Below, one piece after another: positions 1 through 64,000 of a stretch of DNA of 64,000 nucleotides (positions within the stretch are counted from its first letter, which is position 1; each line of letters opens with the position of its first letter). Location of the stretch: NCBI GenBank assembly GCA_029942545.1, contig GCA_029942545.1_4114.1. One strand, 5' to 3'. Made by a program: the position numbers and the translations under genes. The notes under the pieces were generated by a model. The model was not told the origin of the DNA and made no database searches. It saw only the letters and a program-made list of their open reading frames with translations. The DNA comes from a phage.

Positions 1-25
1 TCTCCCCGATACTAGGAGAATCAAA

Positions 26-178
26 ATGAAACAATACAACGCTCGGTTTGATGTTACTATCGGCAACGGCAAAGGTCAATTTTCTTTCAGTACTCGTAGG
101 AGTTATACAGAAAACTTCCTGCGTAATTGTGCACTGACAGCCGCACAAATTAAACATTACTTTCAGGCTAAAAAATGA
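26..178 (+). CDS. small hypothetical protein (50 aa)
   Basis: ATG at 26 with AGGAG at 14-18; stop TGA 176-178; below ORF-track cutoff; overlaps next ORF by 4 nt (ATGA). Confidence 0.35.
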   Translation: MKQYNARFDVTIGNGKGQFSFSTRRSYTENFLRNCALTAAQIKHYFQAKK

Positions 179-264
179 AATCATTAGCTTATTACAGTTC
201 GGCCCTGGTCGGTGCATTGATCGCGGCATTGTTAGTAACCTATCTATTCTTTATGGTGATTTAA
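175..264 (+). CDS. small hydrophobic peptide (29 aa), possible membrane peptide
   Basis: ATG 175 overlapping upstream stop; translation MKSLAYYSSALVGALIAALLVTYLFFMVI; stop TAA 262-264. Confidence 0.25.
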   Translation: MKSLAYYSSALVGALIAALLVTYLFFMVI

Positions 265-402
265 ATGAATCCTAACGGTTTAATTTACAGTACTCCTAAA
301 ACGAAAGCAGATAAAGCGAAAGCACGTAAAGCGAAAGTAAAGGAGTACATCAAGCAAGGCATGACGCGAAAGGCGGCGATTCTGAAAGCTAAAAATAAAT
401 GA
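265..402 (+). CDS. small basic hypothetical protein (45 aa)
   Basis: ATG 265 directly after upstream stop; lysine-rich product; stop TGA 400-402. Confidence 0.3.
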   Translation: MNPNGLIYSTPKTKADKAKARKAKVKEYIKQGMTRKAAILKAKNK

Positions 403-605
403 AAAAGTGGTTGACTTCGGTCAGCCATTTTGCTATTATATATTCATTGAGAGATAGCTCACTAGCCCACAGGGTGCAGGAGTGTATCTATTGTATAATG
501 ATTGAGTACAGAAAACTATTTTAAAGTATTTGATAAAAAGTACTTGCATACTATCTCAATAGGCGTATAATGTTTTACATCGCAAGGGGAAACGGTTTCC
601 CCTGG
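401..605 (+). repeat. intergenic cassette R, copy 1 (terminator-like hairpin / promoter-like TTGACT-N17-TATTAT, conserved box AGCCCACAGGGTGCA, second promoter, 5' hairpin)
   Basis: A-run + hairpin TGGTTGAC/GTCAGCCA 408-427 + T-rich tract; box 464-478; near-identical copies at ~2091, 4096, 7238, 9163. Confidence 0.6.
544..571 (+). promoter_or_regulatory. sigma70-type promoter (TTGCAT-N16-TATAAT)
   Basis: -35 544-549, -10 566-571; followed by hairpin 586-602 and RBS AAGGAAA before ATG 623. Confidence 0.55.
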
Positions 606-622
606 TAATAAGGAAACGAATC

Positions 623-964
623 ATGACTATTGCAATTGCTCAATCTAACTTTGAAAACGAAATCATCGCTCAGGTACTGCGTTTAAATGATGGTCGGGCC
701 GAAATCAATTACGGTTTCAATAGTGGTGGATGTGAAAAATATCAGTACTTTATAACTGCTGATGGCGGTGTCCTGGGCATCAATACCGTTATTGTAAACA
801 TTCAGAAAATTAATTTCAATGATCCAGACGATAGCCAGTTTTACATCACGGGCGTAGACGTGAACTATGAGGATGACTCACTAACTGATGATCACACTGG
901 TGAGAAGTTAGAAAGTGCATACGGTGAAGATGATTATCAGTCCGGTCCAGAAGATTTCGAATAA
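623..964 (+). CDS. hypothetical protein (113 aa)
   Basis: ORF track; RBS AAGGAAA 6 nt upstream; own promoter and 5' hairpin. Confidence 0.7.
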   Translation: MTIAIAQSNFENEIIAQVLRLNDGRAEINYGFNSGGCEKYQYFITADGGVLGINTVIVNIQKINFNDPDDSQFYITGVDVNYEDDSLTDDHTGEKLESAYGEDDYQSGPEDFE

Positions 965-978
965 TATTAAAAAATAGT

Positions 979-1006
979 TTGACAATAGTTTTTAGTACTG
1001 TATAAT
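979..1006 (+). promoter_or_regulatory. sigma70-type early promoter (TTGACA-N16-TATAAT)
   Basis: -35 979-984, -10 1001-1006; AGTACTG in spacer; conserved TTTACAT downstream. Confidence 0.6.
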
Positions 1007-1018
1007 AGTTTACATGAA

Positions 1019-1038
1019 GGGGAGAAATGATTCTCCCC
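1019..1038 (+). other. conserved 5'-UTR hairpin (GGGGAGAA-ATGA-TTCTCCCC)
   Basis: perfect 8-bp inverted repeat just downstream of -10; recurs with compensatory changes before many early genes. Confidence 0.55.
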
Positions 1039-1056
1039 ACTAAGAGGAAAAACAAA

Positions 1057-1269
1057 ATGGCTAATATCCGCACTGTACTGAAAAATGCAAAACAAGTTTT
1101 ATTTTCTGATCATGAAAATTTCAACAAGGATATCACAGGTGTTCGGAATATCAAAGATGTAAAAAGTGTTATGGGTATCTATTGCAATATGAAACGTGTT
1201 GGCACGTTCGGCGATAAAGTACTATACCAGGCAGGGGATTACAATTTTACACTGACTATCATTAACTAA
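1057..1269 (+). CDS. hypothetical protein (70 aa)
   Basis: track ORF 1027 starts inside the hairpin loop; ATG 1057 has RBS AAGAGG upstream, so start moved. Confidence 0.6.
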   Translation: MANIRTVLKNAKQVLFSDHENFNKDITGVRNIKDVKSVMGIYCNMKRVGTFGDKVLYQAGDYNFTLTIIN

Positions 1270-1288
1270 AAATATTATCACAGTACTA

Positions 1289-1317
1289 TTGACAACGTTT
1301 GATAGTACTGGCATAAT
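1289..1317 (+). promoter_or_regulatory. sigma70-type promoter (TTGACA-N17-CATAAT)
   Basis: -35 1289-1294, -10 1312-1317. Confidence 0.55.
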
Positions 1318-1360
1318 AACTTTTATCAAGACAACGCATATTAATTTAAGGAATACTAAA

Positions 1361-1540
1361 ATGGCTATTATCGCAAAAACTGAAATCATCGGCCTGGATT
1401 CTATCATCATGACGTTTGAAGATCAAAAAGGGATGTATGTAGTTTCCTATGGTGATTATGTTCGGGAGTATGAAACGGTAGACGAAGCCTTTGAAAGTTA
1501 CATTCGCCAGGTGAATAAAGCATACGACGACTACCGCTAA
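1361..1540 (+). CDS. hypothetical protein (59 aa)
   Basis: in-frame ATG 1361 preceded by AAGGAA; track start 1289 lies in the promoter (non-ATG codon). Confidence 0.55.
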   Translation: MAIIAKTEIIGLDSIIMTFEDQKGMYVVSYGDYVREYETVDEAFESYIRQVNKAYDDYR

Positions 1541-1567
1541 AATATATTACCAGTACTATTAAATCTA

Positions 1568-1595
1568 TTGACAATGATTGATAGTACTGTATAAT
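1568..1595 (+). promoter_or_regulatory. sigma70-type promoter (TTGACA-N16-TATAAT)
   Basis: -35 1568-1573, -10 1590-1595. Confidence 0.6.
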
Positions 1596-1639
1596 AAGTT
1601 TTATAAACAGTAGTTAACTTAACCTAAGAGAGAAACAAA

Positions 1640-1783
1640 ATGATCGCACTGGATTCATTCATCGACGCAGTACTGGCAAAAACTGGCGAGGATCTGACCG
1701 CAGAACAATACGCGATGATCGAGCAATGCCAGCAAAACGGTAAATCGGTGAAAGATACTGTTAAGATTATCCGCAAGATGTAA
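1640..1783 (+). CDS. small hypothetical protein (47 aa)
   Basis: ATG 1640 with AGAGAGAAA upstream; stop TAA 1781-1783; followed by hairpin terminator. Confidence 0.45.
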   Translation: MIALDSFIDAVLAKTGEDLTAEQYAMIEQCQQNGKSVKDTVKIIRKM

Positions 1784-1790
1784 GAATATA

Positions 1791-1820
1791 GCCCACTGGT
1801 TAACGCTGGTGGGCTTTAAT
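1791..1820 (+). terminator. putative intrinsic terminator
   Basis: GCCCAC...GTGGGC stem followed by TTTAATCATTT. Confidence 0.45.
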
Positions 1821-1888
1821 CATTTACCCTATACAATGCCAGTACTAAACCGTTTAACTCGTTAGAATGCATTACAGGACGTTTAACA

Positions 1889-2086
1889 ATGATTAGCATG
1901 AAATCAGTACAAAAACAAATTGATACATTATCAAAAATTAAACGTAAACAGTACTCATTAGAATATACAATCAATGGTAACTATCATCTAATGAAAGAAA
2001 ATAATTTTATAGTCATTGATGAATCATTGCAGATCATTAGTATAGTACTGAAAGCATTAATCAATGACAGAAAAAAGTTAAAATAA
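1889..2086 (+). CDS. hypothetical protein (65 aa)
   Basis: ORF track; weak RBS. Confidence 0.4.
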   Translation: MISMKSVQKQIDTLSKIKRKQYSLEYTINGNYHLMKENNFIVIDESLQIISIVLKALINDRKKLK

Positions 2087-2090
2087 TCTA

Positions 2091-2234
2091 TTGACAAATT
2101 ATGCCAGTACTGGCATAATACTTACATCAAGACGAGAACGTCACTAACCCATAGGGTGCACAAATGTAGCTGTCTAATATTGATCAAAAAATGATCTGAT
2201 CAATACTTGATCAATTTGCGTAAAGTAGTATAAT
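2091..2234 (+). repeat. intergenic cassette R, copy 2 (variant: promoter TTGACA-N17-CATAAT, box AACCCATAGGGTGCA, GATC cluster, second promoter TTGATC-N16-TATAAT)
   Basis: box 2146-2160; four GATC within 2182-2212; second promoter 2207-2234. Confidence 0.5.
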
Positions 2235-2417
2235 TCTATGCAGTTGGTTAGACGAAAGGTTATGATTAGTAGTGGAAGTGTATAAAAATTTTCATGGTGT
2301 GGTGATCCGCACATATGGGGATGAATATGTCGTGTCGTATGGATTGGAAAAAGTAAGAACAAGTAATATACTTGTCGCGTTACAGTACTATAGTATTTTT
2401 ATAATGAGGTTAAAATA

Positions 2418-2675
2418 ATGGCTGTAGGATTCACGAAAGATGGGGCCGAGCAAGACGAGATTAACGCAGTGATTCAGGCCGCTGTTAACCACGCTAGAAC
2501 GCAAATTAACGCACAAATAGAATCACTGATACATTGCCTCGACTGCGGCGATAAAATCCCTGAGAATCGCCGCCAGGCAGTTAAGGGGTGTAAGTACTGC
2601 ATCACTTGCCAGGCTGATCATGATAGCATATTCAAACGCAATCCCCGTAATTGTTGGCATAGATCTATGAGATAA
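2418..2675 (+). CDS. DksA/TraR-family C4 zinc-finger protein
   Basis: CLDCGDKIPENRRQAVKGCKYCITCQ matches the TraR pattern Cx2C-N17-Cx2C with conserved IPExRR; RBS GAGG. Confidence 0.75.
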   Translation: MAVGFTKDGAEQDEINAVIQAAVNHARTQINAQIESLIHCLDCGDKIPENRRQAVKGCKYCITCQADHDSIFKRNPRNCWHRSMR

Positions 2676-2681
2676 AAAGTA

Positions 2682-2709
2682 TTGACAGTGCTGTTAGTTA
2701 GTGTATAAT
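2682..2709 (+). promoter_or_regulatory. sigma70-type promoter (TTGACA-N16-TATAAT)
   Basis: -35 2682-2687, -10 2704-2709. Confidence 0.55.
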
Positions 2710-2738
2710 ATTTTATATCTTAACTGAGGATTGAAATC

Positions 2739-3095
2739 ATGGGTATACAACATATCACGCGTACTACTGACAATGGTGAAATCACTGGTTATCAAGTACA
2801 AGGCAAAGTAGCACAATTGCAGTACTGGTTTGTTAAACGTGGCATTGTCGCACCAGATCTTGATTATGATCGTGTAGCGTTTATTGATTCTCTTTATGTT
2901 GATCCCGATAATCGCGGTAACGGTGAAGGTACTGAATTAATGAATGCCTTTATTGATGCCGCCGATGATTCAGATTGTATCATCTTAGAATGCGATACGG
3001 GAGAAGATAACGCATTTAATCTTAAAGAATGGTATGAAAGTTTTGGTTTTGAAGTACTGATGGACTGCGAATATCCTATAATGATTTTATCCTAG
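2739..3095 (+). CDS. GNAT-like N-acetyltransferase (small)
   Basis: LYVDPDNRGNGEGTELMNAFI fits GNAT motif A (R-x-x-G-x-G after a beta strand); RBS GAGGA. Confidence 0.55.
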   Translation: MGIQHITRTTDNGEITGYQVQGKVAQLQYWFVKRGIVAPDLDYDRVAFIDSLYVDPDNRGNGEGTELMNAFIDAADDSDCIILECDTGEDNAFNLKEWYESFGFEVLMDCEYPIMILS

Positions 3096-3098
3096 TAC

Positions 3099-3126
3099 TT
3101 GCAATTAGTTTTAAGTACTGTATAAT
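3099..3126 (+). promoter_or_regulatory. sigma70-type promoter (TTGCAA-N16-TATAAT)
   Basis: -35 3099-3104, -10 3121-3126; hairpin 3139-3157 follows. Confidence 0.55.
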
Positions 3127-3174
3127 AGTTTACATGAAGGGGAGAATAGTTCTCCCCACTACAAGGAAAGACAA

Positions 3175-3363
3175 ATGCAAAACTTATCAAGTATTTTAGT
3201 ACAAGATGATTTCGGTAATCCTGGAAGTGCTATCATTGTTCGGGGCAATAAGGCAACGTTTGTTATTGCTGGTGGACCTGTACAGCGTAGCATTAAAAAC
3301 AATGCAGTTACAATCAATAATGTTCGCTATCGCTTAGATAAAGAATTGATTCATAAACTTTAA
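3175..3363 (+). CDS. hypothetical protein (62 aa)
   Basis: ORF track; promoter + GGGGAGAA hairpin + RBS AAGGAAAG upstream. Confidence 0.6.
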   Translation: MQNLSSILVQDDFGNPGSAIIVRGNKATFVIAGGPVQRSIKNNAVTINNVRYRLDKELIHKL

Positions 3364-3371
3364 AAAAGTAT

Positions 3372-3399
3372 TTGACAAAGCATTATAGTACTGTATAAT
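3372..3399 (+). promoter_or_regulatory. sigma70-type promoter (TTGACA-N16-TATAAT)
   Basis: -35 3372-3377, -10 3394-3399; hairpin 3412-3431. Confidence 0.6.
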
Positions 3400-3448
3400 A
3401 GTTTACATGAAGGGGAGAAATGATTCTCCCCACTAAGAGGAAAGAAAC

Positions 3449-3661
3449 ATGCAAGGTCAACTAATCGTTCGTAAATGGTCTGATACTAACGAAAAACCGT
3501 GGGATGTTCAATATATCGGACCGGACGGTGTTTCACGTTATCAACCTGGCGTAACGCATAGTACTGAGCAATATGCCGCCGCTCACCGTGAACGCCTGTT
3601 AGAATCTATGAAACAGGGATTCTGTGAAAAATTCATTCAAGATCATTGGCTGAAAGATTAA
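3449..3661 (+). CDS. hypothetical protein (70 aa)
   Basis: ORF track; RBS AAGAGGAAAG. Confidence 0.6.
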   Translation: MQGQLIVRKWSDTNEKPWDVQYIGPDGVSRYQPGVTHSTEQYAAAHRERLLESMKQGFCEKFIQDHWLKD

Positions 3662-3678
3662 TAGAAGGAGTACAGCTT

Positions 3679-3771
3679 ATGCAAATGAATCCGATGATTA
3701 TTGTTTTAGCTGTACTTATGAACATTCATGCAATAGTAGAAGTATTAACGCAATCAGGAGTAATAAAATGA
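3679..3771 (+). CDS. small hydrophobic peptide (30 aa)
   Basis: RBS AGAAGGAG 8 nt upstream of ATG 3679; below track cutoff. Confidence 0.3.
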   Translation: MQMNPMIIVLAVLMNIHAIVEVLTQSGVIK

Positions 3772-3941
3772 TCCAAGTAGAATTATCAGTACTGAAAGAT
3801 CTGTTTTATCGGTTAGGTACTAATGGCGAGTATCCTAAAAGTGATACCGCAAAACTTTTTGTATCACTCGACTTATGGCAACGCGAACAATTAGTAATGT
3901 CCTGGCGTAAAGGTAAAGCAGATAGCGAGGTGAAAGCATGA
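3768..3941 (+). CDS. small hypothetical protein (57 aa)
   Basis: ATGA overlap with upstream ORF; contains RLGTNGEY, reminiscent of the family A motif. Confidence 0.4.
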   Translation: MIQVELSVLKDLFYRLGTNGEYPKSDTAKLFVSLDLWQREQLVMSWRKGKADSEVKA

Positions 3942-4087
3942 AAGAATTCTTATTCGAAGTAGTGTTTCAAGGTGTCGGTAGCAACCAACTGATTCGCTCA
4001 AGTGGTTACAATGTTAACCAGGCATGGAATAACATTAAACAAATGTACCCGAACGCTATCACCTATCGCAACCCGAAACAAGTTTAA
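3938..4087 (+). CDS. small hypothetical protein (49 aa)
   Basis: ATGA overlap; stop TAA 4085-4087; followed by cassette R copy 3. Confidence 0.4.
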   Translation: MKEFLFEVVFQGVGSNQLIRSSGYNVNQAWNNIKQMYPNAITYRNPKQV

Positions 4088-4095
4088 AAATAATT

Positions 4096-4263
4096 GAAAA
4101 AGGGATTGACTCCGGTCAGTCCCTTTGCTATTATATACGCATAGAAACAAATCAGCCCACAGGGTGCATAAATGTATCTATTATATGCTGGTGGCTAGTA
4201 CTATCAAGTACTGAAAACTATTTTATAAAAAGTACTTGCAAAGTATCACGATAAGCGTATAAT
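4096..4263 (+). repeat. intergenic cassette R, copy 3
   Basis: hairpin GGGATTGAC-TCCG-GTCAGTCCC 4102-4123 + T-rich; box AGCCCACAGGGTGCA 4154-4168; promoter TTGCAA-N16-TATAAT 4236-4263. Confidence 0.6.
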
Positions 4264-4351
4264 GTTTTACATCAGGACGGGGAACGAAATAAGTAACCCC
4301 GTTAAGTAGTCCAGGAGTAAGACATACGAAAACCTCCCCTGATAAAATAGT

Positions 4352-4379
4352 TTGACAATAGAAATTAAACGAGTATAAT
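4352..4379 (+). promoter_or_regulatory. sigma70-type promoter (TTGACA-N16-TATAAT)
   Basis: -35 4352-4357, -10 4374-4379. Confidence 0.55.
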
Positions 4380-4409
4380 ACTTACATCAACCACAAAGAG
4401 GAATACAAA

Positions 4410-4610
4410 ATGAAACATTTTACTTTCGGTGTAGTAGGCTTTACAGTATCCAGCGGCGTTTATAAATCAGAACGCGGTGCTAAAAATGCAGCAAGTCGGG
4501 CGTATGGTTCACAGCGTGACTTACAGGTCGGTTATATTAGTAACATTAATAACATGTTTATTCCTGTTGCACAGCGTAAAGCGGGTAACATGAAATGGGA
4601 AACAATTTGA
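4410..4610 (+). CDS. hypothetical protein (66 aa)
   Basis: ORF track; RBS AAGAGGAA. Confidence 0.6.
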   Translation: MKHFTFGVVGFTVSSGVYKSERGAKNAASRAYGSQRDLQVGYISNINNMFIPVAQRKAGNMKWETI

Positions 4611-4619
4611 TAAAATAGT

Positions 4620-4647
4620 TTGACAATAGTTTTTAGTACTGTATAAT
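4620..4647 (+). promoter_or_regulatory. sigma70-type promoter (TTGACA-N16-TATAAT)
   Basis: near-identical to promoter 979-1006. Confidence 0.6.
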
Positions 4648-4677
4648 AGTTTACATCTTAATTAATAAGGAAACATC

Positions 4678-4812
4678 ATGAAAGCAGCAAACAACACTAA
4701 AAAAGCAACCAATCCCCTGGCTGGCTGGAAGTTAGATTTATCCGATGAAGTGGTTTGCACAAATCGTAATGTAGTTGAAGCTGAAAAGAAATTACGAAAA
4801 GAAAACAAATAA
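4678..4812 (+). CDS. small hypothetical protein (44 aa)
   Basis: RBS TAAGGAAA before ATG 4678; promoter upstream; the overlapping minus-strand track ORF 4662-4988 is rejected. Confidence 0.4.
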   Translation: MKAANNTKKATNPLAGWKLDLSDEVVCTNRNVVEAEKKLRKENK

Positions 4813-4815
4813 GTA

Positions 4816-4843
4816 TTGACAAAGTATCTTAGTACTGTATAAT
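4816..4843 (+). promoter_or_regulatory. sigma70-type promoter (TTGACA-N16-TATAAT)
   Basis: -35 4816-4821, -10 4838-4843; hairpin GAGGGGAA/TTCCCCTC 4858-4876. Confidence 0.6.
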
Positions 4844-4899
4844 AGTTTACATCAAGTGAGGGGAATGGTTCCCCTCCTAACAAAAAGAGAGAAATTAAA

Positions 4900-5223
4900 A
4901 TGACTATGTTCCTTACCCAGAAAGTAGAAATGAAAATTGTAACTTCCTTTGACATTAAAGTTAATCGGTGGACTGATAGCCACGGCAATACTTACCACTC
5001 ATGCTACGTGTCTGCATTGATTGGTGACCGCTGGGAAGACCTGGGACATGAAACCTTTACTTACGGTTACGGTACACAAGGCGAATACACGGGCTTGGAG
5101 ATCATTAAAGAAACCGTTATAGGTTTCAACCCGAAAGAGAAAGTACTACACAGAATTGAGAAAGAGATCAACAAAGAAATTACAGTTCGATACTACGATG
5201 TAAAACGTAAGAAAGACATGTAA
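4900..5223 (+). CDS. hypothetical protein (107 aa)
   Basis: ORF track; RBS AAGAGAGAAA. Confidence 0.6.
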   Translation: MTMFLTQKVEMKIVTSFDIKVNRWTDSHGNTYHSCYVSALIGDRWEDLGHETFTYGYGTQGEYTGLEIIKETVIGFNPKEKVLHRIEKEINKEITVRYYDVKRKKDM

Positions 5224-5245
5224 TAGAATCCATTTAAAGTACTAT

Positions 5246-5274
5246 TTGACATTGCCCAGATAGTACTTTATAAT
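5246..5274 (+). promoter_or_regulatory. sigma70-type promoter (TTGACA-N17-TATAAT)
   Basis: -35 5246-5251, -10 5269-5274. Confidence 0.55.
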
Positions 5275-5322
5275 AGACTCTAACTTGTAGTACTAATTAA
5301 CTTAACTAATAGGATGTACACC

Positions 5323-5718
5323 ATGATTACTAAATTCTTCGCTACCCGTGAACAAGCTCGCATCGTTGCCCGTGAAGAAGGTGAAACATTTAAAGACATG
5401 GGCAAAGATGCACCGAAAGGACAACGCTGGGCGGTACAGTTCAAAGAGATCTCTGATATTGTGAATTCACCTGAGCCTGTACTTACAGCAGCAGAACTAA
5501 AGCAAGCTCAAGAACTGGCTGAAGTACTGAACGCTCAAGATGACTTTTTGAAAGGTTCTGATATTGAAGTTACAGTTAACGCAAATGCATGGACTCACGC
5601 GGATCACCTGGCAAACCTTAAGCGTCCAAGTGAACTGATTCGTAACCAGAAAGAGATCCGTCATGACCGTAAAGGAAACCGTGTAACAGTATACAGTAAA
5701 CGCCGCCAGGTTATCTAA
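5323..5718 (+). CDS. hypothetical protein (131 aa)
   Basis: AGGA 5311-5314 is 8 nt upstream of ATG 5323; track ATG 5314 sits too close to the RBS; alternative start 5314. Confidence 0.6.
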   Translation: MITKFFATREQARIVAREEGETFKDMGKDAPKGQRWAVQFKEISDIVNSPEPVLTAAELKQAQELAEVLNAQDDFLKGSDIEVTVNANAWTHADHLANLKRPSELIRNQKEIRHDRKGNRVTVYSKRRQVI

Positions 5719-5741
5719 TAACTTTGCAGTACTAACAACAC

Positions 5742-5766
5742 GGCGGGAACTATTCCCGCCTTTTTT
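5742..5766 (+). terminator. intrinsic terminator
   Basis: GGCGGGAA-CTA-TTCCCGCC followed by TTTTTT. Confidence 0.8.
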
Positions 5767-5780
5767 ATAGGATAAACAAA

Positions 5781-6035
5781 ATGATTAAGGTTCAACTATC
5801 AAACGATAATGTATTACGGGTACACTATAAAGCCCCACAGAGAATCATCACAAAGGCCGTACAGCTTGCTAATGAGTTTATTAATGGTAGTCTATTGCCT
5901 AGGAAGTTAAGCAACGGGAAACTACGTGTTATCGATGTAGACACTAACAATAGAATAGTGATCGAGAGTACTGGAAAAATTAATCTATATGAACACCAAC
6001 AATACAATAAAAAAATAAAACTAATATCACGTTGA
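5781..6035 (+). CDS. hypothetical protein (84 aa)
   Basis: ORF track; weak RBS. Confidence 0.45.
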   Translation: MIKVQLSNDNVLRVHYKAPQRIITKAVQLANEFINGSLLPRKLSNGKLRVIDVDTNNRIVIESTGKINLYEHQQYNKKIKLISR

Positions 6036-6060
6036 CAGTACTCAAATGTTTTAGTATTAT
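6032..6060 (+). promoter_or_regulatory. sigma70-type promoter (TTGACA-N17-TATTAT)
   Basis: -35 6032-6037, -10 6055-6060. Confidence 0.55.
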
Positions 6061-6093
6061 GTATCTATACCAACACAGAGAGAGAGAAACAAA

Positions 6094-6312
6094 ATGAAAT
6101 TATCTAAAATCGAAAAGAAAACTATTGATGAAGCAGTGAAGCACGGTTATACCTTTCGTAATGATTCACACTTCACTAGTTTTCAACAGGGAAACCGTAC
6201 CATCAAAAAACTCATTGATAAAGGTTTACTCACTAAGGTTGATAACGGGAACGGTGTAGAATATCAACCGACAGAAGACGCATTATCACTAAAGAAATAT
6301 TCTATTATCTAA
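6094..6312 (+). CDS. hypothetical protein (72 aa)
   Basis: ORF track; leader duplicated before the next gene. Confidence 0.55.
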   Translation: MKLSKIEKKTIDEAVKHGYTFRNDSHFTSFQQGNRTIKKLIDKGLLTKVDNGNGVEYQPTEDALSLKKYSII

Positions 6313-6341
6313 TTGACAGTACTCAAATGTTTTAGTACTAT
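6313..6341 (+). promoter_or_regulatory. sigma70-type promoter (TTGACA-N17-TACTAT), duplicate of 6032-6060
   Basis: same 17-nt spacer GTACTCAAATGTTTTAG as the upstream promoter. Confidence 0.5.
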
Positions 6342-6369
6342 GAATGCATACCAACACGGGGAAAACAAA

Positions 6370-6597
6370 ATGATTACTTTAGAAAAACGTATCAAAGAGA
6401 CTACCACGCTGGTGGAACTGTTAACCGTTCTTAAATGCCGGGTAACTCCATTCAGTACACCGGACTTTATCAACATGGTGGACGTTAACGGTCGCTATCG
6501 TATTGCGGTCGAACAAGGTACGGCAAAAGTATTCAGTACTAAAAATACGCGTGAAGTATTCCACGCAGTTCAAGTAAAAAAAAGTAGTTGCCATTGA
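6370..6597 (+). CDS. hypothetical protein (75 aa)
   Basis: ATG 6370 with leader CGGGGAAAACAAA; track start 6313 lies inside the promoter. Confidence 0.55.
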   Translation: MITLEKRIKETTTLVELLTVLKCRVTPFSTPDFINMVDVNGRYRIAVEQGTAKVFSTKNTREVFHAVQVKKSSCH

Positions 6598-6644
6598 TAG
6601 TAAAGTACTGTAATATAGTTTCATTAACTCAAGGAGTCAACACA

Positions 6645-7229
6645 ATGCGTAACTATACTAAATTCATCCGTTCACTTCATGCAATGGAAACCAACAAAGA
6701 GATCCTTTCAGCTTGTCGGTTAGCTGGACTGGAGATCGTCGGTGCGGGTTCTTCCCGTATTGTATTCGCTTTAAATGATCGGTTAGTGATTAAGGTCGCG
6801 AATTGTGATGCGGGTGTAGAACAAAATGAAACTGAATGTAAGGTATGGAATTTTTTAGATTATGACCGTCCGCACCTTAAACAGTTCTTTGCTAAAGTGC
6901 ATATGCATTTATGCGATCCTGATAATCTGTTTATTGTTATGGATCGTTTGAGTACTGCAAGCAAAGGCAGTGTAAAGCATGTAAACGCGTGCAATGAGTT
7001 AAAGTACAATATTAAACGTAACACTATTGAACGCCATCACCATTTCGCTGATGCTCTCAATCACGTTGATGATACATTATCCACACTAACGATAAGAGAT
7101 ATCAGAAAACAGAATATCGGCCAGGATCGCAACGGCTTGATTAAAGTACTTGATTACGGTTTAACCCGCAATATCTGGAATCAGTACTATAAAAAACGTG
7201 ATGTTAATGCGATAACTATAACACGATAA
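6645..7229 (+). CDS. protein-kinase-like protein (putative Ser/Thr kinase)
   Basis: Gly-rich loop IVGAGSSRIVF, VIKV lysine, catalytic-loop-like RDIRKQNIG, DYG in place of DFG; RBS AAGGAG before ATG 6645. Confidence 0.55.
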   Translation: MRNYTKFIRSLHAMETNKEILSACRLAGLEIVGAGSSRIVFALNDRLVIKVANCDAGVEQNETECKVWNFLDYDRPHLKQFFAKVHMHLCDPDNLFIVMDRLSTASKGSVKHVNACNELKYNIKRNTIERHHHFADALNHVDDTLSTLTIRDIRKQNIGQDRNGLIKVLDYGLTRNIWNQYYKKRDVNAITITR

Positions 7230-7237
7230 AAAAGATT

Positions 7238-7398
7238 AAAAAAGGGATTGACTCCAGTCAGTCCCTTTGCTATTATATATTCATTGAGAGATAACTCACT
7301 GACCCATAGGGTGCGGAAGTGTATCTATTATATAAGTATTCAGTACTGAAAACTATTTGATAAAAAGTACTTGCAAACTATCTCAATGAGCGTATAAT
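7238..7398 (+). repeat. intergenic cassette R, copy 4
   Basis: hairpin GGGATTGAC-TCCA-GTCAGTCCC 7244-7265; box ACCCATAGGGTGC 7302-7314; promoter TTGCAA-N16-TATAAT 7371-7398. Confidence 0.6.
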
Positions 7399-7453
7399 GT
7401 TTTATATCGAGAGGGGGAAATGGTTCTCCCTGGTACTAAAAGGAATCAAGACG

Positions 7454-7675
7454 ATGACTACTATGACCTGCGTTCACGCTTCAAATCTTCTGAATGATGC
7501 AGCATTTAAAGCAGGTGAAGAATATCAATGCTATCGGGATGAAAATAAAAAAGTTTTCGTCGTTGATGCTAACGGTTTCCATATTGAATTACAATCCGGC
7601 TTCACTGGTGTTGATGGTAAATCAGTATGGGGCGTACAGGATGATAACGGTACATATCATTTTAAACGTAATTAA
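7454..7675 (+). CDS. hypothetical protein (73 aa)
   Basis: ATG 7454 preceded by AAAGGAA; track start 7397 is upstream, before the leader hairpin. Confidence 0.55.
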   Translation: MTTMTCVHASNLLNDAAFKAGEEYQCYRDENKKVFVVDANGFHIELQSGFTGVDGKSVWGVQDDNGTYHFKRN

Positions 7676-7678
7676 GTA

Positions 7679-7706
7679 TTGACAAAGTATATCAGTACTG
7701 TATAAT
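7679..7706 (+). promoter_or_regulatory. sigma70-type promoter (TTGACA-N16-TATAAT)
   Basis: -35 7679-7684, -10 7701-7706; hairpin 7719-7737. Confidence 0.6.
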
Positions 7707-7759
7707 AGTTTACATCAAGGGGAGAATAGCTCTCCCCACCAATAAAAGGAAACAAAATT

Positions 7760-8032
7760 ATGTCCAGCTACTCCGCTACTATGATTATTAAAGATATGAA
7801 CGGTAATCCTACTTCTGCTGGTGGATCATTTGGTAACATTAACTTAGATGGTCGGTTATCAATTGAATCAGCCATCAATGCCGCGAAAGAAGTTTTTAAG
7901 AATGAATGTACTGTAAGCAAGCTGGATTATATGGGCTTCGCTATCGAGAAAACTAATCGTTTTGTGGACTACAAAAAACCACTGATGATTGATACTAACC
8001 TGAAAGCAAACGAAGTGGAATACTTATTATGA
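7760..8032 (+). CDS. hypothetical protein (90 aa)
   Basis: ORF track; RBS AAAGGAAA. Confidence 0.6.
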   Translation: MSSYSATMIIKDMNGNPTSAGGSFGNINLDGRLSIESAINAAKEVFKNECTVSKLDYMGFAIEKTNRFVDYKKPLMIDTNLKANEVEYLL

Positions 8033-8220
8033 CAGTAGAAGAAGTTAAAAAAGTACTGGCAGTACTACGCTATCATAATCATTGTAAGGTGAAGAATGAT
8101 CCTGATTATCTTGATTCATCGCTGGAAGAGGATACACTACAAGCAATAAGCCATATGCAAAAAATGCTTAAGCGTATGACCGAAAAGAACAGGCCGGACT
8201 ATATCGGAAATAAAATTTAA
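8029..8220 (+). CDS. hypothetical protein (63 aa)
   Basis: ATGA overlap with upstream gene. Confidence 0.5.
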   Translation: MTVEEVKKVLAVLRYHNHCKVKNDPDYLDSSLEEDTLQAISHMQKMLKRMTEKNRPDYIGNKI

Positions 8221-8227
8221 AAAGTAC

Positions 8228-8255
8228 TTGCATTGTAAGTAAAACAAAGTATAAT
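8228..8255 (+). promoter_or_regulatory. sigma70-type promoter (TTGCAT-N16-TATAAT)
   Basis: -35 8228-8233, -10 8250-8255. Confidence 0.55.
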
Positions 8256-8303
8256 GTTTTGCATAGGGGGAGATATCCTCCCCCACTAATAAGGAGTACT
8301 AAA

Positions 8304-8528
8304 ATGGCTAACTTTGATGAACTGATGCGGGAAGTAGCTACCCTGGCAGAAGAGAAGAAATCATTTGATTCTATCTATAACACCGCTTACAGTGATTCAG
8401 TACTGGCATGTACTCAGGATCAAAAAGATGAACTGATCGCCACCTATCATGAAGCATGGAAGTACTACCGCCAATGGGAGAAAGAAGAAAGCGAGTCTAC
8501 CATCAACGGCATCAATAATCTAATCTAA
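8304..8528 (+). CDS. hypothetical protein (74 aa)
   Basis: ATG 8304 with RBS AAGGAG; track start 8259 falls in the leader hairpin. Confidence 0.55.
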   Translation: MANFDELMREVATLAEEKKSFDSIYNTAYSDSVLACTQDQKDELIATYHEAWKYYRQWEKEESESTINGINNLI

Positions 8529-8602
8529 AGTTTTATTTCAGTACTATTGACAATGCGTGATAGTACTGATGTGATAACTTTACTAACTAAAGGGGAAACA
8601 TA

Positions 8603-8860
8603 ATGGAACAGTTTAAAACGTATCGGGTAAATCCAATCGCTACAGCCTACGTAGAAGACCATAAAACATTACCAGTACAGACACCAATCAAAGGCCGTAT
8701 CTATCGTGCTATGCAGTGGAATAACGCCTATAATGGCTATAAAGCGGTAGCGGCTGCAATGTACTTAGGGGATGGCGAATGGTTTGATCCAAATAATCCT
8801 GGTGCACTCGATAGTACTGAACAAATGACATGGGCCGACTATATCGAAGATATTTCATAA
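8603..8860 (+). CDS. hypothetical protein (85 aa)
   Basis: ORF track; RBS AAGGGGAAA. Confidence 0.6.
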   Translation: MEQFKTYRVNPIATAYVEDHKTLPVQTPIKGRIYRAMQWNNAYNGYKAVAAAMYLGDGEWFDPNNPGALDSTEQMTWADYIEDIS

Positions 8861-8867
8861 AAACTAT

Positions 8868-8895
8868 TTGACAGTACTACAAGATAATGTATAAT
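8868..8895 (+). promoter_or_regulatory. sigma70-type promoter (TTGACA-N16-TATAAT)
   Basis: -35 8868-8873, -10 8890-8895. Confidence 0.55.
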
Positions 8896-8948
8896 GTTTT
8901 ACATAGAGCGGGGGAATAGTTCTCCCGCACCTTTAGGAGTAAAACATT

Positions 8949-9149
8949 ATGTCAATCGCTAACGAATTGGTTGCAGTACTGAATGAAGCAAAAGCCAACT
9001 GCATCGATGTACAGATCAAAGAGCTTGGCAATGGCTTGATCGGCTGTACTTGTACAGTGCAAACGGCTACCGATTATCGGGAAGTGGAATCACTCGAATC
9101 ACTGGTACGGTATATTAAAATCCTGGTAGAAGATTGGAGAATCATCTAA
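8949..9149 (+). CDS. hypothetical protein (66 aa)
   Basis: ORF track; RBS TAGGAG. Confidence 0.55.
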   Translation: MSIANELVAVLNEAKANCIDVQIKELGNGLIGCTCTVQTATDYREVESLESLVRYIKILVEDWRII

Positions 9150-9162
9150 CAAAAAAGAATAA

Positions 9163-9352
9163 AAAAAAGGGATTGACTCCGGTCAGTCCCTTTGCTATTA
9201 TATACGCATAGACAAAAACTAGCCCACAGGGTGCAGAGAAGTATCTATAAGATAGTTAATAACGGTGAGTAACTATCTGCTGGTGGATGTAATGCCAGTA
9301 CTCAAAACTATTTCAAAAAAGTATTGACAAAGTATATCAGTACTGAGATAAT
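9163..9352 (+). repeat. intergenic cassette R, copy 5
   Basis: hairpin GGGATTGAC-TCCG-GTCAGTCCC 9169-9190; box AGCCCACAGGGTGCA 9221-9235; promoter TTGACA-N17-GATAAT 9324-9352. Confidence 0.6.
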
Positions 9353-9406
9353 GTATCTCGTAGGGCGGCAATAGTGCAGCCCACCTCCAAAAGAGCGAGA
9401 TATAAA

Positions 9407-9622
9407 ATGGCGTTAACCAAACAAGAAATTATCGACCGTATCAAAGAGTCAACTGGCTGGTATGTTGGGGACCGTTTAATTGTTAAAGTTCTCGATTATT
9501 CAAATAATCCTCTTGCACCGGAACCAGTGGCATACAAATTATCCTGGATATCTGCGTTTAGCGGTAAGCGTGAAAGATGTGTGTACTATCCGAACACAGT
9601 CGGGCTACAGTTCTGTAAATAA
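9407..9622 (+). CDS. hypothetical protein (71 aa)
   Basis: ATG 9407 after leader; track start 9374 lies in the leader hairpin. Confidence 0.55.
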   Translation: MALTKQEIIDRIKESTGWYVGDRLIVKVLDYSNNPLAPEPVAYKLSWISAFSGKRERCVYYPNTVGLQFCK

Positions 9623-9640
9623 ATTTTAATAGAAAAAGTA

Positions 9641-9669
9641 TTGACAAAGTATATCAGTACTGCAATAAT
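9641..9669 (+). promoter_or_regulatory. sigma70-type promoter (TTGACA-N17-AATAAT), duplicate of 9324-9352
   Basis: promoter and leader (GTAGGGCGGCAAT...) duplicated for two consecutive genes. Confidence 0.5.
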
Positions 9670-9722
9670 GTATCTCGTAGGGCGGCAATGGTGCGACGGC
9701 CCACAAAGTTAGGAGATTCACC

Positions 9723-10049
9723 ATGAGTACTTCAATCGCTATCGTTAAAGCTTTCATCCGTACCAATTTCGACCGCATTACTGTTGATGGTAATGATCGG
9801 GAAGTAGAATACTCTTTCATTGTTGCACAAACCGCAAACGGTGCACGCTATATCTTAAACGATAGTGAAGCTAACCACTACTTCTATAATAAAGGATTAC
9901 ACTACATCCCTAGCGAAGTAGTCTACAGTAAGATGAATAAGCTGGTAGACAAGATTAACGCTAAAGGTACTATCGATTTACAGTACTGGACCGAAACCGA
10001 TCCAGAATACGGATCACATCGTTACCTGAATCCAGGAATTAAAATGTAA
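9723..10049 (+). CDS. hypothetical protein (108 aa)
   Basis: ORF track; RBS AGGAG. Confidence 0.6.
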   Translation: MSTSIAIVKAFIRTNFDRITVDGNDREVEYSFIVAQTANGARYILNDSEANHYFYNKGLHYIPSEVVYSKMNKLVDKINAKGTIDLQYWTETDPEYGSHRYLNPGIKM

Positions 10050-10056
10050 AAAGTAC

Positions 10057-10084
10057 TTGCATTGTACTTAGAATCAAGTATAAT
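10057..10084 (+). promoter_or_regulatory. sigma70-type promoter (TTGCAT-N16-TATAAT)
   Basis: -35 10057-10062, -10 10079-10084; leader hairpin follows. Confidence 0.55.
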
Positions 10085-10138
10085 GTTTTACATAGAGAGG
10101 GGGAAATGGTTCTCCCTCCTAAATTAAGGAGTTTTATC

Positions 10139-10540
10139 ATGACCTTCTCAATCACTTCCTTCGCTGACGTTTTAGTACTGGCTCGGACTTTTGGTAAAGA
10201 TGCACTGGAGTACGCTGTAAGTAATGGTACTCTCCAACCGGAACAATGCCGCATCATTGGAAACTGCAAACGTTGGGCGGTATCCAATACTATTGCACTA
10301 GAAAACTTCAACGATGGTAACAATGAGTATTCAGTTGATGCAGTATTCGAAGCCGTTGATCTTGGCGGTATCTATAACACTAACCTAAATGATGTGCGTA
10401 TCGTTCGCACGGGGTTCGGTGCTTATGATGTATCTATCCGTGAAGCTATGAACACCGGATACATTAGTAAGGACTTACTTGCTCACATCATGCAGCTATG
10501 GACGGAACGTAACGAAGCACGCACTATCTTAGGACTATAA
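10139..10540 (+). CDS. hypothetical protein (133 aa)
   Basis: ATG 10139 with RBS AAGGAG; track start 10106 is inside the leader hairpin. Confidence 0.6.
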   Translation: MTFSITSFADVLVLARTFGKDALEYAVSNGTLQPEQCRIIGNCKRWAVSNTIALENFNDGNNEYSVDAVFEAVDLGGIYNTNLNDVRIVRTGFGAYDVSIREAMNTGYISKDLLAHIMQLWTERNEARTILGL

Positions 10541-10564
10541 GCATTACACATCACCAAACATCAT

Positions 10565-10584
10565 AGGCCGCTCTCTAGCGGCCT
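10565..10584 (+). terminator. hairpin, possible terminator or 3' stabiliser
   Basis: AGGCCGCT-CTCT-AGCGGCCT perfect 8-bp stem; weak U tract. Confidence 0.4.
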
Positions 10585-10608
10585 TAACTATATCAGGAGG
10601 GCATACAT

Positions 10609-10818
10609 ATGTTCTATACAGTATACAGCGTTCTAGGTACGATTGCTGGCGTACATGATAATGTCAGTGATGCTATGCGTACAGTACTGCAACAGGTTCC
10701 ACTAAAGCCTAAGACCATTAAGCAGATGACAGCACGACTAACCAGGGCGACGGCTGGCGTGGAAGTATGGCAGGACTATGGGGATACACAGATAATCGTA
10801 AGCGTAACGAAGGATTAA
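10609..10818 (+). CDS. hypothetical protein (69 aa)
   Basis: ORF track; RBS AGGAGG. Confidence 0.55.
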   Translation: MFYTVYSVLGTIAGVHDNVSDAMRTVLQQVPLKPKTIKQMTARLTRATAGVEVWQDYGDTQIIVSVTKD

Positions 10819-11067
10819 TGCGTAAAAGGATTTAGTACTGATTCAGAAAAAAGTCAAGGCGTTTTTAAAATTATGCGTTAAAAAAATGCATAGGTAATCC
10901 CTTGACTTTTTTGAAATAAAAGGGATTGGACTATGGCAAAATGCGTAGGGGGCTAAAGGGCGGGTAACCTTAGCGACTTCGATAAAGGGGTATTACGAAT
11001 AAAATGTTATTGACTTTTTATATGAATCGTATAAAATATGATCGATAATAATTTTAAGGGAGTCCCT
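10817..11067 (+). promoter_or_regulatory. non-coding junction with iteron-like ATGCGT(A/T) repeats and a 13-bp inverted repeat
   Basis: ATGCGTA at 10818, 10941, 11068 and ATGCGTT at 10873; AAAAAAGTCAAGG 10847-10859 is the reverse complement of 10900-10912. Confidence 0.4.
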
Positions 11068-11265
11068 ATGCGTATTTTAACTAAAGAACAGCACCACGAA
11101 AGACTTATCAATAACATGGCTATGATAATGTATAAGTCCCATGACCGTGGTATTGCCTATAAGCGTGAATTAATTATGGCACTATTCATTGGAACTAACT
11201 TTCAGGAAAGGTATGTCAACGATTGGATTTGGTATTTAATTGAAGATATAACGAGTAAACTATGA
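11068..11265 (+). CDS. family A small paralog (LGTNYQ-motif protein)
   Basis: motif FIGTNFQERYV; RBS AAGGGA; first member of the tandem array. Confidence 0.65.
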   Translation: MRILTKEQHHERLINNMAMIMYKSHDRGIAYKRELIMALFIGTNFQERYVNDWIWYLIEDITSKL

Positions 11266-11462
11266 AAATGCGTATTTTAAATAAAGAAGAATATCAATCA
11301 CTGTTACGTAAAAACTTCACAAAGATTTATAATACAGACACACACGTAGAACGAATGGAGTTATACCTTTTGATTACATTGGGAACAAACTATCAGGGTA
11401 GATGGGTGTGGCAATATATGGATACATTGAAAAATAAAATATTGTCCACGAGGAAACAATGA
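11262..11462 (+). CDS. family A small paralog
   Basis: motif LGTNYQGRWV; ATGA overlap. Confidence 0.65.
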   Translation: MKMRILNKEEYQSLLRKNFTKIYNTDTHVERMELYLLITLGTNYQGRWVWQYMDTLKNKILSTRKQ

Positions 11463-11668
11463 AAACTATAACACGAACCCAATCATACGGTCTTATCTTG
11501 AAATACATGGACTTAATGGTGGATATCAGCAAAGACCTGCCTAAAACTGAAATTGAAGTTGCAAGAGCAGAGATCCGCATGTTGGCTGTACTGAACACAA
11601 ACCATCAGGAAGATTATGTTGAAGAATGGATTCGATTTTTAATTCAAGATATAAAGAGTAAATTATGA
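11459..11668 (+). CDS. family A small paralog
   Basis: motif LNTNHQEDYV; ATGA overlap. Confidence 0.65.
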   Translation: MKTITRTQSYGLILKYMDLMVDISKDLPKTEIEVARAEIRMLAVLNTNHQEDYVEEWIRFLIQDIKSKL

Positions 11669-11880
11669 TTATTATAGAAAACTCATATCAATATACTGAA
11701 CGCATCGCTGCCAGACAACTTGAAATCCTCATAATATACGAAGAGACTTCTGATTTAAACTTAGCCGAGGTATTGGAAAATGAAATACTTTTGGGTGCAT
11801 TCTTGGGAACAGACTATCAGGAGTATTATGAGGAAAAGTATTTGTCATCTCTTGAGAAATACATCAGGAGCAAATTATGA
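11665..11880 (+). CDS. family A small paralog
   Basis: motif LGTDYQEYYE; ATGA overlap. Confidence 0.65.
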   Translation: MIIIENSYQYTERIAARQLEILIIYEETSDLNLAEVLENEILLGAFLGTDYQEYYEEKYLSSLEKYIRSKL

Positions 11881-12089
11881 TTATATTAACACCTGAAGAA
11901 TATAAGAAACGTTTTAATTCTGTCCAGACTGAAATATTACTTATATACCTTTCAAATGCAGACCTTAACTTATCAAGGGCAATGGAGAAGGATTTACTTA
12001 TGGGTGCATTTTTGGATACAGACTTTCAGGTGTATTATGTAGGGGAATACTTAATTGCACTCCAGAATTACATTAGGAGTAAACTATGA
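11877..12089 (+). CDS. family A small paralog
   Basis: motif LDTDFQVYYV; ATGA overlap. Confidence 0.65.
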   Translation: MIILTPEEYKKRFNSVQTEILLIYLSNADLNLSRAMEKDLLMGAFLDTDFQVYYVGEYLIALQNYIRSKL

Positions 12090-12304
12090 AACATTTAAGT
12101 AATATTGAGAAGATGAGAATTATCATTGATGCATTAAACAAATACGATACCCTTTTACAAATAAAAGGTTTAACTCGATTGGAACACAAGATAAACACCA
12201 CCGATGTACGCATGTTGGCTGTACTGGGGACGAACTTTCAGGAAGAGTATGTTGTTGCACACATAGTTGCCCTCACTGATCTAATAAGGGACAAATGTAA
12301 ATGA
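12086..12304 (+). CDS. family A small paralog
   Basis: motif LGTNFQEEYV; ATGA overlap. Confidence 0.65.
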   Translation: MKHLSNIEKMRIIIDALNKYDTLLQIKGLTRLEHKINTTDVRMLAVLGTNFQEEYVVAHIVALTDLIRDKCK

Positions 12305-12558
12305 AACACTTAACTGATGATGAATTTGAAACTATAATTCGTAAACTAACCCCCATCACAAGGATAGTCTACGGTGACCCCAGCCTTACATGGAACCAAA
12401 TGCGAGCTAAAGTTAATGAGCTATGGTTGCTGTACTTTATGGGGACTCAATATCAAGATAAGTTTTGCACAGAATATATCGAACAATTAACGAATGTTAT
12501 ACAGGATAAACTAGATGATTATTTGCTCACAAAACATGAAGACTTTATCAGGAGTTGA
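12301..12558 (+). CDS. family A small paralog
   Basis: motif MGTQYQDKF; ATGA overlap. Confidence 0.65.
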   Translation: MKHLTDDEFETIIRKLTPITRIVYGDPSLTWNQMRAKVNELWLLYFMGTQYQDKFCTEYIEQLTNVIQDKLDDYLLTKHEDFIRS

Positions 12559-12787
12559 GTATCAAACTGCCCTATTCTCTTTAATCCATACCCTTAGAAA
12601 AAACAATGCCTTACATGGTGCACCTGAAGTGGATGTTATCAACGGTGAACTTTATCTTATGAAATTCATTGGAACAAACTATCAAGATCTGTTCATTCAA
12701 CGATACTTATCCGCATTAAGAAACCAAATCCAATATAAAACCATCAAGGCCAAAAAAGAATGGAATAAACAATGCGACACAGACTAA
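12536..12787 (+). CDS. family A small paralog
   Basis: motif IGTNYQDLF; start uncertain (12515 or 12536), overlaps upstream gene. Confidence 0.55.
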   Translation: MKTLSGVEYQTALFSLIHTLRKNNALHGAPEVDVINGELYLMKFIGTNYQDLFIQRYLSALRNQIQYKTIKAKKEWNKQCDTD

Positions 12788-13020
12788 ATCACAAAATGTA
12801 TTGTAAACTATTGCAGACACTGGCACAGAAACACTATGACACGGTATCTGAAATATTACCCTATGATATCATGCGTTTACTTCACTGTGAGGCCGAGATG
12901 CTTGTACTGATGACAGGCACTGATAAAACAGCAATCGCCAGATCGATAGAGCAATATATTGATGCACACTGCCAACACATGAGAACCGAAATCTGGAGGA
13001 AAGAGAATGATAATTCTTAA
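12772..13020 (+). CDS. family A small paralog (divergent)
   Basis: same size and position in array; motif degenerate (MTGTDKTAIA). Confidence 0.55.
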   Translation: MRHRLNHKMYCKLLQTLAQKHYDTVSEILPYDIMRLLHCEAEMLVLMTGTDKTAIARSIEQYIDAHCQHMRTEIWRKENDNS

Positions 13021-13222
13021 TGAGTATCAGTATCATTGGAGGTTACAAACTATCAAATCAAAAGTGTATAGTATTGTGTTAAACAAATCTATTGCACAAG
13101 AGGACAAATGTGTTATAATAGCTGAAATGAAGTTGGGTGTATTCGTAGGGACAAACTATCAAAACATCTACACTGACGTATTATTAAGTTCCTTACGTAA
13201 CAAGGTGGTATCCAAAATATGA
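13007..13222 (+). CDS. family A small paralog
   Basis: motif VGTNYQNIY. Confidence 0.65.
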   Translation: MIILNEYQYHWRLQTIKSKVYSIVLNKSIAQEDKCVIIAEMKLGVFVGTNYQNIYTDVLLSSLRNKVVSKI

Positions 13223-13437
13223 GAAATTTACAAGGCTTTGAATACATCAGACTCCTGAAAACATGTGGAAGGAGAAGGAGAATGATATCAAGCGATAAGA
13301 GCATCCAAGCTAACCTTAAGCACGCACTAGTAACTGAACTCTATGTAGGTGCACTCTTAGGCACAAACTATCAACAAATGTATGTAGAACTATGGATTGA
13401 CGCTCTACAGAAAGAGGTTAAAAGTAAATGCAAATGA
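13219..13437 (+). CDS. family A small paralog
   Basis: motif LGTNYQQMYV; ATGA overlap. Confidence 0.65.
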   Translation: MRNLQGFEYIRLLKTCGRRRRMISSDKSIQANLKHALVTELYVGALLGTNYQQMYVELWIDALQKEVKSKCK

Positions 13438-13646
13438 TTAATTTAAGTAAAGACGAATTTTATGTTATACTGGCGAAAACTTATCCAGCACGTAAGGCCG
13501 TTTATGATAGTCACATTATTGAACCCTCAAAGAAGTTGATTTTAGTAAATGAGATAAAGATGCTTTCAGTCTTAGGAACAAACTATCAAGAGAATGCTGT
13601 ACTGATGTTAATTGATGCCCTCCAGCGAGAGGTTAAACGTAAATGA
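13428..13646 (+). CDS. family A small paralog
   Basis: motif LGTNYQENAV. Confidence 0.65.
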   Translation: MQMINLSKDEFYVILAKTYPARKAVYDSHIIEPSKKLILVNEIKMLSVLGTNYQENAVLMLIDALQREVKRK

Positions 13647-13873
13647 AAATGATTAATTTAACTTACCATGAATATCAAAAACGTTTAAATGCATCCAGAG
13701 ATATAAGGATTCAAATATTCAATAACAAAAGATTGAAGCCTGATATCAGGAAAATCAAAATCATAGAAGCCGTGTTGTGCAACTTCCTAGGGACTAACTA
13801 TCAGGAAGGTAAGGTAGAAAACTATCTTATAGAACTCATGAATAGTATTGAAAATAAATGTAAGGGTAATTAA
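13643..13873 (+). CDS. family A small paralog
   Basis: motif LGTNYQEGKV; ATGA overlap. Confidence 0.65.
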   Translation: MKMINLTYHEYQKRLNASRDIRIQIFNNKRLKPDIRKIKIIEAVLCNFLGTNYQEGKVENYLIELMNSIENKCKGN

Positions 13874-13874
13874 C

Positions 13875-14114
13875 ATGAAAATGATTAAATTATCTCAAGC
13901 AAAATATAAAGAACGCCTGGTGAAAATTGCACCTGGACTTAATGAAATCCATCACGGAGAAGTCATTAAACACGGAAATAAGATGATTAAGAAACTTGAG
14001 TTAAAGGTGGGTGCATTCATAGGAACAAACTATCAGGAGTATTATGTAGATGAATACATAATCGCACTTAAGAGATACATTGGAAGAAAACTATATCTAC
14101 AAACTAAAGAATAG
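13875..14114 (+). CDS. family A small paralog
   Basis: motif IGTNYQEYYV; ATG 13875 chosen by homology (MKMIKL); track start 13848 is upstream. Confidence 0.6.
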   Translation: MKMIKLSQAKYKERLVKIAPGLNEIHHGEVIKHGNKMIKKLELKVGAFIGTNYQEYYVDEYIIALKRYIGRKLYLQTKE

Positions 14115-14137
14115 TATTGAAAATAAATGTGAGGTTG

Positions 14138-14407
14138 ATGAACATGCAAATGATCAATTTAAGTAAAGATGAATATACCGAGCGTATGACAAAAATTACG
14201 CACAAACGTAATACAATCTATCACAACCCAGAAATTCAACACAGTAAGAAAATGATTATGATGCGTGAGTTAAAGATGGGTGTATTCTTAGGAACAAACT
14301 ATCAAGATACAGAAGTAAATCGCTTAATCGCGGAGTTACTACTGGAAATCAGAGGTAAGCTGTACTTTCATCAAATGACCCAACCACTGAGGTGTACTAA
14401 GAAATGA
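14138..14407 (+). CDS. family A small paralog
   Basis: motif LGTNYQDTEV; GAGGT RBS 8 nt before ATG 14138 (alternative 14144); track start 14117 is TTG. Confidence 0.6.
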   Translation: MNMQMINLSKDEYTERMTKITHKRNTIYHNPEIQHSKKMIMMRELKMGVFLGTNYQDTEVNRLIAELLLEIRGKLYFHQMTQPLRCTKK

Positions 14408-14619
14408 TCAACATCACATTGCAAGAAAGATTCATCCGAATCAACTATGCAATTACCAAATTAGATGCTACTATAGGATTCCAAAGTCTACCATACAAAA
14501 CCAGATTGTTATTAGAGTGTGAAGCTAAGTTGGGTGTACTGTTAGGGACGCAACACCAACAACGATATGTGGAAATCTGGATTGACCTTTTAACCCAAAA
14601 TATATATGAGAGAATGTAA
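14404..14619 (+). CDS. family A small paralog
   Basis: motif LGTQHQQRYV; ATGA overlap. Confidence 0.65.
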   Translation: MINITLQERFIRINYAITKLDATIGFQSLPYKTRLLLECEAKLGVLLGTQHQQRYVEIWIDLLTQNIYERM

Positions 14620-14850
14620 ATGCAAAATGAAATGATATACTTAACGAATGAAGAATTTCAAGAGAAGATGTTAAAAACCAAAAACATTACTCTTAAGTTC
14701 GTTCCAAATCAATCAATATCTGAAGTATCTGCAAATGTATTGTTTCAGAAGCTACCATACGTTCTTGGAACTGATAAACAAGAATTTATGGTTCAAAATA
14801 TGATTGAACATCTTATAATGAGTATTAAGGAAAAAGTTAATGCAAAATGA
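14620..14850 (+). CDS. family A small paralog
   Basis: motif LGTDKQEFMV. Confidence 0.65.
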   Translation: MQNEMIYLTNEEFQEKMLKTKNITLKFVPNQSISEVSANVLFQKLPYVLGTDKQEFMVQNMIEHLIMSIKEKVNAK

Positions 14851-15094
14851 AATGATATACTTAACCTATAATGAATACGTCGAGAGATTAGTTCGTGCCA
14901 AGAGATATACCAATAAACGTCCAATTGACCTAAACCAAACCCCAGCAGAAAGGAGTGCAGAAGTATTATTCCAATCACTACCATATCTTCTGGGAACTGA
15001 TAGACAAGAGGAATATGTTGCACGTATGATTAGATATCTTAAAATCACTATTAAGGAAAAAGTAAATGCAAATGAAATACTTAACAGACGATGA
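14840..15094 (+). CDS. family A small paralog
   Basis: motif LGTDRQEEYV; N-terminus MQNEMIYLT duplicated from the previous gene. Confidence 0.65.
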   Translation: MQNEMIYLTYNEYVERLVRAKRYTNKRPIDLNQTPAERSAEVLFQSLPYLLGTDRQEEYVARMIRYLKITIKEKVNANEILNRR

Positions 15095-15317
15095 GTTAAA
15101 AGAACGACTAATTAAATCAAGAAAACATACAAATCAACTTCCAAACGACACAAACAAGTCTCCAGCGGAAAGGAGTGCAGAAGTTTTATACATTCAACTC
15201 ATGTACTTTCTTGGCACTGACAGACAAGAGTATTACATTGAAAGTATGCTTCGATATCTTAAATTCTCTATAAAGGAAAAGATACATGATCAAGTATTTA
15301 AAAATCCTAACAGTTAA
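15066..15317 (+). CDS. family A small paralog
   Basis: motif LGTDRQEYYI. Confidence 0.65.
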   Translation: MQMKYLTDDELKERLIKSRKHTNQLPNDTNKSPAERSAEVLYIQLMYFLGTDRQEYYIESMLRYLKFSIKEKIHDQVFKNPNS

Positions 15318-15528
15318 TGAATATCATAAGATTGTAATGAAAACTAATAGTGATTACGCTAAAAAATCAAACCCAAAGTACATACTGGAACACACATTTG
15401 AAGAACGTCAATTAGCTTTAGTTGAAGCAAAACTTCTTGCACTATTAGGAACAAACTATCAGGAAGAATACAATAGAAAACTAATATACCTTTTAACTAA
15501 ACATATAAGAAAAAGAAAAAATGCATGA
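15286..15528 (+). CDS. family A small paralog
   Basis: motif LGTNYQEEYN. Confidence 0.65.
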   Translation: MIKYLKILTVNEYHKIVMKTNSDYAKKSNPKYILEHTFEERQLALVEAKLLALLGTNYQEEYNRKLIYLLTKHIRKRKNA

Positions 15529-15755
15529 AACACTTGACAGATGATGAACATGGGCTTATAGTAATGGATGTAATCAACATCGAATACAAAAAGTTGATAC
15601 GCTATCGTTGTTATGAAGATAAGCAACTCGTTCTAGCAGAACAGAAGTTGTTTCGACTCTTAAACACAAACTTCCAAGCACAATACGAAGAATCGTATAT
15701 GTACCTTTTGGCGAGGAAAGCAAAAAGAGATTATGAAAATTTTAAGCAAAGGTGA
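15525..15755 (+). CDS. family A small paralog
   Basis: motif LNTNFQAQYE; ATGA overlap. Confidence 0.65.
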   Translation: MKHLTDDEHGLIVMDVINIEYKKLIRYRCYEDKQLVLAEQKLFRLLNTNFQAQYEESYMYLLARKAKRDYENFKQR

Positions 15756-15954
15756 TTCAGTAATATTACTTATAGAGAGTTCAAGTAAATTCTTAAACAT
15801 AACACTGTCTGATATAGATGAAGATGATAAAGAAGTACTGAGAGCAGATTTAAGAGTACTGTTACATATCGGAACAAACCTACAAGAAGAATATGTAGAG
15901 TGCTACATCAATGAACTTAAAGAATCAGTACTGAGAAAATGCAAATGCAAATGA
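15733..15954 (+). CDS. family A small paralog
   Basis: motif IGTNLQEEYV. Confidence 0.65.
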   Translation: MKILSKGDSVILLIESSSKFLNITLSDIDEDDKEVLRADLRVLLHIGTNLQEEYVECYINELKESVLRKCKCK

Positions 15955-16172
15955 AAATCATTACCGATGTAGAATACCTAACAATCATAAATGGACTGTT
16001 TTTGAAGCTCTTCGTCATTAACACATCAGATATACCAGATATGGATAAAATTATTAAGAGAAATGAAGTCTATGTTCTAGCTACCCTTGGAACGAACTAT
16101 CAAGAACACGACATTAAAGATTATATTAATACACTTAAACGAGCTATTGAACTAAAATGCCAAAACCACTAG
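15939..16172 (+). CDS. family A small paralog
   Basis: motif LGTNYQEHDI. Confidence 0.65.
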   Translation: MQMQMKIITDVEYLTIINGLFLKLFVINTSDIPDMDKIIKRNEVYVLATLGTNYQEHDIKDYINTLKRAIELKCQNH

Positions 16173-16372
16173 GAACAGCAGAATACATTGAACTCATGGG
16201 ATTACACTTCTCATCCTTTCAGAAACTTATGCGAGAATCAAAGAATGATTTAGAATATACCATCAGAGGTTCCGATTTAAGAATGCTTCTCACCCTAGAC
16301 ACAGATTCCCAAGAGCGATTTGTCAATGAGCATATTAGAGCACTTTTAATGGAAATTAAAAGTAAACTATGA
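16157..16372 (+). CDS. family A small paralog
   Basis: motif LDTDSQERFV. Confidence 0.65.
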   Translation: MPKPLGTAEYIELMGLHFSSFQKLMRESKNDLEYTIRGSDLRMLLTLDTDSQERFVNEHIRALLMEIKSKL

Positions 16373-16584
16373 AGATAATATCAAACCAAGAGTACTTGGC
16401 ACTATTCAGGAAGAATAATCACAAATATATGGCACTTGATTCAAGAACTGATATAAGTGAACTTGAAAAAAATCTTTTGCGTTCAGATATGATAGTACTG
16501 ACACTCTTAGGAACACAGCATCAAGAGAGAACTGTTAATTCATACATAGGTATTCTTATACAGATAGTACAGGAAAAGATATGA
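16369..16584 (+). CDS. family A small paralog
   Basis: motif LGTQHQERTV; ATGA overlap. Confidence 0.65.
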   Translation: MKIISNQEYLALFRKNNHKYMALDSRTDISELEKNLLRSDMIVLTLLGTQHQERTVNSYIGILIQIVQEKI

Positions 16585-16802
16585 GAATCATAACACAACA
16601 AGATATTCTTAAGTTCACAAGGGTTCATGCATCTGAATTTGATGCTATATTATCAAAAAGTTACAACAACCCTTATACAGAAGATGTACACTACAATGAA
16701 TTATGGATGTATATACTTTTAGGTACAAATAAGCAAGAGCAAGCCGTACAGAAGTATTTGACAGCTTTACGTGATGCTACAGCTAATGGAGTATGTGTTT
16801 AA
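16581..16802 (+). CDS. family A small paralog
   Basis: motif LGTNKQEQAV; ATGA overlap. Confidence 0.65.
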   Translation: MRIITQQDILKFTRVHASEFDAILSKSYNNPYTEDVHYNELWMYILLGTNKQEQAVQKYLTALRDATANGVCV

Positions 16803-16803
16803 T

Positions 16804-17046
16804 ATGAAAGTACTGACAGAACTAGAAATGTATCATAGATTTAATAAGTACTATCATTTACTTAAACCTATACAGAGGATTAAGTGTCCCTTTGTAGTGA
16901 AACAGGTATTAATTTATGAGCATAAGTTATTTGTATCATTAGGTACGAATGAACAAGAGTATTATTTGAAGTTGTACTTGATTACATTAATAGATTTAAT
17001 TCACTATAAAACCAAACAAGCTAATAAAGAGAAATATGAAAACTAA
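16804..17046 (+). CDS. family A small paralog
   Basis: motif LGTNEQEYYL; ATG 16804 directly after upstream stop; track start 16771 is upstream. Confidence 0.6.
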   Translation: MKVLTELEMYHRFNKYYHLLKPIQRIKCPFVVKQVLIYEHKLFVSLGTNEQEYYLKLYLITLIDLIHYKTKQANKEKYEN

Positions 17047-17377
17047 TATTCAACTCAATGTATACAGTTCAGAAGAACATACATATATAAAATGCAGTCT
17101 ATGTAAAGATGTAATGGACTACAAGGGTAAGCCATTCACAATTACTTATGATTCTTATGTTAATGATTTATATATATCATTTCTTAATTACGAAAAGAAA
17201 ATATACAAGCACGTTGATATTAAAGATTTAAGTACTTTATCAGCAGAGGAATACTTTCAGGAATCGTTAGTATGGGATTTGGAGTTTCCTATGCCATTAG
17301 TACACAAAATGGTGGTCCTAATGAAAGAAGCTAAACCGGAGTTTAATGGTTATGAAGAACACATTATTGAGTACTGA
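17036..17377 (+). CDS. family B paralog (FQxS-motif protein)
   Basis: motif SAEEYFQESLVWD; first member of the array. Confidence 0.65.
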   Translation: MKTNIQLNVYSSEEHTYIKCSLCKDVMDYKGKPFTITYDSYVNDLYISFLNYEKKIYKHVDIKDLSTLSAEEYFQESLVWDLEFPMPLVHKMVVLMKEAKPEFNGYEEHIIEY

Positions 17378-17388
17378 TACAAATTATC

Positions 17389-17417
17389 TTGACAGTACGG
17401 TAAGGTAGTGCTATAGT
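17389..17417 (+). promoter_or_regulatory. sigma70-type promoter (TTGACA-N17-TATAGT)
   Basis: -35 17389-17394, -10 17412-17417. Confidence 0.55.
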
Positions 17418-17457
17418 ACTTTCACATTTAATGTACGTTCAATAAAGGGTAGATATT

Positions 17458-17703
17458 ATGTTAAATTTTTTAAATTTCCTTATCGTCTTGTGTATTGTTC
17501 TTGGAATTGCACCGTTTGTATTAGCGTATCTGGATTCAGATGAAATGCAGAAGATGAATTGCACAAAGACAGGACAGAGTAGAGAAGAGACGGTTATGAT
17601 GCCTGTAACGGTTATTGTGAATAACATACCAATTACGAACATGATTCCTACCCTAACGACAACGTACCAGTACTCTTGTGCAGACGGAGAGAGGTGGAGA
17701 TGA
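17458..17703 (+). CDS. small membrane protein (81 aa)
   Basis: hydrophobic N-terminus LNFLNFLIVLCIVLGIAPFVLAYL; own promoter. Confidence 0.55.
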   Translation: MLNFLNFLIVLCIVLGIAPFVLAYLDSDEMQKMNCTKTGQSREETVMMPVTVIVNNIPITNMIPTLTTTYQYSCADGERWR

Positions 17704-18020
17704 AATTTAATATAGCAAAAACATCTAATGTATGTATATTTGGTTATGCTGATGAGTTAGGTGATCTTGACATTCTATTGTACAAAAAGGATGGTGTTAT
17801 GCATTTCAAGTACCAGGATGAAGAGGCAGACAATTATCCTTTACCTAATTTAGTACAAATGCAGGAAGAGGAATTATTCCAGTACAGCTTAGTATATGAC
17901 ATTGATATTTGCACGATGCCAGTACTAATTAATATTCAAAAAGTGATGCTCGATGTGTTTGATAGGCTAATACAAGGCACACAAGGAAGAACCATATATG
18001 TCAATGTACAAGACAATTAA
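17700..18020 (+). CDS. family B paralog
   Basis: motif QEEELFQYSLVYD; ATG 17700 overlaps upstream stop (ATGA); track start 17676 is upstream. Confidence 0.6.
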   Translation: MKFNIAKTSNVCIFGYADELGDLDILLYKKDGVMHFKYQDEEADNYPLPNLVQMQEEELFQYSLVYDIDICTMPVLINIQKVMLDVFDRLIQGTQGRTIYVNVQDN

Positions 18021-18213
18021 TCAAGAATGGAAGACCCAAAAGTACAGGGAATTCAGTACTAGTTTAACAAAAGATGAATTGAATTTAAAAAGAACAGAGT
18101 TTGATATGTTTATTTTTCTTGGAACACGTTCACAGGAACAATACATTCATTATTATATAAGTTCATTGCGAACGGAGATCGTATGCAAAACACAGGGTAT
18201 TATAAAAAAGTAA
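17998..18213 (+). CDS. family A small paralog (interspersed in family B array)
   Basis: motif FLGTRSQEQYI. Confidence 0.6.
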   Translation: MSMYKTINQEWKTQKYREFSTSLTKDELNLKRTEFDMFIFLGTRSQEQYIHYYISSLRTEIVCKTQGIIKK

Positions 18214-18449
18214 ACCAATATTTGTACGCATCGAAGTACAGGGATTTTTGTTTAAAGGGTGGTGATGAAGATTTTTCTTTGCGATTATCAGAATTTAATC
18301 TGTTATTTTATCTTGGTACATCGGAACAAGAAGAAATGGCACAGAAATTTATCAAGCACCTTGAACAAAAAATTCATATGCAAATTTTGATGCTTAAGGT
18401 ACATAATGAGATAAACAAATATGAACCCAACAATAGTACAGGATCTTAA
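18183..18449 (+). CDS. family A small paralog (interspersed)
   Basis: motif YLGTSEQEEMA. Confidence 0.6.
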   Translation: MQNTGYYKKVNQYLYASKYRDFCLKGGDEDFSLRLSEFNLLFYLGTSEQEEMAQKFIKHLEQKIHMQILMLKVHNEINKYEPNNSTGS

Positions 18450-18810
18450 ACAAGTAATATTCCTTTTGAATACAAGAAGTGAAATGTATACAGAGTTTAA
18501 AGAGATTAATGCATTTTATCAGAATTTTGTAATTCAAGAGTTCAGTGATTTAATTACAGATGCATTATTTGAATTATCGGAAAAATACAAAGGAACAGAG
18601 TTCAGTGTTAAAAATGTATTACGTTCTTTATCAACGCGTATAATAAAATTAGATCATTTTACATTTGACAATAAAGATTTATTCAGTCACAATCCAAGTA
18701 CAGCTTTATATTTTATTCCTGATTCAGACAAAAATCATCCTATTCATTACGGATGGATTTTGTCGTACATAGTACAAGGAAAGGAGTATCCTATTAAATG
18801 GAACGATTAG
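18421..18810 (+). CDS. hypothetical protein (129 aa)
   Basis: ORF track; no family motif. Confidence 0.5.
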   Translation: MNPTIVQDLKQVIFLLNTRSEMYTEFKEINAFYQNFVIQEFSDLITDALFELSEKYKGTEFSVKNVLRSLSTRIIKLDHFTFDNKDLFSHNPSTALYFIPDSDKNHPIHYGWILSYIVQGKEYPIKWND

Positions 18811-18958
18811 GGCGATTAGATTATTACACAATTAATACAAATTATTTGTTGCGTAATATAAAATCCGATTACAAAATATGGATAAAGAACAGAGATAGTA
18901 TGTGTTATGAATTTTATTTAGATTATGCCATCAAACGCTTTTTAAGAGAAGAACATTA

Positions 18959-19150
18959 ATGCACACCACGCACACAGAGCACAAAAATACAAAAACGATA
19001 AATGTTTTAAATGATTCTTTATTGGTGAGTATAAATTTATATTATAAAATTCATTTAAATGGTGGTATTGAAAATTTTAGTTATTATTTGAGTACAATAT
19101 CGCAAGAGCATTTAATATACCAAGATCATTTATTGCACCCGAATCCATAA
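18959..19150 (+). CDS. hypothetical protein (63 aa)
   Basis: ORF track; no RBS seen. Confidence 0.35.
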   Translation: MHTTHTEHKNTKTINVLNDSLLVSINLYYKIHLNGGIENFSYYLSTISQEHLIYQDHLLHPNP

Positions 19151-19158
19151 GGCAAATT

Positions 19159-19710
19159 ATGAATGATATAGAATTATTAGCACACAAGATTAGTACAATA
19201 ATGCTTATCCTCAATAACAACCATCCTATATCGAAGATAGATGGAATCCTGAGTCAGAGGACAGGTGGTAGTTTATATTTGACATTAACAGAGGTTATCG
19301 CAAGGAATTACATTGATATTGAAATCGAGAACAGTGATGCATCAGGAAAGGTTAATGTAGGTGCAGGTGCATTAATCAGTTCAAATCCAGTATCAGCATC
19401 CCCATTAACCAAAGGTGTTAGTACAGGATTCGAAGGGTATTTGTGGTACAATACCAATGATGATTATTTTATATATCAGAAGTCAAATACCAATTACGAT
19501 GAAGATAAGTTTTATTTTATAAACCCCAACGATGAAGCTGAAGTATTTCAAAAATCATTAATTTTAACCCATCATCAGATGTTATATCTAATGTTATTCA
19601 GTACAATGCATTTGAATCCATTAATTAAAGGTTTAAAATTTTATATTCAATTGAAATTAGTCCATGTAGTTTATGATTTATTAATGCAAGGATATAGTTA
19701 TGAAGTATAA
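19159..19710 (+). CDS. family B paralog
   Basis: motif DEAEVFQKSLILT. Confidence 0.65.
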   Translation: MNDIELLAHKISTIMLILNNNHPISKIDGILSQRTGGSLYLTLTEVIARNYIDIEIENSDASGKVNVGAGALISSNPVSASPLTKGVSTGFEGYLWYNTNDDYFIYQKSNTNYDEDKFYFINPNDEAEVFQKSLILTHHQMLYLMLFSTMHLNPLIKGLKFYIQLKLVHVVYDLLMQGYSYEV

Positions 19711-20011
19711 AATGCTGTATACCCCAGATATGATTTATGTTGAATTAGAAGATGATGACGATGGGTGGAATTTGATTTATTCAAGAAGTTCAGGTTGGTA
19801 CATGGCACATTTAAATGATTCGATAGTTACAGATTATTTTTTAGATTTCAATACATTATCCGATGAAGAATTGTTCCAACAGCAATTAGTGATTGACACG
19901 GGTGGTTATGATGTCTTATTATTAAAAAAGATACAGAAAGCTGTTATTGATTTTAAGCCCATGATATGGCAAAGGAAATATTATGACCTCGAAGTACCGT
20001 ACCAGCAATGA
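19700..20011 (+). CDS. family B paralog
   Basis: motif DEELFQQQLVID. Confidence 0.65.
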   Translation: MKYKMLYTPDMIYVELEDDDDGWNLIYSRSSGWYMAHLNDSIVTDYFLDFNTLSDEELFQQQLVIDTGGYDVLLLKKIQKAVIDFKPMIWQRKYYDLEVPYQQ

Positions 20012-20549
20012 AATTCAGTACACCTACGCTAATGCAATCCTTATGGGACAAAAGTTAGCTTGTATTGTTGCAGCCTTATATAATGCCCAGAAATATCACA
20101 AGCGTCATTTCCACAAATGTATTGGTATTATTCCATCGAAGTACAATACATATATTGCGTGCACGAGTCATTTTGATAAACGATTCAATACACCTGATAC
20201 CCCAAATGCCAGTAGTGTTATTGGTCTTTTGGATTTCGCACCTGGTGCTGTTATTGGAAAGAATGATTTAGAGTACACATGGTATAATAAAAATGCCCCG
20301 TTAGTAATGGTAAAATATGATACAGAAACGAATAAAACAATAGAGTACAATACATATAAATCAGAGGAAGAATTTTTCCAAGGTTCATTGCTTGTGCCAG
20401 TGCGTTTGTTGTTTTATAATGTCCTTATTAGTACAGTACACAATAGTCCATTACACAAGAATCACAAAATTAATTTCAATTTTTGTGCTTATGCGATTGA
20501 TGGTGTGTATGAGTGTTTAATGGAGGTATTGAGTTATGAAGCTGAATAA
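19983..20549 (+). CDS. family B paralog
   Basis: motif SEEEFFQGSLLVP. Confidence 0.65.
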   Translation: MTSKYRTSNEIQYTYANAILMGQKLACIVAALYNAQKYHKRHFHKCIGIIPSKYNTYIACTSHFDKRFNTPDTPNASSVIGLLDFAPGAVIGKNDLEYTWYNKNAPLVMVKYDTETNKTIEYNTYKSEEEFFQGSLLVPVRLLFYNVLISTVHNSPLHKNHKINFNFCAYAIDGVYECLMEVLSYEAE

Positions 20550-20877
20550 TACATTTGATATTAATAAGTTAAGAGAATGGTTTTATAGTATTGAAATTGA
20601 AGCCATCCCGTATCATAGATATGAACAATATAATTTAACCAGTATTGATATCAGTGAGTTGTACGCGTATTATCAAAGTGCATTAGAGATGCATAAGTTA
20701 TTTTTGAGTACAGATTTTGTTCTAAATTACAATTTTGAGGAATTTAATAATTATAATTTAGTACAGAAATATGTAGTAGCAAAGTATATGTACCTTCAAG
20801 GAATTACAAGTAATTTGGAATTCAATACAGTCCTTGCTTTAGTTGAGGTAATTTTATGCAGTACATGTATGATTTAG
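20536..20877 (+). CDS. hypothetical protein (113 aa)
   Basis: ORF track; in array but no clear motif. Confidence 0.5.
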   Translation: MKLNNTFDINKLREWFYSIEIEAIPYHRYEQYNLTSIDISELYAYYQSALEMHKLFLSTDFVLNYNFEEFNNYNLVQKYVVAKYMYLQGITSNLEFNTVLALVEVILCSTCMI

Positions 20878-21362
20878 AGTTCAGCTTAGATGCTGCATTT
20901 AAATATGTTCACAAGATAGAAACAATATACAGTACATTATGTGCAATAAAATCAGTAACAGAAGAGCTTGATGTTGGTGAAAAATATCAGGTATGGAATA
21001 ATACATTTCTAAACAAAGAACGTTGCTCTACGGGGTTTAATATTTTAACATTTAATCCCAGCAATTGTTACCCAGAGAAGCATGAACGTTATCCGAATGA
21101 CGACATGTGGTTTGATTACACAAAAGATGGTGATATGTCATCCCTTGTAGTTCCTGATGATTTTAATGCCGAAGATTTAACGGAAGAGTGGTGGTTTCAA
21201 CAGAATTTAGTACACGATGATATTGATTTATTTTTTTATGTAGTATTTAAAATGCTTTACCACAACAATATATTAAAAGATAGTGTGTTTTTTTCATGTC
21301 TATATATTGATGATTTGTACAATGAAATCCAAATCAACATACCCAGAACGCCTGTATCGTAA
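20856..21362 (+). CDS. family B paralog
   Basis: motif TEEWWFQQNLVHD. Confidence 0.65.
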   Translation: MQYMYDLEFSLDAAFKYVHKIETIYSTLCAIKSVTEELDVGEKYQVWNNTFLNKERCSTGFNILTFNPSNCYPEKHERYPNDDMWFDYTKDGDMSSLVVPDDFNAEDLTEEWWFQQNLVHDDIDLFFYVVFKMLYHNNILKDSVFFSCLYIDDLYNEIQINIPRTPVS

Positions 21363-21387
21363 GATATGGGCTTTTTTCGTTTTGGTA

Positions 21388-21416
21388 TTGACAAAGAAGT
21401 GCAAAGCTGTTATCAT
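21388..21416 (+). promoter_or_regulatory. internal sigma70-type promoter (TTGACA-N17-TATCAT)
   Basis: -35 21388-21393, -10 21411-21416; followed by RBS AAGGAG and a GTG start. Confidence 0.5.
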
Positions 21417-21444
21417 GTGTAATCATTTTAAAGGAGAACATATA

Positions 21445-21957
21445 GTGAGTTTCATAATCCCTAGTACATACGAAGATGCATCAAGTGCAGTTCATAAGAT
21501 TCATTATATTTTTAATTTAATTATTAGATCTGCAAAAATTAAAATGTATGCACCTCTTGTGGAATACGATAAAAATGAGGAAATTTTTGTTAGCACAGAC
21601 CAAATTATTTTTCCATATTTCAATGAAGATAGATTGTGGTTCATGCATTTAGCTGCATTACAAAAATATAAAATGTCAATTCGTAATAATTTGGATATAC
21701 CGTTATATCATCCTGATATTGGAGAGGATGAATATTTTCAGTACAGTACAGTACACCGCCATGAAGATATCTTTGTTGCTATGCTTATTGCTAAATTGAA
21801 TACCGTTGATTTGGAGCAGTACAAATACAATAATAAATCATGTAAGATCATAATCCCTGCATTCATAGCTCTTTATGATTATGTGGTGCATAACAAAAAA
21901 GATGATACATATGCTTTCAATGAAGAGTATTTGAATTTTTTTAAGGAGAACATATGA
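21445..21957 (+). CDS. family B paralog (GTG start)
   Basis: motif GEDEYFQYSTVHR; GTG 21445 is 8 nt after AAGGAG; track start 21283 lies upstream of the promoter. Confidence 0.6.
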   Translation: MSFIIPSTYEDASSAVHKIHYIFNLIIRSAKIKMYAPLVEYDKNEEIFVSTDQIIFPYFNEDRLWFMHLAALQKYKMSIRNNLDIPLYHPDIGEDEYFQYSTVHRHEDIFVAMLIAKLNTVDLEQYKYNNKSCKIIIPAFIALYDYVVHNKKDDTYAFNEEYLNFFKENI

Positions 21958-22481
21958 GCAGTGAAGTGCTGAAATCAATGACATTCAATGAAATTGGTAC
22001 ATTTAAAGATAAGATCATTGATTGCATTGAATACATGATTTGTAGTAATATCGAAAGTATCGAGATATTTAACAAGACAAATCGCTCTTACCATATGATG
22101 TACATTGCAAACAATAATGGTATCATTCCATTTATTTCGGATAGTACAATATGGTACGCATGTGATACGAAAAAAACCACAATAGGTTTACATTCATTTG
22201 AGACACATTATGATCTAATTATTCCTGAACATTGTATGCAAGAAGAAGAATATTTTCAAATGCAATGTATACATTCACCATTAGTGTTGTTTAGTTTATA
22301 TATTATACCTTATATCACCAAATGTGTTCATGAGAATAAAGCTCCGTGGAATCATGAATTTGTATCGTTGAAGTTATTGTATAATGTATTAGTAGAATAT
22401 TATGATTACAGGCACAATGGTACAATCAGTGATGTATGGGATTTTGAATCGCTAAGGGTGAAAACATACACAGGTGAATGA
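21954..22481 (+). CDS. family B paralog
   Basis: motif QEEEYFQMQCIHS; RBS AAGGAG. Confidence 0.65.
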   Translation: MSSEVLKSMTFNEIGTFKDKIIDCIEYMICSNIESIEIFNKTNRSYHMMYIANNNGIIPFISDSTIWYACDTKKTTIGLHSFETHYDLIIPEHCMQEEEYFQMQCIHSPLVLFSLYIIPYITKCVHENKAPWNHEFVSLKLLYNVLVEYYDYRHNGTISDVWDFESLRVKTYTGE

Positions 22482-22482
22482 T

Positions 22483-23097
22483 ATGACCAGAATTAAAATG
22501 TATGATTTGATGCTGTACAGTAAAATTGCCATTCCAGTGCTTAATAAAGTGCTGGATGCATTCATTGCCAAATACCCTGAGAATTCAGTGTTATGTATTC
22601 CATTTAGTGTTCCAGATAAAGATGATATATTCCAAGTGAATGTCAGTACACGTGGTATTACATTGCAGCAGAAATATATGGATACGGAATATTATGGAAT
22701 AAAGTTGGATTCAGTACAGGGTTCTAAATCAGCCTATGATTTTTTTGTTCCTAATAACATCGAGTCATGGGAAACAAACATTTCAAAGAAAGATGAAAAT
22801 GATGTTCCTATTAGTGGTGTGTTCAACAATAAAGTTTTTTATTATTACGAAACCGACAAATTCCCTGAAGAGTTATATTACAATTCAGAAATGAATGAAG
22901 ATGTAGATGCATTCATGTTTCAATTATCGTTAGTACATGATATCATTGATGTTCAAGAGTTAAGAGCAGAAATCAATTTAGCTAAAGAGTTATCGGACAT
23001 GCTCCCACCGTTTAGTATGCTTTTTTGTGAAGGAGGTTATTTTTCAAAAGAAGTGTTTGAACATTTCGTAGATGTTGTAAAAGGGTTGGATATATAG
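22483..23097 (+). CDS. family B paralog
   Basis: motif VDAFMFQLSLVHD; ATG 22483 with AGGTGA RBS; track start 22474 is GTG (alternative). Confidence 0.6.
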   Translation: MTRIKMYDLMLYSKIAIPVLNKVLDAFIAKYPENSVLCIPFSVPDKDDIFQVNVSTRGITLQQKYMDTEYYGIKLDSVQGSKSAYDFFVPNNIESWETNISKKDENDVPISGVFNNKVFYYYETDKFPEELYYNSEMNEDVDAFMFQLSLVHDIIDVQELRAEINLAKELSDMLPPFSMLFCEGGYFSKEVFEHFVDVVKGLDI

Positions 23098-23098
23098 T

Positions 23099-23293
23099 AT
23101 GCTTATAATTGATATTAAACAAAAATACCGTAAGTTTGATTGGTTCACCGATAGTTTCCAGCTTGAATTATTACATATGAATATCAGTGAAACATTATGT
23201 GCAGAAACACAAGATGAATTTGATGATAGAGTGATGAACATAGTAATGCTTTCTTGCTTTAAACATTTTGGTTATTTTTTCGGACAGAATTGA
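23099..23293 (+). CDS. hypothetical protein (64 aa)
   Basis: ORF track; degenerate FQLELL. Confidence 0.45.
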   Translation: MLIIDIKQKYRKFDWFTDSFQLELLHMNISETLCAETQDEFDDRVMNIVMLSCFKHFGYFFGQN

Positions 23294-23301
23294 GGTAAAA
23301 A

Positions 23302-23817
23302 ATGCATCAACACAAGCATCATTCATATGATTTTGCAATTAACATTATGAAGTTCATTCGAGCGTTGGAGGATGGGAAGCTTAGTCATAAGTACAGGAAA
23401 GAGGGTAACAATTGGTTCAGAAATGATTCCGAGTTCAGTTGTCATAAAATCGTGTATAGTAATCAGTACAGTGCCAATTACCTACAAGATGTAGTGATGT
23501 GTTTTGAATACGTGTTGCAGTTCAGGGGTTCAATCCAAGATGAGTTGATGGAGAACATGTACATCCGATACCTTCCAATGCTCAAAGATGAAAATGTATT
23601 ATTAAATTCAATATACCAACGAGTTCGTGAAATTGAGTGCAGGGATATATTAGATACAGAAGAATCGTATTTCCAGCAATCCCTGATTTATTCACCTGAT
23701 TTATTACAGGTACATAATTTGTTTAATACATTACGTCAGAACATCAGTACAGACATATTTTTGTCATTATCGGATTATGATACATTTGTCAAAGATTTAG
23801 AGGAAATAGGTTTATGA
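23302..23817 (+). CDS. family B paralog
   Basis: motif TEESYFQQSLIYS. Confidence 0.65.
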   Translation: MHQHKHHSYDFAINIMKFIRALEDGKLSHKYRKEGNNWFRNDSEFSCHKIVYSNQYSANYLQDVVMCFEYVLQFRGSIQDELMENMYIRYLPMLKDENVLLNSIYQRVREIECRDILDTEESYFQQSLIYSPDLLQVHNLFNTLRQNISTDIFLSLSDYDTFVKDLEEIGL

Positions 23818-24155
23818 GTCGATTTTCGGTTTGTGTGGTAAACATAAAAAGTGATGGTAGTTTAATTGAATTAGATGTATATGATGATGATAATGCATAT
23901 GGTATTAAAGTACAGGACAATGATGTGCAGTTCAGTTCAAGAACAAATTTTGAAAATCCAGTCCAAGTTCCTAATTTCATAGAAGATGAAGCAGCACGTT
24001 TCCAATACGAAACGGCATATGACAATGTACATATGCATATTATTATGCAACAAAGTTTAGTTCAATTAGTTCCTTTGTTCAGACAAAATATATATGTACA
24101 TGAATTGTCGATCAATGACGTTCGCAGTTCCGTATTGTTCGATACAAATATGTAA
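23814..24155 (+). CDS. family B paralog
   Basis: motif EAARFQYETAYD; ATGA overlap. Confidence 0.6.
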   Translation: MSRFSVCVVNIKSDGSLIELDVYDDDNAYGIKVQDNDVQFSSRTNFENPVQVPNFIEDEAARFQYETAYDNVHMHIIMQQSLVQLVPLFRQNIYVHELSINDVRSSVLFDTNM

Positions 24156-24165
24156 GGAAAGTACA

Positions 24166-24708
24166 ATGAGTTTATTAGATACATTAGAAAAAGACAGAAG
24201 TGCAATTAAGCGTTTAAAAGAGCAAGTACAAAAGATTGTATACAACGTTGATAAGTTTGAGGTTCCCGGAAGATTTGGTGATATTTCCCATACGGAGATC
24301 AAATCCCTTAAGTCAGATTTGTTGATTAAAAATAAAAATGGGTTGATTTTAGTTTTGAGTTCAGATATGATGGGGGCAACACATAGTTATAATGCCGTAT
24401 CGGTGCGTTCAGAGTGTGAAGGTATATATCTATCACAGGGTTTCAATAGCGAGACACAGGTTTGTTTTTGTGATGCAGTACATGACCCTATGAAGTTCAC
24501 GAGAAGTGAAGCCCAAGCGTTATTAGAGCTATCAGACGAGAGTTTGTTTCAGTACAGTACAATGTATGACAATGATAAGCTTCGTTGTATGTACGCTGTA
24601 AAGCATTATACACAGGAGTTTTCTGGATTTGCATACCTTTTAGTTAGAACCAATACCAGATATATTGATATGTTAGAAGATTACATCGATAAAGTTGTTA
24701 ATGTATGA
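24166..24708 (+). CDS. family B paralog
   Basis: motif SDESLFQYSTMYD; ATG 24166 after RBS TAAGGAAA; track start 24094 is upstream. Confidence 0.6.
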   Translation: MSLLDTLEKDRSAIKRLKEQVQKIVYNVDKFEVPGRFGDISHTEIKSLKSDLLIKNKNGLILVLSSDMMGATHSYNAVSVRSECEGIYLSQGFNSETQVCFCDAVHDPMKFTRSEAQALLELSDESLFQYSTMYDNDKLRCMYAVKHYTQEFSGFAYLLVRTNTRYIDMLEDYIDKVVNV

Positions 24709-24723
24709 TTATGTGATGGGATA

Positions 24724-24891
24724 ATGCTGATGAAAGAGTTATTTGAAGATCAGTTCAATACATATGTGGATAATATTCTTTATTCCAGCCGTGCTAGTCA
24801 ACGAGGAAATCGTGCTTACAATATAGATTACCTATTAGTGGTGCTGAGTTCACAGTACACCTACGCTGTACAGAGGACATATTATGAATAA
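24724..24891 (+). CDS. small hypothetical protein (55 aa)
   Basis: ATG 24724 to TAA 24889-24891; fills a gap; below track cutoff. Confidence 0.3.
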   Translation: MLMKELFEDQFNTYVDNILYSSRASQRGNRAYNIDYLLVVLSSQYTYAVQRTYYE

Positions 24892-25087
24892 TTTTAGAGA
24901 TGTTGCTAAGGAGAAGTTCAAGTGCAGTTTAGATTTTGGGTTAAATGATTTTCTGACATGCACAATGTACAGGAATGATGATTATGAGCAATCCGTAATT
25001 TCGTTGCACAGATATTTCGAAATAATTTACGCAAGATATCTTAGAAGGTTAGAGGGAATAGGGGATTGGAATTATGATTACGTTTGA
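24884..25087 (+). CDS. hypothetical protein (67 aa)
   Basis: ORF track. Confidence 0.45.
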   Translation: MNNFRDVAKEKFKCSLDFGLNDFLTCTMYRNDDYEQSVISLHRYFEIIYARYLRRLEGIGDWNYDYV

Positions 25088-25298
25088 AGAGCCGGAAGTG
25101 GCATATTGCTTTAGTGTGAAAGGTTTTGAATTCATGATGGATTCTATTTTGAAGGATACATATTTGGTTCAGATTGCAGTTGCAGATAATACAGATAATG
25201 CATTACAGCGAGTATTGAATATATACGAGAGGACGAGTCGAAGGCTTTGTGCAATGAAAAGGATTGAAGAAATCAAGGTTTCTAGGCTGAATAAATAG
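25074..25298 (+). CDS. hypothetical protein (74 aa)
   Basis: ORF track. Confidence 0.45.
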   Translation: MITFEEPEVAYCFSVKGFEFMMDSILKDTYLVQIAVADNTDNALQRVLNIYERTSRRLCAMKRIEEIKVSRLNK

Positions 25299-25504
25299 AG
25301 ACGTTTCATTTTGACAGGCCGCAGGGGGGGGTCAAAAAAATTTCCGCTGAAAAACATGCTAAGGTATATGTTTAATATAAAGTTTTATATTGTGTTTTTC
25401 AGAGTACAGTTCATGTTTCCTTAAACAAAAAAATACCCCGCCGCTGCTACGTGCTCCTTATATTGGAGTTTACCTTATTAATTACAGTAGAGATTACAAT
25501 TGAA

Positions 25505-25888
25505 ATGAAGATGCAAATAAAATATAATGAATTTTGTGCAAGGACATTCATGTACACAGGTGAAATGGCGACGCATTGTAATTTGTTTAAAGGTGACTTA
25601 AACTACGCTAGGGACAAGATTTTAAAGTACTGGAATGCTAACTTTTATTTGATGGATTTTAGTACTGGGTTTCATGGGATATCTATCGAGATGCCGGACT
25701 ATACAGTACTTGATGATGCTGCACTGTTTCAGGAGGCATTAGTATTTGATAAGAAGTACATCTGTACATTAGAAGAGATGATTGAATTACAGCGTAGAAT
25801 TAAATGTATTCACAGGGAATGTATAGATATCTGGTGCAGTACTGGTGAAGATGATTTTTGTAATCATTTCAATCTAGGGGAAGAGTGA
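25505..25888 (+). CDS. family B paralog
   Basis: motif MPDYTVLDDAALFQEALVFDKKYICT; ATG 25505 (MKMQIKY); track start 25451 is upstream. Confidence 0.6.
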   Translation: MKMQIKYNEFCARTFMYTGEMATHCNLFKGDLNYARDKILKYWNANFYLMDFSTGFHGISIEMPDYTVLDDAALFQEALVFDKKYICTLEEMIELQRRIKCIHRECIDIWCSTGEDDFCNHFNLGEE

Positions 25889-26112
25889 TGGAATTTGATT
25901 TTTTAATATCAGTACATACGGTCAAGGGTGCACCTCAGTACCTTTGTAATTTAAACAAAGGTGATTTGATTATGGATACAGATACAGAGGTTGTATACAG
26001 TTCTAATGTTCTGTGCAAGGAATTTCAGAATTCGAAAATGCTTGAGTTATTGTGCATTGCTGATTGTAATATTCTGTACAAATTCAGTACTAATCTGAAG
26101 GAGATTTTATGA
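25888..26112 (+). CDS. truncated family B-related protein
   Basis: N-terminus MEFDFLISVH...CNLNKGDL near-identical to gene 26477 but lacks the FQxS half. Confidence 0.5.
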   Translation: MEFDFLISVHTVKGAPQYLCNLNKGDLIMDTDTEVVYSSNVLCKEFQNSKMLELLCIADCNILYKFSTNLKEIL

Positions 26113-26477
26113 AAAAAGAAATTAGAATCCAATTCGGTATGAGGAAAAAAGAGGTCATCTGTACACTGAATCATGCGGACGTGGAAATGGGTGGTGCATT
26201 ACAAAAATTCTCACATTTTGTTCTTGTACTATATGAAAATGGGTCTTTTAAAATCTTCACATATGATGATTCAAAAAATTACCGTAATGATTTTGTAAAT
26301 CTTACAGTACTGTCAGAAGAGGAATTCTTTCAGGAAAGTACTGTCTGGAATTTACAAGGAGCACCAATTGAATACGTCCGTGCTACACAGGTAGAGATGA
26401 TCAAAACAATGCAGAACTATCCAGAAGATTATATGACTAAGTTTCCTGAATCTTTTAATGTAGAGGTTGAGTACTGA
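26109..26477 (+). CDS. family B paralog
   Basis: motif SEEEFFQESTVWN. Confidence 0.65.
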   Translation: MKKEIRIQFGMRKKEVICTLNHADVEMGGALQKFSHFVLVLYENGSFKIFTYDDSKNYRNDFVNLTVLSEEEFFQESTVWNLQGAPIEYVRATQVEMIKTMQNYPEDYMTKFPESFNVEVEY

Positions 26478-26833
26478 TGGAATTTGATTTTTTAATATCA
26501 GTACATTCTTTTAAGCACAGTTTTCAGTACTTTTGTAATTTAAACAAAGGTGATTTAATGCACAGTGCGAATGAGTATATTCATTTTACTGATGGTAAAT
26601 TCTCATTTATTGATTACAGTTCATTAGATTTTCCATACACTGATATGCCGGACTATACATTGATGGATGCTGGTGAACTATTTCAAGCTGAATTAGTATT
26701 TGACAAGAAGTACATCTGTACATTTGAAGAAGTAATTACTATACAAAATGAAATGAAGGTGTATGCATCGTTGAATAAACCTAATGAATGTATTAATCAA
26801 GAATACAAATTCAATATAGGAATTCCAAAATGA
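26477..26833 (+). CDS. family B paralog
   Basis: motif MPDYTLMDAGELFQAELVFDKKYICT. Confidence 0.65.
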   Translation: MEFDFLISVHSFKHSFQYFCNLNKGDLMHSANEYIHFTDGKFSFIDYSSLDFPYTDMPDYTLMDAGELFQAELVFDKKYICTFEEVITIQNEMKVYASLNKPNECINQEYKFNIGIPK

Positions 26834-27189
26834 CATATGATTATTCTATGTACTATTATAAGTTGCCTAAAGGATGGGACTTGTGCTGTAATCTTATTAA
26901 GGGAGACTCGGAACATGAGTTGAGTTTATATATGCACTACAAAGATTCTTGTTTTAAATTTATTCATGTATTACATGATGGCTATGACTATGAATCTGAG
27001 AGTCTTATAGATTATACAGTACTGGACGATGGTGAACTATTTCAGGAAGCATTAGTGTTTGATAAGAATAAGTACTCCTGTACATTTGAAGAAATGGTTT
27101 CTTTGCAAAACGAAATGAAGAGATTTGAAAAAGAAAACGTATTTAATCCATCCCCATCAAGAACGAATAATTATTATTTCAATATATGA
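26830..27189 (+). CDS. family B paralog
   Basis: motif DYTVLDDGELFQEALVFDKNKYSCT. Confidence 0.65.
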   Translation: MTYDYSMYYYKLPKGWDLCCNLIKGDSEHELSLYMHYKDSCFKFIHVLHDGYDYESESLIDYTVLDDGELFQEALVFDKNKYSCTFEEMVSLQNEMKRFEKENVFNPSPSRTNNYYFNI

Positions 27190-27198
27190 GATTATAAA

Positions 27199-27693
27199 AT
27201 GACATTACAGAGTTCATTGGAAAAAGCAAAGAAGATTCATGAGTACATGAATATGGCAAAAGAAGGTTCAGTTTACGGTGTTTTCAAAGACACAAGTACT
27301 CAATATTATGTGCCGGATAACCTCCTTTATAATGACTGCTCAGATACAGAAACGTGCGTACTGGATACAGAAACATGCATACTAGATACCGACCCTAATG
27401 ATTATGAATGTTTCATTGATATGCATAATGAGTACATGGTCTATATTAATGATGCAGATATTACCATATACAGTACTGACAGCGATTCCGATGACATTAT
27501 AATTCCGAGTGAAGTACTAGAAGGTCCGTGGGATAGTGAAGAGTATTACTTCCAACAAAGTACTGTATACGATGATGAAGTACTTGATGTTATTATAATT
27601 ATGTGGTACTTTAAAAGTATTGGTTCTGGGAACTTCTATTTCGATTACAAATACGTAAAGAAAACTGTAGATAACGGTATTAACAGGGGTTGA
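27199..27693 (+). CDS. family B paralog (MSLxxALE subfamily)
   Basis: motif SEEYYFQQSTVYDDEVLDVIIIMWYFKSIG. Confidence 0.7.
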   Translation: MTLQSSLEKAKKIHEYMNMAKEGSVYGVFKDTSTQYYVPDNLLYNDCSDTETCVLDTETCILDTDPNDYECFIDMHNEYMVYINDADITIYSTDSDSDDIIIPSEVLEGPWDSEEYYFQQSTVYDDEVLDVIIIMWYFKSIGSGNFYFDYKYVKKTVDNGINRG

Positions 27694-27694
27694 A

Positions 27695-28165
27695 ATGAGT
27701 TTAGAAAGAGCATTAGAGATTGCGAAGTTAATTGATTTATGCAGCAAAGAAATTGTAGCAAATTGTCTCAATGGATATCTATTCAAGGAAGGTAAATCTT
27801 ATTGTCGAATGAGATACGATGACAGTAGTGAGTACATTCACATGTACGATGAAAACTTAGATTCTTCTGAAACAACACTCAATGGGTGTGATGTTAATTT
27901 GGAAGATAATTACATGTACTTCTGTCGTGATGCTGATATTTTAATACAAGATTCTGACATTCTAACTGGTGGTGAAGAGAAACATCTTCCGTATTCAGTA
28001 CTGGATAATAACTGGGGTAGTGAAGATTACTATTTCCAGCAGAGTACTATATATAATGAAGATATACTTGACAAACTTGTTATTTCTTGGTACTTTCATA
28101 ACACGGATTATAGTAGCTTCTACATAGACTTGGATCTACTAAGAGTACTTAAAGAGGATATATGA
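27695..28165 (+). CDS. family B paralog (MSLxxALE subfamily)
   Basis: motif SEDYYFQQSTIYNEDIL. Confidence 0.7.
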   Translation: MSLERALEIAKLIDLCSKEIVANCLNGYLFKEGKSYCRMRYDDSSEYIHMYDENLDSSETTLNGCDVNLEDNYMYFCRDADILIQDSDILTGGEEKHLPYSVLDNNWGSEDYYFQQSTIYNEDILDKLVISWYFHNTDYSSFYIDLDLLRVLKEDI

Positions 28166-28602
28166 GTTTAGAAAAAGCACTAGAACTAGCCAACAAAATA
28201 CATCAGTACCATGATAAAATAAAAAGTGGGTTCTATGCTGATAAAGTACATGCATATGGGAATGAATATTACCTCACTGGAGTAAAGAGATACTCTAATG
28301 ATATTTTACTTATGGGTCATGATAAAGACAATAATATACAGTACTCTTCATGTAGTCAATATACTAGTTTTATGGTATATATTCCTGGTACTAAGATTAC
28401 TTTTGACACATCAAATACACCTGTTGACTTCGGAGTACTTGATGGCCCGTGGGGTACTGAAGAGTATTACTTCCAACAGAGTCTCATTTTTAACCAAGAA
28501 ATGCTTGATTCCTTGGTTGTGTTGTGGTACTTTAAGGAATTGAATTTTGAACCATTCTTTCTTGACTGGGGATCATGTGAGTATTTAATTTCAGGGGAAT
28601 AA
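28162..28602 (+). CDS. family B paralog (MSLxxALE subfamily)
   Basis: motif TEEYYFQQSLIFNQEML. Confidence 0.7.
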   Translation: MSLEKALELANKIHQYHDKIKSGFYADKVHAYGNEYYLTGVKRYSNDILLMGHDKDNNIQYSSCSQYTSFMVYIPGTKITFDTSNTPVDFGVLDGPWGTEEYYFQQSLIFNQEMLDSLVVLWYFKELNFEPFFLDWGSCEYLISGE

Positions 28603-28604
28603 TA

Positions 28605-29093
28605 ATGTCATTACAAAGTGCGTTGAAAGAAGCAAAGAAGATTCATGAGTACATGATTATGGTACAGGAAGGTTCAGTACCAGGTGTATACAAAACATCA
28701 GATACGGAATTCTTCGTTAAGGATAGAGATGATTATGACGATTCAGAGGTATGTGCAGAAACATTAGTACTGCACACTGATACTGGTGACAGTGATAACT
28801 GTGAATATCATATGTACAATCAGTACATTAGTTATTGCCGTAATGAAGATATTACCATCTACAACACAGATAGTGATGCTGATGACACTATCATTCCTTA
28901 TTCAGTACTGGAAGGTCAGTGGGATAGTGAAGAATATTACTTCCAGAATAGTACTATCTACAATGAAGAAGAACTGGATGTTATTGTGATTATGTGGTAT
29001 TTCAAAAGTATTGACTCCAGTAGTTTCTATTTTGATTATGAATATGTAGAGAATACAGTAGGAGAAGGTAATGTCATTACAAAGTGCTCTTGA
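28605..29093 (+). CDS. family B paralog (MSLxxALE subfamily)
   Basis: motif SEEYYFQNSTIYNEEEL. Confidence 0.7.
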   Translation: MSLQSALKEAKKIHEYMIMVQEGSVPGVYKTSDTEFFVKDRDDYDDSEVCAETLVLHTDTGDSDNCEYHMYNQYISYCRNEDITIYNTDSDADDTIIPYSVLEGQWDSEEYYFQNSTIYNEEELDVIVIMWYFKSIDSSSFYFDYEYVENTVGEGNVITKCS

Positions 29094-29523
29094 AAAAGCA
29101 AAAGAACTACATGGATACTTTGAAGATATAAAGGCCGGAAAGTTCAAAGAAGTGTACAAAGCCGAGAACGGTAACTACTACAAAGATGAAATGTATAATA
29201 ACTCCGTTGGTGTAAGGGTTATTCTTGGGTTGAATTCCAATAGTCCTATATCGTTTTCTGAATACAATAGAGATGCAGAATTTATTAGTTATGTTGAAAA
29301 TGGTAGCATTCGTTTTATTAATAGACAAAAACCATTAATTTTGAATTATGAAGTACTGGATGGTCAGTGGGATAGTGAAGAGTATTACTTCCAAAACAGT
29401 ACTGTATATGATGATGAAGTACTTGAAGCATTAGTTATTATGTGGTACTTCAAGAGTATTAGCTTCCCTCGATTTTATTTGGATTTCGAAGATCTTCGTA
29501 AAGATCCAGAAGGTATAGAATGA
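29071..29523 (+). CDS. family B paralog (MSLxxALE subfamily)
   Basis: motif SEEYYFQNSTVYDDEVL. Confidence 0.7.
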   Translation: MSLQSALEKAKELHGYFEDIKAGKFKEVYKAENGNYYKDEMYNNSVGVRVILGLNSNSPISFSEYNRDAEFISYVENGSIRFINRQKPLILNYEVLDGQWDSEEYYFQNSTVYDDEVLEALVIMWYFKSISFPRFYLDFEDLRKDPEGIE

Positions 29524-29834
29524 AAAACTTATTCAGTGTTCAGTACGTTCCTGGTGAAATTGGTTTATTGTATCTATTTGACCATGATAATTCATTATTA
29601 CTAGTAGTGAAGAAATGCCAAGCTAGTTCGTTTGTTGAATACATTCACGATAGTGAATACATTCCTGATTTCCTAGAGTGTGATTATCACGATGAACATG
29701 AATCATTTATTTTTCAGGAATCACTAGTATGGGATAAATCGATCAACTTCTTTACGTTAATTGAATTACAAAAGCAGGTGAAGTATTATTGGGATTACTT
29801 AATTACACAGGATTACATTGAGATTGAAACATAA
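29520..29834 (+). CDS. family B paralog
   Basis: motif HESFIFQESLVWD. Confidence 0.65.
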   Translation: MKNLFSVQYVPGEIGLLYLFDHDNSLLLVVKKCQASSFVEYIHDSEYIPDFLECDYHDEHESFIFQESLVWDKSINFFTLIELQKQVKYYWDYLITQDYIEIET

Positions 29835-30142
29835 TGACAAAAAATGAATTTGATTCACTTTGTACGGTTTATAATTCATTGACAGAAATACCTGACTTTA
29901 TTAATTACGTTTCAGCTTTAAATCAAATTATGAATAGTTTTGAACAATCGTTTGAAGAGAAATATGCAGGTAGAAAAGTTCTATGTCATATGTCAATGTA
30001 CTTGGGAGATGGTGAGCCTTACACTACCAGTACTACATGTGAAATAAAAAAATATAATATATTATTGGGCACGATAGAATTCACAGTATCCAATGGTGGT
30101 AGTTATATGTACTTTAGAGATGGAGTGGTTGAATTATTATGA
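29834..30142 (+). CDS. hypothetical protein (102 aa)
   Basis: ORF track; no family motif. Confidence 0.5.
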   Translation: MTKNEFDSLCTVYNSLTEIPDFINYVSALNQIMNSFEQSFEEKYAGRKVLCHMSMYLGDGEPYTTSTTCEIKKYNILLGTIEFTVSNGGSYMYFRDGVVELL

Positions 30143-30588
30143 GTTACGAAAGTGCAATCAAGAAAGCAAATGATATTCTAAAAGTTGTTCAGTTCTTCAA
30201 AGAAAATCCTGAATACTTAGCTGATGAAAACCATGATCACGATGAGAGATTGAGACGAAAAATTGTCGCTTTATTTGACACTAATGCGGATAATTATAGT
30301 CTAATTGAGTTAGCATACGATTATATTTCATTGAACCGAAACGGACATTTAGTTAATATAGAAAGACATGCGAGTGAAGAATCTTTTAAAATTTCAGACA
30401 TTTTATCCCTGAGTACTGAAGAAGGGTACTTCCAGGGTAGTACTGTTTATGAACAAGGGACACTTGACAATCTATGCACATTCAGTGTAATATATCAGAA
30501 ATCAGTACTGGATGTATTTTATCTTGACACTGCTGAACTGGATACACTAATCAATTTTGTTACTACTGAAGAGGCCACATTTGAGTGA
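30139..30588 (+). CDS. family B paralog
   Basis: motif TEEGYFQGSTVYE. Confidence 0.65.
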   Translation: MSYESAIKKANDILKVVQFFKENPEYLADENHDHDERLRRKIVALFDTNADNYSLIELAYDYISLNRNGHLVNIERHASEESFKISDILSLSTEEGYFQGSTVYEQGTLDNLCTFSVIYQKSVLDVFYLDTAELDTLINFVTTEEATFE

Positions 30589-31121
30589 TGAAAGTTAACA
30601 TCAATGACTTTGATGCATTACAAGATTTATCAAAAAAGATTCGTATCATCGTACCAGTACTCAAAAAATGTAGTACTGGTTTAATTGATCCTAGTACTGT
30701 TGTTAATGAGAAGTACAATTTTCATCGTGTATTACAGGGTACAGGTGCATTTCAGAAGTGTGATGTACGTGAGAAACACGTAATTGATACCTCATTGTTT
30801 TCTATTGGTGCACCTGTGTCGAATAATTCTATTTTCCTGGATAACGCAGGAAATATTCAACAATTAACATTTAAGAAAAGGAAAAAGAACAATAACATTG
30901 GTGTGTACGCGATGAAGTGGGGTCAACCTGATTTGAAGCGTGAAATTCACATCCCTAAGTACAATTACAATGCATTTGACGAACAGTGTTTTCAACTATC
31001 GTGTACTGACCCTGACTATGCAATCATTCAGTTCTATATGGAATTGCAGATAGCATTTAACAGTAATTTATATATTAACTTGTTGGCAATGAACATCGAT
31101 GAAGTATTCAAAAACATTTAA
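30588..31121 (+). CDS. family B paralog
   Basis: motif FDEQCFQLSCTDP; ATG 30588 overlaps upstream stop; track start 30585 is GTG. Confidence 0.6.
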   Translation: MKVNINDFDALQDLSKKIRIIVPVLKKCSTGLIDPSTVVNEKYNFHRVLQGTGAFQKCDVREKHVIDTSLFSIGAPVSNNSIFLDNAGNIQQLTFKKRKKNNNIGVYAMKWGQPDLKREIHIPKYNYNAFDEQCFQLSCTDPDYAIIQFYMELQIAFNSNLYINLLAMNIDEVFKNI

Positions 31122-31317
31122 TCGAATTGAATACATGAGAACTGTGAGTGCAGTGTGGGATATATGGTTCACTACTAAACCAAAAATGGATTACCATGAC
31201 TTTAAGCTCTTGTTCTTCGTTGGCTCTAACAAACAGGATGTTGCAATGAAGGGTTATATTCAGCACTTACAGGAACTAATTCAGAAGAGGGTTAATGAAA
31301 ATAATAGACCAAGATGA
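31099..31317 (+). CDS. family A small paralog (interspersed)
   Basis: motif FFVGSNKQDVAMKGYI. Confidence 0.6.
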   Translation: MKYSKTFNRIEYMRTVSAVWDIWFTTKPKMDYHDFKLLFFVGSNKQDVAMKGYIQHLQELIQKRVNENNRPR

Positions 31318-31486
31318 TATTGCTAAACTATTCAATATATATTCTACTAGAATGATGCAAACAGACTCATATAGTACTGAATTCAAAGAGTTGAAAGTAT
31401 TGATGTACTTGGGAACCCAATATCAGGAACAAGTTATTTTGGAATATATTAATTCGTTGAAGAAGGATATCCGTTATGTACGATGA
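31295..31486 (+). CDS. family A small paralog (interspersed)
   Basis: motif YLGTQYQEQVI. Confidence 0.6.
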   Translation: MKIIDQDDIAKLFNIYSTRMMQTDSYSTEFKELKVLMYLGTQYQEQVILEYINSLKKDIRYVR

Positions 31487-32036
31487 TTTAGATCTTGCGT
31501 TTGAACGTATGGTAATTTTAATGCAATGTGCAGAAATGCATGAAACAATCCGTCGCACCAAAGGGATTGAATATACAAGTAAACTATTCTCATACGAAAG
31601 TCGTCGAGGGATGGATCATTTTTACTGCACTGATTGTTCAAAGTTTTCAGTACTGAAATATTATCATCCTACTGTTTCCAATAATAGTTTAATATCCACA
31701 TATGACGGTGATCTGTTTAGTGTAATGTATGACACATTACATCCATCAATTTCAATCTATAAAGATTGCGATAGTAGTTTATCGTATATAATTGAAGATT
31801 ACTTATCTCCTAATACTGAAGAGAATATTTTTCAGAACAGTGTGTTGCATGATGAATTAAGTATAAAATGCATCTATATGTTCAATAAGTTAAAAGAGTA
31901 CGCCGATAATAATTACTTCATTGATGATTTAGCGGTATTGTCTGTTTCCGTTTTTAATACAAATGATATTGATATGAAATACTATAATGAGATTTGTAAA
32001 GTACATCATATGTATAAGGAACTATTATGTCAATAA
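31476..32036 (+). CDS. family B paralog
   Basis: motif TEENIFQNSVLHD. Confidence 0.65.
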   Translation: MYDDLDLAFERMVILMQCAEMHETIRRTKGIEYTSKLFSYESRRGMDHFYCTDCSKFSVLKYYHPTVSNNSLISTYDGDLFSVMYDTLHPSISIYKDCDSSLSYIIEDYLSPNTEENIFQNSVLHDELSIKCIYMFNKLKEYADNNYFIDDLAVLSVSVFNTNDIDMKYYNEICKVHHMYKELLCQ

Positions 32037-32629
32037 ATGCAAATAAATGTTGTAGTGCAGATGTGCATTTGTTTTTTAAGAAATTAGCAAATGATATTAT
32101 ATATATGCAGGAAATGATTTATCACAAACGAGCGGATTTAGAAAAAGCATTAGTACAGTTCTCATTTATGCTTGATGGTGATATATTTCTAGAGAGTGAT
32201 GCATTGCGAATAGTATTAGACAAAAATGCTAAAAGATTTTTATTTCATATAGATAATAAATTATGTTCCTCCGTATGTCGTACTTTTTATAATCGTGATT
32301 CGGACTTATATCAATTCCTTTATTCTAAAGGTGCAGTAGAAGCATCATATGGTGATGGTTATGCCCTAGGAAAGAGTATTCCATTTATGAAATCATTTAA
32401 AATAGAACACATCAGTACTGATGAAGATGCAATGTTCACAAATGATATAACTATGGGACGTGAAGATGCAATGCGATATATTACAAATTCTATGTATACA
32501 TTCTTTCAACGAACAGAATTTGATAATGTATATATATCAAATGTAAATATTTTCAATGACCTGTGTCAGTACTTGAGAAGTGTTTGTAATTTCGATGAAA
32601 GCTATTGTAAGCTATATACTGAGGTATAA
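32027..32629 (+). CDS. hypothetical protein (200 aa), possibly divergent family B
   Basis: ORF track; only a weak TFFQRTEF. Confidence 0.5.
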   Translation: MSINANKCCSADVHLFFKKLANDIIYMQEMIYHKRADLEKALVQFSFMLDGDIFLESDALRIVLDKNAKRFLFHIDNKLCSSVCRTFYNRDSDLYQFLYSKGAVEASYGDGYALGKSIPFMKSFKIEHISTDEDAMFTNDITMGREDAMRYITNSMYTFFQRTEFDNVYISNVNIFNDLCQYLRSVCNFDESYCKLYTEV

Positions 32630-32634
32630 AACAA

Positions 32635-32997
32635 ATGAACACATTAAGTATTACATACTATACAACTAAAAAATTAGTTACTTGTTTAATATCTTTGAAG
32701 ACAAACCATGATGATATGTTTGATATGGCTGCATATGAATTAGAATTATCAGAAGATGGCTTCAAGAGCTATGAAGTATATAGCTATGTCCGTGAAGATG
32801 TAATTGACACTACACTAATGCAAGAGGATGAGTTATTCCAAGAAAGTTTAGTATGGGATAATAAGTACGATTGTAACTTTGATTTCTTATGTTTAATCCA
32901 GAAAGAAATGAAAAGAATCTTTGATAATTATCCAATCAAACGTTTCAGTACTGCACCTGAGCAATATAAAAGGATTATATTCACCTATGAAGATTGA
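32635..32997 (+). CDS. family B paralog
   Basis: motif QEDELFQESLVWD. Confidence 0.65.
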   Translation: MNTLSITYYTTKKLVTCLISLKTNHDDMFDMAAYELELSEDGFKSYEVYSYVREDVIDTTLMQEDELFQESLVWDNKYDCNFDFLCLIQKEMKRIFDNYPIKRFSTAPEQYKRIIFTYED

Positions 32998-33364
32998 ATT
33001 TGAAGTTATTACATATAGTATAGGTGATGGTATCCGTTGCTATGTACAAGCAAGGCATATGGTTCCTGATGATAAACTGTCACCCAAAAGCTTCTGTATC
33101 ACACAAGATCTCTTAGATATCAACGGAGAGTACAAGTACATATATTATCTTACTAAGGGTTATTGTAGTACACGCGGTTTTAATATTGTAGCTGTTTCTA
33201 GAGATGAAATTGATGATTTAACTGAGTACGGGGAAGAAGAGATGTTCCAGTACAGTACTGTTTTTAATGAACTGGATGTGTTTCTGTTACGAAAAATACA
33301 ACACATTATGCAAGAATGTTTGCATCATAAGAGAGGTATGGTATGCGACGTGAATCTGAATTAG
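32987..33364 (+). CDS. family B paralog
   Basis: motif GEEEMFQYSTVFN; ATG 32987; track start 32921 is TTG. Confidence 0.6.
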   Translation: MKIEFEVITYSIGDGIRCYVQARHMVPDDKLSPKSFCITQDLLDINGEYKYIYYLTKGYCSTRGFNIVAVSRDEIDDLTEYGEEEMFQYSTVFNELDVFLLRKIQHIMQECLHHKRGMVCDVNLN

Positions 33365-33684
33365 TTAAAGTAATGTACGCTACTCATATTAAACTACTAC
33401 TTGTTAAATTTGATTATAATAAAAAACATAATGATTTCTATACTTTAATTCGTGATGAAAATACATTCTCCTTGCGATGCAACAATATACCCTTGAAGAT
33501 AAATGATTTTACTTCACTTGACGAGGGGGAATTATTTCAAGAATCATTAGTTTTTAATAGTAATATAAAAATTGATATAGAAGTTATTAAAAAATACCAG
33601 ATTCTATTGAACAAAATTATGAATTGTTATCCATGTGAAATAGGTGGTCATATGCAGTTCAAATCAAAAATGTATGAATTATGA
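33343..33684 (+). CDS. family B paralog
   Basis: motif DEGELFQESLVFN. Confidence 0.65.
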   Translation: MRRESELVKVMYATHIKLLLVKFDYNKKHNDFYTLIRDENTFSLRCNNIPLKINDFTSLDEGELFQESLVFNSNIKIDIEVIKKYQILLNKIMNCYPCEIGGHMQFKSKMYEL

Positions 33685-33691
33685 GGTTTAT

Positions 33692-34228
33692 ATGTTAGAT
33701 AAAAAAATGAACTCTGGAACCCAATATAATCATCTTAAGTTGGATACATTCGAATCAGCTATCAGTACAGCACAAGATATAATTGATATTATCAAGTTCA
33801 TTAAAGAAGATAAGTTCAAATGTTTGAAAATACTAAATCGTTCAATGTACCGTGATAAAAATATTCATGTATCAGTACGTAGACCGAAAGATCAAGAAAG
33901 TGGGAGAGATTTCTATAACAACAGTGAGCAGTTCGAATGTGAATATGATCCAGAATTTAGAGGTGGTTTCATGTGTTACAGTATGAAGGATACCTCACAC
34001 ATTGAGATACGTTCATCGAAAGGTGGCATACGTACATTAGAGTTTATTGATATAGTTTTAAATCAGGAATACTACTTTCAACTATCATTATTGTTTCCTG
34101 CATACGATTTAGGAGTTCTATTCATGTATAAGTACTTTCATGAGCACTGGAATGAAGACTTCTATCTGGACTTAGAAGATTACCAATTAGTTTGGAAAGA
34201 AATGGTAGAACTTCGCAACCCATCTTGA
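33692..34228 (+). CDS. family B paralog
   Basis: motif NQEYYFQLSLLFP; ATG 33692 after GAGG; track start 33644 is upstream. Confidence 0.6.
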   Translation: MLDKKMNSGTQYNHLKLDTFESAISTAQDIIDIIKFIKEDKFKCLKILNRSMYRDKNIHVSVRRPKDQESGRDFYNNSEQFECEYDPEFRGGFMCYSMKDTSHIEIRSSKGGIRTLEFIDIVLNQEYYFQLSLLFPAYDLGVLFMYKYFHEHWNEDFYLDLEDYQLVWKEMVELRNPS

Positions 34229-34254
34229 CACCCTCCGATTCTTTGTGATATAAT
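34225..34254 (+). promoter_or_regulatory. internal sigma70-type promoter with extended -10 (TTGACA ... TGnTATAAT)
   Basis: -35 34225-34230, TG 34246-34247, -10 34249-34254. Confidence 0.6.
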
Positions 34255-34287
34255 CTCTTTATATTAATTGTAAAGGGTTATATCACA

Positions 34288-34764
34288 ATGTCCAAAGACC
34301 TATCATTTAGCAATGCACAAAAAATAGCAAAAGACATTATCAGGGTTTATAAATTCCTTACAAATGTTACTGAAGATTTTTCCGTAGGCAAACATACAGT
34401 CAAAAAACGAAATGGATACCTTTCCTTTATGGATGGGTTACTCTATAGTTCAGATGAATCAACTTGTAGTATTAGAGTGCTTGATGAAGTACCAAGTGGT
34501 GATTTTATTTCATACCATTTCCCAAGTTCAGATAATTTCAAATACTACAATCATCATCTTATAAATGAAGGATTTGATACGGCTGAAATTAACACTGAAG
34601 AAGAGTTCTTCCAGTACAGTACTGTGTATCCAGAGAGGATTGTTTTCAGTTCAGTGATTTACACTGCCCTTAAAAATGAACTAAATTCAGATAGTGATCA
34701 TTTCTACTTGGACCTGAACAATCTCGATTGTATTATTGAGTACCTGGAGAAAAATGGTTTATGA
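34288..34764 (+). CDS. family B paralog
   Basis: motif TEEEFFQYSTVYP. Confidence 0.65.
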   Translation: MSKDLSFSNAQKIAKDIIRVYKFLTNVTEDFSVGKHTVKKRNGYLSFMDGLLYSSDESTCSIRVLDEVPSGDFISYHFPSSDNFKYYNHHLINEGFDTAEINTEEEFFQYSTVYPERIVFSSVIYTALKNELNSDSDHFYLDLNNLDCIIEYLEKNGL

Positions 34765-35255
34765 TTACTACAGAATATGATTACGATGGTGTTTTAGAAT
34801 TTGCAGAAAATATCTATCGCATTGCAAAGGAGTTCAGAAGTCCTGACCCATTTGGTGGTATGTTCGAATACGATGAGTTTAGTTCATCCAAAGGAAGACT
34901 TGCGTTTACTAATGAAAGAGGTAATCAAATCTATGCCGAGTACTTTGATGACAATGACTTTCATTACAAAGCCGGATACATTTCATATTGCCCTGGGTCT
35001 GATTTGAAGATTAATATTGACAATTATAGAGAAGCAGTATTTGTTAAGTATGATGATTTAGTGTTCATGTCAGAGGAAATGTACTTTCAGGGTTCTTGTA
35101 TTCATGATGTAAAAGTACTTAATGCTATGTTATTTTATGGTGCACTACTTCATCATTACAAATACAAACAACGATTCTTTTTAGATTTAGTAGTATACTA
35201 TAAATGCGTGGATTATTTGAATGAAAAATACGACAACAATTCAGTACATGACTGA
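34761..35255 (+). CDS. family B paralog
   Basis: motif SEEMYFQGSCIHD; ATGA overlap. Confidence 0.65.
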   Translation: MITTEYDYDGVLEFAENIYRIAKEFRSPDPFGGMFEYDEFSSSKGRLAFTNERGNQIYAEYFDDNDFHYKAGYISYCPGSDLKINIDNYREAVFVKYDDLVFMSEEMYFQGSCIHDVKVLNAMLFYGALLHHYKYKQRFFLDLVVYYKCVDYLNEKYDNNSVHD

Positions 35256-35583
35256 TGGTACTGAATACTTTGTTTCAAGATATGTAATCAACCACAACCA
35301 TTATGTGACCTATATTCCAGAATACAATCAATTTTATATCCAGATTTATCAATATAATGGAAAGATAAATGATATATATTCAGAAATAAAAATCCCTGAT
35401 TATAGTACTTTATCAGAAGAGGAATTGTTTCAGCAGAGCACTATCAGTACTGAAGATGTGTACGAAATAATGGAATACCAGAAGGTACTTAAACATTTTC
35501 ATGAAGCAAATGATATACAAATCGATATTGTTAAACCGTGGTGTTACAATACATATGAGGTAAATTATGTTAGAAATGATTAA
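35221..35583 (+). CDS. family B paralog
   Basis: motif SEEELFQQSTIST. Confidence 0.65.
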   Translation: MKNTTTIQYMTDGTEYFVSRYVINHNHYVTYIPEYNQFYIQIYQYNGKINDIYSEIKIPDYSTLSEEELFQQSTISTEDVYEIMEYQKVLKHFHEANDIQIDIVKPWCYNTYEVNYVRND

Positions 35584-35980
35584 AATTATGCAACGTTGTG
35601 TTGTTGACCAACACGGGATATATGGATATCGTTTAAGTGCTCCTATTGACAAAAATAAAACAACCTATGTAAGCTATAATGCTGTACAAGGATTTGATAT
35701 ATTCATTAGTACTAATTATCAAATCAAACAAGCTAAAGATGTGTCTATAATGACCCCTGATGAGTTATTTCAGTACAGCTTAGTCTTTCCTACATGTATC
35801 GATTTACAACGTCTAGGAGCGATACAGAAGGTTTTACGCGAACATAAAGTACAACCCAATAAAGTCACACACATTCCAGAAACAATCTTCAAAACCATAG
35901 AAGTAGAAACTCCTGATTATATGTTAAGTGATGATGAGTACTACGAGAAACACTTCCCTGGTAAAGTTTGGAGAGACTAA
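35567..35980 (+). CDS. family B paralog
   Basis: motif TPDELFQYSLVFP. Confidence 0.65.
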   Translation: MLEMIKIMQRCVVDQHGIYGYRLSAPIDKNKTTYVSYNAVQGFDIFISTNYQIKQAKDVSIMTPDELFQYSLVFPTCIDLQRLGAIQKVLREHKVQPNKVTHIPETIFKTIEVETPDYMLSDDEYYEKHFPGKVWRD

Positions 35981-36471
35981 TGAACCGAAAGTACAGAGAA
36001 ACTATGAAGTTCGCTAGGGAGTGTTTAGAAGTGTTTGAGTTCATCAATGCTCATAAAGATTTACTCCATAGATACATTGCAATCAGTGAGACAGATGACC
36101 ATAGGTACATATGTTCTCGAATTCAAGATAAGATATATAAGATTGTGTTCTCGGAAACATACACAGATACATCTAATTCACTATATGATTTTGCACGTAC
36201 TGATTACGTTTCATACAAATCTTGGTCTGATAGTATTAAAATTGTGCACAAGCAAAATACATTTTATTCTTTTCTTACGGACATTTCCGAAGAAAGTTAC
36301 TTTCAAAACAGTTTAATTTATACAGAAAAAGAACTCAAAATGTTATATATTATGTCGTACTTTAAAAAGTACTGCAAATTTAATACATTATCTTTTGAGA
36401 TTTCTGCAATGAAAGTATTCATTAAAAATGTAAAAGAATTAAAGAGGGCTTTTAATGTACATAGAAAATGA
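35980..36471 (+). CDS. family B paralog
   Basis: motif SEESYFQNSLIYT; ATG 35980; track start 35968 is TTG. Confidence 0.6.
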   Translation: MNRKYRETMKFARECLEVFEFINAHKDLLHRYIAISETDDHRYICSRIQDKIYKIVFSETYTDTSNSLYDFARTDYVSYKSWSDSIKIVHKQNTFYSFLTDISEESYFQNSLIYTEKELKMLYIMSYFKKYCKFNTLSFEISAMKVFIKNVKELKRAFNVHRK

Positions 36472-36997
36472 GAATGTAAAATGCATTACTGAAATTTGTA
36501 TAAAATTAATGAAAATTTTCATTAACCCAAAATACAAAAAACGTTCATTACATCATAATATTGATGAGCATTGTACCATTAATATACTAGGTAGTATTCT
36601 TGATGTAAAATATGATGGTAGAATGTTATTTGGCATAAGAGAAGAGAAAATAGATGATGCATTCTTTTCCTGTAAAGATAAATTTGAACCTTCTGATTAT
36701 AAAGTAATTATTCGTGATGATAGCATCTACATTAGTAGTGATTATTCAAATTACTTCGATAAAATATACAATGAAAACGTTGACTACCATTATGAAATGA
36801 TAGATTTACCAGTAACAGACATTGATATGGAGAGAATCAAATTTTCATTATCAGATAATGAGTACTTAGGTATACAAACATATTATTCACTACAAGGAAA
36901 GATTCCACCTGCTATGTATATAAGGATTGAGATTGGTAATGTATTCAATGATAAGGTTATATCTATTGCTGATAAAATATTGAGGGTTGAATTATGA
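36455..36997 (+). CDS. hypothetical protein (180 aa), possibly divergent family B
   Basis: ORF track; motif not recognisable. Confidence 0.5.
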   Translation: MYIENENVKCITEICIKLMKIFINPKYKKRSLHHNIDEHCTINILGSILDVKYDGRMLFGIREEKIDDAFFSCKDKFEPSDYKVIIRDDSIYISSDYSNYFDKIYNENVDYHYEMIDLPVTDIDMERIKFSLSDNEYLGIQTYYSLQGKIPPAMYIRIEIGNVFNDKVISIADKILRVEL

Positions 36998-37557
36998 ATA
37001 TCAATGATTACCAATTTCATAGGCTTGAATTTCGTCATTGTGTTGCATTTGCAAAAACATTGATGTGCATCATTGACACTCTTTCATCCAAACAATTTCG
37101 TAAGGATAATGATTTATTTCTGAAAAAAGGTCGTGTAACATCAACCGATATCGGTATTGAACTATTTGTTGATATCAGTGTTGATACCGGAGACAGTACA
37201 AGGGTTGGTTGTATAGGTCATATTGGTACACATTGCTTCACATGGAATCCAAATACAAGTCAAGTACGAATTGATTATAGAAATTCACGTTGGGTTGATC
37301 TTAGTACTGAATCAGATTTAGAATCAGCTATGTTCCAGCTAAGTTTAATTCACAATCCTAATGAACTTCTTTACATTATTACTTTCAGTTATCTGTTACA
37401 AAACTACGATAATCCATCAGGATTTTTCATAGAATCAGATATAGATGAAATTATGGAAGAGATTCCAAGTTTAAAGAATATTCTCGAAGAAAAAGATTTC
37501 TATGAAGACTTCAGAGATTTATACGACATGCACTTGGAGTTATTTAAGAATGGATAA
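36994..37557 (+). CDS. family B paralog
   Basis: motif ESAMFQLSLIHN; ATGA overlap. Confidence 0.65.
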   Translation: MNINDYQFHRLEFRHCVAFAKTLMCIIDTLSSKQFRKDNDLFLKKGRVTSTDIGIELFVDISVDTGDSTRVGCIGHIGTHCFTWNPNTSQVRIDYRNSRWVDLSTESDLESAMFQLSLIHNPNELLYIITFSYLLQNYDNPSGFFIESDIDEIMEEIPSLKNILEEKDFYEDFRDLYDMHLELFKNG

Positions 37558-38068
37558 AGATGATATTCTAATTAGACTAATTAATAGTTTAATAAAGTTC
37601 TCAAATAATGATGTCGATACATACAAAGTGGGGGATATTGAATTTAAATCATTTGGTATGTACGGTGAGGATAAAACATATTATGCGTCAATGAAATTTC
37701 AAGATTTTCACGAGATGTTAATATCGTTATCATATGAAGATGTTGATCCAAGATGGAGTTCCAGTATTTCACTATCGAGAATGGTAATTCGTAGTAAGCA
37801 TCGTTATATTTCGTCAAAGAATACTCCTAACTTGATTAATATTGTGTTGAATGAAAATACAAATCCCCTATCTAAACATGATATCGTACCGTTAACCGAT
37901 GAAGTTATTTTTCAATTGAGTACCATTTGTGATGAAGATGTGATATCATGTATGAAAATTTATGAGAAGGTTGGGAGTGATATTCCCATGAACTATTACC
38001 TAACTATAGATGGAACGTACCTTCGAGATGAGGTTCTAGCGTACATCGACAGTGTTTTACCAAAATAA
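37550..38068 (+). CDS. family B paralog
   Basis: motif TDEVIFQLSTICD; ATG 37550; track start 37502 is upstream. Confidence 0.6.
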   Translation: MDKDDILIRLINSLIKFSNNDVDTYKVGDIEFKSFGMYGEDKTYYASMKFQDFHEMLISLSYEDVDPRWSSSISLSRMVIRSKHRYISSKNTPNLINIVLNENTNPLSKHDIVPLTDEVIFQLSTICDEDVISCMKIYEKVGSDIPMNYYLTIDGTYLRDEVLAYIDSVLPK

Positions 38069-38089
38069 AGACCCGTATGGGTCTTTTTG
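38066..38089 (+). terminator. intrinsic terminator
   Basis: AAAGACCC-GTAT-GGGTCTTT followed by T5. Confidence 0.8.
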
Positions 38090-38155
38090 TGTTTATGGCT
38101 TTACAAGAGCATTCAGGTGTGTTATACTTGATTTTAACTAGAGTTGGAGGAATCT

Positions 38156-38722
38156 ATGAGTACTGAATTAATTAAAGAAGTCACATTACTTCTGAAGCAT
38201 TGTTTTAAGTTCATTCCTGATACTGGCTCACGCCAGTACATTAAAGTTAATGAGAAATATAACATCAATATCCTTGTATCTGAAACTGCGAGCAGTTATG
38301 CAAACATTGAGTTGGATTCTGAAGAAAAATATACAGTATTACAAATCATAGCAGATGTACAACGTAAACAAGATTATCGTTCTTCATTTTACAACGATCA
38401 TCTGTGTGTTTGCTCAAACTTCAGTGAGAATAAAATTGTGTATAAGAATTTATACACACATGAAGTGATTGATACATATAATTATAAAATTTCATCTGAT
38501 GAATACAATGTTCTAATGTTCAACGCAAACCTTTTGTATGATGCCAGTACTGTACGCTGTTTAGAGTTAGCATATAAAATTCCAAAGATCATGGAAAGAA
38601 AAGATTTGATTCACTTTAAAACTATTTTAAAATACAGTACAAAAGAATTAGAGGATTTAGTACAGGCTCTTAAGAATTTCATTAATGAACATGTACCTGT
38701 TAAATTCGAGGATGCACAATGA
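38156..38722 (+). CDS. hypothetical protein (188 aa), possibly divergent family B
   Basis: RBS GGAGGA before ATG 38156; track start 38144 is TTG; degenerate LMFNANLLYD. Confidence 0.55.
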   Translation: MSTELIKEVTLLLKHCFKFIPDTGSRQYIKVNEKYNINILVSETASSYANIELDSEEKYTVLQIIADVQRKQDYRSSFYNDHLCVCSNFSENKIVYKNLYTHEVIDTYNYKISSDEYNVLMFNANLLYDASTVRCLELAYKIPKIMERKDLIHFKTILKYSTKELEDLVQALKNFINEHVPVKFEDAQ

Positions 38723-39303
38723 ACCATATCAGAACTAAAATTTTGAGACTCATGCATGACATTGCAGAACTTTCAGAGATTCATGACATTACAGAAATTG
38801 TTGAATTTGATGATTATCGACTGAAAATTGAAAACAAATCCAAACATCGTTTTGGATCAGTTCAGTTGGATGTATATAAAACTTATGAATTTTCTAAAAA
38901 AATTAAAAGTTCATGGGATACGATTACTATGTACATTCGCACATCCAGAAATCGTGAACGTATTGGTTCTATTTCTTCTAATATGGTATTTGCGAATGCA
39001 TTACATGAAAAAATGAATAAAATTGTAGAATCTAATTTCAGTGAAGATGATGGATTTATTGGGTTGGATGTTCCACCAGAATTAGACCAAAGTGAAGATA
39101 TTCGAGATGCATTCATTTTCCAGAAATCCTTGTTGGACAATTACAAAGAATTCGAGTACTTAATGCTTTGTTACGATACTGCAAAAATTCTTGATTGTGG
39201 TGAACTAGTTATGTACAATGATTTTATCAATTGCAAGACTGATGTTCTGAATACACTACTTCAAAATATAGAATCTGTTAAGGAAAAATATGAACGCTTA
39301 TAG
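38719..39303 (+). CDS. family B paralog
   Basis: motif RDAFIFQKSLLDN; ATGA overlap. Confidence 0.65.
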   Translation: MNHIRTKILRLMHDIAELSEIHDITEIVEFDDYRLKIENKSKHRFGSVQLDVYKTYEFSKKIKSSWDTITMYIRTSRNRERIGSISSNMVFANALHEKMNKIVESNFSEDDGFIGLDVPPELDQSEDIRDAFIFQKSLLDNYKEFEYLMLCYDTAKILDCGELVMYNDFINCKTDVLNTLLQNIESVKEKYERL

Positions 39304-39868
39304 TTATATGACAGAACGCCATCAGTTATTATATGATATCAGTAAAAAAATGCTATCAATTGTTGGTAGTGCGAAAGAAATTGAAAAACAATATCTCATC
39401 CGTGATGTATCAATTTCATCCAAATGTTGGTCAAATGAATATTACGACCACGGTATTCTTACTATTTCTGGGGCCAGAAATATTTGTATTGTAAAAAATA
39501 AAAGTAAAAGTAATGAAGAGTGTGAGATTAGAACCGATATACAAATTAAGGATGATGGAAGTTTTTCACACCACCCATTCCATATTAGTACTGTTGGTGT
39601 TTTATATAATATTAAAGTACTATTCGGTGATGAAGAGTATGTGTTAAAATCTATCAATCCAGATTCAAGTACAGTTGAAGAAGAACTGTTCCAGATGAGC
39701 ACTGTTATACCTGAAGAGGTTCTTAGTACTATTATTTTTTGTAGTTTAATTTATCATGAATACAAAAAGAACCAGTTCGATTTCCACATGTTAGGAACGT
39801 ACATCTTCAATAATTTGAATGTAGATCGTTTAAAAGCATTAAATGCAGCAATGGATAAGGTTATATAA
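39290..39868 (+). CDS. family B paralog
   Basis: motif VEEELFQMSTVIP. Confidence 0.65.
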   Translation: MNAYSYMTERHQLLYDISKKMLSIVGSAKEIEKQYLIRDVSISSKCWSNEYYDHGILTISGARNICIVKNKSKSNEECEIRTDIQIKDDGSFSHHPFHISTVGVLYNIKVLFGDEEYVLKSINPDSSTVEEELFQMSTVIPEEVLSTIIFCSLIYHEYKKNQFDFHMLGTYIFNNLNVDRLKALNAAMDKVI

Positions 39869-40296
39869 TGACAAGAGATGATTGTTTGTACATATGGGAT
39901 ATAATTGAAACTACACTTTCAAATCCAGAAAATTATAAAACAAAAAAAAGACAACGACACAAAATATGGATAGATTTGTTCGTTGAGGGCATACACGCAG
40001 TGACTATTTGGGATTCACCGAGGGCATCAGCATCTACTCTATTGGACAATGAATGCATTGATTGCATTAATTCCACTTTTCATCTCTACGGTACTACATT
40101 TTTCGGTACATTTCTGGATATTGAAAGTAAAGATGATATTGATTCACTTGCGTTACAATACCAAGTACTGTATAATACTAAATTAATTTACGATTTAGTA
40201 CTAGCTTCTTATGTGTATAAATTAATGATGAAATATAATCATATTTCTGTTTCAGTTTATACTAAGGATATTCTTTCATTAAGAGACAAAACATGA
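39868..40296 (+). CDS. hypothetical protein (142 aa)
   Basis: ORF track; no clear motif. Confidence 0.5.
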   Translation: MTRDDCLYIWDIIETTLSNPENYKTKKRQRHKIWIDLFVEGIHAVTIWDSPRASASTLLDNECIDCINSTFHLYGTTFFGTFLDIESKDDIDSLALQYQVLYNTKLIYDLVLASYVYKLMMKYNHISVSVYTKDILSLRDKT

Positions 40297-40802
40297 GTTT
40301 ATTAAATGCACGCGAATTAGTTGAGATGTATGAGATTTTGTCTTCATATAAAAATTCTCATGGAGATGTGATTCTCGACAAAAAGTTCCATGTCAGTGTT
40401 GAACATATATCAAATATAGATATGATTTCTTTGGTGGAAAGTAATAAGTCAGGTCTTGAACGCGATATCATGCGTTTGATTTATATTCCCAAACCATCAT
40501 ATACTAATGATAGTTCAATTAGTAATGAGACATTCATGTATAGTCCTGGTACGGATTCTACTATAGTATCGCTGTCCAATAAATCAATGGGTACTTTCCA
40601 ATTCATCTATACCAGTACTGATAACATTGAAGAAATTGAATTTCAAAACAATACATTAAGTCCATGTAGTAGTGTTATAACCTTTATGTCATATCTATGG
40701 TCAACTAAAACAAGTGCTGTTGTATATAGTTCAAATTATACACAAGATAGTATTGTTGAATCATATAAAGTTCTAAAGGAATACTATGAAAATAACAAAT
40801 GA
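40293..40802 (+). CDS. family B paralog (divergent)
   Basis: motif EEIEFQNNTLSP; ATGA overlap. Confidence 0.55.
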   Translation: MSLLNARELVEMYEILSSYKNSHGDVILDKKFHVSVEHISNIDMISLVESNKSGLERDIMRLIYIPKPSYTNDSSISNETFMYSPGTDSTIVSLSNKSMGTFQFIYTSTDNIEEIEFQNNTLSPCSSVITFMSYLWSTKTSAVVYSSNYTQDSIVESYKVLKEYYENNK

Positions 40803-41367
40803 TTTTATTAAAAGTGTAGTACACCCTATGCTTAGTATTATGAAAAAAATACAGAATCTACCGGAAGATAACGATTACAAGTTTAATCGTTTTGATTCAG
40901 ATGTGTTTTGTATTGAAATTGAAATTAATAACAATCGCAATTTACATTTAAAATTCAAAGAATCGTCAAGTCCGTACTACAACTTTGATATGAATTTTAA
41001 AATAGATACTGACATTGAAGAAAACGTAATATCAAATCATACTAGCAAAAATGGTTTTATGCATAGAACTACTATGTACAATAATAAAAATAGTATTATA
41101 TCTAAATGGAATCATCAATTCACTAAAATTTGTGAAATTGAATATAGTGATTTTGGTGAAGAGAATTACTTTCAGTTAAGTACAATTCATGAACTTCCAC
41201 CGTATGATTATGTTAAAACATGGTTTGATATTCATAATATAATTGATGATGCAATCAAACTTCCATTTGGTGTGTCAATATCATATACTGCTCCTAAAAC
41301 ATTTGTTTTTACTGAAGATATGATTATGAAAAAGATATGGGCAATTATCCCACTTATGATGGATTAA
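40786..41367 (+). CDS. family B paralog
   Basis: motif GEENYFQLSTIHE. Confidence 0.65.
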   Translation: MKITNDFIKSVVHPMLSIMKKIQNLPEDNDYKFNRFDSDVFCIEIEINNNRNLHLKFKESSSPYYNFDMNFKIDTDIEENVISNHTSKNGFMHRTTMYNNKNSIISKWNHQFTKICEIEYSDFGEENYFQLSTIHELPPYDYVKTWFDIHNIIDDAIKLPFGVSISYTAPKTFVFTEDMIMKKIWAIIPLMMD

Positions 41368-41372
41368 ATTCG

Positions 41373-41398
41373 TACCAGGGGTTGACTCTGGTATTTTT
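41373..41398 (+). terminator. intrinsic terminator
   Basis: TACCAG ... CTGGTA stem followed by T5. Confidence 0.7.
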
Positions 41399-41428
41399 GT
41401 ATGATACATTGTCCTAAAGGAGAATTTT

Positions 41429-41980
41429 ATGAACTACAATCATGATCTTTTTACATTATGTGCATCCAAATGTGTTGATGGATGGACAGATAAAATCAAT
41501 ACCATAATTCATCGATATCTGGTCTTTAGTTCTCGTGCACGAAGTGAGGGGGCTATGGATTTCAAATATACACTATCTATTGATGGTGTAACTATCCATG
41601 CAGACGAAGAACGTCTGAGCATTAATTTGTATGATTCCTGTGTATTTGCTATTCACCAAAAGATGGGGAAAGGATGGGGTTGTAATAACATTAACTCAAA
41701 AGCTATCTTTTGGGTTGGTCACCACCAGACAGTACTTGATCCTTCAATCAAATCTAATCTTTTATCCGATAATATGGTTTATGATTTATTGTACTCCGAA
41801 GAACAACATTTTCAGTTAAGTACATTACATGATCTGGCACAGTACGAGGATTGTTACAAAACATTAGAACTATGCCATTCCCTTGAACTTAAAGATAAAT
41901 TGATACAAGTTTACCCTTCATTCTTTCATGAAGAAGTACAAAGTACACTAGATCATATTTTATATGGATACGATAAATGA
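41429..41980 (+). CDS. family B paralog
   Basis: motif SEEQHFQLSTLHD; RBS AAAGGAG. Confidence 0.65.
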   Translation: MNYNHDLFTLCASKCVDGWTDKINTIIHRYLVFSSRARSEGAMDFKYTLSIDGVTIHADEERLSINLYDSCVFAIHQKMGKGWGCNNINSKAIFWVGHHQTVLDPSIKSNLLSDNMVYDLLYSEEQHFQLSTLHDLAQYEDCYKTLELCHSLELKDKLIQVYPSFFHEEVQSTLDHILYGYDK

Positions 41981-42579
41981 GAAAAAGTTATCAAGAAGCT
42001 ATTGACTTAATTCGTGAAGTTATCAAGGTGGCTCCTGCTGCTATTGAGTTCAAGAAGTCCATATACAAGAAGTATGGTTCAATGTCGAGTATGTGCTTTC
42101 AAAAGAAACGTAGAGCATTCACTACCCAGTACTGGAATGATTCTATCATCCTGAGCAATGAGACTCAGCGTATTTTAACACTAGAATCTGAACCTAATGA
42201 GTACGGGGAAGGGAACATTTGTGTACCTGATTATGATGAAATTAACTTCAACTGCGGTGATTTTGAAACAACATTATTACTTCATGAGGGTTATCCAGAA
42301 GGTGATGTATTAGCTGAGTACAATCCAAAAACTAAAATTCTCAAAAGAGGAATCCAGTTCACTATTAATAACAAAGATGATGTTCAAGCAGCACTGATGC
42401 AACTGAGTACAAGTGAACCTATCACTATTAGTGTAGAAGAGTTATGGGGAATTATTTCAGTACTCAATGAGTGCTACAAAGTAAAATCATTGCGTAAACA
42501 CAGCATTATATTACATACCAATATGGCAAATATAAAATGTAAGCACATTCAAGAAATGGTGGTTCCAGATGGACTTTAA
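41977..42579 (+). CDS. family B paralog (divergent)
   Basis: motif QAALMQLSTSEP; ATGA overlap. Confidence 0.55.
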   Translation: MRKSYQEAIDLIREVIKVAPAAIEFKKSIYKKYGSMSSMCFQKKRRAFTTQYWNDSIILSNETQRILTLESEPNEYGEGNICVPDYDEINFNCGDFETTLLLHEGYPEGDVLAEYNPKTKILKRGIQFTINNKDDVQAALMQLSTSEPITISVEELWGIISVLNECYKVKSLRKHSIILHTNMANIKCKHIQEMVVPDGL

Positions 42580-43153
42580 AGAAATTGAAAGTAAATTAAA
42601 GTACTTCAAAGATATCAAACTTCTTTGGAAAAAGTATAAAGTTGATTACAATTTCAGTGATGATGAGACAATAAAATACATTGAGATTAATATCAAAATC
42701 AAGTTCAAGAATAATAATTATGGTGAAGTAACCTTAAATCATACTGGTATATCACTCAAGGACTATGATGGTACAACACTCGCATATTTTGACTTCACAC
42801 CAGAACCAGGTGAAACACTACTTAGTGAGATAAATTCCTATGACATGGAAGTGTTCGGCGGGAATCCGTTACTGTTCCGACTTTCTGAAGAGTGGAGTGA
42901 AGAGTACTATACTTACAAAGATGGTGTAGTACTTGACATTCATGGAGAAGTTGTGAATGACTTGGAAGAACGTTTGTTCCAAGAATTGTGTGTTTCAAAT
43001 ACTTCATATGCATACAATCATATCCTTGACATGTTTGATTTATATAGTAAAATAGATGCTGAAATGAAGGCACATGGTATTCATTACCTTACAATTAACG
43101 ACTATGCTCAACTCGAAACCGCTGTGAAAGCATTGACTAAAGTACTGAAATAG
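42569..43153 (+). CDS. family B paralog
   Basis: motif LEERLFQELCVSN. Confidence 0.6.
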   Translation: MDFKEIESKLKYFKDIKLLWKKYKVDYNFSDDETIKYIEINIKIKFKNNNYGEVTLNHTGISLKDYDGTTLAYFDFTPEPGETLLSEINSYDMEVFGGNPLLFRLSEEWSEEYYTYKDGVVLDIHGEVVNDLEERLFQELCVSNTSYAYNHILDMFDLYSKIDAEMKAHGIHYLTINDYAQLETAVKALTKVLK

Positions 43154-43162
43154 GAATGAAAT

Positions 43163-43576
43163 ATGAAACTGTATCATGCGAGTACTGTAAAAATTGATAA
43201 CTTTTATATCCCGTATGGTGGTCTTCATATGGGAGGTAAACACAGTGCTTTGGAAGCTGCATTACGCAAGCTGAGAAGCCCACTGAACGTAGTAGACGCA
43301 TGTACAGTATACTTGCATACCTTAGAAGTTGATGTTGATAACGTGCTTCTGTGTGAAGATTTAGGCAGTGATGATGAGTGGCGTTCACTTATTGAGAATT
43401 GCACTGCTCAAGGTTATGATGCTGTTCAGTACAAAAATGACTACGAGCCTGATAATGTTCCTAGCTTTATGATTTGGGATGCATCTAAAGTTCGCATCAT
43501 TGAAGTTGATGCTATGCATATGGATGAAGCTGAAATGATTATCGAAGATTTTCTTGATGAATATGAAGGTGTATAA
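43163..43576 (+). CDS. hypothetical protein (137 aa), non-family insert
   Basis: ORF track; LYHAS...GGLHMGGKHSA; no family motif. Confidence 0.5.
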   Translation: MKLYHASTVKIDNFYIPYGGLHMGGKHSALEAALRKLRSPLNVVDACTVYLHTLEVDVDNVLLCEDLGSDDEWRSLIENCTAQGYDAVQYKNDYEPDNVPSFMIWDASKVRIIEVDAMHMDEAEMIIEDFLDEYEGV

Positions 43577-44112
43577 TGACTGACCCGATGGTAGCACTGG
43601 CACGTACTAAGTTACTATTAAAGATTGGTGAGATTTTTACGGTTCTTCTGTCCAATAATATTGATATTACTGAGCTAGATATTAAGCAACCGTGGGAAGT
43701 GACTATGTTCTCGGCGTTCCACCGATTGTCATATAAAGGTGAAAGTGTTCTTGATTTTAACCCTAAAGCAAAATTCATAGATTATGCTGCGTTGTACAGA
43801 GAGTTGCACCGAAATATTTATTCCGGTTGTATAACCAATAACTTCAAAGAAATTAAAGTTCAAACTGCATCACATGAGTTCAATGATTTACTTTATCCAG
43901 AATTTAATCTAACGGAAGAATTACTCTTTCAGTACTCGTTAATTCTCACAAATCTCGAAACACTAGAGTTCTACAAAGAGTTAGTAGATATTTTTATGAA
44001 TACACGACTTTCAAAAGATATTGTGATATTCTGGTATACAGAGCATGTTACGGAGGAATTGCTTACTGAATTTCTTCTAAATATGACAGCTATAAAGGAG
44101 AAGTTATGTTAG
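43576..44112 (+). CDS. family B paralog
   Basis: motif TEELLFQYSLILT. Confidence 0.65.
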   Translation: MTDPMVALARTKLLLKIGEIFTVLLSNNIDITELDIKQPWEVTMFSAFHRLSYKGESVLDFNPKAKFIDYAALYRELHRNIYSGCITNNFKEIKVQTASHEFNDLLYPEFNLTEELLFQYSLILTNLETLEFYKELVDIFMNTRLSKDIVIFWYTEHVTEELLTEFLLNMTAIKEKLC

Positions 44113-44579
44113 ATATTTTAGGAAACATCGATACTGCAAATTATTTTATCCAGGACGCACTGTTCAATACAGTTCAACAAGGATTAGAAGTTCGTCATAA
44201 CGTTTACCAAGGTGATGGTTATTTCGTTGATATTGTTGAGGCACGAAAGAATACGTTTAATGTTAACATTACAACACTGGGTAGACAGAACATTGCACGA
44301 ATTTTAGTAAGTAAAGATGAAATTGTATTGAGATACAGTGCTAAGTTTATGTTGACTTATAAGAAAAAAACTGATATGTTCAGTACTAATTTATTTGATG
44401 AGCCATTTGACCTTGAAGATATTGAAGCTACTTTCTTTACTCAAAGTACTATGGTAAAATACACTGATGTTCAATTTTCTGCTGATGTAATGTCAGAAAC
44501 ATTACAAATGATCAAGGTATTATTTTATGCATTTGAGCAATTTAGAGAAGAAAGAAACAAGGTTAACAACCACAGATGA
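44106..44579 (+). CDS. family B paralog (divergent)
   Basis: motif EATFFTQSTMVK. Confidence 0.55.
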   Translation: MLDILGNIDTANYFIQDALFNTVQQGLEVRHNVYQGDGYFVDIVEARKNTFNVNITTLGRQNIARILVSKDEIVLRYSAKFMLTYKKKTDMFSTNLFDEPFDLEDIEATFFTQSTMVKYTDVQFSADVMSETLQMIKVLFYAFEQFREERNKVNNHR

Positions 44580-44940
44580 ACTAATAGAGGCGATGACTAA
44601 GGAGTCAAAATACCACAAAGGGATTCGTCTATATTTTATAGATATTGGTTCAATGGAAGGCATATACATTTATGGTTCACAATCTTTATCTTATGATGTA
44701 ATGCCAAAAAAACATGTAAAAATCTTTTTAGGTTCAAATAAAAAAACTTTCTTGACAATTAATGATAAAAACGTTATTATGAATTCGTTGGGTCATGATA
44801 AGGTGGAAATTGATCTAAACACACTGGAGGATATTGATTTTTTTCAATACGAGTGTTTAGGTGTTGACTTACATGGCATTAGTAGCGATATGATAAAATC
44901 ATTAATCAAATATTTCGAAGGTGTTCATAAATGTATCTAA
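44527..44940 (+). CDS. family B paralog (divergent)
   Basis: motif EDIDFFQYECLG; start uncertain (ATG 44527 overlaps upstream gene by 53 nt; alternative ATG 44593). Confidence 0.5.
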   Translation: MHLSNLEKKETRLTTTDELIEAMTKESKYHKGIRLYFIDIGSMEGIYIYGSQSLSYDVMPKKHVKIFLGSNKKTFLTINDKNVIMNSLGHDKVEIDLNTLEDIDFFQYECLGVDLHGISSDMIKSLIKYFEGVHKCI

Positions 44941-45428
44941 CTAAATCAATGAAAAATTCATTTGATAAAATCAAGAGTTGTCTTGATGGGGAAAATATTA
45001 CAAGTGTTACACAAACTGCTGACCAAATTCAAAGCAGTTCAAGTGATTGCACTGTTATTTTTGGTTTACATAGTCTGCGTTTATCAATAGTAAATAATAT
45101 TGACAACACTGCTATTGTAATCACACCATGCAATATTCAAAATGAAAATGGTGTATATCTTCATCACATGGGAACAGTATTTCACATTTTCAATTCAAAC
45201 GAAAACATTGTTAAGGAATACAATACTCTTAATATTGATTCAGGTGAATTATTTCAAATGAGTACTTTGTACTCATGTAATTTTACAGATACTTCATGTA
45301 TTTTGCCATTTTTCTTGGAAATTATTAAGAAAATGGAAAATTTAAAACGTGAATACAATAAAGAAATGGTTCCTGAAGCTATATTAAATATTACTAATGC
45401 TATAGAGAAGTATAATGCAGTGACTTAA
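44931..45428 (+). CDS. family B paralog
   Basis: motif DSGELFQMSTLYS. Confidence 0.65.
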   Translation: MYLTKSMKNSFDKIKSCLDGENITSVTQTADQIQSSSSDCTVIFGLHSLRLSIVNNIDNTAIVITPCNIQNENGVYLHHMGTVFHIFNSNENIVKEYNTLNIDSGELFQMSTLYSCNFTDTSCILPFFLEIIKKMENLKREYNKEMVPEAILNITNAIEKYNAVT

Positions 45429-45470
45429 TAAAAACGCACATGGAGTGCATTAGAAGATCAAGGATAGATC

Positions 45471-45944
45471 ATGGAGATTAAAACTGTTGAAAATGGGAAA
45501 ATTGATGACATTTTAGAGTTGGACGCATTCAAAGTTCATGATATAATGTTTAATGTGAAGGACATTATTCAATGTCTATTTTTGTGTAGCAAGACAATGC
45601 ATGATTTTTTTCACAACCCAAATACTAACGTTTTTATACTAACAATCAGTACTGAAAACTCGTTTATCATGGGTATGCCTATGAGTACAAATGAACAATA
45701 TATTGATTGTGTTATTCGTAATAACGATAGTATTACGCCACAATCTGAAGTACGTAAAAAGAAAAACACCTACACAATCAAAGATGATAAAATTATGATG
45801 TGCTGTAGTAAAGGGTTTATATTAGATAATTTTATTGTAAAAGACAGTTATCACGACTTTAAAGTATCTGAAAATCAATCCAATGTAGTTCTTTATGCGA
45901 GTGACATAGAAAGTCTAACAGTTAAAGATCCCAGTTTGGAGTAA
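45471..45944 (+). CDS. hypothetical protein (157 aa)
   Basis: ORF track; RBS AAGGA. Confidence 0.55.
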   Translation: MEIKTVENGKIDDILELDAFKVHDIMFNVKDIIQCLFLCSKTMHDFFHNPNTNVFILTISTENSFIMGMPMSTNEQYIDCVIRNNDSITPQSEVRKKKNTYTIKDDKIMMCCSKGFILDNFIVKDSYHDFKVSENQSNVVLYASDIESLTVKDPSLE

Positions 45945-45946
45945 GT

Positions 45947-46078
45947 ATGGCTAAGAAAGTAAACAATTTCGTACAGAAACACATGAATGAGTTTAACAAG
46001 CCACAGACACATGTGGATCGTAAAAAAGAAATGAAAAATGGTAAAGTAAAACACAAGTCGAGATTTATTCTCGACTAA
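45947..46078 (+). CDS. small basic protein (43 aa)
   Basis: ATG 45947 two nt after upstream stop; K/R-rich; below track cutoff. Confidence 0.3.
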   Translation: MAKKVNNFVQKHMNEFNKPQTHVDRKKEMKNGKVKHKSRFILD

Positions 46079-46107
46079 TTTTTTGTCTAAATTTATGAGG
46101 ATTGTAT

Positions 46108-46956
46108 ATGTTAGACATTTCAGATTTTCTTAATTTTAAAAAGTATTCAGTACTTGAACATATCAACGAATTTCTGAATTCTACTACACCATTTGGTATC
46201 AGTACATCAGATGCATACGATGGATATACAATCTTCCCATACAATGACTTTCAAATTTCCGTCAAAAAAGGTTTTACAAAAGAAGTTGCAATTCGTGATG
46301 TAGTAATGTATAGCGATTCTTCTATTTCTTACTGTCATGACGTGAACAAGTTTGAATCTCTTGCAACACCTAATTGTTCATACTACAAATCCCATGACAC
46401 GATGATGTATAAAGAACAACATATCAATGGTGTTTCGTTCTATAAAACTAGCAGTGATAAATCATATACATCTAGAGATGATTTTGGAAAATACACATGT
46501 ACTATGCACACGGATAATGAAAAAACAAATTACACTCATTCATTCGAGTCCAAATTCCAAGAGAGTGAAGTTTCAAATATCACTATACAAGAACAGGTTT
46601 CAGAAGGCATTGTATATCGTAGCACTGCATTCTTTCGCATGAAAGATATTGTCACAGGCAGACCAATGATGTACAATATTGATATATACATGAAAGGTGA
46701 TATATCCGAAGTAGTGATTAGTACTGGTTATCGTGAAAAATATACAGTTACAATGGAATCACCAGATGCATCATTAGTTCACCTCTTTAACAATTTATAT
46801 ACATTCCAATTCGAACTTAGTTTCGATCCAAATGAATATCAAATATTTGATATATTAAAAAGTAATATTATTAATAAGTTAGAATATTACTACAAGTTAG
46901 GTGGTAAGATGTGCATAGTTAATACTATGTTACATAACATAAAAGAAACATTATAA
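46108..46956 (+). CDS. hypothetical protein (282 aa)
   Basis: RBS GAGGA before ATG 46108; track start 46102 is TTG. Confidence 0.6.
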   Translation: MLDISDFLNFKKYSVLEHINEFLNSTTPFGISTSDAYDGYTIFPYNDFQISVKKGFTKEVAIRDVVMYSDSSISYCHDVNKFESLATPNCSYYKSHDTMMYKEQHINGVSFYKTSSDKSYTSRDDFGKYTCTMHTDNEKTNYTHSFESKFQESEVSNITIQEQVSEGIVYRSTAFFRMKDIVTGRPMMYNIDIYMKGDISEVVISTGYREKYTVTMESPDASLVHLFNNLYTFQFELSFDPNEYQIFDILKSNIINKLEYYYKLGGKMCIVNTMLHNIKETL

Positions 46957-46972
46957 ATCTGGAGGATTTGGT

Positions 46973-47266
46973 ATGGATACTAAATTCAAAATTATTTTTA
47001 AAACTAAGCCGTATATTCCACATACAGCAGAACGTTTTATACCACATGGTGCTGAGGAAATTATTCACCAAGATGGTACTAAGTTATACCTTGTTCCTTG
47101 TTCTTATGAACGTGCAGTAGAAATGTTACTAATGAATGCTAGACTATGCAAAAACAAGTACATTAGTTACCTATACAATGAACATATTTTAGATTTCAAT
47201 GATGAAAATATGTTCATTCTAGCAATTGAGGATTTTGATAACTGGTACAATATTATTAAAATCTAA
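46973..47266 (+). CDS. hypothetical protein (97 aa)
   Basis: ORF track; RBS GGAGGA. Confidence 0.6.
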   Translation: MDTKFKIIFKTKPYIPHTAERFIPHGAEEIIHQDGTKLYLVPCSYERAVEMLLMNARLCKNKYISYLYNEHILDFNDENMFILAIEDFDNWYNIIKI

Positions 47267-47296
47267 TGAAAATAATGTGAACATATTAGATTCTTG

Positions 47297-47305
47297 TGAT
47301 ATAAT
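47297..47305 (+). promoter_or_regulatory. extended -10 promoter element (TGnTATAAT)
   Basis: TG 47297-47298, TATAAT 47300-47305. Confidence 0.4.
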
Positions 47306-47337
47306 GTTCACATCTTTTTTTGATAACGGAGATATAG

Positions 47338-47724
47338 ATGAATACAAGTTCAATCCTAAAAGCAATTGGTGGTGTTTTACTCATTGAAGTAAAAGGTGAG
47401 CCAAAGCTATGCTGTTTAGAAGATATGAAGAATACAAAACACTTCAGTACTGGTCAGATTTTCAATGCCATTCGTATTCTAAATGACAAATCCATTGCTG
47501 ATTATGGTAAAGTTTGGCCTGTATATCAAAATGCTGATGGTGATATCAGTACTGATTGGAAAACAATTGAGGCGGTACGACAAAGTTGTGAGAGTGATTG
47601 GGACTTCATTGTTGAAGTTTGTGATCAACTACAAGAAGATGTTCCAGAAATTGTCGAACGAAAAGAAGTCCTAGCACGACTTGAAAAATTCCGTCACGGA
47701 ACACTACAGTATGACACAATCTAA
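47338..47724 (+). CDS. hypothetical protein (128 aa)
   Basis: ORF track; RBS GGAGA. Confidence 0.6.
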   Translation: MNTSSILKAIGGVLLIEVKGEPKLCCLEDMKNTKHFSTGQIFNAIRILNDKSIADYGKVWPVYQNADGDISTDWKTIEAVRQSCESDWDFIVEVCDQLQEDVPEIVERKEVLARLEKFRHGTLQYDTI

Positions 47725-47773
47725 TCTGCTTATTAAAAATATCTAATTAACATTATATAAAAGGAATTTAAAA

Positions 47774-48079
47774 ATGGAAGACAATGGAATGAAATTTGAT
47801 ATGTTTGAAGGTGTACCAGAGTTCGATTTCAACAAACTTGAAGAAGGTGAGGAATCAGAACTAGTCAGTGTTACACTTAAAGCAGATTCTAAGAAGAAAT
47901 ATTCATCAGCAGTACGTTCACGTTCACAAGAAGAATACGAAACATTTATTGAAAGTATTCATTATGAAACATTCCATCATGCAGATGGAACTCCATATGA
48001 AGTACGTGTAACAGTACTGAAGCCTGAAGTAAATCCAATGGAAAATCTACGTCCTGTTTACTGCTGGGCAAGTCACTAA
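47774..48079 (+). CDS. hypothetical acidic protein (101 aa)
   Basis: ORF track; RBS AAAGGAA; terminator follows. Confidence 0.6.
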   Translation: MEDNGMKFDMFEGVPEFDFNKLEEGEESELVSVTLKADSKKKYSSAVRSRSQEEYETFIESIHYETFHHADGTPYEVRVTVLKPEVNPMENLRPVYCWASH

Positions 48080-48087
48080 TAAACCAA

Positions 48088-48119
48088 AGGACGGGATTTG
48101 TTATCTCGTCCTTTTTTTT
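48088..48119 (+). terminator. intrinsic terminator
   Basis: AGGACGGGA ... TCTCGTCCT stem followed by T8. Confidence 0.8.
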
Positions 48120-48131
48120 GTCTGGAGATGT

Positions 48132-48986
48132 ATGAAACTTTATCTAATCGTTGACTACAATAAGGATTATGCTGGTAACTTCACCGAAGATTCGGATGGA
48201 TATTGCACATCGACTAATGTCAATGTACGTAGCAGTAGTGCTCATGAACATGAATCTTGTAAAAATCTAAAAGATTTTATCGCATACCGAGCATTTGAAA
48301 AGAACTTCTGCCGCAGTAGATATTCGAAGTTTGAGTACCCGTTAATTGATGTTCCTGATGATTTAATGTTCCAGTTAATGCTAACTGGAGTTCAAGATTA
48401 TGATTACATAGCATATAATCATATTACTAAGAAAATTTATATTGGTACATCATCACATGACACTTCTATGTATGCATCATGCCCAGATGATCGAATGAAT
48501 GATAGAAAATCATACTATAGTGGATCAGTTGGTTTAAATGATTCATTAAATAAAAATATATTCTTTGAGTATGTTTATGATTACCATCATGAGAAAAAAG
48601 AACGTGAAGATTACTGTATAGCAATTGATAGTACTAATGGGTATGAAGACGTGAAAGAAGCACTTATGCCGTACATTATTGAAAAGTACTACAAAGATTT
48701 TCAGTACTGTAGTAATTTTCTAATCAGAAATTCTATTATAATCGGTCGCCAATCTAGTGCATACTCTCAGTACTATAATGATTCACCAGTAGCATCGGCA
48801 AATGAAATGTGTGATATTTTACAAATTCCACGTGAAGATATGGCATTCATTTTTACATCTTTTATTGAAGATGATGAATTGTACGTTAAAAATAAACACC
48901 GTTTAATGCCAAGTAAGATTGAAATTATTAGATGCGTAAGCGTTGATATACTGACAAATTTTACTGAAAAAACAGAATATAACTGA
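48132..48986 (+). CDS. hypothetical protein (284 aa), possible distant family B relative
   Basis: ORF track; RBS GGAGA; weak DDLMFQLMLTG. Confidence 0.6.
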   Translation: MKLYLIVDYNKDYAGNFTEDSDGYCTSTNVNVRSSSAHEHESCKNLKDFIAYRAFEKNFCRSRYSKFEYPLIDVPDDLMFQLMLTGVQDYDYIAYNHITKKIYIGTSSHDTSMYASCPDDRMNDRKSYYSGSVGLNDSLNKNIFFEYVYDYHHEKKEREDYCIAIDSTNGYEDVKEALMPYIIEKYYKDFQYCSNFLIRNSIIIGRQSSAYSQYYNDSPVASANEMCDILQIPREDMAFIFTSFIEDDELYVKNKHRLMPSKIEIIRCVSVDILTNFTEKTEYN

Positions 48987-49015
48987 GACAAAGAATAAGT
49001 TAATGATATAATGTA

Positions 49016-49048
49016 AGGTGACAGCAGATGTTGTTGTCACCTTTTTTT
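49016..49048 (+). terminator. intrinsic terminator (or 5' hairpin of a downstream non-coding transcript)
   Basis: AGGTGACA ... TGTCACCT stem followed by T7; an extended -10 (TGATATAAT 49004-49012) sits just upstream. Confidence 0.7.
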
Positions 49049-49588
49049 AATCCTGAAAGGTTCCCATAAGGAAATGATTAAAAGCCTAATCCACTCGAAA
49101 ATGTAGAGGGTAGATGAGTAGTCCTTTCAGTACGAACAGCAGATGAAACCCGTTAGATGATGGCATAGTTTGAACCACTCACGGCAATGCGGCTGTATAA
49201 AGAACTCCAATAGGATAAAGAGAGTTCCTCGATAGACATATAAGGATCGCACCTTACCAATTATCTAAGGGAGATTTCATAAGAAATATGCGGTCGGAAT
49301 TATACAATATAGTTGCGTCCAAATTTTGTGAAATCAAATACAAGTACTGGTCATATGGTATTTGTATTATGTGTCGGGATGTTTAAGACCGACGACCGTT
49401 GCTACAAGAACCGCGATAGAGAGAAACAGAGCAACCCGCTTTCGTCTCGTAAGAGAATTCGTGATATGAACTATGTGAAGGCCACCAGCGTCAAACTTTT
49501 TTGTTCTTTCCCCTGCGGGGGGATGAAATATGCTCAAGCAAACCCCGTCAATATTAATTAAAAGAAAATAGTACTTGTAGAATTAGAC
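49049..49588 (+). other. GC-elevated non-coding island, candidate structured RNA or foreign insert
   Basis: ~540 bp with no convincing ORF, visibly richer in G+C than flanks; several short stems (e.g. GTCGG ... CCGAC); no tRNA T-loop seen. Confidence 0.35.
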
Positions 49589-50209
49589 ATGCGTAGCATG
49601 GTAATTCTACTGATGTTGATGAAATCAACGTCACGTATATTCATTGATGTTTCCATAGGAATAATGATGGCATTTATTAGAAAACAAAAAACTTTTACCT
49701 ATAAGACTTTGGATTTTGTTGATTGTGAAAACCAATTACAAGATGAAGATAACTTTACAGGATTTGTTGTTATTAAAGAAAAAGGATGCATTTCGTACAT
49801 AAAGGAATTACAGAACGGCATTGAAGTTACTTCAGTCAAATTACTTCCTACACAAAAACCAACAATATTAAAAGCACAGTATGGTAATTATTTCGAGGAA
49901 AGATATAGTAATAATTTAATAAGTGTTAAGGCTTATATTATAAAAGGAGAACTAGAAGGAGAATATAGAAAATACAACCCACAAGGAAAATGTGTTTGGG
50001 TTAAATACTTCAATTCAGGAAATGATGTAACATCTGAAATAATTGAGTTTTTAGGTTTAACATGTACCCCTGAAACTCTTCATGATTACAAATTTAATAC
50101 TGAAGAAGAGTTTAATCTGATGATGCGTTATGGTTCACATTTTAAATTTTTGTATGAATATAACATTGACAGTAGTACTTTTGATAAGATAGTACAGAAC
50201 TGTCTATAA
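49589..50209 (+). CDS. hypothetical protein (206 aa)
   Basis: ORF track; alternative start ATG 49664/49667 after AGGA; C-terminal region weakly repeat-like (GEYRKYNPQGKCVWVKYFNSGN). Confidence 0.5.
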   Translation: MRSMVILLMLMKSTSRIFIDVSIGIMMAFIRKQKTFTYKTLDFVDCENQLQDEDNFTGFVVIKEKGCISYIKELQNGIEVTSVKLLPTQKPTILKAQYGNYFEERYSNNLISVKAYIIKGELEGEYRKYNPQGKCVWVKYFNSGNDVTSEIIEFLGLTCTPETLHDYKFNTEEEFNLMMRYGSHFKFLYEYNIDSSTFDKIVQNCL

Positions 50210-50225
50210 CAAAAGGATTTATAAC

Positions 50226-50747
50226 ATGTCGAAGAAGGATACTTCGAACAAACATTCAGTACACTTCAGTACTGGTAAAGATAACTGGACAACTCCAAAA
50301 GATTTCTTTGAAGAGTTAGATGAGTTATGGGGATTTACGCTTGATGCTGCTTGTGTTGATGAGACTGCATTATGTGAGAATTATTTTACACCAAATGATG
50401 ATTCTCTTTCACAGGATTGGGGAAAGAATATAGTTTGGTTGAACCCTCCATATAGTGATTTGAAAACATGGTTATCTAAAGCAGTAGATGCGTATAATAA
50501 AGGGGCAACTGTATTAATTCTTGTACCATCAAGAACGGATACTATAGCTTTTCAGGATTATGCTGCGAAAGTTTGTGATTGTATTTGTTTTATTAAGGGA
50601 AGGTTACGATTTGGTATCCCAGAAGAACCAGAGAAGAAAACAGATTCAGCACCATTTCCTTCGTGTCTGATAGTACTAGATAAGTACTTAACCACTGCTA
50701 AAATCAATTATCTTAAATCTCTTGGATTGGTGATGAAGAATTTATGA
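50226..50747 (+). CDS. phage-type DNA N6-adenine methyltransferase
   Basis: WTTP ... FTLDAAC ... NYFT ... WLNPPYS, with NPPY catalytic motif; typical small phage MTase size. Confidence 0.75.
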   Translation: MSKKDTSNKHSVHFSTGKDNWTTPKDFFEELDELWGFTLDAACVDETALCENYFTPNDDSLSQDWGKNIVWLNPPYSDLKTWLSKAVDAYNKGATVLILVPSRTDTIAFQDYAAKVCDCICFIKGRLRFGIPEEPEKKTDSAPFPSCLIVLDKYLTTAKINYLKSLGLVMKNL

Positions 50748-51277
50748 AAGAAACATGTATATTATCATTTATGAGATGTAACCCAGTCCACAATGGTCAT
50801 GGTTTAGTTTTTGAAAAGGCCAAAACATTACAAGAACAGTACAATGCAGATTTGAAAATATATCTAAGCACCAGTACTGATAATATAAAAAACCCGCTTC
50901 CTCCTGAATTAAAGATGTATTACACTGAGGGTTTCTATCCTTCGGTTCAAGAAAACATTTATACTGAAGATAATCTTTTTGATATAATGCGTGAATTAGA
51001 TGGAAAATATTTAGATGTATTTTTTATATGTGGTTCAGACCGTATTGATTCTTTTCAGAAAACACTTGACAGTTACAATGGGAAGTTGTATAATTTTTGT
51101 AATATAAAAGCAATTCAAGCAGGTATTGACCGCCAATCAAGTCAATATAGCTCAACACAAATGCGTAACTTCGCAAAAAATGAAGATTTTGATAGTTTTC
51201 GTGAGTTTTTACCTGGAAATGACGAGGACTTAAAAATACAATTATTTGAAGACGTTATAAAATACATGAGGAAATAA
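50744..51277 (+). CDS. cytidylyltransferase-like nucleotidyltransferase (possible NMN adenylyltransferase)
   Basis: N-terminal FMRCNPVHNGH (HxGH class) and C-terminal SSTQMR (ISSTxIR-like); ATGA overlap with the methyltransferase. Confidence 0.6.
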   Translation: MKETCILSFMRCNPVHNGHGLVFEKAKTLQEQYNADLKIYLSTSTDNIKNPLPPELKMYYTEGFYPSVQENIYTEDNLFDIMRELDGKYLDVFFICGSDRIDSFQKTLDSYNGKLYNFCNIKAIQAGIDRQSSQYSSTQMRNFAKNEDFDSFREFLPGNDEDLKIQLFEDVIKYMRK

Positions 51278-51279
51278 TT

Positions 51280-51573
51280 ATGTCAGTACTGTTCAAAACC
51301 AATCCAGTACTTTGGGATCAAAATGAGCAATCAGGATTTCGTTCCATCCATGTTGAATACAAAGGTAATACTGTAGTTGCAATTATTGCTAACAAAACTC
51401 TAGGAAACTGGACTGCACAGGTTGTTCCTATGGGATATTCTTACACATCTGATGAGGTTCAATTCCTGGCTGAACTATATCGTCAAGTGCCGTTTATCAT
51501 TAATGTACTAGAAGGTAATGATACATTATCACATGCAGATGTGATTAATTTTCTTGGAAACTTGCATGTGTGA
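51280..51573 (+). CDS. hypothetical protein (97 aa)
   Basis: ORF track; RBS GAGGAAA. Confidence 0.55.
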   Translation: MSVLFKTNPVLWDQNEQSGFRSIHVEYKGNTVVAIIANKTLGNWTAQVVPMGYSYTSDEVQFLAELYRQVPFIINVLEGNDTLSHADVINFLGNLHV

Positions 51574-51853
51574 TGAAATAAATCTTACAGGATATTTTTT
51601 ACAAGAATCAATGATTAAATTTAGTGATAAATTTTCAGTACTGGATGGTATCGAAATGTGGCATGTAAAACCACTGTTCCACACTTTCAGTAAAGAGCAC
51701 AAAATGTTATTGACTGAAGCGAGTAAATCAAATAACATATGTGAAATCAAAATTGGTGTAAATGTCTATAAAGGGATGGTTATCTTTTTTGACAATAACA
51801 GCAACTACTTTTATATTGTTAAGGAGCATTACGTTGACAAATACAAATACTAA
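51566..51853 (+). CDS. hypothetical protein (95 aa)
   Basis: first in-frame ATG 51566; track start 51554 is TTG. Confidence 0.5.
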   Translation: MCDEINLTGYFLQESMIKFSDKFSVLDGIEMWHVKPLFHTFSKEHKMLLTEASKSNNICEIKIGVNVYKGMVIFFDNNSNYFYIVKEHYVDKYKY

Positions 51854-52448
51854 TACATACTTCCGTTATCTTCGCTTAGGTCTTTCCCTACGTCCGATCC
51901 GTGGAAAGTGCGATTCACTCGCTGACCTTGACTATGCATATGCATTACATCATGAAGGTGTACAGTATGTATTGGGTGATTATGGTGAATTTGAAGAAAC
52001 AAATGACAGTACTGGAATTAATGCTGGTGTAGAAAATCTTAACAACATTGCTAACAGTTCTCGCCATGACATTGTGTTACAGATTCAAAACTTTATTGAG
52101 CAACACACAGGCAAACGTGTTTGGTGCTATGTCGGTACTGATGCACAAATGTCAATTTCATTCGGTAACGATGAAGGATATGTTGCACAGCTTATTATGG
52201 ATTTTGAATCTGAAGAGAAGTTTTTAGAATTCAAAGAAAAGATTATTCAGTCACTTGTTGATATGGGTATCCCCGAAGATAAAATGCCAGAAGTCCAAAA
52301 CATTGATGAATTTGTTTTGATTCCATCTGATGAGAAATATGATGCAATGTTTACTGCTCTTAATATTCCAGGAGTTATTGTGGAGTACTTTGATGATGGT
52401 GATGATAGTATCTATATCGATCTAGATGACGATGACGACGATGAATAA
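51834..52448 (+). CDS. hypothetical acidic-tailed protein (204 aa), TTG start
   Basis: AAGGAG 51821-51826 is 7 nt before TTG 51834; C-terminal DDGDDSIYIDLDDDDDDE; track start 51762 overlaps upstream gene. Confidence 0.5.
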   Translation: MTNTNTNTYFRYLRLGLSLRPIRGKCDSLADLDYAYALHHEGVQYVLGDYGEFEETNDSTGINAGVENLNNIANSSRHDIVLQIQNFIEQHTGKRVWCYVGTDAQMSISFGNDEGYVAQLIMDFESEEKFLEFKEKIIQSLVDMGIPEDKMPEVQNIDEFVLIPSDEKYDAMFTALNIPGVIVEYFDDGDDSIYIDLDDDDDDE

Positions 52449-52453
52449 TGTAC

Positions 52454-52482
52454 ATAGCCCGACATAAGTTCGGGCTATTTTT
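52454..52482 (+). terminator. intrinsic terminator
   Basis: ATAGCCCGA-CATAAGT-TCGGGCTAT followed by T5. Confidence 0.8.
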
Positions 52483-52494
52483 GTAAGGGGATAT

Positions 52495-52770
52495 ATGAAT
52501 TATAAAGTTCTACAATATACATACAGTGTTTTGTTTGATTTACATCACAATGGAAGATATCTCAATACAATACGAGAAAACACATTCACTCATACTATCT
52601 GGATTAATCACTTAATAATGATACGTGAATATTTTGTTAATAGTGAGATAATCATTCGTGGTAAAAAACAGAAGATAGAACAAGTTAATAGTTTTGGTGG
52701 TAAATTAGTACTATCATTTATAGATAGTAATACTAATGAAAGATATAGTATAGATTTGGTGGACATATGA
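52495..52770 (+). CDS. family C small paralog
   Basis: N-terminal MNYKVLQYTYSVLFDL; tandem with similar ORFs. Confidence 0.55.
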   Translation: MNYKVLQYTYSVLFDLHHNGRYLNTIRENTFTHTIWINHLIMIREYFVNSEIIIRGKKQKIEQVNSFGGKLVLSFIDSNTNERYSIDLVDI

Positions 52771-53033
52771 ATTATAAAGATTTCCTACTAACATACAAGA
52801 TTATTCGAGATTTAGCACACGACAATGATAGCCCTAGTCTAGAAGACACATGCACTGAAATGATTCATACGATTCGTGGTAAGATTAAAAAAAAATTCAG
52901 TACTGTTATTATTGGTGATGACCATGCAGAATTTTCTGATATAATCATTAGACGTGATGGTAAAGTTGAGGTTCAGTACTACACTGATTTTGGATTTACC
53001 AGTATTCCGTTGGAGATATTCCCTTGGGATTAA
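52767..53033 (+). CDS. family C small paralog
   Basis: MNYKDFLLTYKIIRDL; ATGA overlap. Confidence 0.55.
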   Translation: MNYKDFLLTYKIIRDLAHDNDSPSLEDTCTEMIHTIRGKIKKKFSTVIIGDDHAEFSDIIIRRDGKVEVQYYTDFGFTSIPLEIFPWD

Positions 53034-53335
53034 ATTTAAATGATATACAATTCACTTATAAGATCCTATATGATTTGTATGATGTATACCTTGTTAGTAA
53101 CAACATAGGTTCACATAACCGATCCAAAGAACAACCATTTATTGATTTATATATTGAGTACTTAGATTCAGTAGGTGAATATATAAAAAAGAATTACAGT
53201 ACTTTTATCGATGGAAATGATAAATTCGATTTCTATGGTGTGCAATCATATAATGGTATAATCCATGTTCAATTTCAGGAAATAACCGATAGGGGATTTA
53301 TCGAGATTAAAGTTGTGAAGTTGGTGAATTTATAA
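53024..53335 (+). CDS. family C small paralog (TTG start?)
   Basis: NLNDIQFTYKILYDLYD; no in-frame ATG near the 5' end. Confidence 0.45.
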   Translation: MGLNLNDIQFTYKILYDLYDVYLVSNNIGSHNRSKEQPFIDLYIEYLDSVGEYIKKNYSTFIDGNDKFDFYGVQSYNGIIHVQFQEITDRGFIEIKVVKLVNL

Positions 53336-53345
53336 GAGGTTACAT

Positions 53346-53657
53346 ATGTTATTAAATGATATACAATTCACATACAAATTTTTGTATATCCAATACGCTA
53401 CGGTTGATGCTGGCGAATATCTCTACAGTGAAATCTATCGTTCGGTATGGATAAAGTTTTTGGATGAATTACATGAATATTACCATGATTTGTGTATAGT
53501 TCGTGATAATAAAATATACAAATTCCGCGATATTGTTAGTCATAGCGGTAAGCTACGATTGGAATTAAGTACTGATAGTGATGTTGATTGGATTGGTGTA
53601 AATTTACTGGAGTTGGAGAATGAAAAACAACTTAAAGGAAATACAAGTATTTTATAA
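53346..53657 (+). CDS. family C small paralog
   Basis: MLLNDIQFTYKFLYIQY. Confidence 0.55.
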   Translation: MLLNDIQFTYKFLYIQYATVDAGEYLYSEIYRSVWIKFLDELHEYYHDLCIVRDNKIYKFRDIVSHSGKLRLELSTDSDVDWIGVNLLELENEKQLKGNTSIL

Positions 53658-53904
53658 ATTCTTATACTTATCATATGTAAAAGATGAGTACTATGAAAGT
53701 GTGTATTATTTTTTATGGCAACATTACCGTACTATAGTAAGAGATTTATATATAGGAAAATCTATCATATCCAATGGTGAAAAATGTACCTGTACGGATG
53801 TAGTTAGTTTTAATGGTTCTTTAACACTGTGTTTCAGATGCGATAATAATAGTGGGTCATTTTCATTAAACGTATATCAGTTAGAAGGAATAAATTTTGA
53901 ATAA
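53620..53904 (+). CDS. family C small paralog
   Basis: LKEIQVFYKFLYLSY. Confidence 0.5.
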   Translation: MKNNLKEIQVFYKFLYLSYVKDEYYESVYYFLWQHYRTIVRDLYIGKSIISNGEKCTCTDVVSFNGSLTLCFRCDNNSGSFSLNVYQLEGINFE

Positions 53905-54097
53905 ATGTCCATATTGTAACAGTACTCAATTAGCTCGTTTCCGTTTAGATTCAGACTGGGCGACTGGTGCTGGTGATTTCTTCCCTATTAATGATGATGC
54001 GGAATACACCGAAGAACAGCACAAAGATTTTGATAAATCATGGCGACCTGACATTGAGTGCATTTATTGCCTTAATTGTGAGCGTGTTCATGACTAA
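53897..54097 (+). CDS. zinc-ribbon protein (66 aa), TTG start
   Basis: CPYCNS ... CIYCLNC; AGGAA 7 nt before TTG 53897. Confidence 0.45.
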   Translation: MNKCPYCNSTQLARFRLDSDWATGAGDFFPINDDAEYTEEQHKDFDKSWRPDIECIYCLNCERVHD

Positions 54098-54353
54098 AGC
54101 TGAACTAATAGTTCATACATATAAAATGATATCAAGTACTGAGTTATCATATAGTGCAGATAATCCAGTACTGGATTATTTTGTTGAATTATTGAAAGAG
54201 CATTATATTGGTAAATCACTGAATATTAATAATATTAATTTCACTATAACGGATGTGGGACCAGGAAAAAACGTACTAATTGTATGTATTACTTCAACTG
54301 GTAACCCATTATACCCAATATCAGTAATTTTTGAGGTATTAGGTGATTTATGA
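54090..54353 (+). CDS. hypothetical protein (87 aa)
   Basis: ATG 54090 overlapping upstream stop; track start 53967 overlaps the previous gene. Confidence 0.45.
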   Translation: MTKAELIVHTYKMISSTELSYSADNPVLDYFVELLKEHYIGKSLNINNINFTITDVGPGKNVLIVCITSTGNPLYPISVIFEVLGDL

Positions 54354-54640
54354 ATATCATATTAATACAAAAAACATATACTCTACTGATGAAAGAATAT
54401 ACTAATACTTATGATGAAAAGTGCAGTGCAAATCATAATATGTATGAATTCATTACTCAAGAGTACAGGGATTATATATATGCTGTGTCAGTGGGTAGAT
54501 ATTTCAGTACTAGAAAATACCCAAAACTTCAAATAGTTGATGTTTCTTTTTATTTCAATGGTCATATTACTATTCATAGTTTAGACCAAGATTCAACAAC
54601 GTACTTAAACTTTTCATTTGATGAGGTAATATTTTTATGA
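54350..54640 (+). CDS. family C-like small paralog
   Basis: MNIILIQKTYTLLMKEY; ATGA overlap. Confidence 0.5.
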   Translation: MNIILIQKTYTLLMKEYTNTYDEKCSANHNMYEFITQEYRDYIYAVSVGRYFSTRKYPKLQIVDVSFYFNGHITIHSLDQDSTTYLNFSFDEVIFL

Positions 54641-54813
54641 GAACAGTATTTTTTATCTGGAGTCTTTTATCATTGGCAGTACTGACAGTATGTGGGATTT
54701 GTTTCCTTTCATCAATTAATACTTGGTATATCAATTTACTATTTCCATTTGTCGGTGTTGGTTTAGGGTTTACTTTGCATAGTGTATGTAAGGATTACAA
54801 TGAGAACAAATGA
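54637..54813 (+). CDS. small membrane protein (58 aa, two predicted TM helices)
   Basis: ATGA overlap; FFIWSLLSLAVLTVCGICFL and LLFPFVGVGLGFTL; below track cutoff. Confidence 0.4.
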   Translation: MRTVFFIWSLLSLAVLTVCGICFLSSINTWYINLLFPFVGVGLGFTLHSVCKDYNENK

Positions 54814-55078
54814 AGTACTTATTGCTGAAACAATGAAGATGATTTACAATATCACGTCAGCACAGAATATGCCCTATCCAACTAAGTCTTTATTGAGGAC
54901 TGTGTATCTGGGGATAGTACAGGAGTACTACAAATCCAAGCACAGAAGCATTATTAGTGTTTATCGTGATTATGAAAGGATTCGTATTTTATTCTGGAAC
55001 AAGAATCGAGTACGTTCTGAATGTGACCTAGTGGACTTTAAATTAGAGAATCTTTATTGCTATAAACAGGGACAATAG
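54800..55078 (+). CDS. hypothetical protein (92 aa)
   Basis: ATG 54800 after TAAGGA; track start 54782 is GTG. Confidence 0.5.
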   Translation: MRTNEVLIAETMKMIYNITSAQNMPYPTKSLLRTVYLGIVQEYYKSKHRSIISVYRDYERIRILFWNKNRVRSECDLVDFKLENLYCYKQGQ

Positions 55079-55136
55079 TTTAATTCATGATATAATAATG
55101 GGTAAGGAACAATAATTAACACAAGGAGTGTGTGAA

Positions 55137-55865
55137 ATGCTTGACCGTATCCGTTTCGCTACAGAGATGGCGAATGAATTAAACATGGCAAATTTCCAAA
55201 TGTTAACATCAGTAATGGCTGAACATGCATGTGCTTATTCTGTAAGTGGTGTGCAGTGTGGTCAGGAGAATATGTTAGCAGATGTTTATAGTGAAGTGCA
55301 AAGTAAGCAATATAGTGTAAAGACATATAAGGATAAGTTTGTTAGTCTTTATATGAACGAAGATATTGCCGAAGACCGTAAATTCACTGATTTTATTATT
55401 GAACGACGAGTATCAGGTGTATCTAATCCTAATGCATCAAGCGAGGAAGTTTTTGCAGAAGTACTGAAAGATATATACGAAAATGAATTAAAAAGTAAGA
55501 ATCATTACAATGTACGTGAAACTAACACAGTGCTCTTGGGATATGATGAAGACGAAGAATACTATTATTTTCGTATGACTGAAGTTCCTTTTGAATACAA
55601 ATCTCCATATACAACTACAGTGAAAGAATTTACTGAAAAAAGTAAAAACTTCATGAAGCATGAAGGAAATCGTTGTAGTATAAATGGTTATGACGAAAAT
55701 GGCATTCACATTTATGAATGGGTTCACCCAAATTGTCAGACATACACTCGTTGCTTGAAAAAACGTTATAATTTAGAAGAGCATGAATCATTCTATTTTA
55801 AAGTTAAGAAGCAAGGTTATACTCGCCCCGCCGATTCTGAATTGATGGGTATGATATATTTCTAA
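55137..55865 (+). CDS. hypothetical protein (242 aa)
   Basis: RBS AAGGAG 55123-55128 before ATG 55137; track start 55128 is GTG. Confidence 0.6.
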   Translation: MLDRIRFATEMANELNMANFQMLTSVMAEHACAYSVSGVQCGQENMLADVYSEVQSKQYSVKTYKDKFVSLYMNEDIAEDRKFTDFIIERRVSGVSNPNASSEEVFAEVLKDIYENELKSKNHYNVRETNTVLLGYDEDEEYYYFRMTEVPFEYKSPYTTTVKEFTEKSKNFMKHEGNRCSINGYDENGIHIYEWVHPNCQTYTRCLKKRYNLEEHESFYFKVKKQGYTRPADSELMGMIYF

Positions 55866-55875
55866 GGAAACTTCT

Positions 55876-56157
55876 ATGGATTTTTATCTACACACATGGA
55901 CATACGAACAATATATTACATTATATCTTGAAATTATTAACACAGAACCTAGGTGTGGTTGTAGGTTCGCAGATATCATAAAAGAGTATGCTGACGAGTT
56001 CGAGTTTGTGTATCTTGGGTCTGATATATTTGTAAAAAGTGTAGGTAAAACCGGACGAATCACTGATATAGATTACGACACTGTTAGTGTGAATTTCTAT
56101 GTTGATTTTCCTGATGCTGGCGTTGATGGTGTATATTGTCTTTATGAAATAATTTAA
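55876..56157 (+). CDS. hypothetical protein (93 aa)
   Basis: ORF track; RBS AAGGAAA; terminator follows. Confidence 0.55.
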   Translation: MDFYLHTWTYEQYITLYLEIINTEPRCGCRFADIIKEYADEFEFVYLGSDIFVKSVGKTGRITDIDYDTVSVNFYVDFPDAGVDGVYCLYEII

Positions 56158-56164
56158 ATTCTTA

Positions 56165-56188
56165 GGCCAGCGTTTGCTGGTCTTTTTT
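56165..56188 (+). terminator. intrinsic terminator
   Basis: GGCCAGC-GTTT-GCTGGTC followed by T6. Confidence 0.75.
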
Positions 56189-56201
56189 CGCAGGTACAAA
56201 G

Positions 56202-56504
56202 ATGTTCAGTATAGATTTAATTAACAGTACTATCAAAATGTTGGCTGATTTGGTGAGACAATCCAATGGAACTTTATATCCATCAATGTATAAAATGTTT
56301 GACCGATACATCAAGGATTGTAACATATCATTATATGGACTTGCTGTTGATATAGACGATTACTATGGAATTAATACTTCATATAAAACAGGAATTTTAA
56401 TTGGTATTAATATAAAGATGGGGTATTTACCTTATTACTGTATAGGATTACCAGATAATACTTTTGTAGAATATCCAGCCAGTACTATTAAATTAAGAGG
56501 ATAA
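56202..56504 (+). CDS. hypothetical protein (100 aa)
   Basis: ORF track. Confidence 0.5.
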   Translation: MFSIDLINSTIKMLADLVRQSNGTLYPSMYKMFDRYIKDCNISLYGLAVDIDDYYGINTSYKTGILIGINIKMGYLPYYCIGLPDNTFVEYPASTIKLRG

Positions 56505-56511
56505 AACTAAA

Positions 56512-57090
56512 ATGAATGTATTAGAATTAAGTACTAAGCTGATTAGTATGCGTAATGAGTGGTACGATTGGTTTTATAATGGTACTGATATGGATTTTTC
56601 AAAATATCCATTTATGGAATCAGGATGTGATGCAAGATACCGCTGGTTGAGCAAAGATTGTTCTGGTTTACATATTCTAGTTGACGATAGTGGTCAGGGA
56701 ATTATAAAAGATTTACTTCAAGTTGAACAACTCGTCCATGATAATTGGTGTGATAACGATCCATACCTTGGAAATATGATTTATGTAAGTGAAGATGATT
56801 GCATATTCGTTATCCAGCGTCATGGTAATTCTATGTTTTATGTAGCAGATAGCAGTACTCCAGAAGGTGCAGCAGCCGATGGACTTATGCCTAAGATTGA
56901 TATATTGGAATTTGGATTACCTGAGCACTTCCAGATTAGTACTTTATACGATATTCCACCACTTGAGTTCTTTGAAGAATTTAAATTGTACTACAATGAT
57001 CTTCAAAAATTGAGTACTGATCGACGCATTGAAATAACTGTTAAGTACATGGACGGAACGAAATTAACTGATACGGGGATAGAATTTTGA
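56512..57090 (+). CDS. family B paralog (outlying copy)
   Basis: motif LPEHFQISTLYD; RBS AAGAGG. Confidence 0.6.
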   Translation: MNVLELSTKLISMRNEWYDWFYNGTDMDFSKYPFMESGCDARYRWLSKDCSGLHILVDDSGQGIIKDLLQVEQLVHDNWCDNDPYLGNMIYVSEDDCIFVIQRHGNSMFYVADSSTPEGAAADGLMPKIDILEFGLPEHFQISTLYDIPPLEFFEEFKLYYNDLQKLSTDRRIEITVKYMDGTKLTDTGIEF

Positions 57091-57776
57091 TTAAAGATTT
57101 AGATAGAATTTTATATGTACTAAGGGGTGTAATTACATTACATCCACAAATCAATCGAATTGAAAGTACATTTCAGTTGGAGTCAAGAGAAACTCCATAT
57201 TCACATATATCAAATGTAGTTGGTTCACTCAGTACTGAAGACTCGTCTTACGATATTTGTGTATGTGAAGTACAACCAAGTTCGGATCTTGGATTTGCTA
57301 TTTTTGATAAAGATCAAAATCTCATTAGTATGTTTCAGTGCAATAATCCTTTTTGGAAAACATGCCTGTATCCAGAGTGGGCTATGCTTGATCCAACCAA
57401 GAGTACCATTAAAGTTTATGACTCTAAAAATGATGAAGTCGTTATTGATTTGGATGAGTCAATGTCAGAGGAAGAACACTTTCAGCTAATGATGATGCGT
57501 GCTATGCCGGAATACAATGCAATGATTAACACTGTGCAATACATTAAGGATACCATGCCAGCGTTGCGTACACATGAGTTTTGTCATCCGGTATTGTATG
57601 AACATCTAGATTTAGACTTCAGTACTATTAAATTTAAAGATAGTGTTAAAAAATATATTCAAGAGAATGTTAAATTTGATTTTATTAGTACTATGAACAA
57701 TAATCCAAAAACTAATTTTAGGCATCAGTACAATGAATCTTTGTCTAATGGACGTGATACCAGTTGGTGGAAATAA
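57087..57776 (+). CDS. family B paralog (outlying copy, TTG start?)
   Basis: motif SEEEHFQLMMMRA; only start candidate is TTG 57087 overlapping upstream stop. Confidence 0.5.
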   Translation: MIKDLDRILYVLRGVITLHPQINRIESTFQLESRETPYSHISNVVGSLSTEDSSYDICVCEVQPSSDLGFAIFDKDQNLISMFQCNNPFWKTCLYPEWAMLDPTKSTIKVYDSKNDEVVIDLDESMSEEEHFQLMMMRAMPEYNAMINTVQYIKDTMPALRTHEFCHPVLYEHLDLDFSTIKFKDSVKKYIQENVKFDFISTMNNNPKTNFRHQYNESLSNGRDTSWWK

Positions 57777-57777
57777 T

Positions 57778-58041
57778 ATGAATATTCAAGATAGATTACA
57801 ATTACTGTACACACTTGAACAGGCTGCTTATGATCTTGTTCGAAAAATCTCAGATGAACTACCTAAAGGAACTAAAGTTCGTGTACGTGAGATGAATTAT
57901 TTTTCTGGAGTAATTGAAGAACAAGTACTAACAGTGAATAAAGTAACATACTATGAATCTGAGTTGTCTATTCAGTGTGAATCTGATGATGGATTAATAT
58001 CATATTATGGAACTGATGTAGATATAGAGGTAATAAAATGA
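57778..58041 (+). CDS. family D small paralog (GK-x-V-R motif)
   Basis: LPKGTKVRVREMNYFSG; ATG 57778; track start 57733 is upstream. Confidence 0.5.
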   Translation: MNIQDRLQLLYTLEQAAYDLVRKISDELPKGTKVRVREMNYFSGVIEEQVLTVNKVTYYESELSIQCESDDGLISYYGTDVDIEVIK

Positions 58042-59180
58042 CCCTTTTGCAAATATATGAAGATTTAATGCACTTATGTAATACAAACGATGCATTCTTT
58101 TATGTGGATCATAAAAGTCCTGCTGGTGGCACGTATCGTGTATTCAGTTATCGTCTAGCATCATACACTGATTTCATGCAACCAAATGCGTTGGAAACCC
58201 GTGGCTCTATGTGGGAAATTGATGAAGAAGGTGAAATGATACGTTGTGCAGCACGTACAATGAAAAAGTTCTTCAATGCTTACGAGAATCCTGCTACAAT
58301 GTTCCCTGCTAACACCACATGCGATGACATTGCGGTAGTGATGCCTAAGTTGGATGGTTCGATTATCAGTACTTACCGTGATAATGATGGTGAGATTCGT
58401 TGTAAATCACATACTGCATTGTATTCTGACCATGCGATTAACAGTACTCGACTTATTAACGAGAACCAGAATTTGTATCAGTACATCGACGAAGCGGAAC
58501 GTTTAGGTTACACAGTTAATATGGAGTATACAAGCCCAGAGTACCGAATTGTATTACCATATCAGGTAGAACAACTGTTTGTACTGAACGTTCGTCATCG
58601 TGTGAGTGGTGAGTTGCTATGTGGTAAAGCACTACGTGATAAGTTTCCATGTCTTGCACAGTACAGTACTAATATGACTGGAAAAGATATTCATCACACT
58701 TTTCCGGTACGAAATACCTTCCGTGAAAGCGTGGAGGAAGTTCATAAAATGCTTGATATTGAGGGTTTTGTGTGCATCCTAAATAATGGGACAATGTGTA
58801 AAATAAAGACTGACTGGTACAGTTCATTACATCTTACAAAAGATAGTATTATTATTGATTCTCATTTATATGAAGCAGTATTAAATGGTTCAAGTGATGA
58901 TTTAAAACAATTGTTCAGTACTGATGAATATGCTATGCAAAAGATATTAAGAATGGAACAATTGGTATTTTCGTGCTATAATGCATTACAAGATGAAGTA
59001 GAAAGCTTCGTCAAGGAACACAAGCACTTGGAGCGAAAGGAATTCGCAATGAAGGTTCAGGAGTGTTTAACTAATGAACTGAATCGTCAGGGCTTGGCCT
59101 TTGCAATGTATAACAATAAGAAAGTTGATTACAAAGAGACTCTTATAAAATACATGAAAATTGTACTAAAGGATTTTTAG
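58038..59180 (+). CDS. rnlA: RNA ligase 1 (T4 RnlA-like)
   Basis: 380 aa; N-terminus and nucleotidyltransferase lysine motif VMPKLDGS align with T4 Rnl1 as recalled (from memory, no search); conserved C-terminal WYSSLH-like region. Confidence 0.85.
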   Translation: MTLLQIYEDLMHLCNTNDAFFYVDHKSPAGGTYRVFSYRLASYTDFMQPNALETRGSMWEIDEEGEMIRCAARTMKKFFNAYENPATMFPANTTCDDIAVVMPKLDGSIISTYRDNDGEIRCKSHTALYSDHAINSTRLINENQNLYQYIDEAERLGYTVNMEYTSPEYRIVLPYQVEQLFVLNVRHRVSGELLCGKALRDKFPCLAQYSTNMTGKDIHHTFPVRNTFRESVEEVHKMLDIEGFVCILNNGTMCKIKTDWYSSLHLTKDSIIIDSHLYEAVLNGSSDDLKQLFSTDEYAMQKILRMEQLVFSCYNALQDEVESFVKEHKHLERKEFAMKVQECLTNELNRQGLAFAMYNNKKVDYKETLIKYMKIVLKDF

Positions 59181-59210
59181 TACTATCTAGCCTAAGCACA
59201 AGGAGAAGTG

Positions 59211-59465
59211 ATGGCTAAACCTAAGTATAAAAATGACGGTTCCCTTTCTCCGACTGAGTTCAGGAAAATACAAGAAGAAATCGATGAATTACAGCACAAA
59301 CGCTCAATGAAAGGTGTGAAGATAAGTAAGAAACGAATCGAGAATACCTTCGGATGTAGTAGTACTGAATACAAGAAGAAAAGGAAACCAAAAGGTGTTA
59401 AGCCGAGAATACATGATGTAACTCGCTATACATCGAAACGTGAAAATAAATTTGACCCACTATAA
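59211..59465 (+). CDS. small basic protein (84 aa)
   Basis: RBS AAGGAG before ATG 59211; K/R-rich. Confidence 0.55.
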   Translation: MAKPKYKNDGSLSPTEFRKIQEEIDELQHKRSMKGVKISKKRIENTFGCSSTEYKKKRKPKGVKPRIHDVTRYTSKRENKFDPL

Positions 59466-59474
59466 GGAGTTCAT

Positions 59475-59711
59475 ATGAAAGTTGAAGTTCAGCATAGTAT
59501 TGTTCAGGATATGTCAGTAGTTAAATTTCTTTCCTTGAAAGATTATTTCAGATGTATCAAGTTCCTAGAAGAATCTCAATTACAGTGGACCCCATTAAAG
59601 TACAGTTCATCCAATGATACTGCTAGTATTCGTTGTGATGAATCTGTACTTGTGAAAATCTCCAAGCGATTTGGAGTTGGGAAATATAATGATAAACAAT
59701 GCACAAAGTAA
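59475..59711 (+). CDS. hypothetical protein (78 aa)
   Basis: ORF track; RBS AAGGAG. Confidence 0.55.
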   Translation: MKVEVQHSIVQDMSVVKFLSLKDYFRCIKFLEESQLQWTPLKYSSSNDTASIRCDESVLVKISKRFGVGKYNDKQCTK

Positions 59712-60000
59712 TTTACTATATATAAAGTCAGTAGAAGCTGAAATTAAAAATTCAGTACAAACTATCGTCGATGAAATGATTGACAAATACAAGAGCAATC
59801 TTATTGGGAAGAAAGTCAGATGTTGGGATTACACATTTAAACACTGGTACGATTCCGAGATTGTGAAAGTTGATGTGAATACTGATAGTAATGGTCTAAT
59901 TAATGGTATTGCGTATATTGGTGTTTTAATACGAAAGGGAACACCACAGGAATGGCTCACCTATCATAATATAGAGCATGTTAAATTTTTAGAGGATTAA
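59689..60000 (+). CDS. family D small paralog
   Basis: LIGKKVRCWDYTFKHWYD; ATG 59689. Confidence 0.5.
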   Translation: MINNAQSNLLYIKSVEAEIKNSVQTIVDEMIDKYKSNLIGKKVRCWDYTFKHWYDSEIVKVDVNTDSNGLINGIAYIGVLIRKGTPQEWLTYHNIEHVKFLED

Positions 60001-60003
60001 AGG

Positions 60004-60936
60004 ATGCCAACTATCACACTAACAGTTGGATTGCCTGGGTGTGGTAAAACTACATGGGCAGTGCAAGAGATTAAAAAAGCCAAATCCAAGACTATCAACA
60101 TCAACCGTGATGATATTCGTGAATCTATGGCTGGGTCACATGATGCTTACAAATTCAACGATGCTAATGAGCAGTACGTAGATAATTTACAGTTCAGTGC
60201 AGCAAATTCAGCAGCAGAGAATGGTTGGAACATCATAGTATCCGATACAAACCTTAAACCACATTTCCGTAATCTCTGGAAAGTATGGGCTACAGATAAT
60301 GGTTATGATTACAAAGAAAAGAACTTCTATGATGATTTTGTACCTAATGAAGACCGTGGTGCAGATGTTCATGAATTCTTTAAGATTAAAGAGTTCGTAA
60401 AACTTTGTAAGAAATATAACCTCCAGCGTGAGCGTTCAGTACCAGATGATATCATTGACAAAATGGCAGATACGTACTATTATAGTAAAGCATTACACAT
60501 TGGTTACTATGGTAATTCACGCGAAGCTGCTATCATCGTTGATATCGATGGAACTCTTGCTCATAAATGGGGTCGTAATCCTTACGATGAAAGTACTGTT
60601 CTTCAGGATACACCTGATGAAGAAGTTATTTTGTCTATTATCGCTGAAGCAGTTTTTCATAAACGCAAGATTATCGTCATGAGTGGGCGTACTGAAGGGT
60701 GTCGTGCGGATACCGAACAGTGGCTTAAGAATTGGGGTGTTCCTTACGATGCATTGTTTATGCGAGATATCGATGATAAACGTCCTGATGATGTTGTAAA
60801 ATTCGACCTGTACATGAAAAATGTGGTTGATCATTACGATGTTAAAAAGGTATATGATGACCGCGATCAAGTTGTATTCATGTGGCGTAAGCTACTTGGG
60901 TTGAAAGTTTTCCAAGTGGCTGAAGGAAATTTCTAA
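60004..60936 (+). CDS. pnk: polynucleotide 5'-kinase / 3'-phosphatase (T4 Pnk-like)
   Basis: N-terminal P-loop GLPGCGKTT; C-terminal phosphatase motif VDIDGTLA (DxDGT); 310 aa; directly downstream of RNA ligase. Confidence 0.85.
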   Translation: MPTITLTVGLPGCGKTTWAVQEIKKAKSKTININRDDIRESMAGSHDAYKFNDANEQYVDNLQFSAANSAAENGWNIIVSDTNLKPHFRNLWKVWATDNGYDYKEKNFYDDFVPNEDRGADVHEFFKIKEFVKLCKKYNLQRERSVPDDIIDKMADTYYYSKALHIGYYGNSREAAIIVDIDGTLAHKWGRNPYDESTVLQDTPDEEVILSIIAEAVFHKRKIIVMSGRTEGCRADTEQWLKNWGVPYDALFMRDIDDKRPDDVVKFDLYMKNVVDHYDVKKVYDDRDQVVFMWRKLLGLKVFQVAEGNF

Positions 60937-60940
60937 TACA

Positions 60941-60967
60941 AAAGGGATCATATATTGGTCCCTTTTT
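60941..60967 (+). terminator. intrinsic terminator
   Basis: AAAGGGATCA-TATAT-TGGTCCCTTT with T-rich tail. Confidence 0.75.
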
Positions 60968-61003
60968 CTTTTAAGGTACATTATAGTGAATGTAACAACA
61001 CAG

Positions 61004-61162
61004 ATGTTATTACAAAAAGACTACTTAGAAAATATAGAACGATACTATAGATTGTCTTTGTATGAAAATAAGCATAAAAATTATAGTTTTGATAAACTAC
61101 TAAATTCCAGTACTGATGATTATCTATTTTCATCAATGTTTTATGTGAGAGGTTTATTATAA
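61004..61162 (+). CDS. small hypothetical protein (52 aa)
   Basis: ATG 61004; stop overlaps next start (TAATG); below track cutoff. Confidence 0.3.
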   Translation: MLLQKDYLENIERYYRLSLYENKHKNYSFDKLLNSSTDDYLFSSMFYVRGLL

Positions 61163-61422
61163 TGGATAAATTTCACACAGATATAACACAGATAGGTAAT
61201 CTTATCAATAGTCTAATTACTGATTTAGAAGAAAAGTACTTAGGTCGAAATGTATACGTAGAAATGTATGAAACATATGGTGTTATTGATATGATTTATT
61301 ACAGTGCATTGAAGTGTGAAATACGTTTAACAGTATGTTTGTTTGAAAAAAATACATTCAACAGAAGTACTGCAATTCGCCAAGTTGGAGTTGATGATAT
61401 AGAATTATACGAGGAACAATGA
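61162..61422 (+). CDS. family D small paralog
   Basis: LEEKYLGRNVYVEMYETYG. Confidence 0.5.
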   Translation: MDKFHTDITQIGNLINSLITDLEEKYLGRNVYVEMYETYGVIDMIYYSALKCEIRLTVCLFEKNTFNRSTAIRQVGVDDIELYEEQ

Positions 61423-61673
61423 TGTTTGAGCAGGACTTAGAGATATTCAAAAGTCATATTGATTACTTGACTATATTAGAAAATGATTTAACTACAAAGT
61501 ACAAAGGCATTCGTGTTCTGTGCTGGTATGATGATTGGGATTATAAACGTGAACTCACGATTGATCGAATTTATTTCAGTGACGGTGTACTAAATGTACA
61601 TGGTGTAAATGATTTTGGTCATTCATATACATATTCTAATAATGCTAAATTTAAAAGGATCTACAATGAATGA
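61419..61673 (+). CDS. family D small paralog
   Basis: LTTKYKGIRVLCWYDDWDY; ATGA overlap. Confidence 0.5.
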   Translation: MMFEQDLEIFKSHIDYLTILENDLTTKYKGIRVLCWYDDWDYKRELTIDRIYFSDGVLNVHGVNDFGHSYTYSNNAKFKRIYNE

Positions 61674-61968
61674 ATATTATCATAATTTATTCGATTACAT
61701 AAAACTAATAGATGATCTTTCTTTTGAATTTCTCAGTACTGAAAAAGTTCTTGAACCTCTCTATTATGATTGTATTAGTTCACTATGTTTAGATGAAAAA
61801 GAGATATTAGCAAACAACTTACCATCCACGGTCTGTACAATCAATGGTTCCAAGGCTTTAGTGTGCGAGGTTAATTTTCATAAATCACTTAATACAATTG
61901 TTTACAAGTTCGATAACACTTGGGTAAATCATGTAACCAGTAATATTAAATCTGTGAGATTTTTATGA
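61666..61968 (+). CDS. hypothetical protein (100 aa)
   Basis: ATG 61666 (MNEYYHNLF); track start 61609 is upstream. Confidence 0.5.
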   Translation: MNEYYHNLFDYIKLIDDLSFEFLSTEKVLEPLYYDCISSLCLDEKEILANNLPSTVCTINGSKALVCEVNFHKSLNTIVYKFDNTWVNHVTSNIKSVRFL

Positions 61969-62261
61969 ATATAAAAAAATTATTTGAACAAGTAAATTTA
62001 TTGTACTGGTGTTCAGACGGGTCAGATAAAGAAAATAGTGAAGCTTTTTTAGAATTATTCAGAAATGAAATACACATAATTAGAAGATACTTAATTGATA
62101 ATAAAACTGAAGTAAAAGTTAGATACCATAATGGTACTTTAAAGAATGGTGTAATTATTGGATTGATAGTTACACGAATGTCTAATAATATTAAAGTTGC
62201 AGTTAGATTAATGACTGATGATGGTGTCTACACAATAGAAGCTAGTGAGATTATATATTAA
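61965..62261 (+). CDS. family D-like small paralog
   Basis: NKTEVKVRYHNGTLKNGVIIG; ATGA overlap. Confidence 0.5.
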   Translation: MNIKKLFEQVNLLYWCSDGSDKENSEAFLELFRNEIHIIRRYLIDNKTEVKVRYHNGTLKNGVIIGLIVTRMSNNIKVAVRLMTDDGVYTIEASEIIY

Positions 62262-62567
62262 ATGGATATACAAACATTCAATAAACTTAAGTACTATGAT
62301 GATGGTTTTGCATTAATAATTAACGAACTTGATGGAATACCATACGAATATCATAATCAAGTAATGAAGATAATAAAATGTATATGTGAAGAATTAAAAA
62401 GTATATTTAAAAATGAATATGTTTATGATTTAGGTAATAATAGCAAAAAACTATACATAAAGAAATTCTGGGGAACGCATTGCGGTTTGATGGTCGATTT
62501 AGGTTTAAGTTTAGACGATAATTCTGAATCATGTTCATTATATATAGATGAAATGCGAATATCATGA
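62262..62567 (+). CDS. hypothetical protein (101 aa)
   Basis: ORF track. Confidence 0.5.
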   Translation: MDIQTFNKLKYYDDGFALIINELDGIPYEYHNQVMKIIKCICEELKSIFKNEYVYDLGNNSKKLYIKKFWGTHCGLMVDLGLSLDDNSESCSLYIDEMRIS

Positions 62568-62624
62568 GACGTATCAGAATTCGGTGATATAATTTGATTA
62601 CATCACCAATAGGGAGAAGTTGAA

Positions 62625-62951
62625 GTGAATGGTTCGTTTTTAACAATATTAGAAAAGACAACCGAGATGCTTTCTAGCTCGTTAATGCAGATTTTCAGTA
62701 CTAATAATTTATACAATACCCAGGTGTTAGATTCAATTAATAATAACTATGTGGTAAGTATATCTGATGAAATATGTCCATTTAACGCGTATTCAATTTA
62801 TAGTGTAGAAGAGTTTCATATATCCGAGATTCGATGTGGTTTTGGTGCTTGGTTAGTTCTAAATGAACGTTCAGGGTTGTCTTTATACATCGAAGAAGTT
62901 AGTAAATTTATATACAAAGGAGTAGAATATGTTAACCCCAATTATTCTTAG
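62625..62951 (+). CDS. hypothetical protein (108 aa), GTG start
   Basis: AGGGAG 62611-62616 is 8 nt before GTG 62625; the nearby ATG is out of frame. Confidence 0.5.
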   Translation: MNGSFLTILEKTTEMLSSSLMQIFSTNNLYNTQVLDSINNNYVVSISDEICPFNAYSIYSVEEFHISEIRCGFGAWLVLNERSGLSLYIEEVSKFIYKGVEYVNPNYS

Positions 62952-63570
62952 CAGTGCATATGTAATCGGTATTATTATTTCTGGTATGCTTGCATATAAC
63001 TATAACCGAAGTGTTCTAGGTTATGTAGTACTTGGTACAGTACTAAGTCCAGTGATTGCCATTGGTCTTCTTGTTATGCTAGGTGAGAAAAATACAAGCT
63101 TCTTTATTACTAAAGAACTTGATAAAATCACTCCAGCACCAGAAACAGTTATTCCAGAAGTTAAAGAAGAAGTTAAAGAAGAAGTTAAAGAAGTTGAAGT
63201 TCAAATGCAAGTTAAAGTGTATAATACACTTGAAGAAACTGATTCTAAAGTTGTAGTGAATGTAGTTCCAGTCGTTGAAGATGTGAAACCAAAAGCTCCT
63301 AAAGTACAGAAAAATACTAAAACTGCAAAGAAAGCTCGTTACACTAAAGGTAAGAACAAAGGTAAATCTAAGGATGAACCACAACTAGGTGTTCATGACC
63401 ATACTGCACAAATTGCAACGGCAGCGACCGCAGCAGCAATCGTAACATCACCAATCTACAACAATGATGATTACAGTGATTATAGCCGTCACAGCAGTTC
63501 TTCCTCTGATTCTTGTTCCTATGATAGCTCTAGTTCTGATTCAAGTTCATCGTCTGGAAGTTGTGATTAA
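62929..63570 (+). CDS. membrane protein with EVKEEVKEEVKEVEV repeat and Ser-rich C-terminal tail
   Basis: two N-terminal hydrophobic segments; low-complexity repeat; SSSSSDSCSYDSSSSDSSSSSGSCD tail; RBS AAAGGAG. Confidence 0.6.
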   Translation: MLTPIILSSAYVIGIIISGMLAYNYNRSVLGYVVLGTVLSPVIAIGLLVMLGEKNTSFFITKELDKITPAPETVIPEVKEEVKEEVKEVEVQMQVKVYNTLEETDSKVVVNVVPVVEDVKPKAPKVQKNTKTAKKARYTKGKNKGKSKDEPQLGVHDHTAQIATAATAAAIVTSPIYNNDDYSDYSRHSSSSSDSCSYDSSSSDSSSSSGSCD

Positions 63571-63899
63571 TGTCAATGAAACCACTAATTCAACATAATA
63601 TTTTTTATAGGTCATTATTCAAAATTCAAGATGATTTTTATCAGACGTTGAGTAATGATCTTATAGGTAAAACTGTACGATATTCGGAACAATACATCAA
63701 ACGTATGACAAGTGAGTATATTGACCCTGAATACGAATACGACATTGAACACATTAATCCCAATACTAGAATGAAAATCATTGAGATATTTAAGAATGGG
63801 AGAACTATAGGTGCTGAAATTGAGTACTTGAATTGTGATTGTTACATAGATACCGAGTTAAGTTTGGATTATCTTGTTTTAGTGGATGATGAGGAATAA
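63570..63899 (+). CDS. family D small paralog
   Basis: LIGKTVRYSEQY; ATGA overlap. Confidence 0.5.
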   Translation: MSMKPLIQHNIFYRSLFKIQDDFYQTLSNDLIGKTVRYSEQYIKRMTSEYIDPEYEYDIEHINPNTRMKIIEIFKNGRTIGAEIEYLNCDCYIDTELSLDYLVLVDDEE

Positions 63900-63901
63900 T
63901 T

Positions 63902-64000
63902 ATGATAACATTTTTTGCAATATATGGTTTTGTAGCATTTGTTACATTTATAACCAACTTTCTAGTACTTAATTGGGGTTGTTTTAAAGATGAAATCATG
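63902..64000 (+). CDS. hypothetical membrane protein (5' partial, runs past window end)
   Basis: ATG 63902; hydrophobic MITFFAIYGFVAFVTFITNFLVL; no stop inside the window. Confidence 0.4.
   Translation, partial: MITFFAIYGFVAFVTFITNFLVLNWGCFKDEIM

What the first reader, a model, noticed from the sequence alone, without database searches (positions are those of the whole stretch)
6645..7229. Early-region protein-kinase-like gene
The 194-aa product carries, in the right order, a glycine-rich loop (GAGSSRIVF), a VIKV lysine, a catalytic-loop-like RDIRKQN and a DYG triplet. It is short for a canonical kinase, so it may be a minimal or atypical kinase, or a pseudokinase. Early phage kinases can reprogram host transcription and RNA turnover.
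Basis: partly seen in the sequence, partly recalled or inferred. Interest (0 to 1): 0.55.

Follow-up and report, generated by a model that had tools for sequence, protein, structure and literature searches.

The report
Minimal early kinase of a jumbo coliphage
This gene of a 350-kb E. coli phage encodes a stripped-down protein-kinase-like enzyme that keeps every catalytic residue but lacks the back half of a normal kinase; some databases already label it a kinase, but nobody has tested what it does.

Summary
ORF 6645-7229 (+) is a real 194-aa gene (dN/dS 0.04-0.18) in an Asteriusvirus jumbo coliphage, 98.4% identical to 121Q (gp308).

- **Catalytic residues:** profile alignments put K50, D152, N157 and D170 on the beta3 Lys, catalytic Asp, catalytic-loop Asn and DFG Asp. 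Across 158 homologues K50, R38, Q60, D170 and G172 are invariant, E64 is 157/158 and D152 is 151/158. A pseudokinase is therefore unlikely.
- **Truncation:** the protein ends 24 residues after the DFG-like Asp (family median 22). Subdomains VIII-XI are missing, as in OspG/NleH.
- **Family:** it belongs to an uncurated family (phrog_4301, no Pfam model) of huge phages. That family is distinct from the T7 gp0.7-like kinase these phages also carry.
- **Expression:** the gene lies in a region dense in sigma-70 promoters that corresponds to the terminal repeat, so early expression is likely but inferred.
- **Prior notice:** the kinase resemblance is already in GenBank annotations and one paper. Substrate and role are unknown.

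It is a new member of a known kind, of moderate interest.

The parts
6645..7229 (+). CDS for the 194-aa minimal protein-kinase-like protein. It is the orthologue of 121Q gp308, Sharanji gp063 (WNN14351.1), Turkey5 XMR01560.1 and fEgEco12 XBS49126.1.
   Evidence: phrog_4301 E=1.7e-42; dN/dS 0.04-0.18; AF2 pLDDT 94
6631..6636 (+). Shine-Dalgarno sequence AAGGAG, 8 nt upstream of the ATG
   Evidence: read directly from the sequence
6741..6767 (+). Glycine-rich loop G33-A-G-S-S-R-I-V-F41 (beta1-beta2). The family signature is GxGSSR[IV]VF, with an invariant Arg where ePKs have the third Gly.
   Evidence: R38 158/158, S36 150/158, G35 152/158
6786..6836 (+). Beta3 VIK Lys (K50) through the start of alphaC, with the invariant motif K-x-A-x-N-x-x-G-x-x-Q-N-x-x-E (E64 is the alphaC Glu)
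   Evidence: K50 158/158, Q60 158/158, E64 157/158; K50 aligns with SteC K256
7095..7115 (+). Catalytic loop R151-D152-I-R-K-Q-N157
   Evidence: aligned to HRDIKPSN of MKK4 and HRDVKPSN of MKK6; D152 151/158; position 157 is N/H/S/Q across the family
7152..7160 (+). DFG-equivalent D170-Y-G172. Only 22 residues follow G172, including one short conserved helix (175-182).
   Evidence: D170 and G172 158/158; aligned to DFG of MKK4/6; helix from the model; family median tail of 22 residues after the Asp
7241..7278 (+). 38-bp element 12 nt after the stop codon: a 12-bp-stem hairpin (terminator-like) whose stem holds a TTGACT -35 box, followed by a TATTAT -10 box. It probably closes this transcription unit and starts the next.
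   Evidence: three copies in the window at 4099, 7241 and 9166; 0 expected
6032..6341 (+). Nearest strong upstream sigma-70-like promoters: 6032-6060 TTGACA-17-TATTAT and 6313-6341 TTGACA-17-TACTAT. A weaker one lies at 6588-6616.
   Evidence: consensus scan only
1..10975 (+). Promoter-dense block of small + strand genes. It corresponds to the inner part of the 21.5-kb direct terminal repeat annotated in phage vB_Ec-M-J and is the presumed early region.
   Evidence: 10 perfect TTGACA-N16-18-TATAAT sites at 979-8895, against 0.17 expected for the whole window; repeat boundary mapped by BLASTN to window position ~10,975

Best explanation
The gene encodes a catalytically competent, minimal protein-kinase-like phosphotransferase.

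**Anatomy.** It has a two-helix N-terminal extension and a complete kinase N-lobe: G-loop, beta3 Lys K50 and alphaC Glu E64. The C-lobe is reduced to alphaD, alphaE, the catalytic loop (D152...N157), the Mg-binding D170-Y-G and one short C-terminal helix. Subdomains VIII-XI are absent, that is, the activation segment, the P+1 loop and alphaF to alphaI.

**Expression.** It is most likely transcribed by host sigma-70 RNA polymerase very early, from the terminal-repeat region of the jumbo phage genome.

**Proposed function.** I infer that it transfers the gamma-phosphate of ATP to Ser/Thr (possibly Tyr) residues of host or phage proteins. The peptide-binding platform is missing, so it would have either low intrinsic specificity or specificity supplied by a partner. 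The role would be host takeover or counter-defence. This would be analogous to T7 gp0.7 and to the bacterial minimal effector kinases OspG and NleH.

**What is shown and what is inferred.**
- Shown computationally: the gene is real, the fold is kinase-like, the catalytic residues are conserved, the truncation is family-wide, and the promoter and repeat context holds.
- Inferred: ATP use, protein substrates, early timing and biological role.
For: **Fold.** The AF2 model built on 52 homologues has pLDDT 94 and pTM 0.90.
- Foldseek against PDB: Lpg2603 kinase, MEK1 and p38 at the top.

**Sequence.**
- Pkinase and PK_Tyr_Ser-Thr are the top Pfam hits.
- The PDB profile search hits only kinases, in a colinear alignment from beta4 to DFG.
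- The SteC N-lobe is hit at E=0.0029, with K50 on K256.
- hhalign against a T7 gp0.7 family profile gives 86.5% probability, E=4.6e-6.

**Catalytic competence.** In 158 homologues K50, D170, G172, R38 and Q60 are invariant, E64 is 157/158 and D152 is 151/158. A basic residue at D+2 occurs in 87/158.

**Truncation is native.** The tail after the DFG Asp has a median of 22 residues in 155 single-domain homologues.

**Precedent.** OspG and NleH lack subdomains VIII-XI yet are active kinases (PMC12756638). SteC is another minimal kinase (PMC13395416).

**Early context.** Ten perfect sigma-70 promoters lie at 979-8895, and the orthologue sits within the annotated terminal repeat.

**Role hint.** Distant relatives occur as tandem arrays and as two copies inside a 3248-aa tape-measure protein. 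That fits a domain deployed in the host at the start of infection. T7 kinase disarms defences by promiscuous phosphorylation (PMC13645617).

**Selection.** dN/dS is 0.04-0.18.
Against: - No biochemical data exist for any member of the family.
- All Pfam kinase hits are below the gathering threshold.
- The catalytic-loop Asn is not conserved across the wider family: N 47, H 49, S 48, Q 13 of 158.
- alphaF, the hydrophobic core of normal kinase C-lobes, is absent. Activity may need a partner, as for OspG with E2~Ub or Bud32 with Kae1.
- Early timing is inferred from promoter consensus and from homology to an annotated repeat, not from transcript data.
- These phages already carry a T7-kinase-like gene, so the takeover or anti-defence role may belong to that gene instead.
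- I could not superimpose coordinates to check active-site geometry.
Confidence: 0.55

Rival explanations
1. It is a small-molecule kinase: an enzyme with the same fold that phosphorylates a metabolite, sugar, lipid or LPS component, antibiotic-like compound or signalling nucleotide rather than a protein. It would work like the APH, choline-kinase or Kdo-kinase families.
Against: No HMM hit to the APH, choline-kinase or Kdo/WaaP families at E<=10 or among 52 family members. APH and ChoK enzymes have large helical C-terminal substrate-binding subdomains, which are also missing here. All sequence-level hits are to protein kinases. Minimal kinases of the same architecture (OspG, NleH) are protein kinases.
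Confidence: 0.15
2. It is a partner-dependent ATPase or regulatory ATP-binding module, or a kinase that is inactive alone. In this reading it works like Bud32 in KEOPS, or like OspG, which needs E2~ubiquitin. ATP binding or hydrolysis would control a bound host or phage protein rather than broadly phosphorylating targets.
Against: A complete set of phosphotransfer residues is conserved, including the catalytic Asp, which pure ATP-binding scaffolds often lose. There is no conserved neighbouring gene across distant family members: contexts differ. Tandem arrays of the domain argue for an autonomous unit.
Confidence: 0.15
3. It uses the kinase fold for non-canonical chemistry, such as AMPylation, glutamylation or nucleotide transfer. 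SelO, SidJ and other atypical kinase-fold enzymes work this way.
For: The G-loop is unusual (GxGSSR, with an invariant Arg replacing the third Gly) and the catalytic-loop Asn is variable. The top Foldseek hit is an atypical Legionella effector kinase, Lpg2603.
Against: Order and spacing of Lys, Glu, Asp, Asn and DFG Asp are canonical for phosphotransfer. No hit to SelO or SidJ-type families. Nothing positive supports this beyond the oddities listed.
Confidence: 0.05
4. It is not a kinase-fold protein at all: the motifs are chance matches, or the fold is SAICAR-synthase/ATP-grasp-like. A related version is that it is a degenerate pseudokinase.
Confidence: 0.03

Closest known systems
OspG (Shigella) and NleH1/NleH2 (EHEC/EPEC) minimal effector kinases
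   Same: The architecture is the same: a kinase core that stops shortly after subdomain VII and lacks subdomains VIII-XI, yet keeps the Lys, Asp, Asn and Asp catalytic set. These proteins are proven active kinases (PMC12756638), so they are the best model for how this protein works.
Phage T7 gp0.7 protein kinase (T7K) family (phrog_2828 / phrog_15752)
   Same: Both are early phage genes with a kinase fold. They share an N-terminal helical extension and N-lobe register (C-x-x-A-G-[LF]-x-x-[IL]-G-x-G ... V-I-K-[VI]). Profile-profile probability is 86.5%, E=4.6e-6, over 138 columns. T7K is a promiscuous Ser/Thr/Tyr kinase that disarms defence systems (PMC13645617).
   Different: It is a different family: there is no hit to phrog_2828, 15752 or 18305. 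It has DYG rather than the DPV motif typical of T7K homologues, GxGSSR rather than GNGHFS, and no shut-off domain. Asteriusviruses carry a separate, true T7K-like gene (Sharanji WNN14432.1, phrog_15752 E=1e-97) that lies outside this window.
SteC (Salmonella) minimal kinase
   Same: It is the best PDB sequence hit for the broad family profile: N-lobe, E=0.0029, with K50 on the catalytic K256 and a similar V-[IV]-K-[IV]-x-x-N-x-x-G stretch. [quoted passage not shown]
   Different: SteC still has alphaF and an activation segment with a regulatory phospho-site (S379). Its minimal active domain is about 220 aa. The similarity is marginal and confined to the N-lobe.
C-lobe-less kinase domains of phage and plasmid 'polyvalent proteins' (Iyer, Burroughs, Anand, de Souza and Aravind 2017, PMC5512222)
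   Same: This is a phage-borne Ser/Thr/Tyr-kinase-superfamily domain that has lost the C-terminal subdomain while keeping the active-site residues. It occurs both stand-alone and inside giant multidomain proteins. Distant relatives of the present family likewise occur as tandem arrays and inside a tape-measure protein.
   Different: The diagnostic features they list are a Glu before strand 2, a Gln in the last N-lobe strand and an insert between the catalytic His and Asp. These are not evident in this family's signature. Their family is mainly from Verrucomicrobia-Chlamydia and Bacteroidetes elements.
Bud32/PRPK and RIO atypical kinases
   Different: There are no sequence-profile hits. These are cellular proteins with roles in tRNA modification and ribosome maturation and with dedicated partners. 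They do not match better than ordinary ePKs.

Membership tests
Protein kinase-like (PK-like) fold superfamily | Bilobal fold: a five-stranded N-lobe sheet plus alphaC, a hinge, then alphaD/alphaE and the catalytic and Mg-binding loops | tested here: met
Protein kinase-like (PK-like) fold superfamily | Conserved nucleotide-binding and phosphotransfer residues: G-loop, beta3 Lys, alphaC Glu, catalytic Asp, DFG Asp | tested here: met
   In 158 homologues K50 is 158/158, E64 157/158, D152 151/158 and D170 158/158. The residues align to MKK4/6 motifs and to SteC K256.
Canonical eukaryotic-type protein kinase domain (Pfam PF00069 / PF07714) | Score at or above Pfam's gathering threshold | tested here: not met
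   17.7 bits against 31.7 needed for PF00069, and 18.5 against 23.1 for PF07714. 13 of 52 family members hit Pkinase, best E-value 0.0014.
Canonical eukaryotic-type protein kinase domain (Pfam PF00069 / PF07714) | Subdomains VIII-XI: activation segment/APE and alphaF to alphaI | tested here: not met
   The protein ends 24 residues after D170. The Pfam alignment covers only profile positions 29-152 of 263. The family median tail is 22 residues.
T7 gp0.7 kinase family (phrog_2828/15752/18305) | Significant match to the family HMMs | tested here: not met
   The PHROG scan of the protein lists only phrog_4301 and three chance-level hits. T7K and the Sharanji T7K-like protein hit phrog_2828/15752 strongly.
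T7 gp0.7 kinase family (phrog_2828/15752/18305) | Remote homology by profile-profile comparison | tested here: inconclusive
   hhalign of A2 against A3 gives 86.5% probability, E=4.6e-6, covering the N-terminal helix to alphaE only. Against T7K alone it gives 56%.
T7 gp0.7 kinase family (phrog_2828/15752/18305) | DPV (or DP-x) motif in place of DFG (PMC13645617) | tested here: not met
   The motif here is D-Y-G; across the family D-[YF]-G, with G172 158/158.
OspG/NleH minimal effector kinases | Kinase core lacking subdomains VIII-XI | tested here: met
   the definition comes from PMC12756638
OspG/NleH minimal effector kinases | Detectable sequence homology to family members | tested here: not met
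   hhalign of A2 against NleH1 (ECs_0848) gives 1.2% probability, E=0.043.
OspG/NleH minimal effector kinases | Activation by binding E2~ubiquitin | not testable with these tools
   This needs biochemistry. It is implausible in a bacterial host, which has no ubiquitin system.
Polyvalent-protein C-lobe-less kinase domain (Iyer et al. 2017) | Loss of the whole C-terminal subdomain with an intact active site | tested here: met
   description
Polyvalent-protein C-lobe-less kinase domain (Iyer et al. 2017) | Glu N-terminal to strand 2, conserved Gln in the last N-lobe strand, and an insert between the catalytic His and Asp | tested here: inconclusive
   No conserved Glu before strand 2 and no conserved Gln in beta5 appear in the family signature. 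Their reference alignment could not be obtained for a direct comparison.
YrbL-PhoP_reg (PF10707) | Sequence homology to YrbL | tested here: not met
   hhalign of A2 against E. coli YrbL gives 0.5% probability. Only 2 of 52 members give weak Pfam hits.
phrog_4301 (PHROGs, unknown function) | Significant full-length HMM match | tested here: met
   E=1.7e-42, residues 1-190
Anti-phage defence kinases (PADLOC PD-T4-6; Stk-type) | Match to the defence-system kinase models | tested here: not met
   Only weak local hits (E 0.002-0.04) over the catalytic loop to DFG stretch. NCBIfam PknB_PASTA_kin scores 12 bits against a cut-off of 450.

The most novel reading that the evidence does not exclude
This could be the founding, testable member of a large uncurated family with at least 134 clusters (50% identity) at E<=1e-10 and 1758 at E<=1e-3. 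In this reading it is the smallest self-sufficient protein kinase domain known, with a core of about 165 aa and no alphaF. Huge phages would deploy it at the very start of infection in three forms: as a stand-alone terminal-repeat gene, as tandem arrays, and embedded in ejected tape-measure proteins. It would hyper-phosphorylate host proteins and broadly disarm defence systems, as a second, independent solution alongside the T7-type kinase.
Probability: 0.25. Interest if true: 0.65.

Novelty: new member of a known kind. Interest (0 to 1): 0.42.

Why it matters
Phage protein kinases have recently moved from curiosity to a general counter-defence principle: T7 kinase was reported in Nature in 2026 to disarm defence systems by promiscuous phosphorylation.

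Asteriusvirus jumbo phages carry two unrelated-looking kinases. One is T7-like. The other is this minimal one, which belongs to a family spread through huge phages.

If it is active, it would show how far a kinase domain can be pared down, with no activation segment and no alphaF to alphaI. It would also give a compact early effector that is easy to test genetically in an E. coli phage. At 194 aa and with K-12 as a host, the experiments are easy.

If it proves to be a partner-dependent ATPase or a small-molecule kinase, that would also be informative for annotating more than a thousand 'hypothetical' phage proteins.

Tried and rejected
- **Alternative start.** TTG at 6588 is rejected on the homologue N-termini and the ribosome-binding site.
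- **Antisense ORFs.** The ORFs at 6421-6624 and 6860-7024 on the - strand are mechanical only, with nothing to support them.
- **RNA genes.** No Rfam family in 1-12,000 and no tRNA in the window.
- **Paralogue in the window.** None by tblastn. The T7K-like second kinase is outside the window.
- **First AF2 run.** With only 10 sequences the C-terminal half was poor (pLDDT 65). It was superseded by the 52-sequence run.
- **AFDB50 fold search.** The library was unavailable.
- **Membership of other families.** YrbL, OspG/NleH by sequence, NCBIfam and PADLOC defence kinases are all negative or chance-level.
- **Fused domains.** The Pfam scan of larger relatives returned only the tape-measure core PF10145 and DUF5661.
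- **Literature.** I found no experimental work on this gene. One genome paper calls the Sharanji orthologue 'another protein kinase, function unknown'. The phAPEC6 virion paper does not mention a protein kinase in its text; I did not inspect its protein table. The fEgEco12 paper does not discuss the gene.
- **Run of ~190-aa ORFs at 36-43 kb.** Checked for paralogy; none was detected.
- **Not attempted.** I did not test for Ser/Thr/Tyr depletion in early proteins. It would be confounded by the second kinase and by rough gene calls.

Full report
**Where the window comes from.** The region 6000-8000 is 98.4% identical to Escherichia phage 121Q. It is 89-91% identical to other 350-380-kb Asteriusvirus jumbo coliphages, including phAPEC6, UE-S1, Turkey5, G17 and Sharanji. 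The finding's ORF is 121Q gp308, annotated 'hypothetical protein'.

**The observation.**
- ATG 6645 is preceded by AAGGAG (6631-6636), and the ORF runs to the stop at 7227-7229, giving 194 aa.
- The four motifs are present as written: GAGSSRIVF (33-41), VIKV (48-51), RDIRKQN (151-157) and DYG (170-172).
- The spacings D152 to N157 (5 residues) and N157 to D170 (13 residues) equal those of canonical kinases (PKA numbering, from my own knowledge).
- The gene is under clear purifying selection among five orthologues (dN/dS 0.04-0.18, dS up to 0.35).
- There is no paralogue in the window, and no RNA family or tRNA overlaps it.

**Sequence-level classification.**
- Pfam gives Pkinase (E=0.0025) and PK_Tyr_Ser-Thr (E=0.0014) as the best hits, both below gathering scores. 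They cover only profile positions 29-152 of 263, that is, beta3 to just past DFG.
- PHROGs places the protein in phrog_4301, of unknown function (E=1.7e-42).
- NCBIfam and PADLOC give only chance-level local hits.
- A profile of 10 homologues searched against all PDB sequences returns protein kinases only (best MKK4, E=2.7e-4). The alignment is colinear from beta4 through alphaE. It puts the query consensus 'kdiskknlG' (window R151-D-I-R-K-Q-N-I-G159) on HRDIKPSNIL and 'GlikvLdyG' on GNIKLCDFG.
- A broader profile of 52 sequences hits the SteC N-lobe crystal construct (8jbi, E=0.0029), with K50 on SteC K256. K256 is the experimentally validated invariant lysine (PMC13395416).

**Structure.**
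- AlphaFold2 with 10 sequences modelled only the N-lobe confidently. With 52 homologues the model reached pLDDT 94 and pTM 0.90.
- Its elements in order are:
  - two N-terminal helices (4-12, 17-26);
  - beta1-beta3 (30-34, 38-42, 47-52);
  - a long alphaC (55-73);
  - beta5 (96-100);
  - two helices (109-120, 129-145) in the places of alphaD and alphaE;
  - two short strands flanking the catalytic and Mg loops (158-160, 166-168);
  - one short helix (175-182).
- Foldseek against PDB is led by the Legionella kinase Lpg2603, MEK1, APH(2'') and p38. SAICAR synthases score similarly.
- I could not obtain coordinates, so residue equivalence rests on the profile alignments above.

**Family.**
- A full HMMER scan of 1.84 billion cluster representatives found 1758 proteins at E<=1e-3 and 134 at E<=1e-10. 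The word-indexed search found 58, none with a precomputed Pfam domain.
- The closest relatives are in RaK2 (194 aa, TM 0.85), PBECO4 (UniProt name 'Protein kinase domain-containing protein'), CBB and Xanthomonas phage XbC2 gp8. More distant ones are small 'protein kinase-like' proteins of other phages.
- Distant members sit on 247-424-kb contigs with huge-phage gene content. One lies beside a GNAT gene and rIIA/rIIB-like genes.
- Aligning 158 single-domain homologues to the family HMM gives this signature: G33 138, G35 152, S36 150, S37 136, R38 158, V40 130, F41 133, K50 158, A52 151, G57 157, Q60 158, N61 155, E64 157, D152 151, G159 157, D170 158, Y/F171 147 and G172 158, each out of 158.
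- The catalytic-loop Asn position is N, H, S or Q. A basic residue follows the catalytic Asp at +2 in 87/158.
- The tail after the DFG-like Asp has a median of 22 residues and is <=40 in 85% of 155 proteins.
- Absence of subdomains VIII-XI is therefore a family trait, not a truncated gene. Near-invariance of the catalytic set argues against a pseudokinase.

**Relation to known kinases.**
- *Same architecture.* OspG and NleH lack subdomains VIII-XI and are active kinases (PMC12756638). They show no significant sequence link to this family.
- *Nearest by profile comparison.* The T7 gp0.7 family gives 86.5% probability and E=4.6e-6. The N-terminal helices and the AG[LF]xx[IL]GxG...VIK[VI] register are shared. 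Family HMMs do not match, and the DFG position reads DYG rather than the DPV typical of T7K homologues.
- *Second kinase in these phages.* Asteriusviruses carry a separate true T7K-like gene (Sharanji WNN14432.1, phrog_15752 E=1e-97). It was noted in the Sharanji paper, and jumbo-phage T7K homologues were noted in the 2026 Nature paper. It lies about 46 kb away and outside this window.
- *Polyvalent-protein kinases.* Iyer et al. 2017 described C-lobe-less kinase domains in phage polyvalent proteins. The theme is the same, but their diagnostic residues are not evident here, so identity is unresolved.
- *YrbL.* It is unrelated by hhalign.

**Genomic context and timing.**
- The first ~11 kb of the window is a block of small + strand genes with 10 perfect TTGACA-N16-18-TATAAT promoters at 979-8895. 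The whole window holds 12, against 0.17 expected.
- Twelve nucleotides after the kinase stop lies a 38-bp element. It is a 12-bp-stem hairpin that contains a -35 box and is followed by a -10 box. It occurs three times in the window (4099, 7241, 9166).
- In phage vB_Ec-M-J the orthologue (EcMJ_042, 16,690-17,274) lies inside the annotated 21,525-bp direct terminal repeat. The repeat's inner boundary maps to window position ~10,975, which is where the promoter-dense block ends.
- Early, host-RNA-polymerase-driven expression is thus a reasonable inference, but no transcript data were found.

**Mechanism.**
- The best-supported reading (confidence ~0.55 for the whole chain, ~0.85-0.9 for 'ATP-binding kinase-fold enzyme') is an active minimal protein kinase made early. 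It would phosphorylate host or phage proteins with little intrinsic specificity, or with partner-supplied specificity. The purpose would be takeover or counter-defence.
- Support from relatives: the domain occurs in 2-4 tandem copies (P0029, P0027, P0021). It also occurs twice inside a 3248-aa protein whose N-terminus is a tape-measure core (PF10145, E=5.9e-30). That fits a module delivered into, or acting in, the newly infected cell.
- The rivals cannot be excluded computationally:
  - a small-molecule kinase (0.15);
  - a partner-dependent ATPase or regulator (0.15);
  - non-canonical chemistry (0.05);
  - not a kinase fold (0.03).

**Novelty and verdict.**
- The kinase resemblance of this exact gene is already public. 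Turkey5, Turkey3 and fEgEco12 annotate it as a Ser/Thr kinase. UniProt flags the PBECO4 orthologue. The Sharanji paper lists it as 'another protein kinase, function unknown'.
- New here:
  - the confident structural confirmation;
  - the family signature (GxGSSR, KxAxNxxGxxQNxxE, D[YF]G);
  - the demonstration that loss of subdomains VIII-XI is family-wide;
  - the distinction from the T7K family;
  - the terminal-repeat location;
  - the tandem and tape-measure-embedded relatives.
- I rate it a new member of a known kind (minimal kinase-fold enzymes of phages and effectors). It is correct and moderately interesting, and it is readily testable.

Noticed in passing
window 4099-4136, 7241-7278, 9166-9203 (diverged copy at 404-441): A 38-bp element, AAAGGGATTGACTCCRGTCAGTCCCTTTGCTATTATAT, is repeated three times against 0 expected. 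It is a 12-bp-stem hairpin with a TTGACT -35 box inside the stem and a TATTAT -10 box just after it. It looks like a combined terminator and promoter punctuating the early region. The U-tract is short (TTT), so termination efficiency is uncertain.
   Followed up: partly
window 979-8895, + strand: Ten perfect sigma-70 consensus promoters (TTGACA-N16/17-TATAAT) lie here, against 0.17 expected for the whole window. Many share the spacer ending AGTACTG. Nearly every small gene in this block seems to have its own consensus promoter.
   Followed up: partly
window ~1-10975: This stretch corresponds to the inner part of the 21.5-kb direct terminal repeat annotated in phage vB_Ec-M-J. The boundary maps to ~10,975, where the promoter-dense + strand block ends. 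In virion DNA these genes, including the kinase-like gene, would be present twice.
   Followed up: partly
window 58038-59180 and 60004-60936: A T4 Rnl1-type RNA ligase (PF09511 and PF20819) and a polynucleotide kinase-phosphatase (AAA_33 plus HAD_PNKP, E=8e-44) lie about 0.8 kb apart. This is the classic tRNA-repair pair that counters anticodon nucleases such as PrrC.
   Followed up: no
P0135 (3248 aa, metagenomic; residues ~859-1033 and ~1090-1270): A giant tape-measure protein (PF10145 core at 125-315) carries two tandem copies of this minimal kinase-like domain with all motifs intact (GSSR, LKVA, QNE, D..N, LID[IL]G). It also has an HExxH-like motif (HEHGH) further on. This suggests the domain can be delivered with the virion.
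   Followed up: partly
P0021 (923 aa), P0027 (693 aa), P0029 (490 aa): These proteins consist of 4, 3 and 2 head-to-tail copies of the minimal kinase-like domain, each with complete catalytic motifs. I do not know whether they are real polyproteins or gene-calling fusions.
   Followed up: no
L005:26186-26857 (-) = Sharanji WNN14432.1 (outside the window): Asteriusviruses carry a second, T7 gp0.7-like kinase of 224 aa with no shut-off domain (phrog_15752 E=1e-97). It is only remotely similar to the gene studied here (hhalign 7.6% probability against the single sequence). These phages therefore encode two different kinase-fold proteins.
   Followed up: yes
window 19159-19710 and 19983-20549: Two neighbouring ~185-aa ORFs are weak paralogues (26% identity, E=3e-7). 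Their function is unknown.
   Followed up: no

What the first reader, a model, noticed from the sequence alone, without database searches (positions are those of the whole stretch)
10817..11067. Iteron-like repeats and a 13-bp inverted repeat at the early-region / family A boundary
In the ~250 bp gap ATGCGTA/ATGCGTT occurs four times (10818, 10873, 10941, 11068), AAAAGGATT/AAAAGGGATT-like strings repeat, and AAAAAAGTCAAGG (10847-10859) is the exact reverse complement of CCTTGACTTTTTT (10900-10912). This is the only sizeable intergenic region before a 6 kb promoter-less array, so it probably holds the switch controlling array expression, or possibly an origin.
Basis: seen in the sequence. Interest (0 to 1): 0.5.

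Follow-up and report, generated by a model that had tools for sequence, protein, structure and literature searches.

The report
Inner edge of phage terminal repeat
The 250-bp gap is where the roughly 21-kb repeat found at both ends of this giant E. coli phage's chromosome stops, so it holds the conserved site where the DNA end is cut, plus an ordinary host-type promoter for the gene array that follows; it is not a replication origin.

Summary
The 13-bp inverted repeat is non-random. The "iterons" are weak: three non-coding copies of a 6-mer plus a start codon.

The window comes from an Asteriusvirus (PBECO4/121Q-like jumbo coliphage). Six deposited linear genomes end 152 nt after the homologue of ORF 10609-10818. 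[quoted passage not shown]

- **The gap is the inner junction** of the ~21-kb direct terminal repeat (DTR).
- **The cut lies in CT^TAGC (10969-10974).** Besides TTGACT and A-runs, this is the only 6-mer shared by the equivalent gaps of five divergent lineages, including a Xanthomonas phage.
- **Both DTR boundaries carry RCTA^ in inverted orientation.**
- **The DTR-side 152 bp are more conserved than the flanking genes.** They hold a hairpin, GGTAATCCCTTGACTTTT, GACTATG and the cut at fixed spacing in three genus-level lineages. I infer a terminus-formation signal, with the hairpin possibly also a terminator.
- **The unique-side 97 bp carry a sigma-70-type promoter (11010-11037) and a ribosome-binding site** for a 27-gene paralogue array.

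Nothing supports an origin. "Switch" is only partly supported.

The parts
10609..10818 (+). Last gene of the terminal repeat (69 aa, unknown function)
   Evidence: ORF list. No Pfam family above cutoff. Homologues at 33-98% identity in Escherichia, Salmonella and Klebsiella jumbo phages. In Asteriusvirus, the fENko/Munch group and EJP2 it is the last gene before the repeat boundary.
10819..10970 (.). Last 152 bp of the direct terminal repeat (non-coding); in the right-hand copy these are the final bases of the virion DNA
   Evidence: Six deposited linear genomes end at the homologous base. The fEgEco12 DTR of 20,993 bp ends 152 nt after the ORF stop. Divergence among six relatives is 2.4%, against 3.6-5.8% for the neighbouring ORFs.
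10847..10912 (.).
   Evidence: I2. RNA fold of 10840-10920 gives -23.6 kcal/mol, z = -5.0. It arises in 0.16% of shuffles. There is one two-sided change (G.U to U-A) in the extended stem of the M-J lineage. All six lineages have a hairpin here, with different sequences.
10893..10910 (+). Conserved block GGTAATCCCTTGACTTTT; TTGACT starts 69 nt before the cut
   Evidence: Identical 18-mer in Xanthomonas phage XbC2 and XbC2-like metagenome contigs, at the same 69-nt distance from the cut. The distance is 70 nt in fENko/Munch. The block is degenerate in EJP2 and displaced in A4.
10929..10935 (+). Conserved block GACTATG, 42 nt before the cut
   Evidence: Same 42-nt distance in the window, fENko/Munch and XbC2. 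The distance is 43 nt in EJP2, which has a 1-nt insertion.
10969..10974 (.). CT^TAGC: the terminal-repeat boundary and inferred cleavage site (cut between 10970 and 10971). On the bottom strand it reads GCTA^AG.
   Evidence: Record ends of M-J, E9.1, CRJP21, BF17, G17 and WPEC3. The PhageTerm-defined end in fENko-Kae01 is at the homologous CT^TAGC. It is the only G/C-containing 6-mer other than TTGACT shared by five divergent gaps, and is single-copy in each; a shared 6-mer with 3 or more G/C arises in 0.03% of shuffles. It is the only CTTAGC in 22 kb of XbC2.
10971..11067 (+). Unique-side part of the gap: promoter and 5' leader of the array
   Evidence: 19% divergence among relatives, including a 74-bp deletion in SD-15_S21.
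11010..11037 (+). Sigma-70-type promoter TTGACT-16-TAAAAT (third TTGACTTTTT copy is its -35 element)
   Evidence: 10 of 12 matches. Relatives carry TTGACT-16-TATTAT. EJP2 has TTGACT-16-TATAAT, fENko/Munch TTGACA-17-TATACT, and A4 TGCTATAAT. Promoter activity was not tested.
11056..11062 (+). Shine-Dalgarno AAGGGAG for the first array gene
   Evidence: Sequence. It lies 5 nt upstream of the ATG at 11068.
11068..17046 (+). The first gene is 11068-11265.
   Evidence: All 27 fall in one BLASTP cluster. No Pfam match for the five array members scanned. There is no enrichment of promoter-like sites inside the array.

Best explanation
The gap is the inner (right-hand) junction between the phage's ~21-kb direct terminal repeat (DTR) and the unique part of its chromosome.

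**Shown**
- In related genomes the right physical end of the virion DNA is the base homologous to window 10970, inside an invariant CT^TAGC.
- Reading from outside the repeat inwards, both DTR boundaries carry RCTA^ immediately before the 5' end of the mature DNA. The two boundaries are in inverted orientation.
- The 152 bp on the repeat side are more conserved than the adjacent genes.

**Inferred**
- This module is the recognition-and-cleavage signal used when concatemeric DNA is processed into unit genomes.
- The enzyme (terminase or an associated nuclease) cleaves 3' of RCTA on opposite strands at the two boundaries, about 21 kb apart.
- The repeat is then duplicated by strand-displacement synthesis, as in the classical T7 model.
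- The hairpin may also terminate transcription of the last early gene.
- Just outside the repeat, a host sigma-70 promoter (11010-11037) and a Shine-Dalgarno sequence start transcription and translation of the 27-gene paralogue array.
- The promoter's -35 element supplies the third copy of TTGACTTTTT.
- The ATGCGTW 'iterons' are a start codon, a stop-codon overlap and hairpin arms. They are not a repeat family.
For: **Identity of the window.** It is 88-95% identical to Asteriusvirus genomes.

**Position of the DTR end.**
- The annotated DTR of vB_Ec-M-J (1..21525) ends in the homologous gap.
- The right ends of M-J, E9.1, CRJP21 and BF17, and the reversed starts of G17 and WPEC3, all stop at ...GGGCGGGTAACCT. 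This is 152 nt after the 69-aa ORF and equals window 10970.
- fEgEco12 has a DTR of 20,993 bp by PhageTerm, confirmed by restriction digests (PMC13070987). Its ORF is at 20632-20838, which gives the same 152 nt.

**A distant relative agrees.** In Klebsiella phage fENko-Kae01 (PhageTerm DTR 19,736 bp; PMC11218385) the DTR ends at the homologous CT^TAGC. A TTGACA-17-TATACT promoter follows.

**Left boundaries.**
- Asteriusvirus: CCACTA^AGTAGG.
- fENko: CCGCTA^TATCTT.
- The XbC2 record ends ...CCACTA and starts TATCTG.
- Munch starts at the same base as fENko.
- Right boundaries in reverse complement read GCTA^AG in all lineages.

**Conservation of the cut and its module.**
- Alignment-free comparison: CTTAGC and TTGACT are the only non-A-run 6-mers shared by five divergent gaps.
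- Fixed spacing of 69/70 and 42 nt in Escherichia, Klebsiella/Salmonella and Xanthomonas phages.
- Conservation profile: 2.4% (DTR side) against 3.6-5.8% (ORFs) and 19% (unique side).

**Other parts.**
- Hairpin.
- Promoter.
- The DTR is packed with consensus sigma-70 promoters, ten of them 12/12 matches. This fits an early, host-transcribed region.
Against: - The ends were not measured for this genome. They are transferred by homology; identity is 100% over the last 100 nt before the cut in most relatives.
- Some depositors may have oriented their records on earlier ones rather than mapping ends independently. Clearly independent determinations are fEgEco12, M-J, fENko, G17 (from coverage) and probably Munch and XbC2.
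- The RCTA^ motif is short. CTTAGC/GCTAAG occurs 11 times in the window, so it cannot be sufficient alone.
- Similarity between left and right boundaries rests on 4-7 nt. I estimate p of about 0.01-0.03 after allowing for register.
- Phage A4 keeps the cut site but not the -69/-42 spacing.
- No protein has been shown to bind any block.
- Nicking plus strand displacement is a model, not an observation.
- The hairpin lacks a standard terminator shape. It has a 40-nt interior and the scan did not call it. The equivalent hairpins of A4 and fENko have no U-tract.
Confidence: 0.72

Rival explanations
1. The inverted repeat is simply an intrinsic, possibly bidirectional, transcription terminator ending the last early transcription unit. 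The high conservation of the 152 bp reflects homogenisation of the repeat rather than a packaging signal.
For: - An A6 tract, a 13-bp stem and a U6 tract. The fold is stable (-23.6 kcal/mol, z = -5).
- Every lineage has a hairpin at this position with a different sequence, as terminators typically do.
- The EJP2 and XbC2 hairpins are followed by U-rich runs.
- Early genes in the DTR often carry their own promoter-terminator cassettes.
Against: - It was not called by the terminator scan. The loop is 40 nt against the usual 3-8, and there are few G-C pairs.
- The A4 and fENko hairpins lack a U-tract.
- It does not explain the fixed-spacing blocks -69 and -42 or the invariant CTTAGC downstream of the hairpin.
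- It does not explain why this non-coding DNA is less divergent than neighbouring coding DNA within the same repeat.
- It is compatible with the best explanation as a second role.
Confidence: 0.3
2. The gap is a regulatory switch (promoter plus operator) controlling the paralogue array, with the TTGACTTTTT copies and the inverted repeat as operator sites.
For: - Promoter at 11010-37 and a Shine-Dalgarno sequence in front of the array.
- Three TTGACTTTTT copies unique to this gap, one of them the -35 element.
- A promoter at the same place in distant relatives.
- No strong promoter in the first 4.5 kb of the array.
Against: - The two upstream copies lie 108-160 nt from the promoter, on the other side of the chromosome-end site. 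In the right-hand DTR copy they exist with no promoter or array beside them.
- Their spacing is conserved relative to the cut, not to the promoter.
- The promoter segment is the least conserved part and is deleted in SD-15_S21, which keeps the array.
- No repressor-like gene is adjacent.
Confidence: 0.15
3. The gap is a T5-like injection-stop or first-step-transfer signal. DNA entry pauses at the inner end of the repeat until early proteins encoded in the repeat are made.
For: - Architecture parallels T5. There is a long terminal repeat full of small genes with host-type promoters.
- A repeat- and palindrome-rich non-coding stretch straddles the inner end of the repeat. T5 repeat region 3 overruns the LTR end by 270 bp (bioRxiv 10.1101/866236).
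Against: - No DnaA boxes in 10500-11400. The T5 region carries eight.
- The region is 0.25 kb, not 1.2-1.7 kb.
- Two-step injection has never been reported for this group; searches found nothing.
- A1/A2 homologues were not looked for.
Confidence: 0.07
4. The gap is a replication origin with iterons.
For: Clustered short repeats and an A/T-rich stretch. ATGCGT occurs 6 times in 10675-11268.
Against: - The repeat unit is only 6-7 nt and spacing is irregular.
- One copy is a start codon and one overlaps a stop codon.
- The 10873 copy is not conserved.
- Three non-coding copies arise in 10.7% of shuffles.
- No DnaA boxes.
- No GC-skew inflection.
- No initiator gene nearby.
Confidence: 0.04

Closest known systems
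Annotated direct terminal repeats of Asteriusvirus and related jumbo phages (vB_Ec-M-J OQ718158.1; fEgEco12 PP777464.1; fENko-Kae01 OR228459.1)
   Same: Same genomic position. The repeat ends 152 nt (145 nt in fENko) after the homologue of ORF 10609-10818, at CT^TAGC. The repeat is ~20-21.5 kb and full of small early-type genes.
   Different: The records and papers give only the coordinates and length of the repeat. In the papers I could read I found no description of the conserved cut-site motif, the inverted RCTA^ at both boundaries, or the fixed-spacing blocks.
12-bp inverted repeats bracketing the long terminal repeats of Twort-like (Kayvirus) staphylococcal phages
   Same: Short inverted sequences sit at the two junctions between the terminal repeat and the non-redundant DNA: TAAGTACCTGGG / CCCAGGTACTTA (PMC7596081). 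The repeat also encodes early host-takeover genes (PMC11598898).
   Different: Here the inverted element is only 4-7 nt (GYCRCTA^AG in Asteriusvirus, RCTA^ across genera). There is no sequence similarity to the Twort-like repeat. The hosts and phage lineages are unrelated.
Phage T5 left-terminal-repeat inner end (repeat region 3 / injection stop signal)
   Same: A long terminal repeat with host-promoter-driven pre-early genes. A non-coding, repeat- and palindrome-rich region straddles the repeat's inner boundary and is more conserved than neighbouring genes.
   Different: T5's region is 1.2-1.7 kb with paired DnaA boxes and many repeat families. This gap is 249 bp with no DnaA boxes. No evidence exists for two-step injection.
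T7-type terminal-repeat formation (site-specific cleavage at concatemer junctions with duplication of the repeat); from my own knowledge of the classical Watson / White-Richardson model
   Same: Fixed ends and direct repeats. The model predicts cleavage on opposite strands at the two repeat boundaries, which matches the inverted orientation of RCTA^ found here.
   Different: The T7 repeat is 160 bp, not 21 kb. There is no sequence similarity. Nicking was not demonstrated here.

Membership tests
Boundary of a long direct terminal repeat (fixed-end, DTR-type phage chromosome) | Sequence up to the point is present at both ends of the linear virion DNA, and the record or virion ends exactly there | tested here: met
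   Six relatives' linear records end at the base homologous to 10970. The internal copy in M-J continues into the array. This is transferred to the window by homology; the last 100 nt are identical in most relatives.
Boundary of a long direct terminal repeat (fixed-end, DTR-type phage chromosome) | Ends determined experimentally (read-start pile-up, restriction fragments) | tested here: met
   For relatives only. fEgEco12 was mapped by PhageTerm plus restriction digests (PMC13070987). fENko-Kae01 was mapped by PhageTerm. G17 was inferred from coverage. No reads of the window's own phage are available.
Terminase recognition/cleavage signal (pac/cos-like) | Cleavage position conserved in sequence across diverged relatives | tested here: met
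   CT^TAGC is invariant in five lineages while its surroundings diverge. RCTA^ is present at the left boundaries.
Terminase recognition/cleavage signal (pac/cos-like) | Binding of the small terminase subunit or nuclease to nearby repeats, and cleavage in vitro | not testable with these tools
   Only conserved blocks at fixed spacing can be offered.
Iteron-type replication origin | Three or more direct repeats of about 17-22 bp with regular, helical-phase spacing | tested here: not met
   The unit is 6-7 nt. Spacing is 55, 68 and 127 nt. One copy is a start codon, and one is not conserved.
Iteron-type replication origin | DnaA boxes, an adjacent initiator gene, or a skew inflection | tested here: not met
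   No TTWTNCACA in 10500-11400. Neighbouring ORFs have no family match. Cumulative GC skew is monotonic.
Sigma-70 promoter | -35 and -10 hexamers with a 16-18 nt spacer, upstream of a gene | tested here: met
   TTGACT-16-TAAAAT at 11010-11037, 31 nt before the ATG. Equivalent sites exist in relatives. Activity was not tested. The count of such sites in 9-19 kb equals the shuffle expectation, so the match alone is weak evidence.
Intrinsic (Rho-independent) terminator | G+C-rich stem, 3-8 nt loop, followed by a U-tract | tested here: inconclusive
   There is a 13-bp stem with U6, but a 40-nt interior containing a nested hairpin. The scan did not call it. A U-tract is present in 3 of 5 lineages.
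Twort-like LTR-bracketing inverted repeats | 12-bp perfect inverted repeats at the two extremities of the non-redundant DNA | tested here: not met
   Only GYCRCTA^AG (7 of 9 identical) within Asteriusvirus and RCTA^ across genera. The logic is analogous, but this is not the same element.
T5 injection stop signal | Kilobase-scale non-coding region with paired DnaA boxes near the inner end of the repeat | tested here: not met
   The gap is 249 bp and has no DnaA boxes. Compare.
Known RNA families (Rfam) | Match at the gathering score | tested here: not met
   The only hit is bglG-cis-reg at 25.5 bits against a gathering score of 80, E = 0.16. No tRNA was found.

The most novel reading that the evidence does not exclude
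The conserved module (hairpin, GGTAATCCCTTGACTTTT, 27 nt, GACTATG, 35 nt, CT^TAGC) may define the chromosome ends of a wide group of RaK2-like jumbo phages, from Escherichia to Xanthomonas hosts. It would act together with an inverted RCTA^ site about 20 kb away at the other repeat boundary. The ends would be made by site-specific nicking of opposite strands, followed by copying of the ~20-kb repeat. That would be the first sequence-level account of how such very long terminal repeats are generated.
Probability: 0.35. Interest if true: 0.65.

Novelty: new member of a known kind. Interest (0 to 1): 0.5.

Why it matters
Most deposited genomes of this phage group are arbitrarily opened circles. 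According to a 2026 survey, only about five have mapped ends.

A conserved, recognisable cut-site module would have several practical uses:
- The true ends and the ~20-kb repeat could be placed on any related genome from sequence alone.
- It would give a defined substrate for studying how a jumbo phage's packaging machinery makes very long terminal repeats.
- It separates host-transcribed early genes inside the repeat from the first unique-region operon, which helps in reading the infection programme.

For the scan itself, it shows that a 'regulatory-looking' gap can be a structural landmark of the chromosome.

Tried and rejected
- **Rfam search of 9-13 kb.** Only a sub-threshold bglG-cis-reg hit. 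Rejected.
- **tRNA scan of the whole window.** Nothing found.
- **Iteron/origin reading.** Rejected on repeat length, spacing, conservation, DnaA boxes and skew.
- **The first two TTGACT copies as promoters.** No acceptable -10 element at 16-18 nt on either strand (my reading).
- **IMG/VR search with the 69-aa ORF and with the left-end 21-mer.** It found only phage 121Q.
- **Exact 18-mer scan of metagenomes.** About 35 hits, most of them chance or unrelated. Chance alone predicts roughly this number for an 18-mer in a collection of this size. Only XbC2-like and Asteriusvirus contigs were homologous.
- **Pfam on the 69-aa ORF, two upstream ORFs and five array members.** Nothing above cutoff.
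- **Literature on transcription of this genus.** None found.
- **The extra base in vB_Ec-M-J at both junctions** (CCT-T-TAGC and CACTA-A-AGTAGG). I first read this as covariation. The added bases equal the last and first base of the repeat, and M-J-like metagenome contigs lack the extra T. It is more likely an off-by-one joining artefact in that record.
- **BAU.Micro_ELP-22.** Its record ends 24 nt after the ORF rather than 152. I treated this as a differently trimmed record.
Full report
**1. What is in the sequence**

The gap runs from 10819, just after the stop codon of a 69-aa ORF (10609-10818), to 11067. The mechanical ORF list starts the next gene at 11038. A Shine-Dalgarno sequence, AAGGGAG (11056-11062), points instead to the ATG at 11068, giving MRILTKEQ....

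- The 13-bp inverted repeat is exact. A perfect repeat of that length arises in 0.16% of dinucleotide shuffles of the gap.
- ATGCGT occurs four times in 259 nt, which is unusual taken whole.
- One of those copies is the start codon plus Arg codon of the first array gene. The same string opens the second gene at 11268. Another copy overlaps the upstream stop codon.
- The three non-coding copies are matched by 10.7% of shuffles.
- Spacing is irregular.
- The 10873 copy is not conserved in one lineage.

The repeat that really stands out is TTGACTTTTT. It has three copies in the whole 64 kb on both strands. All three lie in this gap: two are the arms of the inverted repeat and one is at 11010.

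**2. Where the window comes from and what the gap is**

The region is 88-95% identical to Asteriusvirus genomes, the PBECO4/121Q-like jumbo coliphages of about 350 kb.

In vB_Ec-M-J the depositors annotated direct terminal repeats spanning 1..21525. That end falls in the homologous gap.

I fetched the ends of the records that carry both repeat copies.
- M-J, E9.1, CRJP21 and BF17 all end at ...GGGCGGGTAACCT, 152 nt after the homologue of the 69-aa ORF.
- G17 and WPEC3, which are deposited in reverse, start at the same base.
- That base is window 10970.

For fEgEco12, PhageTerm gave a 20,993-bp repeat, and restriction digests confirmed the linear map (PMC13070987). Its ORF homologue lies at 20632-20838, which again puts the repeat end 152 nt after the stop codon.

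So the 'early region / family A boundary' is the inner junction of the terminal repeat. In the right-hand copy, 10819-10970 are the last bases of the virion DNA.

The part of the repeat in the window (1-10970) behaves as an early, host-transcribed region.
- It carries ten perfect TTGACA-16/17-TATAAT promoters and many near-perfect ones (61 promoter-like sites found against 38.8 +/- 8 in shuffles).
- It has repeated promoter-terminator cassettes.
- This resembles the terminal repeats of T5, SPO1 and phage K (and my own knowledge for SPO1).

**3. The cut site**

Written from outside the repeat inwards, the boundaries read as follows.

| Lineage | Left boundary | Right boundary (bottom strand) |
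|---|---|---|
| Asteriusvirus | ...ATATGCCACTA^AGTAGGCAG | ...GAAGTCGCTA^AGGTTACCC |
| Klebsiella phage fENko-Kae01 | ...CCTTCCGCTA^TATCTTC | ...GGGTGGCTA^AGGCATG |

fENko-Kae01 is a distant relative whose 19,736-bp repeat was mapped by PhageTerm; its boundaries come.

Three further observations agree.
- Salmonella phage Munch starts at the same base as fENko.
- The Xanthomonas phage XbC2 record (genus Mimasvirus) ends ...CCCCCTTCCACTA and starts TATCTG. It was therefore opened at the homologous left cut.
- Phage A4 has ...CCCACTA^AGTAGG. EJP2, by homology, has ...TTGCACTA^TATCTT.

Thus RCTA immediately precedes the 5' end of the mature DNA at both ends in every lineage examined, in inverted orientation.

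At the right boundary I aligned the gaps of five lineages: the window, A4, EJP2, Munch/fENko and XbC2. The surrounding sequence is largely scrambled, yet CTTAGC is invariant.

An alignment-free comparison gives the same answer. Apart from A-runs, the only 6-mers shared by all five gaps are CTTAGC and TTGACT. CTTAGC is single-copy in each, 144-164 nt after the stop codon. A shared 6-mer with three or more G/C bases arises in 0.03% of shuffles. In XbC2 it is the only CTTAGC in 22 kb.

The motif is too short to act alone. CTTAGC/GCTAAG occurs 11 times in the window.

**4. The module on the repeat side**

The distance from TTGACT (inside GGTAATCCCTTGACTTTT, 10893-10910) to the cut is:
- 69 nt in the window;
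- 69 nt in XbC2 and XbC2-like metagenome contigs;
- 70 nt in fENko/Munch.

The distance from GACTATG (10929-10935) to the cut is 42 nt in all three groups, and 43 nt in EJP2, which has a 1-nt insertion. The sequence between these blocks varies.

Phage A4 keeps the G-rich stretch and the cut but not this spacing.

Upstream of these blocks every lineage has a hairpin, but with a different sequence.
- Window: the 13-bp repeat with a nested inner hairpin at 10871-10893 (-23.6 kcal/mol, z = -5).
- A4: AATTGAGTCAA / TTGACTCAATT.
- EJP2: AAGTACTG / CAGTACTT.
- fENko: ACTCATTTTT / AAAAATGAGT.
- XbC2: AAAAGTTAAGC / GCTTGACTTTT.

In the M-J lineage one G.U pair of the extended stem has become U-A through changes on both sides.

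Among six close relatives the 152 bp diverge by 2.4%. The flanking ORFs diverge by 3.6-5.8% and the 97 bp beyond the cut by 19%. Non-coding DNA that is better conserved than its neighbouring genes, with conserved blocks held at fixed distances from a conserved cut, is what a recognition signal for end formation looks like. That is an inference; no binding or cleavage was observed.

The hairpin may also act as a terminator. It has an A-tract, a stem and a U-tract. It does not, however, fit the usual shape and was not called by the scan. Two lineages lack a U-tract.

**5. The unique side**

TTGACT-16-TAAAAT (11010-11037) and the Shine-Dalgarno sequence precede the first of 27 tandem paralogues (11068-17046). 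These are 65-96 aa and share an LGTNYQE motif. No Pfam match was found for the five members scanned.

Relatives carry equivalent promoters:
- TTGACT-16-TATTAT in most close relatives;
- TTGACT-16-TATAAT in EJP2;
- TTGACA-17-TATACT in fENko/Munch;
- TGCTATAAT in A4.

A promoter just outside the repeat is therefore a conserved feature. It is dispensable in at least one lineage: Salmonella phage SD-15_S21 has lost 74 bp including it and keeps the array.

The array is therefore not promoter-less. Nothing indicates a regulated switch.

**6. How it most likely works**

*Shown:* the position of the chromosome end, the conserved cut motif at both boundaries in inverted orientation, the conserved spacing of the blocks, and the conservation profile.

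*Inferred:*
- During packaging, the concatemer is recognised through the blocks on the repeat side.
- It is cleaved 3' of RCTA on opposite strands at the two boundaries, about 21 kb apart.
- The repeat between them is then copied by strand displacement, so that each unit genome receives a full copy. This is the classical model for T7-type ends.
- Host RNA polymerase transcribes the repeat's early genes.
- The hairpin may stop the last of these transcripts.
- The promoter at 11010 restarts transcription into the array.

**7. Comparison with known systems**

The repeat itself is already annotated in relatives. What I did not find described is the conserved signal.

- The closest precedent for inverted motifs bracketing a long repeat is the 12-bp pair of Twort-like staphylococcal phages (PMC7596081). 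It is analogous in logic but unrelated in sequence and much longer.
- T5 has a repeat- and palindrome-rich conserved non-coding region straddling its repeat's inner end, linked to injection arrest. This gap has none of its DnaA boxes and is far smaller.

I therefore file the feature as a new, undescribed example of a known kind: a terminal-repeat boundary and end-formation signal. It is not an origin or a switch.

**8. Caveats**

- The ends are transferred from relatives.
- Some depositors may have copied record orientation from earlier entries.
- The cut motif is short.
- Similarity between left and right boundaries is significant only at roughly the 1-3% level by my estimate. The stronger evidence is conservation across genera.
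- A4 departs from the spacing rule.
- The extra base at both junctions of the M-J record is probably an editing artefact.

Noticed in passing
window 1-64000; deserts at 10835-15833 and 18056-25625: The palindrome AGTACT occurs 216 times, against about 22 expected from base composition. It is scattered through coding and non-coding DNA with no flanking consensus. It also sits in the spacer of the early promoters (..AGTACTG-TATAAT). It is absent from the first ~4.8 kb of the paralogue array (the desert ends at 15833; the array runs to 17046) and from a second 7.5-kb stretch. The last copy before the first desert is at 10834, inside the gap. CAGTACTG also lies 8-20 nt before the left cut in all lineages. 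Unexplained.
   Followed up: partly
window 404-441, 4099-4136, 7241-7278, 9166-9203: There are four copies of a ~38-nt cassette, AAAGGGATTGACTCCGGTCAGTCCCTTTGCTATTATAT; the copy at 404 is a diverged variant (AAAGTGGTTGACTTCGGTCAGCCATTTT...). In it a 12-bp terminator-like hairpin overlaps a TTGACT-17-TATTAT promoter. The gap's AAAGGGATTG at 10919 matches the first 10 nt of the cassette.
   Followed up: partly
window 979-1050, 3372-3445, 4816-4890, 7679-7750, 8868-8940: Many of the ten perfect TTGACA-16/17-TATAAT early promoters share a near-identical spacer (..TAGTACTG) and a conserved leader, TATAATAGTTTACAT. This is followed by a hairpin such as GGGGAGAA-N-TTCTCCCC just before the ribosome-binding site. 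It suggests a shared 5'-leader element in early transcripts.
   Followed up: no
L009 1686-1752 (vB_Ec-M-J, about 185-250 nt inside the left end of the repeat); also L023, L029, L030. Outside the window.: A ~65-nt element, GTACTCCATCCTAAATC..GATCCTAAAAATTTTGGAGTAC, lies near the left end of the repeat. It has 8-bp inverted arms. It is conserved from Escherichia through Salmonella and Klebsiella to the Xanthomonas phage XbC2, and is duplicated in some of them.
   Followed up: partly
L021 (Salmonella phage SD-15_S21), homologue of window 10990-11063: A 74-bp deletion removes the promoter in front of the paralogue array while keeping the cut site, the Shine-Dalgarno region and the array.
   Followed up: partly
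L001 12971-12973 and L009 1499-1501 (vB_Ec-M-J): This record has one extra base at both repeat junctions: CCT-T-TAGC and CACTA-A-AGTAGG. Each extra base equals the adjacent terminal base of the repeat. M-J-like metagenome contigs lack the extra T. This is probably an off-by-one joining artefact.
   Followed up: partly
L004 (BAU.Micro_ELP-22 right end): This record ends 24 nt after the 69-aa ORF instead of 152 nt. It disagrees with the other six double-repeat records. The repeat in this record was probably delimited differently.
   Followed up: no
window 11068-17046: There are 27 tandem paralogues of 65-96 aa with a conserved ..LGTNYQE.YV.. core. No Pfam family matches the five members scanned. 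The genes overlap or abut throughout. In XbC2, a different array of ~200-aa genes follows the equivalent junction.
   Followed up: partly

Follow-up and report, generated by a model that had tools for sequence, protein, structure and literature searches.

A tandem array of 27 small, diversified paralogous genes adjacent to the terminal repeat of an Asteriusvirus jumbo coliphage

The window analyzed here is a DNA stretch of 64,000 nucleotides, and its source is an Asteriusvirus jumbo coliphage (121Q/PBECO4 group) that shares 96% identity with SHEFM2K. Between positions 11068 and 17046 of the plus strand, we found 27 back-to-back genes whose products, 65–87 amino acids long, belong to a single protein family (family A). 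According to the ORF listing, these reading frames lie between 11038 or 11068 and 17046 and code for proteins of 65–91 amino acids, depending on the choice of the start codons. When the ORFs from all six frames of the window were searched with an HMM built from the family alignment, the 27 array members and four outliers (two plus two) were recovered. These data bear out an earlier sequence-only reading, which had counted 27 consecutive paralogous ORFs and 31 members overall. A strict regular expression for the family motif gave 27 matches in the three plus frames of the 64 kb, 26 of them at 11–18.4 kb and one in the member at 31.4 kb, but not a single match in the three minus frames of the whole 64 kb. 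In the alignment, the T never varies, and Q as well as one L reach at least 90% conservation. The N-termini had been described as variable, but the pattern M-x-x-L-[TS]-x-x-E-[YF] shows moderate conservation. We are highly confident that the array arose by the expansion of a single small protein family within this lineage.

All family genes are located on the plus strand. Gene 1 (11068–11265, 65 amino acids, HMM score 69.0 bits) has an alternative ATG at 11038 and is preceded by the Shine-Dalgarno (SD) match TAAGG, and it is followed by genes 2 (11262–11462, 65.2 bits) and 3 (11459–11668, 76.0 bits), both of which start in ATGA overlaps. Gene 4 (11665–11880, 66.3 bits) encodes the most acidic member (net charge −8); it shares 49% identity with gene 5 (11877–12089, 71.0 bits), and the order of these two genes is swapped relative to 121Q. 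Gene 6 (12086–12304, 75.7 bits) has no ortholog in 121Q. Next to gene 7 (12301–12558, 85.0 bits) lie gene 8 (12536–12787, 66.6 bits, alternative ATG at 12515) and the divergent gene 9 (12772–13020, 65.0 bits), in which the motif carries a 6-amino acid insertion and a Q to T exchange. Gene 10 (13007–13222, 76.5 bits) has the SD sequence GGAGG, and the following genes are 11 (13219–13437, 83.9 bits), 12 (13434–13646, 79.7 bits, alternative ATG at 13428) and 13 (13643–13873, 83.6 bits). Gene 14 (13875–14114, 79 amino acids, 85.2 bits) encodes the protein used for structural modeling and is 44% identical to gene 15 (14144–14407, 82.8 bits). After gene 16 (14404–14619, 71.6 bits), genes 17 (14620–14850, 72.9 bits) and 18 (14840–15094, 76.8 bits) form the closest pair with 57% identity. 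The remainder of the array consists of genes 19 (15066–15317, 82.0 bits), 20 (15286–15528, 71.7 bits), 21 (15525–15755, 58.6 bits), 22 (15733–15954, 73.5 bits), 23 (15951–16172, 78.0 bits, alternative ATG at 15939), 24 (16157–16372, 65.6 bits), 25 (16369–16584, 74.2 bits), 26 (16581–16802, 72.3 bits) and 27 (16804–17046, 72.6 bits, alternative GTG at 16771). The outlying members are genes 28 (17998–18213, 73.8 bits) and 29 (18183–18449, 64.9 bits), the divergent gene 30 (31099–31317, 26.6 bits, E = 2.3e-7) with the motif VGSNKQD, and gene 31 (31295–31486, 40.1 bits, E = 1.5e-11) with the motif LGTQYQE.

The genes of the array are closely packed, and the spacing is 29 nt or less at all 26 junctions. 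ATGA overlaps had been claimed for nearly all of these junctions, but we counted only 14, which is about half; eight others overlap by 11–32 nt and four have gaps of 0–29 nt. SD-like matches of at least 4 nt were found upstream of 20 of the 27 starts, as compared with 38% at random positions. In front of the array there is a putative sigma-70-like promoter (11010–11037; TTGACT, 16 nt spacer, TAAAAT), which matches the consensus at 10 of 12 positions. Its −35 hexamer and the T-rich stretch that follows are invariant in seven relatives. Compared with the consensus promoters within the terminal repeat, this candidate is the weaker one, which counts against firm early timing. The regulatory junction ahead of gene 1, originally put at about 220 bp, does contain this promoter, but it measures roughly 250 bp and also holds the boundary of the terminal repeat. 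The absence of internal promoters was confirmed insofar as the next strong sigma-70-like promoter (putative; 17389–17417; TTGACA, 17 nt spacer, TATAGT, with TG) is found only at the start of the next unit, but the interior of gene 21 involves one sigma-70-like sequence (15534–15562) with an 11/12 match. No credible internal terminator was found within the array. Packing, the single upstream promoter and the lack of a convincing terminator support the suggestion of one long operon, and we infer from them that the array is transcribed as a single unit. The last gene of this unit is probably a superfamily B gene (17036–17377, plus strand, 113 amino acids, phrog_13866), which overlaps the end of gene 27 and was unrelated to family A when the two were compared by hhalign (probability 0.2). 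Superfamily B, which starts at 17036, has at least 35 members.

The boundary of the direct terminal repeat (10962–10975) was placed by homology to fEgEco12. The right physical end of fEgEco12 ('...GGGCGGGTAACCT'), whose termini were confirmed experimentally (PMC13070987), aligns to position 10970 of the window. This position is located inside the motif GGGTAACCTTAGC, which does not vary among seven Asteriusvirus genomes, the divergent JNE01 among them. With its start 40 bp beyond the boundary, the array is adjacent to the repeat but outside of it. On the repeat side there are small genes, each with a consensus sigma-70 promoter, as well as a GNAT acetyltransferase gene and a weak kinase-like ORF.

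We compared the paralogs with each other and with their orthologs. The mean identity between paralogs is 25% at the amino acid and 42% at the nucleotide level, with 34% at third positions, and each of the conserved L, G, T, and Q residues is encoded by 2–5 different synonymous codons. TRF detected neither a DNA tandem repeat nor a period of about 215 bp. Pooled dN/dS ratios of the orthologs were 0.21–0.44 in frame vs. 0.98–1.9 in the two shifted frames. This frame-specific conservation refutes the possibility, raised with the original observation, that the motif might be a nucleotide repeat conserved equally well out of frame. Omega was 0.17 for the conserved columns vs. 0.39 for the columns that vary between paralogs, and since the latter value is still that low, the paralog-specific residues themselves are maintained. 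For the family as a whole, omega (about 0.33) is only modestly higher than for the flanking genes (0.21). There was no sign of pervasive positive selection, with omega below 1 in all column classes; an intense arms race could have been expected to produce such a signal, but pooled pairwise omega is insensitive in this respect. Judged from these substitution patterns, each of the copies very probably encodes a genuine protein and is under purifying selection. The closest paralogs are neighbors in the array, and individual orthologs are kept at 75–100% identity in several species. The array had been called an extreme gene amplification. The copy number is unusually high indeed, but the term amplification is misleading, since the copies are old, diverged and individually under purifying selection. 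The array is an ancient diversified family and not a recent amplification.

AlphaFold modeling of the gene 14 protein (pLDDT 96.3, pTM 0.82) yielded three helices (residues 8–27, 33–47, and 54–78), and the protein is predicted to fold autonomously into a soluble bundle of three helices. The confidence of this model hinges on the alignment of the paralogs, as a two-paralog fusion could not be modeled from its single sequence. Helix 3 of the modeled bundle corresponds to the C-terminal stretch that the sequence-only reading had regarded as helix-like. In the model, the N-terminus contributes to helix 1 and to a beta-bridge, and the LGTNYQE motif is placed at the turn between helices 2 and 3. In this turn, L-G resembles a C-cap that ends helix 2, and T-x-x-Q-E resembles an N-cap or capping box at the start of helix 3. 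In each helix the low-entropy columns follow an a/d-type spacing, and the high-entropy columns are exposed. [quoted passage not shown] The surfaces differ strongly: net charges range from −8 to +8 and isoelectric points from 4.3 to 9.9, many of them above 9, and acidic members are interspersed with basic ones along the array. Cysteines are almost completely absent from the family.

Database searches assigned 28 of 29 members to phrog_4148 (best E 2e-26) and 14 of 29 to phrog_28039 (best E 4e-40), both of which are families without functional annotation. No significant match to a characterized homolog was obtained in Pfam, PADLOC, NCBIfam, PDB sequences, or PDB folds, and the BFVD structures yielded nothing beyond family A itself. 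Neither sequence nor structure comparisons indicated homology to known anti-defense, anti-CRISPR, or defense-system proteins, and for family A there was no helix-turn-helix fold or HTH profile match. A search of 1.84 billion proteins gave only 87 matching representatives. The isolated phages that carry the family belong exclusively to Asteriusvirus and Alcyoneusvirus; in the Klebsiella RaK2-like phages the members are dispersed (about 13 in RaK2). Copy-number variation between related isolates, which had been proposed as a check, does occur: across nine genomes the main array has 23–29 copies. JNE01 has exchanged its entire set for paralogs that are only 30–70% identical, vs. 72–98% for the repeat-side flanks.

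What might such an array do? In the scenario we consider, the host sigma-70 RNA polymerase would transcribe the array early from the conserved promoter, which lies in the unique region at 40 bp from the left terminal repeat, and translation would be coupled between neighboring genes. The output would be some 30 proteins that present very different surfaces on one minimal scaffold, and during infection each member may have a binding partner of its own, which could be a host, defense-system, or competitor-phage protein. In this way, the array would add to a host-takeover module carried by the terminal repeat, and an arms race would account for the exchange of members among isolates. We consider it possible, a little short of probable, that the array encodes early-expressed diversified binders of host or defense targets. 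The diverse surfaces on a shared fold, the operon-like arrangement by the terminal repeat, the turnover of members, the absence of the phAPEC6 orthologs from the virion and the narrow distribution of the family speak for this reading; the lack of pervasive positive selection, the family omega only modestly above that of the flanking genes and the weaker promoter speak against it. Alternatively, the paralogs may serve processes of the phage itself and not target the host, either by assembling with each other, for instance acidic with basic members, into a hetero-oligomeric scaffold or as a set of small regulatory or nucleic acid-binding (DNA or RNA) factors in replication or transcription. The mixture of acidic and basic members with many isoelectric points above 9 and the purifying selection on every copy are consistent with such a role, as is the near-stoichiometric output that co-transcription with translational coupling would yield. 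Moreover, the members of the ~35-copy zinc-ribbon expansion of phage G were proposed by Iyer et al. to act as transcription factors or in DNA binding (PMC7824862). All in all, we regard a function in the phage's own processes as unlikely. Still less can be said for the idea that the array is largely functionless filler from tandem duplications that made the genome grow after capsid enlargement (ratchet model, Hua et al.), with redundant copies that provide at most the dosage of one function. The closest relationship between neighbors and the variation of the copy number without obvious cost would fit, but omega is well below 1 for each copy, even at the paralog-specific positions, as compared with about 1 or more in the shifted frames, and individual orthologs have been preserved across several species. 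Dosage of a single activity is ruled out because the copies are only 25% identical and diverse in charge, and we therefore rate the filler model as improbable.

Two other explanations were considered. Loci for internal proteins of the T4 type consist of small genes in hypervariable arrays, and the T4 internal proteins share a common N-terminal capsid-targeting sequence. By analogy, the family A proteins might be packaged and ejected together with the DNA, and a moderately conserved N-terminus (M-K-x-L-T-x-x-E-Y) and the inner body of phAPEC6 (PMC7247149) would be compatible with this. However, the phAPEC6 orthologs gp467c–gp489c were absent from the 62 virion proteins identified by mass spectrometry, even though a protein of only 4.7 kDa was detected in the same proteome (PMC7247149). 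In addition, the N-terminus is modeled as part of the folded bundle and not as a detachable tag, and the putative promoter resembles the early sigma-70 type rather than a late one, which makes packaging very improbable. The regular period of about 215 bp, and nothing else, might suggest a degenerate nucleotide-level tandem repeat or DNA element with incidental ORFs. This reading has virtually no probability left; it is refuted by the lack of a TRF period, the low nucleotide and third-position identities, the multiple synonymous codons, the absence of the motif from the minus strand, the frame specificity of dN/dS, and the SD-like sequences before most starts.

If the members are early binders with individual targets, the locus would provide some 30 uncharacterized inhibitors or modulators of E. 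coli or of its defense systems on one 70-residue scaffold, and it would be a compact system for studies of effector-repertoire diversification, jumbo-phage host range, and new small protein inhibitors. A stronger version of the idea, a natural 'binder library' in which about 30 versions of the scaffold are co-expressed from the first operon beyond the repeat, each version neutralizes a different host factor or defense system, and turnover sets the host range of these jumbo phages, appears rather unlikely to us. If true, a single fold would have been diversified into a pan-immune-evasion arsenal, from which small and specific inhibitors of E. coli proteins could readily be drawn. As for genome growth, the array is a data point for expansion via old, individually selected paralogs and not via neutral filler.

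Three-helix bundles of about 60–70 amino acids serve as binder scaffolds in the staphylococcal protein A domains and the engineered affibodies. The modeled family A fold resembles affibodies in its conserved core and its variable helix surfaces, which could confer binding specificity. Tandem paralog arrays near the genome termini, with copy numbers that vary between isolates and with roles in host range and immune evasion, are also found in large eukaryotic DNA viruses (the poxvirus K3L 'genomic accordions', MGF110/360 of ASFV). The accordion amplifications of these viruses are recent and consist of nearly identical copies. Family A shares the near-terminal tandem arrangement and the variable copy number with the poxvirus and ASFV families, but viruses and hosts are unrelated, and the family A paralogs are ancient and individually constrained.

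Among bacteriophages, SPO1 has a host-takeover module in which some 25 small early genes cluster at or beside the long terminal repeat, with strong host-type promoters, ribosome-binding sites, and operons (PMC6873191). Its products individually act on different host targets (RNA polymerase, HU, ClpC, cell division). The repeat side of our window likewise carries small genes with consensus sigma-70 promoters, and the array abuts the repeat. However, in SPO1 the genes show no relationship to each other, whereas in the present array a single fold occurs some 30 times; moreover, the array lies just outside the repeat and not inside it. As in phage G, a small protein has undergone a lineage-specific expansion in a jumbo phage, which was read there as tandem duplication (PMC7824862, PMC5646251), so that this kind of expansion is not unprecedented. 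In contrast to the zinc ribbon of phage G, family A is predicted to form an all-helical bundle and has almost no cysteines. A 2017 remark on 121Q described its copies as 'very similar', whereas the family A copies studied here are only 25% identical. This remark, which was made without coordinates, may possibly concern the family A locus but equally superfamily B. For this phage group, the boundary of the terminal repeat can now be assigned to an invariant motif of 13 nt shortly upstream of the array, an assignment of use in annotation and engineering.

The ORF listing of the window revealed 27 plus-strand ORFs in an uninterrupted series (11038/11068 to 17046), which encode proteins of 65–87 amino acids once plausible start codons are chosen. 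Alignment of 29 family A sequences (alignment A1) yielded the consensus M..L...EY......E......LGTN.QE.YV...I..L...I..K, in which T is invariant and Q and L are near-invariant. When the HMM of this alignment was run against the six-frame ORFs of the window, we recovered all 27 array genes and four outlying members (17998–18213, 18183–18449, 31099–31317, 31295–31486). Thus, ORF listing, alignment, and HMM agree on the 27 tandem small ORFs with a shared motif that the sequence-only reading had described, and its family total of 31 was reproduced. A strict regular expression for the motif matched 27 times in the plus frames, each time within a family A gene, and never in the three minus frames across 64 kb. 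The ATGA overlap postulated for nearly every junction does not hold, since 14 junctions are ATGA overlaps, eight are longer overlaps of 11–32 nt, and four are gaps of 0–29 nt.

The paralogs share a mean amino acid identity of 25% (11%–57%) and a nucleotide identity of 42%, and their third codon positions are 34% identical. Each of the conserved Leu, Gly, Thr, Gln, and Ile columns is encoded by 2–5 different codons, and Tandem Repeats Finder detected no period of ~215 bp. For dN/dS, the window genes were compared with their ungapped orthologs from five relatives and the data were pooled. Here, we obtained values of 0.21–0.44 in the annotated frame and of 0.98–1.9 in the two shifted frames. The frame-specific dN/dS, the varied codons, the nucleotide divergence of the paralogs, and the lack of a ~215 bp period refute the alternative, already raised in the sequence-only reading, that the array is a repeat at the DNA level. 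When the codons were partitioned by alignment column, omega was 0.17 at family-conserved columns and 0.39 at columns differing among paralogs, and the latter value suggests that the private residues of each paralog are also maintained. The pooled dN/dS of the flanking genes was 0.21, so that family A evolves somewhat faster than its neighbors but is clearly constrained. Taken together, these data provide good support for the conclusions that the family A genes are real, that they belong to one family, and that every copy is under selection. The selection data and the divergence of the paralogs contradict the view that the array serves as neutral genome filler or for gene dosage.

To describe the fold, we modeled gene 14 with AlphaFold2 using the paralog alignment (pLDDT 96.3, pTM 0.82). 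The model involves helices at residues 8–27, 33–47, and 54–78 and a one-residue bridge from the N-terminal segment to T51. Low-entropy alignment columns are mainly hydrophobic with a/d-like spacing in each helix, and high-entropy columns correspond to exposed positions. A three-helix bundle is, thus, a well-supported prediction. The motif is located at the turn between helices 2 and 3, where L49-G50 closes helix 2 and T51-N-x-Q54-E55 opens helix 3. According to general helix-capping rules, T..Q/E would constitute an N-cap or capping box and G a C-cap, and if this assignment is correct, the motif would have a structural role rather than form an active site. Net charges of the family range from −8 to +8 and pI values from 4.3 to 9.9. 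In Pfam, NCBIfam, PADLOC, and a PDB-sequence profile search, there was no significant match for family A; the best PDB match (L-aspartate oxidase, E 0.53) was considered noise. PHROGs assigns the members to phrog_4148 and phrog_28039, neither of which has a known function. The family A protein P0001 is a natural read-through fusion of two neighboring paralogs, and its single-sequence AlphaFold model, a crude trial of paralog–paralog packing, reached a pLDDT of 41.

Megablast of positions 11000–19000 retrieved 36 phage records, all of them Escherichia/Salmonella jumbo phages of the genus Asteriusvirus (121Q, PBECO4, phAPEC6, Sharanji), with SHEFM2K as closest match (96% identity). All genes under these matches are annotated as "hypothetical protein". 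When 1.84 billion representative proteins were searched exhaustively with a profile, only 87 matched (52–122 amino acids). Among 50,697 phage records, family A was confined to the genera Asteriusvirus (36 genomes) and Alcyoneusvirus (10 genomes of Klebsiella phages, RaK2/K64-1 type). Related loci were identified by tblastn with concatenated distant members. RaK2 carries about 13 members in groups of two or three across 42 kb. Some RaK2-like members have two domains (P0151, P0143, and L007 [RaK2] 12001–12366 and 15645–15989/15992), and their C-terminal extension of ~50 amino acids has no Pfam or PHROG annotation. The architecture of the array was also seen in a metagenomic contig (L014).

The copy number varies among related isolates, as the sequence-only reading had proposed to check. 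The main array comprises 23 genes in 121Q, 27 in the window, SHEFM2K, ph0011, and SD-1_S14, 28 in phAPEC6, fEgEco12, and BF17, and 29 in PBECO4, and JNE01 carries 11 + 6 family A genes plus singles. In CMSTMSU (MH494197.1, an "UNVERIFIED" record), apparent frameshifts break up the array into numerous short pieces, and this locus was left out of the copy counts because the fragmentation is probably sequencing error rather than biology. Ortholog identity is a mosaic, ranging from 31% to 100% in a single genome pair, and the order of genes 4 and 5 is swapped between 121Q and the window. In JNE01, nearly all members are just 30%–70% identical to any window paralog, and the flanks on the repeat side share 72%–98%. 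The nearest paralogs are adjacent (genes 17/18, 57%; 18/19, 51%; 4/5, 49%; 14/15, 44%), and past adjacency distance has little effect on identity. The picture is that of an old expansion via local duplication followed by ongoing birth, loss, and replacement, and a lineage-restricted expansion with turnover is well supported.

Phage fEgEco12, the termini of which have been confirmed experimentally, has direct terminal repeats of 20,993 bp (PMC13070987). Its right physical end (...GGGCGGGTAACCT) aligns at window position 10970, and window 1–10970 is therefore the counterpart of the inner half of the ~21 kb repeat. By homology, we predict the repeat boundary of the window phage between GGGTAACCT and TAGC, within the motif GGGTAACCTTAGC (10962–10975). 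Seven Asteriusvirus genomes, the divergent JNE01 among them, carry this motif unchanged. It is a candidate site for end generation or for recognition by the terminase. Another block without variation (AGGGATTGGACTATG) was observed at about 10923–10937. The array promoter (TTGACT-16-TAAAAT, 11010–11037) is located 40 bp inward of the boundary and is conserved among the seven genomes compared. The regulatory junction suggested upstream of the array contains this putative promoter, and it also harbors the terminal-repeat boundary. In PBECO4 (2980–3345) and BF17 (2535–2900), a 366-nt gene that has its own promoter is inserted between the boundary and array gene 1; the window lacks this gene.

Within the array, we found no credible plus-strand terminator. 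Another strong promoter follows only at 17389, downstream of a 113-amino acid gene from another family that overlaps gene 27. No internal promoter was evident in the earlier reading; gene 21 contains an 11/12 promoter-like match. Shine–Dalgarno-like matches of at least 4 nt precede 20 of the 27 start codons (38% at random positions), often within conserved C-terminal codons of the preceding gene. It is well supported that the array is packed like an operon next to the boundary of the terminal repeat. Considering this packing, the promoter, the absent terminator, and the Shine–Dalgarno matches, a single operon with translational coupling would be the simplest reading.

Window 1–10970 carries ~30 small genes, almost all of them with an upstream sigma-70 promoter that is perfect or nearly so (TATTGACAAAGTATATCAGTACTGTATAATAGTTTACAT; TTGACA-16/17-TATAAT in the first 10 kb). 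It also involves four copies (411, 4106, 7248, 9173) of a second promoter-like element, AGGGATTGACTCCGGTCAGTCCCTTTGCTATTATATA, the −35 hexamer of which lies within an imperfect hairpin (GGGATTGA...TCAGTCCC). A GNAT acetyltransferase (2739–3095; Pfam E 8e-10, above the curated cut-off) and a weakly protein kinase-like ORF (6588–7229; E 1.6e-3, below cut-off), annotated as kinase-domain protein in ph0011, are candidate host-modifying early enzymes. [quoted passage not shown] The SPO1 module is the closest functional analogy to the array, which differs in that a single scaffold occurs in about 30 diversified versions.

Packaging of the family A products as internal proteins is contradicted by the virion proteome of phAPEC6, in which none of the orthologs (gp467c–gp489c) is present among 62 proteins. 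It is plausible that the proteins self-assemble or act as regulators in the phage's own processes, but this agrees poorly with how freely members turn over. The literature on Sharanji, phAPEC6, fEgEco12, RaK2, and CBB and a comparative overview of jumbo phages do not report function, expression, or essentiality of family A, and we found no published structure, expression class, or function for it; a phage Tn-seq preprint deals with other phages. Expanded families of small early proteins in large phages are a known kind, familiar to jumbo-phage specialists, and the authors of the RaK2 study described ~10% of its proteins as paralogs (PMC3622015). What is striking about the family A array is its scale and its selection pattern; its function we infer.

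Directly downstream of the array, an iterative profile search identified superfamily B with at least 35 members of 100–225 amino acids (17036–45428; 36 matches compared with none in shuffled controls). Together, the two families occupy ~35 kb. Homology between them was rejected (hhalign probability 0.2). A remark by Hua et al. may concern the family A array or may instead concern superfamily B. Rfam gave no match in the whole window. RaK2 has a series of ~190-amino acid ORFs similar to that of superfamily B, and another small paralog family with four members of 91–103 amino acids is located at 52495–53904 of the window.
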